A stretch of 64,000 bases of DNA from NCBI GenBank assembly GCA_039621445.1, contig CP154954.1, positions 33,949,737-34,013,736 of the forward strand. Direction: 5' to 3'. Both the position numbers and the translations under genes were made by a program. The notes under the pieces are model-generated. The model ran no database searches and was not told where the DNA came from. It was given only the letters and a program-made list of their open reading frames with translations. Source of the stretch: Euglena gracilis (taxonomy: Eukaryota). Below are positions 1 to 64,000 of the stretch, piece after piece (position 1 is the first letter of the stretch; each line of letters opens with the position of its first letter).

Positions 1-429
1 TTTGGCCAAGAACCCGAAAAACTTTCTGGCACCTTCGGCGCTGGGCGTTTAGACGGATGGGAATGCACTTTTCTTGTTGAGTCACAAAATTCTGGCAGTT
101 TCAGTGAAAATGCGCATCCGCGCATTCTGGAAGCGGAGTGCGCATGTGCAGATTCCGAATGGTTTGATGCCTCTTCCAGACTGTGTGTGAAAACACCACA
201 AAAATGAGCTGTTTCGATTTAAAACGACAACAAAGACCACCCACTCATATTCTACTTCAACTGCGTATCATGCTGTTTACAGCTGTTTCCCGACGACTGC
301 GGTAGAATGCATGGCTGGACACACACTGTGCACACTCCAAACGACATGCGGAACACGGGCGACACAGGCCAATTTGGACCTGGGTGTGCCACCTTGTGTT
401 CACCGATGTGTGCTGATGGCTTCCGGGGG

Positions 430-880
430 CAGGGCCTGGTGAACCCGGGATGAGCATGGGAAAGAACTCCTTGCAGCCAGAGAGACACAGCCCTCCCAAG
501 GTCAAAATAATAGGGGTGCCACTGAGTATCAAGGCCGAAGAATGCTCACCTGCGCATCTTTGGAAACCCAAAAAATTTTTTTTCGTGCTGCTTTTTCTGT
601 GCATTCCACTGTGTCGCACCATGGGAAAATGGATGAGAAAGGGAGTTCAGTGCCTGAGAAAATTCCTCAGTGACGGGCACCCTAATTCCCAACTGCGGTC
701 AGCAGCCTTTCATGGCATGAGTCAGAAGCTGGCGAATGGGCACATGCGCAAAAAAGCGTCCTGTGCCTTTCTTCAAATTACAGCCACACTGCTAAATTTT
801 TGCACTCCCAGGTGGGCCTGCCACCACCCACGCCAACTCCCCCTGCCTGGCCTGGGTTGGAAACCACACAGCTGAAGTGT
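430..880 (-). CDS. Tentative later MFS exon fragments (GGLHFS at ~850-878; LILSGTPIILT and FFPML at ~440-530)
   Basis: cag|GGA GGT CTA CAC TTC AGC resembles the GGLxFS loop of ZIFL-like proteins. Junctions not resolved. Confidence 0.3.
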
Positions 881-1207
881 AGACCTCCCTGCGAGGATCG
901 AATGGTGTCCGAGGACGAGGCAGCCCTGGAGCGAAACACAACAGAGGAGGACCACTGGGGCCTTGTTGGCAACGAACGTCATCCACCACACAAACCCTTA
1001 TTTATCGTATACTGAGTGTCGACGCTCCAGCACTGAAAACAACACCACCCTGGCCGCTGTGAAGACCAAGGAAAGCACATATGCACACACTTTCTGCACA
1101 GACCCCATCCGCAATGGCTGCAGTCAAGCATGGCACATCGGGATGAATGCGCACGTGAATTCCCTTCTTGTGTCTCCCCTTAAAGCACCCTGGTAGGAGG
1201 TTGCCAC

Positions 1208-1475
1208 CAGGGGTTTTTTTTAAGACCGGGGGAGGGGGGGGTCCCCCCACCCACCCCTGGGGGGCCCCCCCGGGGGTCCCGGGGGACCCACAAAAAAAAA
1301 GAGCGAAAAATTGCGAAAAATGCTCAAAAAAAAGCACTTTTTCAAAAATTTTCGGCGCCTTTGGCGGCGAAAAGTATATCCCACCCCCCTCCGGGGGGAC
1401 CCCCCGGGGTGGGGGGGGGGGCTCGGCCGGACCCACCCACCCTACGGGGGTCCACAACCAAAAAAAAAAACCCTG
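1208..1475. mobile_element. hAT-type MITE, family A
   Basis: Ends CAGGGGTTTTTTTT...AAAAAACCCTG; 8-bp TSD GTTGCCAC at 1200-1207 and 1476-1483. Confidence 0.85.
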
Positions 1476-1483
1476 GTTGCCAC

Positions 1484-2330
1484 CAGGCTTGTGCTTAAGT
1501 ACCCCGGGGGGGTACTGGCTAGCCAATCGGCTAGACACTGGAAAAAATGGACCAGCTAGACCCCCCCTCCCCAGGGTTCGATATAAGGACAGGTGGGGGG
1601 GGGGGGTCCGGACCCCCCCCCTGCGGGCCAGGAGGGGGGGGGGTGGGGGGGGAAACCCCCCCCCCACCTAAACAGGTGCGCGGTCTGGGTTACCGAAAAT
1701 TTTTGACCCCCAAAACGACCAAAAGTGCCATTTTGGGCACTTTTTGGGCGAAAATGTGCCAAAAATGCAAAAAAATTTTCGGCGCAAAGCTCCGGAGGAA
1801 AAAATTGACCATTTTTGGGGGGGGGGGTCCCGGGAAAAACCACCCCGAGGGTGGGGTCGGACCCCCCTGGCAGGTGGGGGGGGGTGCGGACCCCCCCTGC
1901 GAACCAGGAGGGGGGGGGGGTGGGGGGGGCCACCCCCCCACCTAAACCATGTACGCCCTCCTTATATCAAACCCTGGCCCTCCCCCCCGGGGGGGTCCGG
2001 GGGTCCCCCCAACTGGAAAAGTTTTTTTCCTCCGACGCTGCGTGCCGAGGTGGAAATGAGGTTATAGGTTTTGGGCTGGTTTTCTTCCAAAAATTCCCAA
2101 AAATGGCCAAAAACGGGCATTTTGGGCCATTTTGGGGAGTCCCAAAAAAAAATTTCCGGCGCTTTGCGCCGGTCACTGGAAAAAAAAATTCCACCAGCCA
2201 GCCGTGCTAGCAGACCCCCCCCACCCCCCGGGGGTCTGCTAGAAATCCCACTAGCCAAATTTGGACTAGCTGCAGTCCAGCCCCCCCCCCCCCCCGGGGG
2301 GGGGACTGCAATCCCTTAAGCACAAGCCTG
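1484..2330. mobile_element. hAT-type MITE, family B, with nested family C element at 1572-1976
   Basis: 16-bp TIR CAGGCTTGTGCTTAAG; TSD GTTGCCAC at 1476-1483 and 2331-2338. The nested element has TIR CAGGGTT(C/T)GATATAAGG and TSD CCCCTCCC/GCCCTCCC. Confidence 0.85.
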
Positions 2331-2400
2331 GTTGCCACGCAGGGCCATGCCAAACAACTTGGCACACAAGGTGGAGGCACAGTCCAGGAGACAGGGTCTA

Positions 2401-4299
2401 CCGCAAAAGTGGAATTTTAACATTTTGGTTACCTCTGTGGAGGCTCCGCGGAGCCTCAAGGTAACCAGCCTCCACGGAGACTAAGGTAACCAGCCTCTGC
2501 GGAGCCTCAAGGTAACCAGCCTCCACGGAGACTAAGGTAAACAGATTTGCCAGGGCATGTTCTGAACATGGAAATGAATGGGAATTTGTTTTTTTGTGTT
2601 GTAAAGAGAAACATTATTCAATGTCAAACACGGCGACTGCACTCAGTGGCAGATCATCCACTTCTGAACTTGTCAGAACCTGTCTGTTTTCTGCCCATTT
2701 GCACAGAGGATACAAAAAATTCACGGACTTTGGGTGGCAACAATAGAGCTTAAAACGAAAAAGAAAACGAATTCATTCAGCCAGAATTACAGCAAAATTA
2801 TCCAGAGGCCAGAATTGTACCCAAAATTGTGACCCTGATGGGATTTGTCTCAGCTTTTGAGCCCGGATTGCACTGGAGTGCATCGTCTACAAGGAGAACT
2901 AACAGTCACGCAGGGGGAGGTGGCAAGCAAACTGCACGTCAGCACAGATGTCATGTTGCAAAAAAAGGTAACGTGAAATCCAAAGCGGCGTCCATTTATC
3001 TGTGCCGGGGGGAGGGGGGCAGGGGGGGAGGGCACCTCCGCCCCCCCCGGACCCCCCCCTGCCCCCACCCCCCTTCCCTTCTCCCACCTACCCCCCCCCC
3101 CCCCCCCCCCCCCACTTCCCAATAACAACATCCTATTATGTGGACCAGGGGCTTTCTTAAGGACCCGGGGGGGGGGGGGGTCCAGCCTCCGGCTGGCAAA
3201 AAGGCTGTTGGCTGGAAATGAGCTGCTGGCTGGACCCTCCCCCCCCGGGGATGGGGGGTCCGGGGCTGGAGCAGGCTGGGCTGGGCTGGGTCGATGAAAA
3301 CCAAAATTTTCTAACACATTTTTGCCGTTTTTGACATTTTGATGGATGGATCTGGATCAAGGCTGGGGGGCTGTGATGGAGGAAGCTGTAATGAGGGGAA
3401 AAAATGCAGGGATAGGTGAGCTGGGCAGCCCAGTTGGCTGGCCAGCCTGCGGCCGGCTGGCCCGGCCTCCGGCCGGGCTGGACCCGACTTTATTTCACTC
3501 GACCCCTGGGACAGCCCGAATTTGGGCTGCTGGCTGGATTTGAGCTGCTGGCTGGCTGGACCCCACCCCCCCGAGGGATGGGGTGCCCTCCGGCTTACGA
3601 AAACCCCTGGTGTGGACAAAATTTGGCGGACATGGCGCAAATGGCAAACAGGTAAACAATAAAGTTAACAAAATAAGGCGGACATGTCGTTTTTGTGGTA
3701 AATGGATAAATGGTTTCGAACAAGTTTGGCGGATATGGCTTAAATGGCAAACGGGTGAACGGTCTGTGCTCATCAACGGACATGGCATTTTTGTCGCAAA
3801 CGGGGGGTATAGGGACGTGTGTGAGGGAAAAAAAGTTTTGTTTTTGTGGGGACGTGGGCGGTGCTGGAGTCTAAACAAAATTCAATTTGTAAAAAGATAT
3901 ATGGCAAAAATGAAAATTTTTTTTGTGGAGTTGGGTGAAAAAATTAAAATAAAATTCCTCTTCCTCTGGGCACCAGTGTGGGTGAAGTGGGGGGGGGGGT
4001 TGGCGCCAACCTGTAAAACATTTTTTATTTTTTTTGGCCCGCGTACAGAATTGGTTGCCTCCGCGGAGCCTCCGCGGATGCTCCAAGGAAACCAGCCTCC
4101 GTGGAGACTCTGAGGTAACCAGCCACCGCGGAGCCTCCGAAGAGCCTCAAAGAAACCAGCCTCCGCGGAGACTCAAGGTAACCAGCCTCTGCGGAGGCTA
4201 CCAGCCTCCGTGGAGGTTCTGAGGAGGCTAAGGTAACCAGCCTCCGCGGAGCCTCCGCGGAGACTAAGGTAACCAAAAGTTAGGATTCCACATTTGCTG
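2401..4299. mobile_element. TIR element with subterminal GGTAACCAGCCTCCGCGGAG tandem repeats; contains a nested MITE
   Basis: Imperfect ~30-bp inverted ends (GCAAAAGTGGAATTTTAACATTTTGGTTACC / GGTAACCAAAAGTTAGGATTCCACATTTGC). Repeats at 2430-2540 and 4050-4275. TSD not clear. Confidence 0.55.
3146..3609. mobile_element. hAT-type MITE, family D
   Basis: CAGGGG...CCCCTG; TSD ATGTGGAC/GTGTGGAC; largely identical to 5575-6151. Confidence 0.85.
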
Positions 4300-4339
4300 G
4301 GACCCCAGGAGACATACACCCGACTTTGGCGGCATCCAC

Positions 4340-4529
4340 CTGTGCAATGAGATGCCACTGAAATCGCTGCCAAAAGGGCCAGCATGCCACAATGCTGTGC
4401 TGGCACTGGGTTCGGGTTTCCAAGCACAACTCCCCACAACACAGGGAGTGCGCACCTGCGCACTCCCCCTGACGGAGTGCGCAGGTGCGCACTCTTGTGG
4501 ATGCCTAGCGCTGCTCCCCTCCTGCTCTC
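4340..4529 (-). CDS. Tentative further MFS exons (4501-4529, and from 4436 downward) separated by a 64-nt hairpin intron candidate at 4437-4500
   Basis: The AG acceptor at 4530-4531 is in the phase required by the previous exon (GEQEGSSARH). Removing the hairpin gives WGVVLGNP...GMLALLAA, which is weakly TM7-like. Confidence 0.35.
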
Positions 4530-5574
4530 CTGCAGATAGAATCACAGCCAGCCAGCGAAGGTATGGCCACAAGAGTGTGCACGTGTGCATTCTTGTGCTT
4601 CATGCAACCTCAGAGAGGAGCCGTTTTATATCGTTTGTGAGGGCTGTTCTGGAGGGTGCAATCTGTTGCAGAGAGGATTGAAGCGGGGCTCCGCTCCATA
4701 GCTTTTAAAACCAGTGACACACAGGAAAAGAGTGCAAGCCAGCCCCCCCCCTCCATACCCAGCACCCCATCCCAAACGTCAGACCTAAACACAGGTGGCC
4801 CCACATGGTGGTGTGCCGTGGTGCCTATGAGAAGGCACATGCGGAGAGGACGGCGTACGCCACTGGAAGATGCTGTGCCTGCATGTGTCGCAGAGGGGTG
4901 CAGTGCACCGTGTGGAATGCAAACAGCAGGCAGCCGGAAGAGGGTAATGAGCCCTCCCTACAAATATCTAATGTGAATTTAAACACCACCACTCTCTGAA
5001 TGCAGACTACACGCGTACACGCACACCAAACATTCACTAGCGCCCCCTCGTGCCCTGCTTCCAACACAGGGCACAGAACCTCAGAGACCACGGTGATTCC
5101 TTCCCACAACCACCGGGGGAGCCACAACAAACGTCCAAAAAGACGCCAGGAAAAGACCAGGACGGGGAGGGGGGTGAATGCGCACCTGCGCATTCACTGG
5201 GCACCACAAAACAGGGGGGACAGCAACAGGTACAACGGCTTCACCTGACCAGGTTTCGTCCCCGTGAAACAGCGGCGTTTTGTGTCGCACCTCTTTCGGC
5301 AGACAGGGTTCCCCCCCCCCCCCCGTCGGCGTAGGTGGTAAACTGTCATTTTCAAAACGAAAAAGGTCGGTTTACCAAGGAAAAAACCCGGGGGTCGAAG
5401 GTAATGGTACCCATTATTGTACCACGGGTTTCAGCTGACGGGTGCACCGCCCCGTGAAGTGATGGCAACGCAGTTCGTGAAAAAAGAATGCGCAGGTGCG
5501 CAAAAAACTACCAAAAAAGAAAAGTACATTCCCGGCCGTCTAAGGGGTGGCCACATTCGCCCAATCCTGGCGAC

Positions 5575-6151
5575 CAGGGGATTTCTTAAGGACCCGGGGG
5601 GGGGGGGTCCAGCCTCCGGCTGGCAAAAAGGCTGCTGGATGGATTTGAGCTGGCTGGCTGGAATAAAAAAAAAAAAAAAAAAAAAAACAAAAACAACACA
5701 AAAAAAAAAAAAAAACAAAAACAAAAAAAAAAAAAAAGTAAGGGGGGGGGGAGGGGGGGAGGCGGGCGGGGGGGTGGGGCGGGGGGGGTGGGGGGGTCCG
5801 GGGCTGGAGGGGGCTGGGCTGGGCTGGGCTGGGTCGGTGAAAAACAAAATTTTCTAACACATTTTTGCCGTTTTCGACATTTTGATGGATGGATCTGGAT
5901 CAAGGCTGGGGGGCTGTGATGGAGGAAGCTGTAATGAGGGGAAAAAATGCAGGGATAGGTGAGCTGGGCAGCCCAGTTGGCTGGCCAGCCTGCGGCCGGC
6001 TGGCCCGGCCTCCGGCCGGGCTGGACCCGACTTTATTTCACTCGACCCCCGGGACAGCCCGAATTTGGGCTGCTGGCTGGATTTGAGCTGCTGGCTGGCT
6101 GGACCCCACCCCCCGGGGGGTAGGGTACCCTCCGGCTTACGAAATCCCCTG
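5575..6151. mobile_element. hAT-type MITE, family D
   Basis: CAGGGGATTTC...GAAATCCCCTG; perfect TSD CTGGCGAC. Confidence 0.88.
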
Positions 6152-7852
6152 CTGGCGACCCCCCGGGGGGGGGGGAGTCTGGAGCAGCCATTCATTTAGT
6201 GCGCACCACAACTTCGTGGTGATACACAAATTTTCCTTGGGTGATACACAGGTGATACACAAAAATCTTCGATGTGATGCACATATTTTTGCCTCATTAT
6301 TTTCATCGGAAATCAAAAATTTTTGTAAAGGTCTGGCTCCCTTCGGGCGGCTGAAGAATAAATAAAATCCATCACTTCGACTAAAGAGACATCCTCGTTT
6401 CGCGGGAACCAAACCCATTGGATTTGAAATCTCCTTCAAAACGCGGAAGCATTGGGTTTCGCTTCAAACAAGAATGCAAATTACTTTCCGGTTCACCTTC
6501 TTCTGACCCCCAGTGGGGGTGGGTGGTCACCGCTCTTCCAAAAAAACCAGTCACTCACTTCTTTTTGGAAAACATGGTCGTGGAGGGATCGGCCAATCCG
6601 GAATCCAAGGGAGAAAAAAAGGCAAAAAGTTTTCTGGCGCCTTCGCCGTCAGGCCGCTTTAGTGGTTTTTTTGCCGACCCCCCCCCCCCCAGTGGAGGGG
6701 CCAAAGGCCAGTCAGTCACTCTGGGAAAACCAGTGACCCATGTTTCCATCACGACAGATGCAAATCAAAGAAACATTGGATCATTCTGTTTTTGCCACAT
6801 AATCACCGAAAGATGACAAAGATAGATATTTCTGGCATTGGTGCTGAGCGAAAAGAAATTAAAAATATATTTTCCATATTATATTAGATATTTAGCAGGG
6901 GTTTCTTTGAGGACCCCAAGCGTGCCGATCAAGACAAGAAACAGAAGAGTGCTGCATTCGCTGCAGCGGGAGAAATAAAATAAAGGGTAAGCATTACAAC
7001 GTTAAATTTTTTCTATGAGAAAAACATATTTTTTTTTCAATTTCAGCAAATTTTCTGGTGATACACAAAGTGATACACAAACTTTTTTGGATGATACGCA
7101 AATGCTGCACAAATCTTTCTTTTTTTGGTGATACAAAGTGTAACACAAAATTTTTTGATGTGATGCACATGATACACAAAAAATTTTGGTGAACACTAAC
7201 TGAATGTGTGGTCTAGAGCCAAAAACCAGTCGGTCACCCCCCCCCCCCCCCCCGGGAGTCAGATACCATAAGCAATGGTATGGTCCACACACCAGGCCCA
7301 GCTCCAGGCCACAAACCAGGCCCAGCCCACCAAACATCACACTTCGGAGTCAATGCCGATGGCAGCCCTTCTTTAAACCCGGGTCCTCAAAATTGGAATC
7401 CTACCTTTCTGGTTTCCTGATGGAGGGAAACCAGGAACTGGGAAGACTCCAGGTGGCCAGGTGGCCGGGTTGTGCCCTTGAAGAAAATCCAAGTTCAACC
7501 CACACAACACTGAGGGTCGCCCAGGGTATTAAGTGAGCGGAGAGTGGAGGGACAGACTGGACCCTCTTCCCCCAGGGCCCCCCCTTTGCAAGAATTTTTT
7601 TCGGTGCAAAGCGCAGGAAAAATTTTGGGGCCTTGAAAAACGCCCCAAAATGCGTTTTTCACACTTTGTTTTGAATAATCGGTCAAAACATAAGCCATAC
7701 TTTTCATCTTTTCTGGCGCAAAGCGCCGGTATTTTTTTTTGGTTCAGGGGGTCCCTGACCCCCCTGGTCGGAAGGGGAGGGGTATGACCCCCCCCCTCTC
7801 CCCGCAAAACCACCATCACTTAACACCCTGGGATCGTCCTTTAGCCACAAAC

Positions 7853-27094
<19,242 letters not shown>

Positions 27095-30051
27095 CTGGCA
27101 ACAACGTGAGGGGTGAGGAGTGGTACCATTTTGGGCGCCGCAAAATTTTGCCAAAAATGCAAAAAATTTTCGGCGCGAAGCGACGGAGGAAAAAAATTGA
27201 CCCTTTTGGGGGGGTCCCGGGTACCCCCCCCCCCAGGGTCGGTCCGGACCCCCCTGGCAGGTGGGGGGGGGGGTGGTCTGGCCCCCCCCCCCTGCGGGCC
27301 AGGAGGGGGGGGGGGTGGGGGGACACCCCCCACCTAAACCCCATACGCCCTCCTTATATCAAACCCTGGGGGGGATAATTGTGGTGGCGACCATTGCCCG
27401 GGGTTTTAAATGCACTCCCAATCCGGAATGCGGAGAGAAACAGTGGGCTTGACCTTCACCGCTATCTTAACTGTCCAAAATGTGAAGCTAGGATCAATCT
27501 GTTTTGAGAGATATCGGCTGGCAAAAAAAAACCTGACAGAATACTCTGTGATGTTCAGATGCACAAGAATATGCACAAAAATATGCACATTCTGGCTGCT
27601 TTTTTGCCTGACAGGGAAAATGACGAATATCGAGATCCCACTGCCACTCTGGGAGGGGTAGTACAACGCTCTTAGAGTGCTCTCGTTCGCCCACCAGAGG
27701 GTTATTAAACACTTGTGTTGTTTGTAATGTACCAGTATGGAGTGTACACCCAACGGGCAGTTTCCGCCAATGACTTCAGGAGCATGTGCACGTGCGCGCG
27801 TGCATGCGCATGTGTGTTTGGCATCATACTGGGTCTCGGGGGTTGTTGCGGCATGTGTCATCCCTCCATGGGGCTGCAAAGAAAGAAACCAGTTGGACTT
27901 CTGCCAAATATTTCGAAGTAGGCAGTCTGGGTCAAAGGATAAAATTTTTGTTTCAATCAGGGTGCTTAGTGACCCCCGGGGGTCCAGCTCAGAGGCTGGA
28001 CCCCCCTTTTTTCGACCTTTTTGGGTCTAAAAAGGCTGCTGGCTTTCTTCAACCCAAAAAGATCCACGGAGGTGCCCCCGGCTGGAAGCGGCCTGAGCCC
28101 GACTGGGGGTCGCACCAGGGAAAAAAAATTGAAACAGACCAAAAACTGCCACCTATAGAAAAAAAAATCATTTTTTTGACATGGCCTGCTCTTTTTCAAC
28201 CCATCTTTGCCCGTTTTTGGCCCAATTTGAGACCTCTAAAACCGAAAAATCCGTTACCATCCAGCCGTCCTTTGGGAGACTCCAAAACAGTTTAAACGTC
28301 GATGGCGGGGGTCTGGAGCTGGAAAAAGCTGCTGGCTAGAAAAAGGCTGCAGGTGGGCTGGACCCCGGGGGGGATGGGGCAGGGGGAAATATGCAGCAAG
28401 GCACCTCGAAATATGCAATGCAAAAAAATGCAGAAAAGTGCAAATAAAAAGATACAAAAAGAATGCAAGTTGCATATGTAGATTCCTTCAGGAGCTCCCC
28501 GGGGCTGTACACTTCTCCACTGGAAAGGACTTAGAAAACTTTCACCTGCTCCAAAAATGCAACACCAAAATAGAATGTGGGTGCAAACTACAAAGTCATA
28601 TGGTGGTTCACCTAATTGCATCCACTTATCCATTGATTTCATTATGCAACTGCTTATGTGCATTAGGTCCGTATGCAACTTCCCGCTCTCTGGCAGTGGA
28701 GCAATTTGCCCGTTTTGTCTGTGCAAATGCATGGGGAAAAAATCGGAAATCGGAAAAACAAAATGTGCAAAAAATGTAAAAAATGTAAAAAATGCAAAAA
28801 AATATTCAAAAATTTTCATTATGCAAAAAAATGCACATTATGCAACTTGCATATCCCCCCCTGGATGGGGTGCCCTTTGGTTTAAGCGGCGCCTTGGTTT
28901 CGGTTCCTTCTATGGACAACATTGCTCATGAAAACAATGAAATGAACTCACTTTGCATGCATCTTTGCCTGCTGACTTTCACCGCCAAATGGAGTAAAAG
29001 AATGGTGCCACCAAAGCCATTTTGAGGTGAGGCATGAACTATTTGCTCTCATTGGACAATGGAAAGTGCTTTGACTGTTTCCCATTCTCCAAACCCTTAT
29101 GCCAACCTTTTCTCCAAACCTCGAGCCCTTACCCTTCACTGGCAAGCCCTTGCTTCGGAACTAAAGATGAGCACTAACCCATGCAAATTTTCCTCCCATT
29201 CATCACATATATGGTGTGGCATTCTCCCTGGAGCCTCCCCAGGGGAGTTGGTTGAGGAGACATAAAATCTTCTTGTGCATGAGCCAACCTTTGCCTGTTT
29301 GACACGAAGGCAATTGAGCCAAAAACAGAGCACATTTCAGCGGATGAAATCAGACTGCAGCTAACCAACCTAGGGGGGGAGATTCGGGTTGCACTGGAAT
29401 GCCTGGGCAGGTATTGGAATGCCTAGGCATTACATTACGCTGCACTGCTGCACTATCAAACTACCCCATTGAGGGGTCAAAATGCTCAGAAAAGGCTTCT
29501 CTGGGCTTCAGGCGCCTTTGGCGCCGGAAGAGCCTTGGCCGAGTACGAGTAGTAGGGGTGGACCTGGTTGCCTTGGAGTGCCTGCCCAGGCAGGCCCCCC
29601 AAAGTGGGGTTGGCCTCGCCCCAAAATTCAGCCTGGATGACAATACATCAGCAACATGATGCCAGGGTGGAATAGAAATACAAAATTCTGCAAAATTCAC
29701 AAAATATATTTTAATTGTAATGATTACAACAACCCAAAAAACAGATGACTAAATGATGTTGTCACAATTTGGTATAACTCCTAGCAAACACCTGCAAATA
29801 CCTGTTCAATCCTAGGGAATGGAGTATGGCTCACAGAAAGAAGGTATTGTTCAGTTTCAAAAAGGGGCCCACGTCATGTTGCAGTCACGGACGGCAAGAC
29901 CACTGGCAAGAATAGGACGTGGCAAAGGGAGTTGTCCCACAAGAAAGGAACCCATCGCCACATGGACAACATTTGCGTGCGGGAGAAGGATAGGGTACAA
30001 GGGGGCAGGGCAGACGTGGGCGTCCTTGTGTAGCGTTCCGGGGGACCCGAG

Positions 30052-31632
30052 TCATCGAAGGGGCTCGTCCTCCGTGGTGTTGCCCCAGGGGTCGCTGCCG
30101 CCGTGCGAGGAGTCGGACAGCTCCTCGGGGCCGTCGCCCCCCAACCCGTGCACCCCCCCCCCCGTCCCACCGAGCCAGGCGGGCCGTCCGGCCCTGGTCC
30201 AGTGGTCCAGCCCTGGCCGTGGTCTGCCCACCGCCTGCCTTGGCGCGCCACGGCACCGCCGCACGGGGTCCCCGGGGCATCTTTCCCCCAAAGCGACGAC
30301 CGTTCACAAACCCAGCCTCTGCTCTCGAGTGCGTCCCCAGAGGTCAAGGGTGGGGACAGGCTGGGGGGGCCACGCGCGGTGGAGTCGACCCGGCCGGGGG
30401 CCCGCTGGGGCACCGGGGCGGGGGCGGCGGGGGCGGGGGGGCCGTGCCGGCGGGCGAGGAAGAGGGCGCCGAGAACGCCGTGGGCCATGGCCAGGGGTTG
30501 GTGGGGGGGGGGGGGGGGGGAGGGGGGTTGGCCCCGGGGGGTCCCGGGGGACCCATCCACTTTTCCCCCAAAATGGCCAAAAATCGCGAAAATGCCAAAA
30601 AATAGCACCCTTTTCAAAAATTTTCGGCGCCTTCGGCGCCATATTTTTCAACAAACAACGAGCAAAAAACAACAAAAGAAGCTAACAATCGACTTAATCC
30701 ACCGTTGCAAAAAAAAAATCAGAAAGCCCCGCACCACGCGTCACGAAAGAACTGACCCCAAAATCTTCAGAAGTCAGATAGATGAGTGGAGAAAATGCAA
30801 AGGAATGGATGGCAGAAATATGGATCAGCGAGAGCAGATGGCAACATAATCATACCCACTCATGCTCAGACATGGGGAGGCAACCTGACTCGTAAAAAAA
30901 TCTGCCAGACATTTCAAAAATCAAAATGCGTTCAACTGGGGGGTATGCAGATATGAGAACGCTACTTCACCAGAGGCTTTTAAGTTTAATCTTCCAATGC
31001 ACACACAGATGACCTTGGTATAAAGATGGGTAGGGATCAGAGTTTGCATGAGGCACTGTTTGGAGGAGCAGAACCTTGGTGGGCGTGACACTTACACGTG
31101 GAGGCACCGCCTGAACTGGTTCACCGCCTTTCGGAGGCCTCTGTCCTTGATTTCACCTTGGCACTTTAGAGTTTTGTCACTCTGGTGGGCACTGGGCATT
31201 TCGGGGGGGGGGGAGGCCGCCCCCTGCCACCCCCTGGGCAGCCGCGGCCGTCGGGCCGGGGGGCCGACCGTCGCTGCCGCCTTCCTCTTCACCCCCTTGC
31301 CCTTGCCTTTCCCCTTGCCCTTGCCCTTGCCCTTGCCGGGGACGAGGGGCTTCTGGGGCAGCGCGGCCCCGGGGCCCCCCTTTCGAGCCCCCCAACGTCA
31401 CAAGGGGCGGGGGGGGGGGGTGCTGGGCGGTGCCAATGGCTGGCGGTTTGTTGGGAGGCATTGGTGGGGACGAAGGGGCGGCGGGAAACGTCCCCCTCCC
31501 CTTCCAAGGATGGACTGGGGGCCAACGCGTTGGGGGGGGGGGTGTCTGTGGCAGCCGCGCCAACGCCAGCGCAGGGGGACGCAACGGGGGAAAGGGTCGC
31601 CCCGCATGCCTTCCCACGGCGTTGTCCAGCCG
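30052..31632 (-). CDS. Probable GC-rich low-complexity exons (~31200-31632 and ~30052-30490), possibly the 3' part of the 32.8-kb gene or the 5' part of the MFS gene
   Basis: GC-rich islands with a (GGCAAG)n repeat and the peptide EELSDSSHGGSDPWGNTTEDEPLR*. Frame and exon joins unresolved. Confidence 0.3.
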
Positions 31633-32761
31633 GGGCCACGCCGTTGCTTGCTGGCCCTCGGGTGTGGGTTCACAATCCATTTTCAGAAAACAAGTGAGTG
31701 AAAAAGCCGAAATAATCACCCAAGGATCGTGTCAAAAAAAAAACTGTTCACGAATAAATCGGAACCTGCAATTCACTTGAGAAATCATTTGGTGAGAAAA
31801 ATTTAGTAAAATTTCACAAACTAAAAATAAAAACCCCCAACTCTCCCCTGTGCAAAAACAACACTCAGTCAATACCCTGTCCCCCCCCCCCCGCCAAGAC
31901 TTTGCACGTGTTGCTGCCAAGTGTCACAAAGGGCAGACCAGGGGTTGCACTGCTGAATGCACCGTTGCTTTTTGTCGATTTTTCAAAAAAAATTTGACCC
32001 AAAATTTCTGCTCCCGCAAAGAAACTTTGCGAGGCAGGAGGAAATCGAAAACTTATTTGGGGAGGAGGCTGCATCATTTTTTGGGCCCCTCTCCCGCTTC
32101 GGGTTTTCCTGGACTTCAAAAAAATACAGGAGTTAACCCCCCCCCAAAAGAATCCGGGCCGGGCTGGGCCGGACGGAAAAAATGACACCCTGATGGGGTA
32201 ATATTGCAAACCAATATTACCTCCCCCCCCCCTTGTCTAAGCACCGGAAAGATGGGTAAGAACCGGGGGGGGGGGGTGCTTATTTTGCCATAATATGGGT
32301 AAGAACGAAGGGGGTGGTGCTTTGACAAGGGGGAAAAATTTGACTGCAAAAAAAAAATCTGGCGCTTCGCGCCGAAAACGAAAAATCCCCTTATTTTGGA
32401 GGTCCACTGTTGAACTCACACACATTTGGATGCAGAAATCAACAATACCTCACCAAATCAGGTCTCAGAAATTGCAGAAATTTCGAACTTTTTGAGAAAT
32501 TTCCCTTAAAAATGCACACAAAATAAACATCCCCGTGACGATGACCTTTAAAAAGATGGGTAAGAACCGGGGGGGTGGTGCTTAGACAAGGGGGGGGGGG
32601 GAGGTACAATGCTTGCCGAAAAGAATTTTCTCCACAGTGCCAAATTCTCAACAAATATACTTTTCTTCAAGAATGACTTCAGCCACGCAAACAATAAATC
32701 CCAGCAACGTCAAAGAAACTATGCACTTCTCCCAAACTCAAGGGCAAGCAGGGGCCTGGCT

Positions 32762-32926
32762 CTGGCACAGGTCCAGCATGAACACCTGCTGCTCCGGGTT
32801 GCCCAGCACCCGGACCAACCCCAGGCCGGGGGAGTAGCAAGTCCGGGCCGCCGCCCCACCGACAGGGAGACCCCAGCACCCGACGGTTCAACGTTTGCCT
32901 CCAGGACGAGAAAGGCGGTGCTAAAC
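32762..32926 (-). CDS. Two exons (32886-32926, 32762-32838) of an unidentified protein gene, separated by a 47-nt non-conventional intron candidate
   Basis: AG acceptor at 32927-32928 and GC3-rich codons. Splicing 32839-32885 (CGG at +4, CCG at -8) gives FSTAFLVLEANVERYSPGLGLVRVLGNPEQQVFMLDLCQ. Confidence 0.5.
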
Positions 32927-35185
32927 CTGTTGATGCAACGGCATCACCGCGAGGCGAGCTGGTTTCAAGAATATCCTGTTGGGTCCCGGCGTTTTGAAGC
33001 AGGCCCCAATTGTGCACCAAGGCTGGGTCACGCCCCGTTTCTGGAGTCAAATTAAAAAAAAAAAACGACGGACTGCAAAACACCAAAAAAATTCAACAAA
33101 CGTGTACTTTGCTCACAGTCACTACCCTACCCTGCCGACTAACCAAGTTAATTCAGCATCACAGGCATATGCAGTATCCTGATCTCGGTATATACACTGT
33201 CCTCCCTTCTTTCTTTAGCTGTGCATACGAAGGTGACTTAGCAGTACGCCAAAAAGCAAACATCGTCCAACAGACTGCGTACAATCCGCACTGATGAACC
33301 CGACTGCCTGCGTGATCACAGTCACTACCCACACGTGTGGTTTCATATGAAGCGGAATCCCGCTGCCTCCAGTAAAAGCAAAAAAGTAGGCTGACACTGG
33401 TAGGGAACCACAGGCCGTATATGGAGGAGGTGGGCAGTCCCCGCCACTTACGGCCTTTGCTGGCCATTGCCAGCGGCAGCCCACAGAGGACGTTCAGTTA
33501 AAGCAGCTGAATATGTGTGGTTCGGACTGTGTAATACTTTGTGGTCACATCACTCGGTATGAACAAATATAATCGCGATTCAAGTCGTAGGTGAAGCGGT
33601 TTTCCGCTTCATTCTATACTGTCTGGCATATAAAAGTGTCTTTCGCCATACCTTTAGTGGTAAAAACTCCACCAAGGTCATGTTTGCAGAGGACTTCTCA
33701 TGGACTCGATGAACTCAGCGCAAATGTCGTACCGAAGGCTGAGATACGTGCACGATGAGTTGCAGTGGACCAATCTTGGCTTCGGTCCACCACTGTAACC
33801 GCGTTCTTCAATCTGGATGCTAACATTGCGATTGTTGTTCTGTTCAAGGTACATGCAACCGGTAAACAGTTATGCAGCTTGCGAGTGACATTAAGCATAT
33901 TGGACACCTTATTAAAAGGTAGCGGAAACCCGCCTCCTGTTCATTCTGCCACTGTATTTTGTCTGGATTGTAAGCATTGGAATTCAGTACGCGATGTTGT
34001 TAACCGTTTAACGCTTAACAGAACCACAAAATGCATTATGCAACCTTCAATGTAACGTACGTAACGTTTATGTACTGAGATGAATGGGGAGCCTGGACTG
34101 TACGATCACCTGCCCGGTCCAGCAAAAGCCGTAACCGAACCCCTGACGGCTGGGCACCGTTCAGGGGTGCGGGGAAATGAATTGGACCAGGTCCAGCCTC
34201 TCCTCTTTCTGTGAAATTGTGTCAAATACGTACAAAGCAAGCGGAAAACCACTTGCTTTGTCTTGAAGACCTGGTTTTCATGGACCTACGCATGTGTCCC
34301 GCGTACAACTCAACCGCCCAACGGCCAATTGTACCATGCACCTGAAATGTTAGTTCTGCATTTAGTCTAGACCTGGAACCACTCTGTTTTCGGCAGTGCA
34401 AGGCGGGGAGCCACGGGGCTGCCGGGTGCCTGCTTCCACCGCTTGCGGCCCCGGCAGTCCACAGGAACAACCGACAGCGACGGTGGCTAACGTCGGTGTC
34501 AGGTAGAGTGTATCACAGAGATAGAACGTGGTCTCTCCTCCTTTTTATCCTGTAAAGCATAAATTGTTCCTGTATTCCCGTCTGTTCTGTTTCAGTTGCG
34601 CTTTATGCAATATCACGACTATGTTTATCTGTGAAGCGGTATTCCGCTTCACTTTATTTTCGTTGTTACGCTTATGCGTCGGGTGTACACATGTATCTGT
34701 TATGCATATACTCGCATTATGTATCTGTCTGTGTGTCAGACAGATGTTGCCGTTCGTTGTTTGTCCATAATAATAATTTTTCTACAACATTTGGTTGTTT
34801 CGTATTTCCATCGGGATCTGCTAAAAATAAATTTCAGAAATCATCGAAGCGGTTTTCCGCTTCATGTGTTTTGTCATCAATATCACCGAAAAAATTTGCA
34901 CTTCATGCGCAACTTGAAAATTTTCACTGTTTTTCAGAGCATTTTTCGGGCATTCCAGGTGGTACTTCAGTCAAATTTTTCACGGGCAATTTATGCCTCC
35001 TAAGCTTTGGGCATAAAAAATGTACAAAATGAAATCAGCATAAACCTCAAACCAATAACCCTTGAATTTGGGGAGGGTACCATTTTGATACAACTGTGTG
35101 CAAAATAGACATTTTTTTTAGTATACCAAATCCTTCAAATTAAACAACATATCCAAACATAACAGACTTTCCTTTTTTTTTTGAG

Positions 35186-35634
35186 AAATGGCAGAAGCCC
35201 CCCCCCTCGGGTTTTCCGCAGACTGACCGAATAGTAGCCCTGGGGGGCTTCTAATTGGGGGGGGGGGATACGAAAGGCCTACTCTTGGGGTAGGGCTAGG
35301 TTTTTGGTTAATTGAAAACAATAGGGTTAGGGTGAGGTTTTGGGAATAGAGTTAGGGTTAGGGTTTAGGCCTTTGGCCTAAATTTCAGCTAAATTCGGCC
35401 TAATTCAGGCCTAATATAAGCCTGATTTCGGCCCAAGTCCCTAACTTTGGCCTAACCCTAACCATAATCCCTTTCTTAACAACAACTGTAACCCTAACCC
35501 TGCCCCTAAAAATAACGAACACCACCAAAACGTGTCGTCGAAGCCCCCTTCAGCTTGTGTTCAAGAATGTGGACCTCCCCCCGTTTAACTACTGGACCCC
35601 CAGGGGGGGGGGCAGTAGTTAAAGGCTGCCATTT
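35186..35634. repeat. Small inverted-repeat element containing degenerate TTAGGG and then CCCTAA repeats
   Basis: AAATGGCAG/CTGCCATTT ends; TTAGGG units at ~35322-35370 and CCCTAA units at ~35439-35508. Confidence 0.55.
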
Positions 35635-36428
35635 GAAAATCCAATCGGTGGCTGGGTGTCCCAGATTCAAAAAGTGTGGAAACAGAGTCAAAAAGAGTGC
35701 GATTTCAAATAGCCTGGAAACGGCCCTGCTTTCATCACAAACAGGAAACTAATCGTACACATAACCATGGAAAAAATGTGCTCGTGTTCATGACCACCAA
35801 ACCATTCCGATCTAAAGGTATGAAACACATGTGGGCTGATACGAGTGGGTCAAGTGTTTTATCTCCAAGATGTTGCTGTGTTAAAGAACTCCACAACCAC
35901 AAGAAAAACTAAAATCTTACCAAAATTTTTGGCATCATAGCAAGAAGCGTTTCATATTTTCAACTGTATTTATGAGATCCGAATCCGAGAATTCCTAAAC
36001 AAAATACCGCTTTGCTCCGCCGCGGAAGGTTATTCGGGTTTTTATAAAAGCATTCTGATGTGCCTGAGAATTTCAGTGTCACAATTCGCTGGATCCCCTC
36101 CCCTAAGCGCCCAGAATTGTCACCGACACCCTCCAAGGTTGTGAGGCGGTGCAAGCCATGCCACACCTTTCTGACTGTGGTCGGTGACAAGCCCATCAGG
36201 CCAAACTTAGGCCGCCCAATGAAAATTTGACTGGGCAAAGATCCCGAAAGCAGCACCAAAAACCCCGCAAAATTTTTTCAAAGTTTTGGATGTCAGAGTT
36301 GACTTAAAAATTAAATTGGCTGCTGTTGTTGGCATCGCTGTGTTGTGGCAGGCAAGCACCTTCCCCCTTGCATCCCCCATCATTGCAAGAAAGCGGCTCA
36401 AATGAAACCTTGATGACTGAGGCTGGAT

Positions 36429-38398
36429 CAGGTTTTTTTTTAAGACCGGGGGGGGGTCCCCCCCCACCCACCCACCCGCTGGGGGCCCTGGGACCCCCCC
36501 CGGGGGGTATTTTCGACACTGCCAAACGTGAATGCGGCAAAGCAAACACGCCATTCAGAAATATGATCGAAATATGTTACAACAATGGTCTGTGCAAGTC
36601 GGAAGGAGGGGTAACAGCGGTCAATCGGACTCTGCCCACGACGTGGTGGAATCCGAAGACACAGAGGAGTCGGATGCATCCGACGAACTCACCACACGTT
36701 GAGACAAAGGGGATGACTGCGAAGCGGAGGAACCAGGTCCCCTGGTTCTCCGCTTCTTATGCTTCCCCCCCTTGTCTGAACGAGGGTAGCGAAAAGGCGC
36801 ACGGCGCTTTGCCAAAACAAGAGACTTGCAAATGCATGATTTAAGAAGTTGAATTTGGTTCTTTCGTGACACTTTCACTTGTTTATTGACCCATGTCCAT
36901 TCTTTGAAACATGCGAAACGATATGAGCACATTCACATGGAAAAAAAATACCAAAAAAGGGCCAATGGTTTTGCAAATCTCTAAAAGCGGCCATGTGGGA
37001 AACAATGGGTGAGGGGTCGAACTGCTCCTAAGGTGGAGAGTCCAAAGCTACGATTAGGGTTTGAGACACAACAGATGGATCCAAACGCAATCATTGGGGG
37101 GATAGGAGAGTGGAGAGGCGGGAAAACGCTTGCTCGACCACCGCATTGCTGGGTGTCAGAGCTAACGCCATCCGCAATATGATGTGAAGGTTTGGAAACA
37201 CATCTTTCTGCTGAATGATGCGTTTCCAAAATGTGTGTGAATTGGTAGGTGACCAAAGGGTTTGGTCGTCCGGCATGACGCTCAACGGCAGTGTGCACCA
37301 GGCGCATGTTCTCGTGGAAGTGCGCATGGCCACAGGATGGATGTATTTCCCCTTGGAATTTCATCCATTCTGTTTAAGGCTCTAGGCGCTTGGCCATGGC
37401 GATGACCATGCGACACTCGGTGGTACTCCAGTCCTCCTCCTTCGGCACCTCCACCACGGGCTGCATGTTGAAGCCCCAATCTCCAGCAGGCACACGATCC
37501 GCCTTCGCCTCGTTCACCAAGAAATGCGCGTCCGTCGGCGTGCAGTTGTCAGACTGCAGGGGGCATGCCAATGGCATGCCCCCCTGGTTTCGAATGCGCT
37601 TGGCATGTCCTTGTAGAACATTCTGCAAATTCAGCTTGCGCTCCTCCTCCGTGAACACGATGAGCTTGCGGACGGCGTTCATCACTTCGGCATCATGGCT
37701 TCCGTCACAATGGACGAAAATCATGGGTATTGAACTCCGGCTTCTTTTTGTACACAGGGCGCTGCTGTGTCGAAGAGGCAGCAGCAACTTGGAGGACAGG
37801 GGAAGCGACTGGTGGAACAGGGGGAGCGACTGGTGGAACAGGGGCAGCATCAGCAGGTTCGGCTTCGCCGCCGCCGAAGCACTCCTCGAGGCGCGGCTGC
37901 AGGCGGAGCGCCCGCATCGCAGCCCGGTGCTCCCCGGACTTCTTGTGCTCGCGCACGGAATTTTTGACAGCAATTACAATTTTTTTGGAATCACCGTGAC
38001 CATGGAAAATGCCGATGTTTGCAATTGTCACAAAGATCAAATCAATGATGATTTCTGTTGAATTAACAAAGAAACAAATCATGTGACAACTGAAATGAGA
38101 AATATATTGACATTCACAAAGCAAAACACCAAAATCATACATAATGAAATAAAATTGTAACTGTCCAGAATTCTTCAACATGGAACCACAAAAGCACTTG
38201 TACATTTTGGCTGTGACAAGAGGCGCGGCAAAGAAAATTTTCGGCGCCTTCGCCGCCGGTCAAAAAAAAAAAAACTCCGGCACCCATGGCGCCGGGGACC
38301 CACCAGCCAAAAAAGGTACCCCCCTGGGGGGGGTCCGGCCGGACCCACCCACCCCCCCCTCCCCCCCCCCGGGGGTCCACGACTAAAAAAAACCCCTG
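36429..38398 (-). mobile_element. Internally deleted hAT DNA transposon with family A ends and transposase remnants
   Basis: CAGG...CCCCTG ends like family A MITEs; perfect TSD GGCTGGAT. The minus-strand peptide FPNLHIILRMALALTPSNAVVEQAFSRL (37091-37333) fits the hAT C-terminal dimerisation motif. Confidence 0.85.
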
Positions 38399-40549
38399 GG
38401 CTGGATGCCACTCCACATATTCATTTCAGGAAAGGGGTAGCACTCTCTGAACCACCCGCGTCTTCCACAATGCTGCATCCCAGCTCGTTATTGAACCCAC
38501 AAAAAAACTTCAGACCCATCACATTTGGCCAAAAACGTCCCCGATGCCCTCCCTCTCCCATTCAATTGAGGTGCTGCTCCGCAATGTCCGCAATGCCCCA
38601 CACGGGGCAATGACGGCACTTGTCAGGAGGGCACAACACATTCCCTTCGTAAGCGCACAGCTGTGGGTGTTCCAGGGATTAAACAAGACGGCTGCAGCAC
38701 CATCCAGACGGCATTCCGTGTCCCGCAATATACAACTGGGCCAAATCACAACAACTCGCTGACAACCAAATTTCCCACAATACAATTCTAAACCTCCTCC
38801 AGGGGGAGAAACTGCACACGGGCCTGTCAATAACTGCACTGCAAAAAAACTGCAAAAAAAAACTGCAAAAAACTACAAAAAAAAAGAAAAAAAACTGCAC
38901 TTCAACAAAAAATAACAATAAACAAGCTGAAATGGTATGCATATGCAAAAAAACGTAAATTGCTACCACATGAGCACGCCCCAATTCACCTAACTTTTTT
39001 TGCACGGCTTTGGAGCCGATGACGAAAAAAATGGGAGCAATCAATCAAGGTGCACTGTGCATGGTTTTTCATGCACTGAAATGCAAGTCATGTGTCCAGA
39101 TGCCGGGTCACACCGGTTTTCCTGCACCAAAACTTGTGCCGACCATGCCCACAAAGATGCCAAACGGCTGTCTTTCTAAATATGGGGAAAATGCACATTT
39201 ACCCATACACAGAAATTTTCAATACTTTCATTTCTTCCAGGGGATGTTCAGTTTGGAACTTCCGGTCCATCACCTGGTGAAGTTTCCCCATGTCACGATG
39301 AAAAAAAATCTACAAAAACCACCACAAACTTTGAACATTGTCCTTAGGGGAATGCCAAATGGTCTACAACCTGGGAATTTCTTGCAAATAAGAAAGAACT
39401 TCTTGCTCTTTGAAGCATTTGGCTTATATGACATTTGGCCACAATGCTTGGGGCAAGACCCAATCTTCTTCAGGAGTTCATTTACAGCACCACGAATTTC
39501 GAAATCCTCAACTCCAACTGCAACCAAAATTTGCACAAAAAAACAGTTTTTGTATTTAGTCCCTAGGAATCCCGACATAAATAGTTGAATCTGCTCAGGA
39601 GTGCGCAAATGACACTTGCCAAAATGAGCATCGTCACATCTGTCACCACAGGCTGGAGATGGAGCAATTTTGGTTGGGGAGTAATTGTGGTCTTGTCACC
39701 GAAACAATCTGTTGTTTTTTTTTGGAATGGTGGCTGCACCAATCTGTGTTTTTAAGAGGCAAGGCAGTTGGCAATACAGTTGGGGGCAAAACAATTGGTG
39801 GGATAACTGTAGACAACACAACTCCTGAGAGATGATGCCTTTTCTTGAGAAACACCCTTCAAAACATATAATCCAGCACCCAAAAAAAAACAGACACGTC
39901 AGGTTTCCTCAAAATTGGAATAAAAAAAACTGCAAAAAACTGCACGTGTGCAGTTTTTTTCAGAAAAAAAAGCTGCAAAAAAACTCCAAAAAAATTTCAA
40001 AAAAAAAACTAAAACCTGAAAACTGCAAAAAACTGCAAAAACTGCGCGGTGCATATCCCCCCCCCCTGGCTCCTCCCTCCCCCTGCATTCATGTGTCATT
40101 TTGCAAGGCCCCATCTGGACCAGGCTGGGCCAGGTTGGGCATGTTCTACGATTCTCCCAGATGAACGTGCCATCACAGCAGAACCTTAGTGTTTGACCAC
40201 TCACCACCACCGGAATGTCCATGACATACAGGCTATTTTGAATTGCACACATGCCAGATGAAAGCAGTGGGTTCCGACTTCGTCTCCCCCTCCTTCTAGT
40301 GCCCCTTCCGACCACTCAGGCCTTTGAAGTCATTGCCCTGAAAATTTTTATCTTCAGAACGAAGCGTGACTCTGCTTCCTCCTGGCCGCTTTAAGATTTT
40401 TTGGGAGTTTCTGTTGCACCTCCTCCTGCCCCTCATTTCTGCCGATTGACGTCCAAAACGAAGCGGGTTTTGGCAATCTCCGCTTCCCCTTCTCTTCCCA
40501 TCTTCGCTAAAACCCCCAATTTTGGTCATTTTGCATTTTGGCGACTCGG

Positions 40550-43500
40550 CACGTGGTGCAATTTCGCGCCCGGGCCCACCCGCAATGAATACCACCGAAG
40601 GGCCACGGGTTACTCAGAAAGAGTTCACAAACACCATCGCAATCGCGAATAAGGTGAAGCCCCAATGGGACGGTGACCCGACCACATGGAAACAACTTTT
40701 CCGTGACTGGGAATACTTCTGGGACTTGAAGGGTCCAACCCAAGACGGAAACCCAGAAGTAATCAAAATGGAATTCATAGACTGTTTACCAAAAGACGAA
40801 AATGAACGCGCCAGACAATTTTTCATACGCGGGCGCATTTCTTTTCAGGATTTGGTAGAGCAATATGCTTCTTCATGTTCAAGTTTGGTTTCCAGAATCA
40901 CTCTGGAGAAAAAATGGCGGCAATATGCCCCCCATGACCGAAAATGGAGGTCGATAGACCTATGGTACTCAAAATGGCTCGCGTTGGCAGCCGAAGTAGA
41001 CGAGTTAGGCGAAACCCAAATGAAAGAGGAATTTGACGCAGTATTACTGCACTTTATACCCAAACTCACAGAAAAAAATTCACCGAGAGGAACTCGCAGG
41101 ACATATTTTGACGCTCGATGAGCGATGGAACTATGTTTCCAAACAGTTGAAGCTATCACAGCTTTTAGGACAAATCCAGTCGGCTTATACGAGCCACCCC
41201 ACGGCAGGAATACCTGCTATCCAAGTCAGTTCTGTGAAAAAAGTGTCACACTTATCACATACCGCTATGGCGGAATCCAAGTTGCGCAATTCGCGCTCTT
41301 CAGAAGAATTTTCGGGCAAATTGTGCTTTTTGTGTAACAAAAAGGGTCATATACCTTGCCATTGTCCAGATCCTGCAGCGCGAAAACGCAACGCAAGCCC
41401 AAGAGGATCAGCTTCATCATGCAGTTCTCGTTTTTCACAAAATGCGCATTCGCAAAAATCAAAATACCAATCACGATCAACATGTTCACTGTGCGGATCC
41501 ACCACCCCTCCCTCAACTGTCGCTATGCGAACTCTCACCACCCAAGCCATAGCCATCACGATATGAGTCGCAGTTCAAAAGATCATACTTTAGCCAAAAG
41601 GCACAAGGTAGGTCAAACAACAACCTCTATCGAGGATTATCACCCGGCTTCGGGCAGGGAGGGGGATGATACCCCATGTAACCAAAGGGATCATCCCTGC
41701 TTTAGCACTCATAAATTCAGAGACGTATATGCGTCAAGAAAGTCAATGGCTGATATGGCCACCGGTTCAGTTTTTGAGTGAAGGTACCAAAAATCCAAGG
41801 ACACGGACTACAGAGGCTACTAGAAAGGAGGTGACAGGAGTCGCGACCCTGGTCATCCCCTGCCCAGTATCCTTTCTGGTCAGTGTGCAAGGATTTTCTG
41901 GTGTCCCCGCTCAAAATTTTCAGGAACCTTGGACATATAGACCGTTTTGTGTTTCCGGTTGTGGCGCATCATGGGATACCCCATGAATGTCCATGTGGTT
42001 GAGTGGATTCCCGCTCCAAGAATGCACACAACACCGCAAAATTCTTCCCCCCCCCCCCTCAAACTTCCACTAATCATCACTTTTACATACCGTTTTCGAT
42101 GACAGCAACACCGTTTTCCACAACGCCAACACCGTTATCAACCCGGGGTAAAGAGAACGTGCCCCCCCCCTACCCACCGCAAATCCACAAACGTTCCACA
42201 TGCGGTAGGGGTAACAAGTAGTTTAACCCCCATTCGTTCCACTGGGTTCCAAGACGAAAGCCCTAAGGCCTGAAGTTTAAACGGTGTCGAGTAGTCGCCC
42301 AGCTGCTTTCAACTTTTAGTTTTCCACCAGGTTTGTCGATTCAGACAATCCTGTACACCCCCAGCAGCTCCAAAATTCGCATGCTCAAATTTTTTATTAC
42401 ACACTCACCCCCGCAGACCGACATGCGCGACAAGGACAACTACTCCGCTCCTTCCCCCCATGGTGTGCACCCTGGGGGAACTTTCCACACAATCACCAAC
42501 CAAACACAAAGGTGAATATATACAGCGCATATCGCGAATCCTGCGCATATCGCGCTTCCAAGCCTACCCCCCCCCCACGCACACGTTGTGCAGTGAAGCA
42601 ACTGCCCCCCCCCGCGTATCGCGCCATATCATGCACGTATCGCGCTAGACCCCGCGCGTATCGCGCCACCCACCTTAGCAACCCCCCTTTCCCACAATGT
42701 CGTGTGAGCACTATCGTCCATTTATGACACATGGGTATACGCCCAAACCACCCATATTCTTTTGGGAATCATTCCCAAAGTTATATGTGTGGAAATCCGC
42801 AACTCTGTTCATGGATGTTTGTTTCTGTTCCACATGATCAAATTGCAGATTTTTTTTGATGACAGCAAACAAGAAGTGATGTTTTATGTGAATACCGTTC
42901 TTTGCCCAATCCATTCCCACACCAAAAATATTTCGGTGTTCCCAAAGCTTTATGGAGCAAAGCAACACAAGTTATGTGATAAAGTTTTTGGGATGTATTG
43001 CAAATACTGCATTTTTCCCGAACACTTATCCAACTTGTGCTTTTTTGTGCCTTAAATGGCTTATTATTTTGGCAAAATGCAATCCCGATATGGGAAAATG
43101 CTCAAAATTACAGAAGTGAATCCCGATAGGGAAATAAGTTGAATTCCTTGAGAAAATCTGCAACATAGTTGCCCCCCCCAAAAGAAAATGAAGAAAATTC
43201 ATTCAAACATGCATTTTTATGGACTTGACCACTTAGCCTTAGGTCTATGTGACCAACACAACCTATGATGTGCAAGGCTTATAGGCCATTACCCATGTGG
43301 TCCATGGGTCCATAGGACCAATTTGCACAATTTGCAAGGACCAAAAGGACCAAAGGTCCACAAATCCATATTATAAAGTGAAAAGTCCATAGGACCTCAA
43401 AAAATGGCACAAAAAGCCATATTACATGGATGAAAGTGGCTGAATTGGCCAAAACAAGCCAAATAGGCTGGTTTTATGCAGATTTGCATAAGTGTCACTT

Positions 43501-46292
43501 TGGCATAGCCTCAAAACCACCACAAAAGCTTCAAAATTTCTGGCACCTCGTGCCATGAGGTTTTGACTGTATGTAGTAGTGCGTATGAGATAGAAACCAA
43601 AAGTTGTCTTTGTAGAATAAATTATGGGAGCTTATAGCAAAACCTCACTCACACAGGCAAAAGATCAAAGACGTATCTCAGCGCCTGTAGCTGGCCGATA
43701 GGCCATGTTACCCCTCATTCGAAAGCTCGTTCGATGAGCCGTCCAGCGGTGCAAACAGATCGCTGTAACTCTGCACGGTACTCTTATTTGAGGAGATCGT
43801 GAAAAATTGAATTAAGCCCAGCCAATCCGACCAAAAGCCAAATTTTGAGCCAGATCTTGTACGATCGTGTACCAGACTGGCAAATCAGCCTGAAAGGCTT
43901 CTACACCGTTTCTTACATCGTTTGAAGTGGCTAATTACCATTGGTTACCAGATTGGCTAATGGCCATTTTTTAGTACCTTTGGCAGCATTCTGCCCATTA
44001 CCCCCTCTGTATGGGCTATTAGGCCTGGTACAGTTCAGAGGGCTATAGCCCACAGTTTGGAGCCATTTCAGCTGACTAGAATCATTTTTAGGAGCACTTA
44101 TGTGCAAATTATCATTTAAATCATTGATTTTCTGCAATTTTTGGTGATTTTTCCCTATTCTGGCACTCATATCCCTAATGGGAATCATCTTGAGGCACTA
44201 TGCCAGAATGGAATGCAAAGGGATATGCTGATAATGGCAATTTTTCCTTTGCTCAAGATGTCATAGACATGTTTTACTTGTATTTTTAAGCGTATTTTTG
44301 CTTTTTTTGCGATATTTTTAAACAATTTTACAGCTTTTTGGGTGATGTGGTGTTATTAGACACCCAAATCCCAAAATCTGTGCAACAACAAACATGCAGT
44401 GTTATTGGACACTCTCAACAAGCACTATGTGCACTTGGCAATTGCAGTCTTAAATGACTCAAAATGCAACAAAGTTGCACTTTTGGTAACAAAAATGCAA
44501 CTTTTGACGCAGAATCTGCAATGCCGCCCACAATTTTGATAGGGATTTCCCTAAAAATCTGACAAAAGTCAGTATTTCTCAGTGGCATAGTCACTAATGA
44601 TGAGATTTTGTCATATTTGCAGTATTTTTTTCTACTTACCACACTAACGGCATTCTTGCCCCCCCCCACTTTATTCAGTGGGACCCCCTTACCGATATAA
44701 TTCGGACCCCCCCCCATTTTATTCAGTGGGACCCCCTTTCGGACCCCCTTACCGATATAATTCGGAGGACCCAATGGTCATCATGTGCAACACCAATGGT
44801 GTCATTCTGCAAGGTTTATAAGAACCATAGCTCAGAAATGGTGAAATTCTGCTTTTTCTTTCTTTCTTGTGCGCAATATGGGGATACCCACAATTTTTGC
44901 ATACACACACTTTGCTTTTGGAGGTATCATGCCTCCGATTGTACTGAAAGGTACAGAGTGATGAATTTCACCGCACTGGAACAATGTTCCATCCTTTTAT
45001 GTGCATTCACAGTTCATTTGCGGTTTTTCAGAGTGGTATAAGCCAGCCTAACCACATTTGTTCGGTGAATTGGCAGCAGCCTGCCACAATTCCGCATTTT
45101 TTCGGCGGTTGTACACCTCAGTGTGATCTTTTTTGGCAATCTGCCGAATTTTTTTGATTCGGGTATACGCCCAGTAGTATTCTGTGCCATGCATATTCCG
45201 CAAGGCAATTCTTCTTGGGCGATAAAGCCTACCCCCCCCATTATTTTTGGCTAATGCCAACCCTTCAGCCTACAGGCTGCACATCCAAGGCACAAATGCC
45301 AAATCTACAGTTTTTAGGGCTATTGCCCACTATTATGAGGTATACGCCTCTGGGGATACCCCATCGACAACATCGTGCCCGCGCAGCACTGTGAAGCCCT
45401 CACTAGCGGTATATGCCGCCAGTAAGAAGACCCACAGCGTACAGCGCGCACACCGCAATAATAGCCTCAACTTGTTACTTTTCTGCCTTAAGGCCCCATA
45501 AGACTGCCAGACAGCAAAAATTCTTTGTAAGGTCTTTAGACCAGCCCCCCACTCCTCTCCCCTTTCCCCCCCCGGGCAAAAATCGCTGCCGCCGGCAGTT
45601 GGTTTTGTAAATAGGTTTTCCTCCCTGGTCAGGTATGACTGGCCAGGTGCCCCTCCTTCCACACCCTACCCTTGCAATCTTTTCCGATTATGGAATGAGA
45701 CCACCCAAAGTGCCATAGGCACACCCCAAACGGGGTGGATGGGACTTTCTGGAATGAAAACCTTCCAGCTCCACTTTCCAAGCGGGCTCTTCCACTTCCA
45801 CCCCTTTACCGCAATAAGTAGTTAGCCGCATAAGCGGGTAAAATCTTTTGCGCGTTTTTGGTTTTTGGGTTCCCCTCCCTTCCTTCCGTTTCTGGTTTTA
45901 GACCTTGTGATGGAGAAGCAGACCCAAGACATGCGGTCCTGGTGTACATTCCTCAATCTCAGAGCTCTGTTTGAATCCTTGCTGGCCTGGTCCAGTAAGG
46001 AAATCGGGCAAAGCCCTGGGATTGGGATGTGTACCAGGCAGCATGAACATGGCACTGTGCATAGCAGCAGTCTGCAGAATGTACAATGGCATGCCAGATA
46101 GTACCATTCCATGTTCTGCAATACAAATTGCAGAATTAGGAATAGCCTATCCTATCTCGGATCTGCCTTCCCTTTCACAGGTGGTATCAGCTTTGTTTTG
46201 TTTTATGATTCATTAGCCGAAAAGGGCAAACCAAAGATTTGAAGATTTGAAGTAGGTCGACAGGCAGTGGGAATAGAGTCAGGGGACGTACA
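40550..46292 (+). mobile_element. Gag-only retroelement-like unit, copy 1 (5'-truncated)
   Basis: Near-identical to 48699-54762 (offset ~8149 bp, plus indels); frameshifted gag-like ORFs at 40586-41781. Confidence 0.75.
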
Positions 46293-46513
46293 CTTTACGT
46301 GCAATTTTGCGCCTCCCCGGCGGTAACGGCTGCGTTTTACGCACGCCCGCCGCGGGCAAAATTGCGCCTACCCGCCTGCAGCCCTTCGCAACAATTAGGT
46401 AAAGGATCGCCGACCTCTAGCCGGGGCAGAGCGCTCGTTTTTGGAGAGCCGGCGCAGCCGATTTCGGCCGAAAACGGCCGAAAAATGACGTTTTTCGGGA
46501 TGTTCGTGGTTTT
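46293..46513 (+). repeat. Single monomer of the 216-bp satellite between the two gag units
   Basis: Same sequence as the array monomer, preceded by the same ~42-bp leader as at 54721. Confidence 0.92.
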
Positions 46514-49500
46514 ATCCCCACACACAAGTCTTCAGCTCTATTGAGCATCCCCCCACACAAATCCCCGGCTCTATTGAGCATCCCCCCACCCAAATCCCCA
46601 GCTCTATTGAACATCCCCCCACCCAAATCCCCAGCTCCATTGAGCATCCCCCCACCCAAATTAACAGCTGAGCACCCCCCCACCCAATTGTCCAGCTCTA
46701 TCGAGCATTCCCAACCCCAACGGGGTGCAAACCTAATGGTGCCTCATCCCCCCGCCCAATGGGCTCCCCCACACCTATCGGTGTCCAGCAGCTCTATCGA
46801 GCTGCCCATAGCCCAACAGGCTCAACCACTCTTGTTGGAAAGCCGATCGGCTGACACGTATTCGCCCCAGCGAGATCTCACACCAATGCCGATAGGCACA
46901 TATGACCCTGAGGCGGTTACACCACGACACCGTTTTGTTGAGGATGAATTGGAAACACCATGTTATTTCCAGCCCCCCCATTCTCACCCACCTCCAAGTC
47001 TGATCGGACAATTGTCATCCCCACCCGATCGGGTCCTGCCATGCCTTGCATGGACTCGGCTAATTTACAGGCACAATTGCCACAAAAATTCCAAAAGGTG
47101 AGTGAGACAGTGTGTGAAATACAATCCCGCAATGATGCGAAGTTTTCCCACTTGCAACATAGTTTGCAGGCTTTGTCTGATCAACTGGAGCCAATTTCGG
47201 CAATTTTTCCACAATTACAGCAAAAGTTGCATGAACCTCCCACCAAATATCACGATTTGGGACAATTCATTACAGTGGAGCAGTTTTCTACCCTTGCAAC
47301 GGCTTTTCAGGAAGCGCAACAGCACATTTTCCAACTCAGCGGTGATTCCGCGAATTTTTCCCATTTTCATGCCCAACAACGTGAACGTTTTGCCTCCCGC
47401 ACTTATGTGCAAGAATTGGAGGAAAGAATTTCCTGTTTGGAGCAAAAATCTTGCCATTGTGGGGAAGTTCCTGCTGAAGTTGCAAGTTTTCACACCCAAA
47501 TCGCAAATAGTGAGAGTAGGTTTGAGGATTTGCAACAACAGCGGCAAAGTGACATGGCACAAATCGAAGCCGCTTTGGCTAAGGCTTATGCCCGCCATGC
47601 GGAAGTGACCGGCAAAATAACGGATGTGACCAGAATTCAAACCGCGATAGCGGATTTGCAGATATGCATGCAAGAATTAAGCACAAGATTGCTTCAGGTG
47701 CAATCACCAACCCCAGACGCATTGCCGTCGACCACACCCATACCCACACTCACATCCCTACACTTGGAGCAGTTTTGCGCTGAACTGCGCGCGGAAAATC
47801 ACGAAATTATGCAAGGATTTTGTGATAGTCTCATGAACACCGAGAAAACGGTGAAGCAGGATGTCACAAAACTGCAAATTGACATTACCGCGCTATCCGC
47901 GCAAGTTTTGGTCTTAATTGAACAGCCAAAGGCTGAAATAGTCAAAAGTCCGCATTCGGACCAACCATCTCCACAATTGGAGGCCATTTCCAGTGCGATA
48001 CGCACTTTAGCGGTACGAGTTCAAGAATTGGACACTGTTTTTGGTGCACTTTCACAAGATTTTCTGTCGATTTCCGACAAAATCACGCATTTTGATGAGT
48101 TACCATCACACCGTAATACAGGATGATGTGAGTCGGATAAACGATAATTTGCACGTTGTTGACAAATTGGAGCAAAGTGTGCGTGAATTGGCAATAAAAT
48201 TTGTGTTATGTACAACAAATCCCGCATTCGGGTACGGTTGGCACACTTGCCACATCTTTCACCTCAAAAAGCGCTATTCGCGCAACCATTGTAGAACCTA
48301 CTGGCACATGGCCACCAGACCATATTTCCGCTCATGTGGAAGTTCCCCCCGTGGCGTTACCAGTCCCAATGGAAAGGATTTCAGATGATGAGTCAGGTTC
48401 TCCATCGAGAACCAGACCAACCCACCTCTTAAGTCAAGAGATTCGGCAGTCCGAACTCATTAGCTGTATGGGCCGCAATCCCACACCAGTTGCTGGTCAT
48501 TCCTCGCAAATACGCTTGGAATCCCCAACAGTACAACCATGTGACACGTCACCCCCCCATGCGCATTCGCATCACCATTCGCGCATTCACGACACCTCAA
48601 ATGTACATGGTACCTATGGTACACTTGGTGGTATGTTCCATGCGCACTCACATATTTCCGCCAACAACACACTTGGTGTTGCACCACCTGTGTAACCACA
48701 CGTGGTGCAATTTCGCGCCCGGGCCCACCCGCAATGAATACCACCGAAGGGCCACGGGTTACTCAGAAAGAGTTCACAAACACCATCGCAATCGCGAATA
48801 AGGTGACGCCCCAATGGGACGGTGACCCGACCACATGGAAACAACTTTTCCGTGACTGGGAATACTTCTGGGACTTGAAGGGTCCAACCCAAGACGGAAA
48901 CCCAGAAGTAATCAAAATGGAATTCATAGACTGTTTACCAAAAGACGAAAAGGAACGCGCCAGACAATTTTTCATACGCGGGCGCATTTCATTTCAGGAT
49001 TTGGTAGAGCAATATGCTTCTTCATGTTCAAGTTTGGTTTCCAGAATCACTCTGGAGAAAAAATGGCGGCAATATGCCCCCCATGACCGAAAATGGAGGT
49101 CGATAGACCTATGGTACTCAAAATGGCTCGCGTTGGCAGCCGAAGTAGACGAGTTAGGCGAAACCCAAATGAAAGAGCAATTTGACGCAGTATTACTGCA
49201 CTTTATACAGAAAAACTCATAAAAGAAATTCACCGAGAGGAACTCGCAGGACATATTTTGACGCTCGATGAGCGATGGAACTATGTTTCCAAACAGTTGA
49301 AGCTATCACAGCTTTTAGGACAAATCCAGTCGGCTTATACGAGCCACCCCACGGCAGGAAAACCTGCTATCCAAGTCAGTTCTGTGAAAAAAGTGTCACA
49401 CTTATCACATACCGCTATGGCGGAATCCAAGTTGCGCAATTCGCGCTCTTCAGAAGAATTTTCGGACAAATTGTGCTTTTTGTGTAACAAAAAGGGTCAT

Positions 49501-52500
49501 ATATCTTGCCATTGTCCAAATCCTGCAGCGCGAAAGCGCAACGCAAGCCCAAGAGGATCAGCCTCATCATGCAGTTCTCGTTTTTCACAAAATGCGCATT
49601 CGCAAAAATCAAAATACCAATCACGATCAACATGTTCACTGTGCGGATCCACCAACCACCCCTCCCTCAACTGTCGCTATGCGAACTCTCACCACCCAAG
49701 CCATAGCCATCACGATATGAGTCGCAGTTCAAAAGATCATACTTTAGCCAAAAGGCACAAGGTAGGTCAAACAACAACCTCTATCGAGGATTATCACCCG
49801 GCTTCGGGCAGGGAGGGGGATGATACCCCATGTAACCAAAGGGATCATCCCTGCTTTAGCACTCATAAATTCAGAGACGTATATGCGTCAAGAAAGTCAA
49901 TGGCTGATATGGCCACCGGTTCAGTTTTTGAGTGAAGGTACCAAAAATCCAAGGACACGGACTACAGAGGCTACTAGAAAGGAGGTGACAGGAGTCGCGA
50001 CCCTGGTCATCCCCTGCCCAGTATCCTTTCTGGTCAGTGTGCAAGGATTTTCTGGTGTCCCCGCTCAAAATTTTCAGGAACCTTGGACATATAGACCGTT
50101 TTGTGTTTCCGGTTGTGGCGCATCATGGGATACCCCATGAATGTCCATGTGGTTGAGTGGATTCCCGCTCCAAGAATGCACACAACACCGCAAAATTCTT
50201 CCCCCCCCCCTCAAACTTCCACTAATCATCACTTTTACATACCGTTTTCGATGACAGCAACACCGTTTTCCACAACGCCAACACCGTTATCAACCCGGGG
50301 TAAAGAGAACGTGCCCCCCCCTACCCACCGCAAATCCACAAACGTTCCACATGCGGTAGGGGTAATAAGTAGCTTAACCCCCATTCGTTCCACTGGGTTC
50401 CAAGACGAAAGCCCTAAGGCCTGAAGTTTAAACGGTGTCGAGTAGTCGCCCAGCTGCTTTCAACTTTTCGTTTTCCACCAGGTTTGTCGATTCAGACAAT
50501 CCTGTACACCCCCAGCAGCTCCAAAATTCGCATGCTCAAATTTTTTATTACACACTCACCCCCGCAGACCGACATGCGCGACAAGGACAACTACTCCGCA
50601 CCTTCCCCCCATGGTGTGCACCCTGGGAGAACTTTCCACACAATCACCAACCAAACACAAAGGTGAATATATACAGCAAACCTAATCCCCCCACACTCTA
50701 TCTCCAACGGAGAGCTCTATTCATTGACCGATTTTTGTCAAGTGCAAGACAAATTCAGCACTATGTGCACATTCCCCCCGAAGCGCATAGCGCACATCAC
50801 TGCCGATGCGCATAGCTCACATTCCCCCCCAAGCGCTAATTGCGCACACCGCGCGTCGCGCGAATCCTGCGCATATCGCGCTTCCAAGCCTACCCCCCCC
50901 CACGCACACGTTGTGCAGTGAAGAAACTGCCCCCCCCCCGCGTATCGCGCCATATCATGCACGTATCGCGCTAGACCCCGCGCGTATCGCGCCACCCACC
51001 TTAGCAACCCCCCTTTCCCACAATGTCGTGTGAGCACTATCGTGCATTTATGACACATGGGTATACGCCCAAACCACCCATATTCTTTTGGGAATCATTC
51101 CCAAAGTTATATGTGTGGAAATCCGCAACTCTGTTCATGGATGTTTGTTTCTGTTCCACATGATCAAATTGCAGATTTTGTTTGATGACAGCAAACAAGA
51201 AGTGATGTTTTATGTGAATACCGTTCTTTGCCCAATCCATTCCCACACCAAAAATATTTCGGTGTTACCAAAGCTCTATGGAGCAAAGCAACACAAGTTA
51301 TGTGATAAAGTTTTTGGGATGTATTGCAAATACTGCATTTTTCCCGAAAACTTATCCAACTTGTGCTTTTTTGTGCCTTAAATGGCTTATTATTTTGGCA
51401 AAATGCAATCCCGATATGGGAAAATGCTCAAAATTACAGAAGTGAATCCCGATAGGGAAATAAGTTGAATTCCTTGAGAAAATCTGCAACATAGTTGCCC
51501 CCCCCAAAAGAAAATGAAGAAAATTCATTCAAACATGCATTTTTATGGACTTGACCACTTAGCCTTAGGTCTACGTGACCAACACAACCTATGATGTGCA
51601 AGGCTTATAGGCCATTACCCATGTGGTCCATGGGTCCATAGGACCAATTTGCACAATTTGCAAGGACCAAAAGGACCAAAGGTCCACAATACCATATTAT
51701 AAAGTGAAAAGTCCATAGGACCTCAAAAAATGGCACAAAAAGCCATATTACATGGATGAAAGTGGCTGAATTGGCCAAAACAAGCCAAATAGGATGGCTT
51801 TTGCAGATTTGTATAAGTGTCACTTTGGCATAGCCTCAAAACCACCACAAAAGCTTCAAAATTTCTGGCACCTCGTGCCATGAGGTTTTGACTGTATGTA
51901 GTAGTGCGTATGAGATAGAAACCAAAAATTGTCTTTGTAGAATAAATTATGGGAGCTTATAGCAAAACCTCACTCACACAGGCAAAAGATCAAAGACGTA
52001 TCTCAGCGCCTGTAGCTGGCCGATAGGCCATGTTACCCCTCATTCGAAAGCTCGTTCGATGAGCCGTCCAGCGGTGCAAACAGATCGCTGTAACTCTGCA
52101 CGGTACTCTTATTTGAGGAGATCGTGAAAAATTGAATTAAGCCCAGCCAATCCGACCAGAAGCCAAATTTTGAGCCAGATCTTGTACGATCGTGTACCAG
52201 ACTGGAAAATCAGCCTGAAAGGCTTCTATACTGTTTCTTACATCGTTTCTGATGGCTAATTACCATTGGTTACCAGATTGGCTAATGGCCATTTTTAGTA
52301 CCTTTGGCAGCATTCTGCCCATTACCCCCTCTGTATGGGCTATTAGTCCTGGTACAGTTCAGAGGGCCATAGCCCACAGTTTGGAGCCATTTCAGCTGAC
52401 TAGAATCATTTTTAGGAGCACTTATGTGCAAATTATCATTTAAATCATTGATTTTCTGCAATTTTTGGTGATTTTTCCCTATTCTGGCACTCATATCCCT

Positions 52501-54762
52501 AATGGGAATCATCTTGAGGCACTATGCCAGAATGGAATGCAAAGGGATATGCTGATAATGGCAATTTTTCCTTTGCTCAAGATGTCATAGACATGTTTTA
52601 CTTGTATTTTTAAGCGTATTTTTGCTTTTTTTGCGATATTTTTACACAATTTTACAGCTTTTTGGGTGATGTGGTGTTATTAGACACCCAAATCCCAAAA
52701 TCTGTGCAACAACAAACATGCAGTGTTATTGGACACTCTCAACAAGCACTATGTGCACTTGGCAATTGCAGTCTTAAATGACTCAAAATGCAACAAAGTT
52801 GCACTTTTGGTAACAAAAATGCACCTTTTGACGCAGAATCTGCATTGCCGCCCAAAATTTTGATAGGGATTTCCCTAAAAATCTGACAAAAGTCAGTATT
52901 TCTCAGTGGCATAGTCACTAATGATGAGATTTTGTCATATTTGCAGTATTTTTTTCTACTTACCACACTAACGGCATTCTTGCCCCCCACCCACTTTATT
53001 CAGTGGGACCCCCTTACCGATATAATTCGGACCCCCCCCCCATTTTATTCAGTGGGACCCCCTTACCGATATAATTCGGAGGACCCAATGGTCATCATGT
53101 GCAACACCAATGGTGTCATTCTGCAAGGTTTATAAGAACCATAGCTCAGAAAGTGAAATTCAGCTTTTTCTTTCTTTCTTGTGCGCAATATGGGGATACC
53201 CACAATTTTTGCATACACACACTTTGCTTTTGGAGGTATCATGCCTCCGATTGTACTGAAAGGTACAGAGTGATGAATTTCACCGCACTGGAACAATGTT
53301 CCATCCTTTTATGTGCATTCACAGTTCGTTTGTGGTTTTTCAAAGTGGTATAAGCCACACGGACCACAGTTGTTCTGTGAATTGGCAGCAGCCAGCCACA
53401 ATTCCGAAATTTTTCTGCGGTTGTACACCTCAGTATGATCTTTTTTGGCAATCTGCCGAATTTTTTTGATTCGGGTATAAGCCCAGTAGTATTTTGTGCC
53501 ATGCATATTCCGCAAAGCATTTTTTTCTTGGGCGATAAAGCCTACCCCCCCCATTATTTTTGGCTAATGCCAACCCTTCAGCCTACAGGCTGCACACCCA
53601 AGGCACAAATGCCAAATCTACAGTTTTTAGGGCTATTGCCCACTATTATGAGGTATACGCCTCTGGGGATACCCCATCGACAACATCGTGCCCGCGCAGC
53701 ACTGTGAAGCCCTCACTAGCGGTATATGCCGCCAGTAAGAAGACCCACAGCGTACAGCGCGCACACCGCAATAATAGCCTCAACTTGTTACTTTTCGGCC
53801 TTAAGGCCCCATAAGACTGCCAGACAGCAAAAATTCTTTGTAAGGTCTTTAGACCAGCCCCCCACTCCTCTCCCCTTTCCCCCCCCCCGGGCAAAAATCG
53901 CTGTCGCCGGCAGTTGGTTTTGTAAACAGGTTTTCCTCCCTGGTCAGGTATGACTGGCCAGGTGCCCCTCCTTCCACACCCTACCCTTGCAATCTTTTCC
54001 GATTATGGAATGAGACCACCCAAAGTGCCATAGGCACACCCCAAACGGGGTGGATGGAACTTTCTGGAATGAAAACCTTCCAGCCCCACTTTCCAAGCGG
54101 GCTCTTCCACTTCCACCCCTTTACCGCAATAAGTAGTTAGCCGCATAAGCGGGTAAAATCTTTTGCGCGTTTTTGGTTTTTGGGTTCCCCTCCCTTCCTT
54201 CCGTTTCTGGTTTTAGACCTTGTGATGGAGAAGCAGACCCAAGACATGCGGTCCTGGTGTACATTCCTCAATCTCAGAGCTCTGTTTGAATCCTTGCTGG
54301 CCTGGTCCAGTAAAGAAATCGGGCAAAGCCCTGGGAGGGGGATGTGTACCAGGCAGCATGAACATGGCACCGTGCATAGCAGCAGTCTGCAGAATGTACA
54401 ATGGCATGCCAGATAGTACCATTCCATGTTCTGCAATACAAATTGCAGAATTAGGAATAGCCTATCCTATCTCGGATCTGCCTTCCCTTTCACAGGTGGT
54501 ATCAGCTTTGTTTTGTTTTATGATTCATTAGCCGAAAAGGGCAAACCAAAGATTTGAAGATTTGAACTCCGATAGGAGATCACAACTGGAACTGAAGTTC
54601 CAAAATCCCAACTGGTTTGCCTTGTGCTCTGCATAACCCCAAAGGCAATAAAAACTAATGGTTAAGTGAAAGACTTTATTTTTTGTTACTCTCCTGGTTC
54701 TGTTCCCACGGGAGGGTGTAAGTAGGCCGACAGGCAGTGGGAATAGAGTCAGGGGACGTACA
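46514..54762 (+). mobile_element. Gag-only retroelement-like unit, copy 2
   Basis: Gag-like region, then ~4.7 kb with no pol motifs, then purine tract GGGAGGG directly before TGTAAG at 54717 (putative 3' LTR start). Confidence 0.7.
46541..49935 (+). pseudogene. gag: Disrupted gag-like ORF: 33-nt Pro-rich repeats, coiled-coil region, capsid-like segment, two CCHC zinc knuckles
   Basis: ORF pieces 46541-47101, 46960-48126, 48201-48695, 48734-49222 and 49258-49935. CFLCNKKGHISCHC and CSLCGSTNHPSLNC both fit CX2CX4HX4C. Confidence 0.75.
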
Positions 54763-56778
54763 CTTTACGTGCTATTTTGCGCCTCCCCGGCGGTAACGGC
54801 TGCGTTTTACGCACGCCCGCCGCGGGCAAAATTGCGCCTATCCGCCCGCCGCCCTTCGCAACAATTAGGAAAAGGATCGCCGACCCCTAGCCGGGGCAGA
54901 GCGCTCGTTTTTGGAGCGCCGGCGCAGCCGATTTCGGCCGAAAACGGCTGAAAATGACGTTTTTCGGGGTGTTCGTGGTTTACGTGCTATTTTGCGCCTC
55001 CCGGGCGGTAACGGCTGCGTTTTACGCACGCCCGCCGCGGGCAAAATTGCGCCTATCCGCCCGCCGCCCTTCGCAACAATTAGGTAAAGGATCGCCGACC
55101 TCTAGCCGGGGCAGAGCGCTCGTTTTTGGACCGCCGGCGCAGCCGATTTCGGCCGAAAACGGCCGAAAAATGACGTTTTTTTTTTTATTTATTTTTTCGT
55201 GGTTTTGCGTGCTATTTTGCGCCTCCCCGGCTGTAACGGCTGCGTTTTACGCACGCCCGCCGCGAGAAAAATTGCGCCTAGCCGCCCGCCGCCCTTCGCA
55301 ACAATTAGGTAAAGGATCGCCGACCTCTAGCCGGGGCAGAGCGCTGGTTTTTGGAGCGCTGGCGCAGCCGATTTCGCCCGAAAACGGCCGAAAAATGACG
55401 TTTTTCGGGGTGTTTGTGGTTTACGTGCTATTTTGCGCCTCCCGGGCGGTAACGGCTGCGTTTTACGCACGCCCGCCGCGGGCAAAATTGCGCCTATCCG
55501 CCCGCCGCCCTTCACAACAATTCGGTAAAGGATCGCCGACCTCTACCCGGGGCAGAGTGCTCGTTTTTGGAGCGCCGGCGCAGCCGATTTCGGCCGAAAA
55601 CGGCCGAAAAAAGACGTTTTTCGGGGTGTTCGTGGTTTACATGCTATTTTGCGCCTCCCGGGCGCTAACGGCTGCGCTTTACGCAACCCCGCCGCGGGCA
55701 AAATTGCTCCTATCCGCCCGCCGCCCTTCGCAACAATTAGGTAAAGGATCCACAACCTCTAGCCGGGGCAGAGCGCTCGTTTTTGGAGCGCCAGCGCAGC
55801 CGATTTCGGCCGAAAACGGCCGAAAAATGACGTTTTCCGGGGTGTTCGTGGTTTCCGTGCTATTTTGCGCCTCTCGGGCGGTAACGGCTGCGTTTTACGC
55901 ACGCCCGCCGCGGGCAAAATTGCGCCTATCCGCCCGCCGCCCTTCGCAACAATTAGGTAAAGTATCGCCGACCTCCATCCGGGGCAGAGCGCTCGTTTTT
56001 GGATCGCCGGCGCAGCCGATTTCGGCCGAAAACAGCCGAAAAATGACGTTTTTCGGGGCGTTCGTGGTTTACGTGCTATTTTGCGCCTCCCGGGCGGTAA
56101 CGGCTGCGTTTTACGCAACCCCGCCGTGGGCAAAATTGCGCCTATCCGCCCGCCGCCCTTCGCAACAATTAGGTAAACGATCGCCGACCTCCAGCCGGGG
56201 CAGAGCGCTCGTTTTTGGAGCGCCGGCGCAGCCGATTTCGGCCGAAAACGGCCGAAAAATGACGTTTTCGGGGGCGTTCGTGGTTTACGTGCTATTTTGC
56301 GCCTCCCGGGCGGTAACGGCTGCGTTTTACGCACGCCCGCCGCGGGCAAAATTGCGCCTATCCGCCCGCCGCCCTTCGCAACAATTAGGTAAAGGATCGC
56401 AAGACCTCTAGCCGGGGCAGAGCGCTCGTTTTTGGAGCGCCGGCGCAGCCGATTTCGGCCGAAAACGGCCGAAAAATGACGTTTTTCGGGGTGTTCGTGG
56501 TTTTCGTGCTATTTTGCGCCTCCCGGGCGGTAACGGCTGCGTTTTACGCACGCCCGCCGCGGGCAAAATTGCGCCTATCCGCCCGCCGCCCTTCGCAACA
56601 AGCAGCTAAAAGGATCGCCGACCTCTAGCCGGGGCAGAGCGCTCGTTTTTGGAGCGCCGGCGCAACCGATTTCCGCCGAAAACGGCCAAAAAATGACGTT
56701 TTTCGGGGTGTTCTGTGTGCGGCAGACGGGAGATCCTACGGAGGTTGGTAGCCGGCGCGTAGTACCAAGCCGAGTATC

Positions 56779-56851
56779 GCTCGAGTAGCTTATTCGGTAA
56801 GGTGCTGGGCTCACACGCGGGAGGTCGTGGGTTCGAGACCCAGGTCCCGCC
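56779..56851 (+). ncRNA. tRNA-Val(CAC)-derived module in the 5' LTR (pseudo-tRNA, Pol III A/B boxes)
   Basis: A box TAGCTTATTCGG; anticodon loop CTCACAC; AGGTC; T arm TGGG-TTCGAGA-CCCA. The acceptor stem does not pair. Confidence 0.75.
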
Positions 56852-57470
56852 GTGTGAGTCCTGATCGATCCCGTACGGGCAGAGGGCATACCGCGGGGAT
56901 CGATCGGCGCGTGAGGCTGCGCACGTGGACGAACGTTGATCGGTCGGATTACCACGGGCGTGGCCCCTCGCCAGCGGACGAGCCACGGCAAGTAGTATGA
57001 GCTGCCCCGTGGCCGTCCAACGGCGGGTGGTGACAACCAACGTAAACATGGTAGCACAGGAACCCGTCTAATGCCACACGAACCGGGAAATCAGAGCCTG
57101 ACCCCACGGCGCCCGGAAGGCGGAGGCGGACGCGCCGAGTCTAGGGCGACTGAAACTCCTACACCGTTCCAAAGTCTCAAGCCGATGCAAAGGGGGACGC
57201 TCCAAGGCGGCAGAGCCCGTGGAAGTCGACAACACGTAAACTGCCGGCAATAGCAAACCCGAGCTGCAGGGGTCGGCAGCCTGGTGACGCAGTACTCGTG
57301 AGAAGCACTCAGCCAACTAGGGCCGTGTGAGGCATAACCCGAGCTGCAGGGGCCACGGCCATAGTGACGCAGTGGGCTAGTGTAGTAAGGCTCTTGGGAG
57401 GGGAGTGTGTGCGGCAGACGGGAGATCCTACGGAGGTTGGTAGCCGGCGCGTAGTACCAAGCCGAGTATC

Positions 57471-57543
57471 GCTCGAGTAGCTTATTCGGTAAGGTGCTGG
57501 GCTCACACGCGGGAGGTCGTGGGTTCGAGACCCAGGTCCCGCC
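57471..57543 (+). ncRNA. tRNA-Val(CAC)-derived module in the 3' LTR
   Basis: Identical copy of 56779-56851. Confidence 0.75.
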
Positions 57544-58620
57544 GTGTGAGTCCTGAGCGATCCCGTACGGGCAGAGGGCATACCGCGGGGATCGATCGGC
57601 GCGTGAGGCTGCGCACGTGGACGAACGTCGATCGGTCGGATTACCACGGGCGTGGCCCCTCGGCAGGGGACGAGCCATGGCAAGTAGTATGAGCTGCCCC
57701 GTGGCCGTCCAACGGCGGGTGGTGACAACCAACGTAAACATGTTCGTGGTTTGAGCGCTATTTTGCGCCTCTCGGGCGGTAACGGCTGCATTTTACGCAC
57801 GCCCGCCGCGGGCTAAATTGCGCCTATCCGCCCGACGCCCTTCGCAACAATTAGGTAAAGGATCGCCGACCTCTAACCGGGGCAGAGCGCTCGTTTTTGT
57901 GGCGCCGGCGCAACCGATTTCGGCCGAAAACGGCTGAAAAATGACGTTTTTCAGGGTGTTCGTGGTTTACGTGCTATTTTGCGCCTCCCGGGCGGTAACG
58001 GCTGCGTTTTACGCAACCCCGCCGCGGGCAAAATTGCGCCTATCCGCCCGCCGCCCTTCGCAACAATTAGGTAAACGACCGCCGACCTCTAGCCGGGGCA
58101 GAGCGCTCGTTTTTGGAGCGCCGGCGCAACCGATTTCCGCCAAAAACGGCCGAAAAATGACGTTTTTCCGGGTGTTCGTGATTTGAGTGCTATTTTGCGC
58201 CTCTCGGGCGGTAACGGCTGCGTTTTACGCACGCCCGCCGCGGGCAAAATTGCGCCTATCCGCCCGCCGCCCTTCGCAACAATTAGGTAAAGGATCGCCG
58301 ACCTCTAGCCGGGGCAGCCGGCGCAGCCGATTTCGGCCGATAACGGCCGAAAAATGACGTTTTTCGGGGTGTTCGTGGTTTACGTGCTATTTTGCGCCTA
58401 CGGGGCGGTAACGGCTGCGTTTTACGCAACCCCGCCGCGGGCAAAATTGCGCCTATCCGCCCGCCGTCCTTCGCAACAATTAGGTAAAGGATCGCCGACC
58501 TCTAGCCGGGGAAAAGCGCTCGTTTTTGGAGAGCCGGCGCAGCCGATTTCGACCGAAAACGGCCGAAAAATGACGTTTTTCGGGGTGTTCGTGGTTTACG
58601 TGCTATTTTGCGCCTCCCGG

Positions 58621-59098
58621 TGTGGGTCAGGGGTGCTGAGTGCCCAAAACAACATAACCTAACCCAACCCAACCTGATGACTCTGCAGTTAGGATTAGGA
58701 AAATCTTATTAGGAATTTCAATTGCTGACCCCATTGTCCCTGCACAGGGCTCTGTCTTGTTTTTGTCTGTTTCAAGTTCAAGAATCGAATTATCTTGGTT
58801 ATCAATTATCATTCTTACCTGGACAGTACGTGGTTCATTACATTGGTGCTGGTTTTGGAATTGCTGAATTGCTTGTATTGTGCTGTTTGTCTTGTGAATT
58901 TTTTATCAAAGAAAAGGTGTGAGCCACCCAACTCACCTGTTTTCATTAAAAAAACCCACCAAAAACAAAGAAAATGCAATTTTTAAAACAGGCCGCGAGG
59001 GGAATTGAAAACACCCTGGGCAGGGTTAAAGACCCTACGCAACGGGGTGCCGGCCCCGAGGAACTGGAAACTCCAGGGCGGGCACCACGGTTACAACA
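58621..59098 (+). mobile_element. Solo LTR, 478 bp
   Basis: TG...CA; 4-bp TSD CCGG within a satellite monomer. Confidence 0.9.
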
Positions 59099-61442
59099 CC
59101 GGGCGGTAACGGCTGCGTTTTACGCACGCCCGCCGCGGGCAAAATTGCGGCTATCCGCCCGCCGCCCTTCGCAGCAATTAGGTAAAGGATCGCCGACCTC
59201 TAGCCGGGGCGGAGTGCTCGTTTTTGGAGCGCCGGCGCAGCCGATTTCGGCCGAAAATGGCGGAGAAAAGAAGTTTTTCGGGGTGTTCGTGGTTTGCGTG
59301 CTATTTTGCGCCTCCCGGGCGGTAACGGCTGCGTTTTACGCACGCCCGCCGCGGGCAAAATTGCGCCTATCCATCCGCCGCCCTTCGCAACAATTAGGTA
59401 AAGGATCGCAAGACCTGTAGCCGGGGCAGAGCGCTCGTTTTTGGAGCGCCGGCGCAGCCGATTTCGGCCGAAAACGGCCGAAAAATGACGTTTTTCGGGG
59501 TGTTCGTGGTTTACGTGCTATTTTGCGCCTCCCGGGCGGTAACGGCTGCGTTTTACGCACGCCCGCCGCGGGCAAAACTGCGCCTATCCGCCCGCCACCC
59601 TTCGCAACAACTAGGTAAAGGATCGCCGACCTCTAGCCGGGGCAGAGCGCTCGTTTTTGGAGCGCCGGCACAGCCGATTTCGGCCGAAAACGGCCGAAAA
59701 ATGACGTTTTTCGGGGTGTTCGTGGTTTACGTGCTATTTTGCGCCTCCCGGGCGCTAACGGCTGCGTTTTACGCACGCCCGCCGCGGACAAAATTGCGCC
59801 TTTCCGCCCGCCGCCCTTCGCAACAATTAGGTAAAGGATCGCCGACCTCTAGCCGGGGCAGAGCGCTCGTTTTTGGAGCGCCGGCGCAGCCGATTTCGGC
59901 CGAAAACGGCCGAAAAATGACGTTTTTCGGGGTGTTCGTGGTTTACGTGCTATTTTGCGCCTCCCGGGCGGTAACGGCTGCGTTTTACGCACCCCCGCCG
60001 CGGGCAAAATTGCGCCTATCCGGCCGCCGCCCTTCGCAACAGTTAGGTAAAGGATCGCCGACCTCTAGCCGGGGCAGAGCGCTCGTTTTTGGAGCGCCGG
60101 CGCAACCCATTTCGGCCGAAAACGGCCGAAAAATGACGTTTTTCGGGGTGTTCGTGGTTTACGTGCTATTTTGCGCCTCCCGGGCGCTAACGGCTGCGTT
60201 TTACGCACGCCCGCCGCGGGCAAAATTGCGCCTTTCCGCCCGCCGCCCTTCGCAACAATTAGGTAAAGGATCGCCGACCTCTAGCCGGGGCAGAGCGCTC
60301 GTTTTTGGAGCGCCGGCGCAGCCGATTTCGGCCGAAAACGGCCGAAAATGACGTTTTTACCGGTGTTCGTGGTTTACGTGCTATTTTGCGCCTCCCGGGC
60401 GGTAACGGCTGCGTTTTACGGCGCCCTTCGCAACAATTAGCTAAAGGATCGCCGACCTCTAGCCGGGGCAGAGCGCTCGTTTTTGCAGCGCCGGCGCAGC
60501 CGATTTCGGCCGAAAACGGCCGAAAAATGACGTTTTTCTGGGTGTTCGTGGTTTACGTGCTACTTTGCGCCTCCCGGGCGGTAACGGCTGCGTTTTACGC
60601 ACGCCCACCGCGGGCAAAATTGCGCCTATCCGCCCGCCGTCCTTCGCAACAATTAGGTAAAGGATCGCAAGACCTGTAGCCGGGGCATAGCGCTCGTTTT
60701 TGGAGCGCCGGCGAAACCGATTTCGGCCGAAAACGGCCGAAAAATGACGTTTTTCGGGATGTTCGTGGTTTACGTGCTATTTTGCGCCTCCCGGGCGCTA
60801 ACGGCTGCGTTTTACGCACGCCCGCCGCGAGCAAAATTGCGCCTATCCGCCCGCCGCCCTTCGCAACAATTAGGTAAAGGATCGCCGACCTCCAGCCGGG
60901 GCAGAGCGCTCGTTTTTGGAGCGCCGGCGCAGCCGATTTCGGCCGAAAACGGCCGAAAAATGACGTTTTTCGGGGTGTTCGTGGTTTACGTGCTATTTTG
61001 CGCCTCCCGGGCGCTAACGGCTGTGTTTTATGCACGCCCGCCGCCGGCAAAATTGCGCCTATCCGCCCGCCGCCCTTCGCAACAATAAGGTAAAGAATCG
61101 CCGACCTCCAGCCGGGGCAGAGCGCTCGTTTTTGGTGCGCCGGCGCAGCCGATTTCGGCCGAAAACGGCCGAAAAATGACGTTTTTCGGGGTGTTCGTGG
61201 TTTACGTGCTATTTTGCGCCTTCCAGGCGGTAACGGCTGCGTTTTACGCACGCCCGCCGCGGGCAAAATTGTGCTTATCCGCCCGCCGCCCTTCGCAACA
61301 ATTAGGTAAAGGATCGCCGACCTCTAGCAGGGGCAAAGCGCTCGTTTTTGGAGCGCCGGCGCAGCCGATTTCGACCGAAAACGGCCGAAAAATGACGTTT
61401 TTCGGGGTGTTCGTGGTTTACGTGCTATTTTGCGCCTCCCGG

Positions 61443-61920
61443 TGTGAGTCAGGGGTGCTGAGTGCCCAAAACAGCATAACCTAACCCAACCCAACCGGAT
61501 GACTCTGCAGTTAGGATTAGGAAAATCTTATTAGGAATTTCAATTGCTGACCCCATTGTCCCTGCACAGGGCTCTGTCTTGTTTTTGTCTGTTTCAAGTT
61601 CAAGAATCGAATTATCTTGGTTATCAATTATCATTCTTACCTGGACAGTACGTGGTTCATTACATTGGTGCTGGTTTTGGAATTGCTGAATTGCTTGTAT
61701 TGTGCTGTTGGTCTTGTGGATTTTTTATCAAAGAAAAGGTGTGAGCCACCCAACTCAACTGTTTTCATTAAAAAAACCCACCAAAAAAAAAGAAAATGCA
61801 ATTTTTAAAACAGGCCGCGAGGGGAATTGAAAACACCCTGGGCAGGGTTAAAGACCCTACGCAACGGGGTGCCGGCCCCGAGGAACTGGAAACTCCAGGG
61901 CGGGCACCACGGTTAAAACA
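61443..61920 (+). mobile_element. Solo LTR, 478 bp
   Basis: TG...CA; TSD CCGG at the same monomer position. Confidence 0.9.
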
Positions 61921-62573
61921 CCGGGCAGTAACGGCTGCGTTTTACGCACGCCCGCCGCGGGCAAAATTGCGCCTATCCGCCCGCCGCCCTTCGCACCAAT
62001 TAGGTAAAGGATCGCCGACCTCTAGCCGGGGCAGAGCGCTCGTTTTTGGAGCGCCGGCGCAGCCGATTTCGGCCGAAAACGGGCAAAAAACGACGTTTTT
62101 CGGGGTGTTCGTGGTTTACGTGCTATTTTGCGCCTCCCGGGCGGTAACGGCTGCGTTTTACGCACGCCCACCGCGGGCAAAATTGCGCCTATCCGCCCGC
62201 CGCCCTTCGCAACAATTAGGTAAAGGATCGCAAGACCTGTAGCCGGGGCAGACCGCTCGTTTTTGGAGCGCCGGCGCAACCGATTTCGGCCGAAAACGGC
62301 CGAAACATGACGTTTTTCGGGATGTTCGTGGTTTACGTGCTATTTTGCGCCTCCCGGGCGGTAACGGCTGCGTTTTACACACGCCCGCCGCGGGCAAAAG
62401 TGCGCCTATCCGCCCGCCGCCCTTCGCAACAAGTAGGTAAAGGATCGCCGACCTCTAGCCGGGGCAGAGCGCTCGTTTTTGGAGCGCCGGCGCAGCCGAT
62501 TTCGGCCGAAAACGGCCGAAAAATGACGTTTTTCGGGGTGTTCGTGGTTTACGTGCTATTTTGCGCCTCCCGG

Positions 62574-64000
62574 TGTGAGTCAGGGGTGCTGAGTGGCCAA
62601 ACAACATAACCTAAACCAACCAAACCTGATGACTCCGCAGTTAGGTTTAGGAAAATCTTATTAGGAATTTCAATTGCTGACCCCATTGTCCCTGCACAGG
62701 GCTCTGTCTTGTTTTTGTCTGTTTCAAGTTCAAGAATCGAATTATCTTGGTTATCAATTATCATTCTTACCTGGACAGTACGTGGTTCATTACATTGGTG
62801 CTGGTTTTGGAATTGCTGAATTGCTTGTATTGTGCTGTTGGTCTTGTGTATTTTTTATCAAAGAAAAGGTGTGAGCCACCCAACTCACCTGTTTTCATTA
62901 AAAAAACCCACCAAAAAAAAAGAAAATGCAATTTTTAAAACAGGCCGCGAGGGGAATTGAAAACACCCTGGGCAGGGTTAAAGACCCTACGCAACGGGGT
63001 GCCGGCCCCGAGGAACTGGAAACTCCAGGGCGGGCACCACGGTTACAACATGGTCGCAGAGGTAGACTGCCCAATTTTGATTCCCCTCCAACATGCGGCT
63101 ACGAACAACAAGCTGAAAAACGACAAGAAACTGCATAAACTGACGCTGACATGCCTGCTGCCTCAACTGCCATCGCTAGGATGGTGGAGCCGGCGGATGG
63201 CTGCCCAGCTCTGAACCCAACACTGGATGTGCCAACTGCCTTAACCGCCATCGTTAGGGTGGTGGAGCAGGCGGATGGCTTCCCAGCCCTGAACCAAACA
63301 CTGGAAATGCCAGCTGCCTTAACCGCCATCGCTAGGGTGGTGGAGCCGGCAGATGGCTTTGCCGCCATGTACCAATCACTGGACATCAACAGGTGGACTG
63401 AACCGGAACAAAACGGCACAGACATTACAGTGCCACAGACATGCAATGACAGCCCACTTGTCATTGCCATGGTGCACATGGACCAGGACGACACCGAACA
63501 GACTGGTCCAGCACCAGATTACACAGAACTGGACGAAAACAACGAACCGTACTTCGACGAACAGGTTTTTGCACCACAAAACTGGTACCAACAGCCAGAA
63601 ACGGACACTCAGAACAACCAAAACTGGCAAACCGCAACAGCACAGCAACCAGGAACCCAGAGTTTTGCACTGGTGGCGGTACGACAGAGCCCGGAACAAC
63701 CAGACCGCCTCCAGGGTGAAACTAAAACTTCGTACCAGGAACCTTCGTACAGCTCGTACGAGATTCCACAGCCGGAACCACAGAACCAGAACACTGACTG
63801 GGACTGGTGGTCGAACTTTGCATGCGAAACTGGACAGCTGACCCAGGAATTTCAACAGTTCAGACGCAAAACTGAACGGACGAATCAGCAAACGGCAGAA
63901 ACTCTGCAGCAGCTGCAACAAACAACGACGGAGTGGGTCAGCGAACTGCACGCCACAATGAACAGACAGGGTGAAGCACTCATGACAGAAATAAACGGCA
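62574..64000 (+). mobile_element. LTR retrotransposon 5' end: LTR 62574-63050, PBS 63051-63062, internal region runs off the window
   Basis: Same LTR as the solo copies, followed directly by TGGTCGCAGAGG. Confidence 0.88.
63151..64000 (+). CDS. Putative gag-like ORF (3'-incomplete) with three 26-aa N-terminal repeats and the start of a coiled coil
   Basis: Open frame from the ATG at 63151 to the window end (MPAASTAIARMVEPADGCPALNPTLD-like x3 ... ETLQQLQQTTTEWVSELH), positioned just after the PBS. It is absent from the ORF track because it has no stop in the window. Confidence 0.6.
   Translation, partial: MPAASTAIARMVEPADGCPALNPTLDVPTALTAIVRVVEQADGFPALNQTLEMPAALTAIARVVEPADGFAAMYQSLDINRWTEPEQNGTDITVPQTCNDSPLVIAMVHMDQDDTEQTGPAPDYTELDENNEPYFDEQVFAPQNWYQQPETDTQNNQNWQTATAQQPGTQSFALVAVRQSPEQPDRLQGETKTSYQEPSYSSYEIPQPEPQNQNTDWDWWSNFACETGQLTQEFQQFRRKTERTNQQTAETLQQLQQTTTEWVSELHATMNRQGEALMTEING

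Follow-up and report, generated by a model that had tools for sequence, protein, structure and literature searches.

hAT-superfamily MITEs of Euglena gracilis as a candidate source of nonconventional introns

A 64-kb stretch of Euglena gracilis DNA (64,000 nucleotides of contig CP154954.1, hereafter the window) holds four families of young, non-autonomous DNA transposons of the hAT superfamily, and the anatomy of these elements fits the code for nonconventional splicing. In the sequence itself a euglenid host is indicated by the intron type; there were no Rfam hits and no named homologue was found. We put the probability at roughly 55% that such hAT MITEs are a source, and probably a main source, of nonconventional introns, and that a 61-nt intron in the window is a decayed micro-MITE. 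How euglenid nonconventional introns arose and how they are removed has been debated as an open question since the 1990s. A statement made in 2013 by the leading group was that transposable elements had not been identified in euglenids (PMC3935182), and a MITE-like origin of these introns has been proposed repeatedly (Milanowski et al. 2014, 2016; PMC12501133, 2025), in agreement with the initial annotation, which had treated a transposon origin as already suggested in general terms.

The window was scanned for CAG...CTG pairs spaced 40-3000 bp apart with a terminal inverted repeat (TIR) identity of at least 10/12, which yielded 186 pairs. The abutting 8-mers were at least 7/8 identical in 8 of the 186 (five 8/8 and three 7/8), compared to 1, 0 and 0 pairs when the flanks were offset by 8, 16 and 24 bp as a control, and to 0 pairs in each of 40 block shuffles. 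Seven of these 8 pairs are transposon-like elements belonging to families A-D, with target-site duplications (TSDs) that are 8/8 in five cases and 7/8 in two, while the remaining pair is the 53-bp core of the 61-nt intron. The proposal that several MITE families here begin with CAG, end with CTG and carry 8-bp TSDs is thus borne out. The TIRs of the elements are imperfect, span 12-16 nt and have CAGG(G) termini; 11 of the 14 element ends read CAGGG, both ends of D1 read CAGGC and one end of A3 reads CAGGT. These short ends agree with YARNG, the terminal consensus of hAT TIRs. CAG-type ends are generic among hAT elements, and the hAT target preference follows the consensus nTnnnnAn. Among the TSDs found here, which represent only 6 distinct sites, T occupies position 2 in 3/6 (P 0.13) and A occupies position 7 in 5/6 (P 0.006). 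An internal motif common to the elements occurs at 7 sites versus 0.52 expected, each of them inside an element.

The family A MITE A1 occupies 1208-1475 (268 bp; 1200-1483 with its TSD) and is flanked by GTTGCCAC (8/8) at 1200-1207 and 1476-1483. It abuts the family D element D1 at 1484-2330 (847 bp; 1476-2338 with TSD), which has a TIR of 12/12 and the same TSD, GTTGCCAC (8/8); the left TSD copy of D1 is the right TSD copy of A1, so that this 8-mer is present three times. Nested within D1 is the family C MITE C1 at 1572-1976 (405 bp; 1564-1984 with TSD; TSD 7/8). Family B is represented by B1 at 3146-3609 (464 bp; 3138-3617 with TSD; TSD 7/8) and B2 at 5575-6151 (577 bp; 5567-6159 with TSD), the latter flanked by CTGGCGAC (8/8). 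An older MITE-like element at 7522-7830 (309 bp) has a TIR of 13/14 beginning CAGGGT and flanks that match at 6/8. Two truncated copies were also found: one of family C at 27128-27367, with a CCCTG end at 27367, which adjoins the putative start codon of a transporter-like gene, and one resembling family A at 30492-30640, which retains the left end CAGGGGTTGG and the shared internal core without a right end.

The second family A MITE, A2 (18615-18892, 278 bp; 18607-18900 with TSD), is flanked by CACCGGAC (8/8) and interrupts a 21-bp tandem array. The period of the array continues across the junction, with 18/21 matches, only if the element and exactly 8 bases are removed, while 16 other removal offsets gave 3-9 of 21 matches. 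Because the periodicity returns only at 8 bases, the CAG/CTG boundaries and the exact 8-bp TSD are both fixed at this site. The array surrounding A2 amounts to an internal empty-site reconstruction.

The assignment to the hAT superfamily comes from A3, a non-autonomous element at 36429-38398 (1970 bp; 36421-38406 with TSD) flanked by GGCTGGAT (8/8), both ends of which match both ends of the family A MITEs over ~60 nt. At 36741-37258 on the minus strand A3 retains the C-terminus (dimerisation domain) of a hAT transposase, which has become a pseudogene through two in-frame stops and a frame change. The ORF at 37091-37360 (minus strand) scored 22.1 bits for Dimer_Tnp_hAT (PF05699) against a Pfam cutoff of 21.4, and tblastn of protein P0002, which itself has PF05699, against A3 gave an E value of 7e-28 across 2 stops. 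The domain was present in 10/10 relatives scanned (113 relatives were found), and 91/91 tblastn HSPs fell within the 1970-bp element and covered the C-terminal region of the transposase only. These results confirm the earlier observation of a long copy with hAT transposase remnants. No RNase-H-like DDE catalytic core was found in A3, whose remaining 7 ORFs had no Pfam match; since A3 is a 1970-bp deletion derivative that still carries the transposase C-terminus, the core is absent rather than contradicted.

The published splicing code for nonconventional introns reads N3-CAG...CTG-N5(-6)/R, with pairing behind CAG and CTG (PMC12501133). In that work, the 3-nt and 5-nt spacers, CAG/CTG, the pairing and the acceptor purine were shown to be necessary, and synthetic 50-bp introns with just these features are spliced, which corroborates the claim that such introns have 3 nt before CAG and 5 nt after CTG. 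An acceptor spacer of 6 nt is tolerated and CGG-CCG variants are also spliced (PMC12501133); use of the 6-nt spacer would fail to restore the mRNA exactly. All seven elements conform to the code in at least one orientation, as do 9 of the 14 element-orientations overall. Since the elements end at CAG/CTG, the TSD is 8 bp and the published spacers are 3 and 5 nt, a cut at the prescribed positions removes the element together with one TSD. The arithmetic of the original 3+5=8 argument is therefore correct, and on geometric grounds the element ends and the TSD would together dictate where splicing occurs, and the message would be restored.

The two candidate nonconventional introns of the window lie in a transporter-like gene (24347-27129, minus strand; N-terminal part; MFS-like as judged by eye), the exons of which map to 27044-27129, 26893-26982, 25925-25988, 25786-25831, 25396-25511 and 24347-24426. 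Three of its five introns are GT-AG with clean ends (904, 274 and 969 nt). The 61-nt intron at 26983-27043 (minus strand) consists of a hairpin core, CAGGG...CCCTG, at 26988-27040 (53 bp) plus the 3-nt and 5-nt spacers, with flanks that match at 7/8. It folds into a perfect hairpin of -56 kcal/mol (z -3.77; 0/200 shuffles equally stable), its removal is required for the reading frame, and inspection of the sequence by eye revealed no frame-keeping GT-AG alternative. On this sequence evidence 26983-27043 is clearly predicted to be a nonconventional intron, and it is the sole unambiguous candidate in the window. A second copy or relative of its 53-bp core was not found within the window.

We think it very improbable that the two introns are non-functional, in which case the transporter-like frame would be a pseudogene fragment or mis-model and the 53-bp hairpin a small palindromic insertion. 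Only ~160 codons were assembled, a Pfam search gave no match for any single exon or ORF of the gene, the sole database protein match of exon 5 is an unspliced genomic ORF, and a truncated MITE overlaps the putative ATG, all of which would suit that reading. Against it, the six exons share one frame and encode a hydrophobic protein with a G-x3-D-R-x-G-R-R motif, which we take to be MFS motif A, and the gene has three clean GT-AG introns. Even if the gene were a pseudogene, the hairpin would still resemble a hAT insertion in miniature, with flanks that match at 7/8.

The 93-nt candidate at 25832-25924 (minus strand; core 25837-25921) has flanks that match at 6/8, and like the 61-nt intron it is the exact span given by the 3-nt/5-nt rule, both spans keeping the frame. 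Under the nonconventional reading neither candidate has GT-AG ends, and both have CAG at +4 to +6 and CTG at -8 to -6. Both start with GGCCAG and end with CTGGGCGG in one and CTGGCGGT in the other, and both are followed by a downstream exon with G at +1 and C at +3. In the positions of CAG and CTG, the downstream-exon purine and the frequent direct repeats at the junctions, known euglenid nonconventional introns, as described in the accessible literature, resemble these candidates; their paired arms have a counterpart in the 61-nt intron. The 93-nt candidate also has a conventional GT-AG reading, in frame, at 25819-25917, and its folding is unexceptional (z +1.07; 173/200 shuffles equally stable), with an 8-of-9 helix seen by eye at its ends only; it may be a conventional intron. 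The initial annotation gave the flanking 8-mers and their 7/8 and 6/8 identities correctly, and overstated the case in calling both introns clear.

The proposed comparison of flanking 8-mers with GC-matched controls, made for the two introns of the window (n=2), revealed a modest excess. For the 61-nt intron P was 0.002 relative to all window positions, 0.015 relative to GC-matched positions and 0.035 relative to shuffles of its own composition; the respective values for the 93-nt candidate were 0.010, 0.046 and 0.106. These flanks might owe their similarity to chance in GC-rich, low-complexity sequence, with nonconventional introns arising from double-strand-break repair (Milanowski et al. 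2016) or from another superfamily with an 8-bp TSD such as Merlin. With P values of just 0.015-0.11 each, the flanks leave room for chance, as does the weaker TIR class, which includes the 93-nt candidate and in which TSD-like flanks showed no excess (5/658 versus 3, 2 and 3 in the controls). Chance is countered by the ends of the two introns, all of which read CAGGG, as do 11/14 MITE ends. Merlin families with an 8-bp TSD are described in E. gracilis (PMC8101967) and are, like the elements reported here, euglenid DNA transposons; their transposase is of the DDE_Tnp_IS1595 type, in contrast to the CAG...CTG elements of the window, which are linked to a hAT transposase remnant and not to a Merlin DDE domain. 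As for repair, one E. agilis strain has a gapC intron of recent gain that is flanked at its junction by direct repeats of eight nucleotides, which the authors of that study, making no hAT link in the text available, read as a repair footprint (PMC4770533); break repair predicts neither terminal inverted repeats nor a fixed 8-nt length. We regard this set of explanations as unlikely.

Under the preferred reading, in which hAT MITEs give rise to nonconventional introns, an element that is inserted in an exon and transcribed would be excised by the nonconventional machinery through cuts between positions 5 and 6 of each flanking TSD copy; element and 8 nt would be removed and the pre-insertion mRNA regained. 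We infer that exonic copies would be spliced at +3/-5 and that existing introns may descend from such elements, the 61-nt intron probably being a decayed 53-bp micro-MITE. Other features of these introns are consistent with a duplicated target. According to PMC12501133, 69-84% are 'slidable' owing to direct repeats at their junctions, and for one tubulin intron 'nine positions' are described as possible (PMC3935182). The same Y/R rule applies at both junctions, as a duplicated target predicts: upstream exon and intron both finish with a pyrimidine, while intron and downstream exon both begin with a purine (PMC4770533, PMC3935182). The initial annotation had regarded the introns as decayed hAT insertions and the +4/-8 rule as the footprint of hAT ends. 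The geometry holds and the published eight-nucleotide repeat fits, but no copy of families A-D lies inside a recognisable exon or serves as an intron in the window, which contains one gene.

It is possible, although we would put it at somewhat less than even odds, that euglenid nonconventional splicing effectively serves to excise hAT-type transposons at the RNA level, recognising the CAG/CTG TIR hairpin and cleaving 3 nt and 5 nt beyond it, where positions 5 and 6 of each TSD copy meet. Exonic insertions would then be scarless at the mRNA level, and hAT MITEs acting as introners would have made the majority of E. agilis nonconventional introns, which are reported to number several hundred thousand and make up ~72% of all introns of this species in a 2025 count (PMC12501133). 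Pairing of the flanking bases, which palindromic hAT targets favour, would stagger the cuts by 2 nt and leave a 3' overhang, a geometry that recalls cleavage of the RNase III type.

Conversely, the splicing system may predate and be unrelated to these transposons, with hAT MITEs tolerated by chance fit and giving rise to some introns, while most introns and the 3/5 rule have another origin. That CAG-type ends are common to hAT elements at large speaks for such a filter. So do the splicing of 5-6 nt acceptor spacers and CGG-CCG variants (PMC12501133) and reports of nonconventional or noncanonical introns from both euglenids and diplonemids, a distribution suggestive of an old system (PMC6221363, PMC12621601). 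A filter of this kind requires the terminal trinucleotide, the need for pairing and the spacer sum of 8 all to agree by coincidence, and the gapC gain shows that introns gained at present come with repeats of the hAT TSD length (PMC4770533). We consider it improbable.

The hAT-derived introns envisaged here would have parallels elsewhere. Introner elements of Micromonas and Aureococcus (Huff, Zilberman and Roy 2016, via PMC11282704) are likewise non-autonomous DNA transposons with TIRs and a TSD, the insertion of which creates an instant intron and the TSD of which is used to restore the message. Whereas introners are spliced at spliceosomal GT/GC-AG sites and have a TSD of 3 bp (PMC11282704), the sites here would be those of the non-spliceosomal CAG/CTG hairpin system, with an 8-bp TSD split 5/3. 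The hallmark of introners, many near-identical copies serving as introns in unrelated genes, was not seen in this one-gene window. The elements also resemble hAT MITEs and deletion derivatives such as maize Ds, having an 8-bp TSD, short TIRs that start with CAG, the hAT dimerisation domain of the parent and internal deletions. Removal of Ds uses cryptic spliceosomal sites and is imprecise, whereas removal here is predicted by geometry to be exact. Giroux et al. 1994 reportedly described maize Ds spliced as a de novo intron.

In the searchable literature on euglenid nonconventional introns, as far as its accessible text extends, no superfamily is named, no TSD-length reason is given for the spacers and no actual MITE families are presented. 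The term 'hAT' has 0 occurrences in the accessible text of PMC3935182 and PMC11282704, and its single word-start match in that of PMC12621601 belongs to the name of an author. The assignment to a superfamily and the explanation of the 3-nt/5-nt geometry appear to be new in that literature. While earlier MITE-like proposals had no named transposon, TSD length or elements, the window provides actual hAT MITE families, and the asymmetric spacers gain a quantitative reason, namely that scarless splicing demands a spacer sum equal to the hAT duplication of 8 bp. It is plausible that hAT MITEs are a source of nonconventional introns, and as a candidate source they are concrete and testable. If this is true, the eight-nucleotide repeat, the nine-position intron and the matching Y/R rules would be re-read as target-site duplications.

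The window is moderate in GC content and rich in repeats. A scan for all CAG...CTG pairs with a separation of 40-3000 bp and inverted-repeat identity of at least 10/12 between their 12-nt termini yielded 186 terminal inverted repeat (TIR) pairs. The abutting 8-mers were at least 7/8 identical in 8 of these 186 pairs (8/8 in five, 7/8 in three), compared to 1, 0 and 0 of the 186 when the flank comparison was shifted outward by 8, 16 and 24 bp as a control. Forty shuffles that preserved local composition contained a mean of 59.8 TIR pairs, and none with flanks of at least 7/8 identity occurred in any of them. These counts bear out the claim of the initial annotation that MITEs with CAG/CTG ends and 8-bp target-site duplications (TSDs) are present. 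The 8 TSD-flanked pairs comprise the 53-bp core of a candidate 61-nt intron, considered below, and 7 transposon-like elements belonging to families A-D: A1 (1208-1475), D1 (1484-2330), C1 (1572-1976, within D1), B1 (3146-3609), B2 (5575-6151), A2 (18615-18892) and A3 (36429-38398), the last of which is 1970 bp long. The region was originally delimited at 1200 and 38406, which correspond to the start of the first TSD and the end of the last. When the TIR threshold was lowered to 8/12 or 9/12 so as to capture decayed elements, TSD-like flanks showed no excess, and the family A TIR, sought as an exact match in metagenome contigs, was found 0 times. The 8-mer GTTGCCAC is present three times at 1200-2338, where it brackets the back-to-back A1 and D1 elements, with C1 nested in D1; this arrangement looks like the same 8-bp target hit twice, i.e. 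an insertion hot spot.

The length of the duplication could be measured at an internal empty site. Element A2 exactly splits a 21-bp tandem array (TRF arrays 18273-18614 and 18893-22942), and the period of the array across the junction was regained, at 18/21 positions, only when the element together with exactly 8 further bases was removed. The remaining 16 offsets in the range 0-16 gave matches at 3-9 of 21 positions. Since the period was regained only at 8, A2 ends exactly in CAG and CTG, and its duplication is exactly 8 bp. The array of 21-bp units spans ~4.9 kb (18273-23187); the unit is a multiple of three, and long open frames are found on both strands.

Assignment of these elements to the hAT superfamily is supported by protein remnants within A3. 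One of 8 ORFs scanned in this copy (37091-37360, minus strand) matched Pfam Dimer_Tnp_hAT with 22.1 bits, just over the cutoff of 21.4, while the other 7 were without a hAT match in Pfam. A word search identified a more intact relative, protein P0002 (65% identity, E 7.7e-13), which itself matched Dimer_Tnp_hAT with 27.7 bits. When P0002 was compared with the window by tblastn, 93 residues aligned with 55% identity (E 7e-28) and two in-frame stops, and the alignment resumed in a different frame at 36741-36803. No relatives longer than P0002 were found by word search, and a search of PDB gave no match; an exhaustive HMMER search with P0002 returned 113 proteins at E <=0.001. Dimer_Tnp_hAT scored above cutoff in all 10 of the relatives scanned out of these 113, and in relatives of 650-780 residues the domain lies near the C-terminus. 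All 91 tblastn HSPs obtained with P0002 relatives on the window fell within 36.5-37.5 kb. A P0002-guided protein scan for further copies outside the window gave 212 pattern matches and 0 confirmed loci, and Rfam gave no match. The hAT transposase remnant previously noted in the long copy is upheld by both the domain score and the tblastn alignment, and since the catalytic core is absent from A3, this copy is a pseudogenised deletion derivative.

The element ends are likewise in line with this assignment, and the target sites partly so. Over ~60 nt, both ends of A3 match their counterparts in the family A MITEs, indicating that family A is a miniature derivative of A3. The window contains 7 copies (0.52 expected; 0/100 shuffles) of an internal motif that families A, C and D have in common, each of them inside an element. 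The hAT terminal consensus is YARNG, and the CAGGG found at 11 of the 14 element ends fits it. The hAT target consensus is nTnnnnAn, with which the target sites agree in part: 5/6 have A at position 7 (P 0.006) and 3/6 have T at position 2 (P 0.13). A rival source of 8-bp TSDs is the Merlin superfamily, families of which with TSDs of this length are reported in E. gracilis (PMC8101967); however, the elements in the window are tied to a hAT domain.

Several other repeats are present. A foldback at 10142-10790 has 170-nt arms of 92% identity with small GC-rich palindromes inside. Its inner CAGGG...CCCTG pair (10299-10649) was rejected as a hAT MITE because the flanking "repeat" is a palindromic extension of the larger foldback rather than an 8-bp TSD; the foldback is a repeat of a distinct kind. 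A segmental duplication of ~6 kb and ~98% identity (40550-46512 and 48699-54981) contains a ~175-bp indel (50678-50858, extra in the second copy), which was tried as a filled/empty site and is not a CAG...CTG element. A 216-bp satellite occupies several blocks at 54764-62573 (86-95% matches), with unrelated stretches between them and an additional partial copy near 46196-46600. An (ATAC)n microsatellite with ~217 units and a (TATG)n tract behind it make up a long inverted repeat at 8741-9913.

The requirements of nonconventional splicing are described in PMC12501133. According to this work, neither CAG nor CTG can be dispensed with, and the sequences behind both have to pair. A donor spacer of 3 nt and an acceptor spacer of 5 nt (6 also being accepted) are required, and the downstream exon should begin with a purine; wholly synthetic 50-bp introns with these features alone were spliced. 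Each of the 7 elements conforms to this code when read in one direction or in both, giving 9 conforming element-orientations out of 14, with arm pairing at 9-12 of 12 positions. The arithmetic originally proposed, 3+5=8, therefore holds, in that the elements end in CAG/CTG, the TSD is exactly 8 bp and the published spacers are 3 nt and 5 nt. With the duplicated target numbered t1-t8, t5 of the left copy would be the last base of the upstream exon, and t6 of the right copy the first of the downstream exon. The intron between them would consist of t6-t8, the element and then t1-t5 of the right copy. Removal of the element plus 8 nt would in this way regain the original 8-mer in the message. By the published rules, the elements are ready-made nonconventional introns, and they may actually be spliced out as such. 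In most cases, both at the 61-nt intron and at MITE ends, 2 of the 3 bases before CAG can pair with the first 3 after CTG. If these 3-base flanks do pair, the cut sites would be staggered by 2 nt and the excised hairpin would carry a 3' overhang, which may hint at the nuclease responsible for nonconventional splicing.

The two candidate introns lie in a fragment of a transporter-like gene, six minus-strand exons of which (27129 down to 24347) join in one frame of ~160 codons. The hydrophobic product contains G-x3-D-R-x-G-R-R, which we take to be MFS motif A, the gene having been identified by eye. Pfam searches with 3 single exons gave no match, and those with 20 long ORFs gave nothing relevant, only sub-cutoff chance matches (Mucin, 19.1 bits; Baculo_PEP_C, 18.4 bits). 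A search for more exons downstream on the minus strand recognised none, and the sole match to exon 5, used as a query for a spliced homologue, was a genomic ORF that is not spliced. At 27128-27367, a truncated copy of family C extends to the putative start codon; this copy may supply the ATG, or translation may in fact begin at another position. A short dispersed repeat (88% identity) is found at 24767-24839, in the 969-nt intron, and at 23357-23427, past the last recognised exon.

Three of the five introns (904, 274 and 969 nt) have clean GT-AG ends. The long intron at 25989-26892 can also be read by eye, in frame, as N3-CAG...CTG-N5; since its flanks match at only 2/8 and its arms at only 6/12, it was treated as GT-AG. 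For the other two, the spans that follow from the 3-nt/5-nt spacer rule coincide exactly with those originally proposed, 61 nt at 26983-27043 and 93 nt at 25832-25924, and both preserve the frame. Read-through of the 61-nt span encounters a stop, and no GT-AG pair giving the correct frame was found there by eye. Its fold is a near-perfect hairpin (-56 kcal/mol, z -3.77), equalled in stability by 0/200 shuffles. Together, these features make a convincing case for a predicted nonconventional intron. The 93-nt span is not a clear case: it folds unremarkably (z +1.07), and in its place a conventional GT-AG intron can be drawn at 25819-25917, which likewise stays in frame and leaves the motif intact.

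The initial annotation had described both as clear introns flanked by TSD-like relics. The flank identities, 7/8 (61 nt) and 6/8 (93 nt), were correct, but the in-frame GT-AG alternative leaves only the 61-nt intron convincing. With all equally spaced positions of the window as reference, the flanks gave P values of 0.002 (7/8) and 0.010 (6/8). These flanks are G+C-rich, and the GC-matched comparison gave P values of 0.015 and 0.046, respectively, weakening to 0.035 and 0.106 when each flank was shuffled using its own letters. In the weaker TIR class, which includes the 93-nt intron, TSD-like flanks were not in excess (5/658 versus 3, 2 and 3 in controls). Given these modest P values and the lack of an excess among weak TIRs, the intron evidence within the window for a TSD origin is suggestive, not decisive.

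Published observations bear on the same question. A gapC intron present in a single E. agilis strain, and thus recently gained, has eight-nucleotide direct repeats at its junction that exceed those of other introns in length, and its authors read them as a footprint of double-strand-break repair (PMC4770533). A pyrimidine is reported at the end of both the upstream exon and the intron, and a purine at the start of both the intron and the downstream exon (PMC4770533, PMC3935182); under a TSD origin, these paired rules would each describe a single target position, t5 or t6, in its two copies. Because of their junction repeats, 84.4% of E. agilis introns overall and 69.1% of the nonconventional ones are described as "slidable" (PMC12501133). 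The proposal of a MITE-like origin dates from 2013 (PMC3935182) and is restated in PMC6221363, PMC11170887, PMC12501133, PMC12621601 and the review PMC11282704, which already treats CAG/CTG as part of TIRs and the junction repeats as TSD-like. The passages of these papers that deal with a MITE origin name neither hAT nor a TSD length; "hAT" occurs 0 times in PMC3935182 and PMC11282704, and the one word-start match in PMC12621601 is to the name of a cited author. Transposons are mentioned 0 times in the draft-genome paper of E. gracilis. Among open full texts, we found no paper linking euglenid nonconventional introns to hAT, and earlier publication is possible beyond these. Taken together, our finding is best seen as giving a known hypothesis a more specific, mechanistic form, with real elements behind it. 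If the 21-bp array is transcribed as an exon, the A2 element inside it would allow the splicing of a young MITE to be tested directly.

Follow-up and report, generated by a model that had tools for sequence, protein, structure and literature searches.

A young Helenus-type miniature LTR retrotransposon with a tRNA-derived module in each LTR

Embedded in a 216-bp satellite array (54764–62573, delimited by Tandem Repeats Finder and repeat families D1 and D2) of the 64-kb window, the whole stretch of DNA analysed here, is a non-coding miniature LTR retrotransposon of 1027 bp (56714–57740, + strand). The array is the insertion context and lies outside the element. Bounding the element are two LTRs of 335 bp each with TG..CA ends, the 5' LTR (56714–57048, + strand; TGTGTG...AAACA) and the 3' LTR (57406–57740, + strand), and between them is a non-coding internal region of 357 bp (57049–57405, + strand). 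The primer binding site (PBS), TGGTAGCACAGGA (57049–57061, + strand), begins one base past the 5' LTR and is of the initiator-tRNA-Met type, sharing 12 of 13 bases with a PBS that pairs with the 3'-terminal bases of human initiator tRNA-Met (PMC1797187), a reference that may differ from the tRNA of the host. Adjoining the 3' LTR is the polypurine tract (PPT), GGGAGGGGAG (57396–57405, + strand), and the internal region also contains an imperfect 38-nt direct repeat (57256–57293 and 57336–57373). The length of the element is slightly above the nominal 1000 bp of a TRIM. No open reading frame longer than 85 amino acids is found on its sense strand, and none of the four longer antisense frames that overlap it has a Pfam match at E ≤ 1; across the window, none of 10 long open reading frames has a Pfam match above the cut-off.

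Flanking the element on both sides is the pentanucleotide TGTTC (56709–56713 and 57741–57745). The uninterrupted site is matched by 24 neighbouring satellite monomers with at most two mismatches (15 of them exactly), and in 22 of the 24 a single TGTTC is followed directly by GTG, which is the empty site. As judged from this empty site in paralogous satellite monomers, TGTTC is a true 5-bp target site duplication (TSD). The two LTRs are identical at 330 of 335 positions, differing at LTR positions 152, 224, 258, 262 and 273; with an LTR divergence of 1.5% and a perfect target duplication, the insertion is young. The original prediction of a complete TRIM, with LTRs, a 5-bp TSD, PBS and PPT and no evidence of coding, is thus reproduced at every structural point, and its count by eye of about five LTR substitutions, taken as a sign of youth, agrees with the alignment. 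Searches of the 64-kb window by blastn, relaxed blastn and nhmmer returned no further copies of the element.

Within each LTR is a tRNA-derived module of 73 nt, located at LTR positions 66–138 (56779–56851 in the 5' LTR and 57471–57543 in the 3' LTR, both on the + strand), with the triplet CAC at the anticodon position. In the 5' copy, box A occupies 56786–56797 (+ strand, TAGCT...CGG) and box B occupies 56830–56840 (+ strand, GGTTCGAGACC, matching at 11 of 11 positions); in the 3' copy, the boxes are at 57478–57489 and 57522–57532 (+ strand). Being identical in the two LTRs, the module was already present in the parental RNA and is not a later insertion into this copy. Every universal tRNA invariant is intact, those of boxes A and B included, and 15 of the 21 stem pairs of the cloverleaf are kept, with the acceptor stem reduced to four pairs of seven. 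The module has decayed in the manner of a SINE head, its promoter and invariant positions being kept while stem pairs are broken.

Owing to the loss of stem pairs, tRNA finders reject the module as a gene. With the Rfam tRNA model (RF00005) it reaches 15.8 bits where the gathering score is 29 (E = 6 in a search of 4227 families), and no Rfam family reaches gathering level anywhere in the window. ARAGORN finds no tRNA in the 64-kb window, and none in the LTR alone down to thresholds of 85%, below which it places a call in a different register. The module is not a callable tRNA gene. The label tRNA-Val(CAC)-like, under which it was originally predicted, therefore stands as regards a tRNA-derived sequence with a CAC triplet, whereas the assignment to valine is read solely from the triplet at the anticodon position.

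The Rfam E-value of 6 over all families and the negative ARAGORN result would be compatible with a chance likeness to tRNA in a GC-rich LTR. Against this stands a pattern built from the universal tRNA invariants only, with no stems demanded, whose two matches in the window fall one in each LTR, and which matched none of 600 simulated sequences of 64 kb, composed like the window or like the LTR; on these simulations (0/600), chance resemblance is rejected. Restricted to the tRNA family, the E-value for the region would be about 0.0014 (6 divided by 4227). The alignment spans the full model (positions 1–71): the D arm, an anticodon loop that has T at position 33, a variable loop reading AGGTC and the T loop follow one another in the correct order and at the correct spacing. 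Of the three occurrences of the box B consensus in the window, where 0.58 would be expected, two are in the LTRs of the element. A fortuitous origin is thereby left with a vanishingly small probability, and the tRNA origin of the module is real. The invariant pattern, having no other match in the window, also bears out the prediction that both LTRs carry a tRNA-like sequence with A and B boxes. Among the five matches at E ≤ 10 in the Rfam search of region 56500–57950, those to mir-662 and Mico1 are attributed to chance, with 15–20 bits against cut-offs of 60–88.

Whether the module still works as a promoter is a separate matter. The element could be an ordinary TRIM transcribed by Pol II, in which the tRNA-like stretch is a passenger, the remnant of a tRNA-derived SINE or tRNA pseudogene in an ancestral LTR, passed on from copy to copy with no promoter role. 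A module that falls under every tRNA threshold, with six of 21 stem pairs broken, agrees with such an origin, and insertion of a SINE into an LTR, which has been proposed as the origin of elements of this kind (PMC10886601), requires no continued promoter use. None of the five LTR differences falls within the 73-nt module, an outcome expected by chance in 29% of cases in this view of conservation, which comprises one element copy and its two LTRs. No run of four T (T4) occurs on the sense strand over the 1027 bp, the first lying 21 nt beyond the element; T4 is also absent from 62% of composition-matched shuffles, and so its absence is weak evidence. Both features are within chance.

Against a passenger, all universal invariants of boxes A and B are intact although the stems have decayed. 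Box A starts 44 nt ahead of box B, a spacing that fits a working type-2 Pol III promoter and speaks for continued use. A Pol II signal that could take over is also lacking, as no TATA, CCAAT, AATAAA or ATTAAA motif is present anywhere in the element; the weight of this point is small, since in a GC-rich host Pol II may work from promoters that lack a TATA box, and poly(A) signals may be non-canonical. Behind the module there is neither a SINE body nor an A-rich tail, such as the remnant of an inserted SINE might have left. A passenger without function is accordingly a possible, though rather unlikely, explanation, and retention of a Pol III promoter is the reading we prefer.

Extending from within the module to beyond its 3' end is a hairpin of 55 nt with 23 pairs (56807–56861, + strand), the sequence of which is the same in both LTRs. 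The T-arm-like stem-loop makes up the tip of the hairpin; at the base, the anticodon region pairs with sequence that immediately follows the module on the 3' side. RNAfold gives –54.5 kcal/mol for 56770–56880 (z = –3.67), a stability reached by none of 200 shuffles. Since the hairpin takes in 10 nt beyond the tRNA-like part, it is a feature foreign to a plain tRNA copy. These properties would suit a module kept for a role at the RNA level, in a transcript made by whichever polymerase: it might be processed by RNase P or RNase Z and so set the RNA ends, or it might, in the form of the hairpin, be a packaging or dimerisation signal recognised by the Gag of a helper. RNase P and RNase Z need an acceptor stem, of which just over half the pairs persist here; GC-rich sequence generally folds well; and a single sequence offers no covariation. 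We consider an RNA-level role as the reason for retention to be quite improbable, and return to promoter retention as the explanation for the intact boxes.

Exact-match scans of contig collections found no occurrence of the box A-to-box B pattern in metagenome and viral contigs, of the 23-nt stretch around box B in metagenome, viral and prokaryote genome contigs, or of the junction between LTR end and PBS in genome contigs. These blank results say little, because most of the contigs scanned come from prokaryotes or viruses and only exact matches were accepted.

TRIMs with tRNA-derived sequence in their LTRs have been described by Kojima (2024) under the name Helenus, and were joined there with Cassandra and Ajax in the class TRIMp3 (PMC10886601). 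The hosts listed in that study are rust and agaric fungi, six animal phyla and Selaginella, and its family counts include 113 for rust fungi, 40 for wasps and 51 for bivalves (PMC10886601). Transcription of Helenus by Pol III is described there as unvalidated for the group as a whole (PMC10886601). In our literature search, TRIMs with tRNA-derived LTR modules were found only in this work and in papers citing it. The original prediction did not recognise the element as a described family; that its kind is undescribed is not supported, given the definition of Helenus (PMC10886601), and with the class already known, the finding opens no new category.

The reading that we favour, at a probability of roughly 80%, is that of a Helenus-type (TRIMp3) non-autonomous element that is copied in trans and whose LTRs have kept a type-2 internal promoter for Pol III. 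The helper would be an autonomous LTR retrotransposon of the host with initiator-tRNA-Met-like priming and 5-bp target duplications. Two neighbours were considered as partners and rejected. One, an LTR element beginning at 62574, has a PBS resembling the initiator-Met type but duplications of 4 bp, against 5 bp here, and the other, the gag-bearing 8.2-kb tandem duplication (40.4–54.2 kb), has no pol open reading frame and no similarity to the TRIM. A gag-like open reading frame in the window resembles Retrotrans_gag clusters of a protein atlas (0.90), which is a lead only; it has one homologue, an unnamed protein.

A working model in which Pol III makes the genomic RNA goes a step further, and here we see the chances as about evenly balanced. 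The boxes of the 5' LTR would be bound by TFIIIC, and Pol III would start near 56775–56779. With no T4 on the sense strand of the element, the polymerase would read through to the flank, passing the PBS, the internal region, the PPT and the whole 3' LTR, and would stop at the first flanking T4, at 57761. The resulting RNA would begin with R-U5 and finish with U3-R-U5, and these ends would suffice for tRNA-primed synthesis of minus-strand strong-stop DNA and its transfer to the 3' R. Plus-strand synthesis primed at the PPT and integration would follow. A transcript of about 990 nt would be long for Pol III, a consideration that counts against the model.

A bolder version, which we regard as doubtful, is that the element represents an independently born and still active Helenus lineage outside the published host list, with the longest LTRs of the group, in which the tRNA module, remodelled into the 55-nt hairpin, would have a second role such as packaging or end processing beside driving a Pol III RNA of about 1 kb with no terminator inside it. 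Should the host prove to belong to none of the listed groups, the known range of Helenus, which is patchy, would widen. With its perfect target duplication and terminator-free sense strand, this clean, young and complete copy is a good substrate for asking of Helenus in general whether an LTR-type element really has its genomic RNA made by Pol III. For annotation, the LTRs of such elements inflate counts of tRNA pseudogenes; in rust fungi, hundreds of predicted tRNA genes are Helenus LTRs, as Kojima shows (PMC10886601).

Small non-coding LTR elements with a functional-RNA module unrelated to the LTRs of their helper are also found among the retrozymes. The retrozyme module is a hammerhead ribozyme; here, no hammerhead or other ribozyme family has an Rfam match at E ≤ 10 in region 56500–57950. 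The tRNA-derived SINEs (SINE2) share with the element a tRNA-derived head with intact boxes A and B and decayed stems, as is typical where a Pol III promoter is retained for itself. Whereas the element has the full LTR-type anatomy, SINE2 lack LTRs, PBS and PPT; their 3' tail is LINE-like or A-rich, and they multiply by target-primed reverse transcription.

Cassandra, a plant TRIM, is, like the element, non-autonomous and of LTR type, its LTRs carrying a copy of a small-RNA gene with an internal Pol III promoter. As a complete TRIM with the same tRNA module and its boxes in both LTRs, the element is a structural analogue of Cassandra based on tRNA, as had been predicted. The Cassandra module derives from 5S rRNA and has boxes A, IE and C, and the Cassandra LTRs also contain conserved Pol III terminators (PMC7215508, PMC10886601), whereas the module here is of tRNA type and T4 is lacking throughout; 5S rRNA has no Rfam match at E ≤ 10 in region 56500–57950. 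Ajax, from nemerteans, is likewise of class TRIMp3 and has a 5-bp TSD, and differs in its partial 5S-derived promoter, its tRNA-Leu PBS and its length of 421–434 bp (PMC10886601).

Closest to the element is Helenus, with which it shares two LTRs, a PBS, a PPT, a short TSD and the lack of an open reading frame, together with a tRNA-like stretch in the LTR that keeps box A (TRGCY...YGG) and box B (GGTTC) in a non-functional cloverleaf. The 1027 bp of the element are within the 311–1263 bp reported for Helenus, and its 335-bp LTRs exceed the longest reported there, of 323 bp (PMC10886601). Its module has no complementarity to the PBS, the longest exact complement being 6 nt, as Kojima also reports for Helenus (PMC10886601). 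Among the fungal families, 5-bp TSDs and an initiator-tRNA-Met PBS are both found; the animal families have 4-bp TSDs and His, Leu or Lys primers; the CAC triplet recalls the fish families, aligned with tRNA-Val-CAC in that paper (PMC10886601). Set with Helenus by these described features rather than by consensus sequence, the element is a Helenus-type TRIM, either new or as yet unplaced among the families of the group.

The element at 56714–57740 of the window is a miniature LTR retrotransposon (TRIM) of 1027 bp, composed of two 335-bp direct repeats and a 357-bp internal region. Both the 5′ LTR (56714–57048) and the 3′ LTR (57406–57740) start with TGTGTG and end with AAACA; the two are identical at 330 of 335 positions, and the five differences (LTR positions 152, 224, 258, 262 and 273) include two CpG-to-TpG changes. 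Immediately 3′ of the 5′ LTR is the PBS, TGGTAGCACAGGA, and immediately 5′ of the 3′ LTR is a purine run, GGGAGGGGAG, the PPT. Sense-strand ORFs reach at most 85 aa; four antisense ORFs are longer, as expected from sequence of 63% GC, and are without a Pfam match at E ≤ 1. The original prediction of a complete element at 56709–57745, with an LTR pair, PBS, PPT and target duplication, about five substitutions between the LTRs and no coding capacity, is borne out, coding evidence being absent from the LTRs and internal region by ORF scan and Pfam. The internal region also contains a 38-nt imperfect direct repeat (57256–57293 and 57336–57373, 79% identical, 80 nt apart). The window holds no second copy of the element, and searches for exact patterns in collections of metagenome, viral and prokaryote-genome sequence gave zero matches.

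The element lies in a 216-bp satellite array (54764–62573), whose neighbouring monomers reveal the empty site. Twenty-four monomers fit the uninterrupted site at ≤2 mismatches (15 exactly), and in 22 of these a single TGTTC is followed directly by GTG. TGTTC lies on either flank of the element, and its single occurrence in the empty-site monomers shows the predicted 5-bp duplication to be real. With an LTR divergence of 0.015, the insertion would be roughly 0.6–7.5 million years old at assumed rates of 1.3e-8 or 1e-9 substitutions/site/year, which may not be those of the host.

A second LTR type, of ~478 bp with TGTG...AACA ends, occurs three times, always at an identical point within the satellite monomer (58621–59098, 61443–61920 and 62574–63050; copies 98% identical). 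The first two are solo LTRs, each between duplicated 4-bp CCGG sequences; after the third come a PBS-like TGGTCGCAGAGG and an ORF running off the window, indicating that a full element starts there. This arrangement could have arisen by amplification of satellite DNA already holding the LTR or by satellite-targeted integration. Isolated satellite monomers, distant from the main array, lie at 46251–46512 between two ~99% identical copies of a gag-like ORF unit (40450–45900 and 48545–54200, ~8.2 kb apart). The ORFs of this unit have a CCHC zinc knuckle and no Pfam match, their nearest protein-atlas neighbours being Retrotrans_gag clusters at 0.90; no pol-like ORF of at least 80 aa is present in 41.5–46.5 kb. 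Elsewhere in the window are a nearly 5-kb array of a 21-bp minisatellite that ends in an inverted section (18273–23187), a ~1.2-kb ATAC/TATG microsatellite (8741–9913) and dispersed repeats (1180–2300, with similar stretches up to ~12.6 kb and at 26.7–31.8 kb), in which long G, C and A homopolymer runs alternate with a recurring 'aaaattttcggcgc'-like motif, giving many spurious Gly/Pro-rich ORFs.

Embedded in each LTR is a 73-nt module (56779–56851 and 57471–57543) to which the whole Rfam tRNA model (positions 1–71) aligns. It is not a tRNA gene: Rfam scores it at 15.8 bits, below the gathering score of 29 (E = 6, 4227 families searched), and ARAGORN made zero tRNA calls in the window and, on the LTR alone, zero calls down to 85% thresholds, lower ones giving a different register. 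A pattern of the universal invariant and semi-invariant tRNA positions only (U8, G10, A14, G18 G19, A21, U33, the GTTCRA T-loop, C61 and purine/pyrimidine positions), with stems not required, hits the window in exactly two places, the module of each LTR, and has 0 hits in simulated 64-kb sequences (300 of window-like and 300 of LTR-like composition). By this signature the module is clearly tRNA-derived. Box B matches the consensus GGTTCGANNCC at 11/11 positions (56830–56840), and box A, TAGCTTATTCGG, starts 44 nt upstream of the box B start, in agreement with the predicted A and B boxes in each LTR. Of the cloverleaf pairs, 15/21 are kept (acceptor 4/7, D 4/4, anticodon 3/5, T 4/5); tRNA-derived SINE heads have the same appearance, with promoter positions intact and stems decayed. 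The tRNA-Val(CAC)-like character originally proposed therefore stands as to tRNA derivation, the 'Val(CAC)' part deriving solely from the triplet at the anticodon position. The module is identical in both LTRs and was thus present in the parental RNA, rather than inserted later into this copy. Its 3′ half and 10 further bases are predicted to form a 23-pair hairpin of 55 nt (56807–56861), more stable than 200/200 shuffles (z = −3.67, single sequence).

Its anatomy shows the element to be non-autonomous, copied by the reverse transcriptase and integrase of a helper whose kind is indicated by the 5-bp duplication and PBS. Twelve of 13 PBS bases are shared with a published PBS designed as the complement of the human initiator tRNA-Met 3′ end (PMC1797187), suggesting an initiator-Met-type PBS by reference to a human tRNA that may not equal the host's. 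Among transcription models, an internal type-2 Pol III promoter has the best support, with roughly even odds that Pol III is used. TATA, CCAAT, AATAAA and ATTAAA are absent across the element, as is any T4 run from its whole sense strand, the first lying at 57761, 21 nt past the 3′ end. Given the intact boxes and T4-free strand, a transcript starting near 56779 would carry R-U5-PBS...PPT-U3-R-U5, which would suffice for LTR-type replication. Some 990 nt is long for a Pol III transcript. The boxes, missing Pol II motifs and T4 absence are compatible with the Pol III model, not proof of it; 62% of composition-matched shuffles are also T4-free, and all five LTR differences fall outside the module with a chance expectation of 29%.

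TRIMs with tRNA-derived sequence in their LTRs were described as Helenus from rust and agaric fungi, six animal phyla and Selaginella, and grouped with Ajax and Cassandra under the proposed class name TRIMp3 (Kojima 2024, Biology 13:119; PMC10886601). Helenus elements (311–1263 bp) have two LTRs, PBS, PPT, 4- or 5-bp duplications, TRGCY...YGG in box A, GGTTC in box B, and a usually non-functional tRNA part not complementary to the PBS (PMC10886601). The element has every one of these features, length and module/PBS non-complementarity included, and is by definition a Helenus. The original prediction of a tRNA-based analogue of Cassandra was thus right as to the kind of element; the element was not recognised there as belonging to a described family, but its kind had been defined as Helenus in 2024 (PMC10886601). 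Our literature search found no other description of such TRIMs, and two later papers, in their accessible parts, mention Helenus by citation only. Assigned by described features, the element is rated a new or at least unplaced Helenus. Its main use would be as a clean, young substrate for testing Pol III-driven LTR retrotransposition experimentally.

The LTRs of Cassandra, a plant TRIM, contain 5S rRNA and conserved Pol III terminators, according to the part of PMC7215508 available; the element has neither, and Rfam 5S and ribozyme families have no match in its region. Within Helenus, its LTR, at 335 bp, is longer than any reported (maximum 323 bp), and its 5-bp duplication differs from the 4-bp duplications of animal families, whereas fish families were aligned with tRNA-Val-CAC, the CAC triplet of which it shares at the anticodon position, and a minority of fungal families have, as it does, a 5-bp duplication and a 3′-end initiator-Met PBS (PMC10886601).
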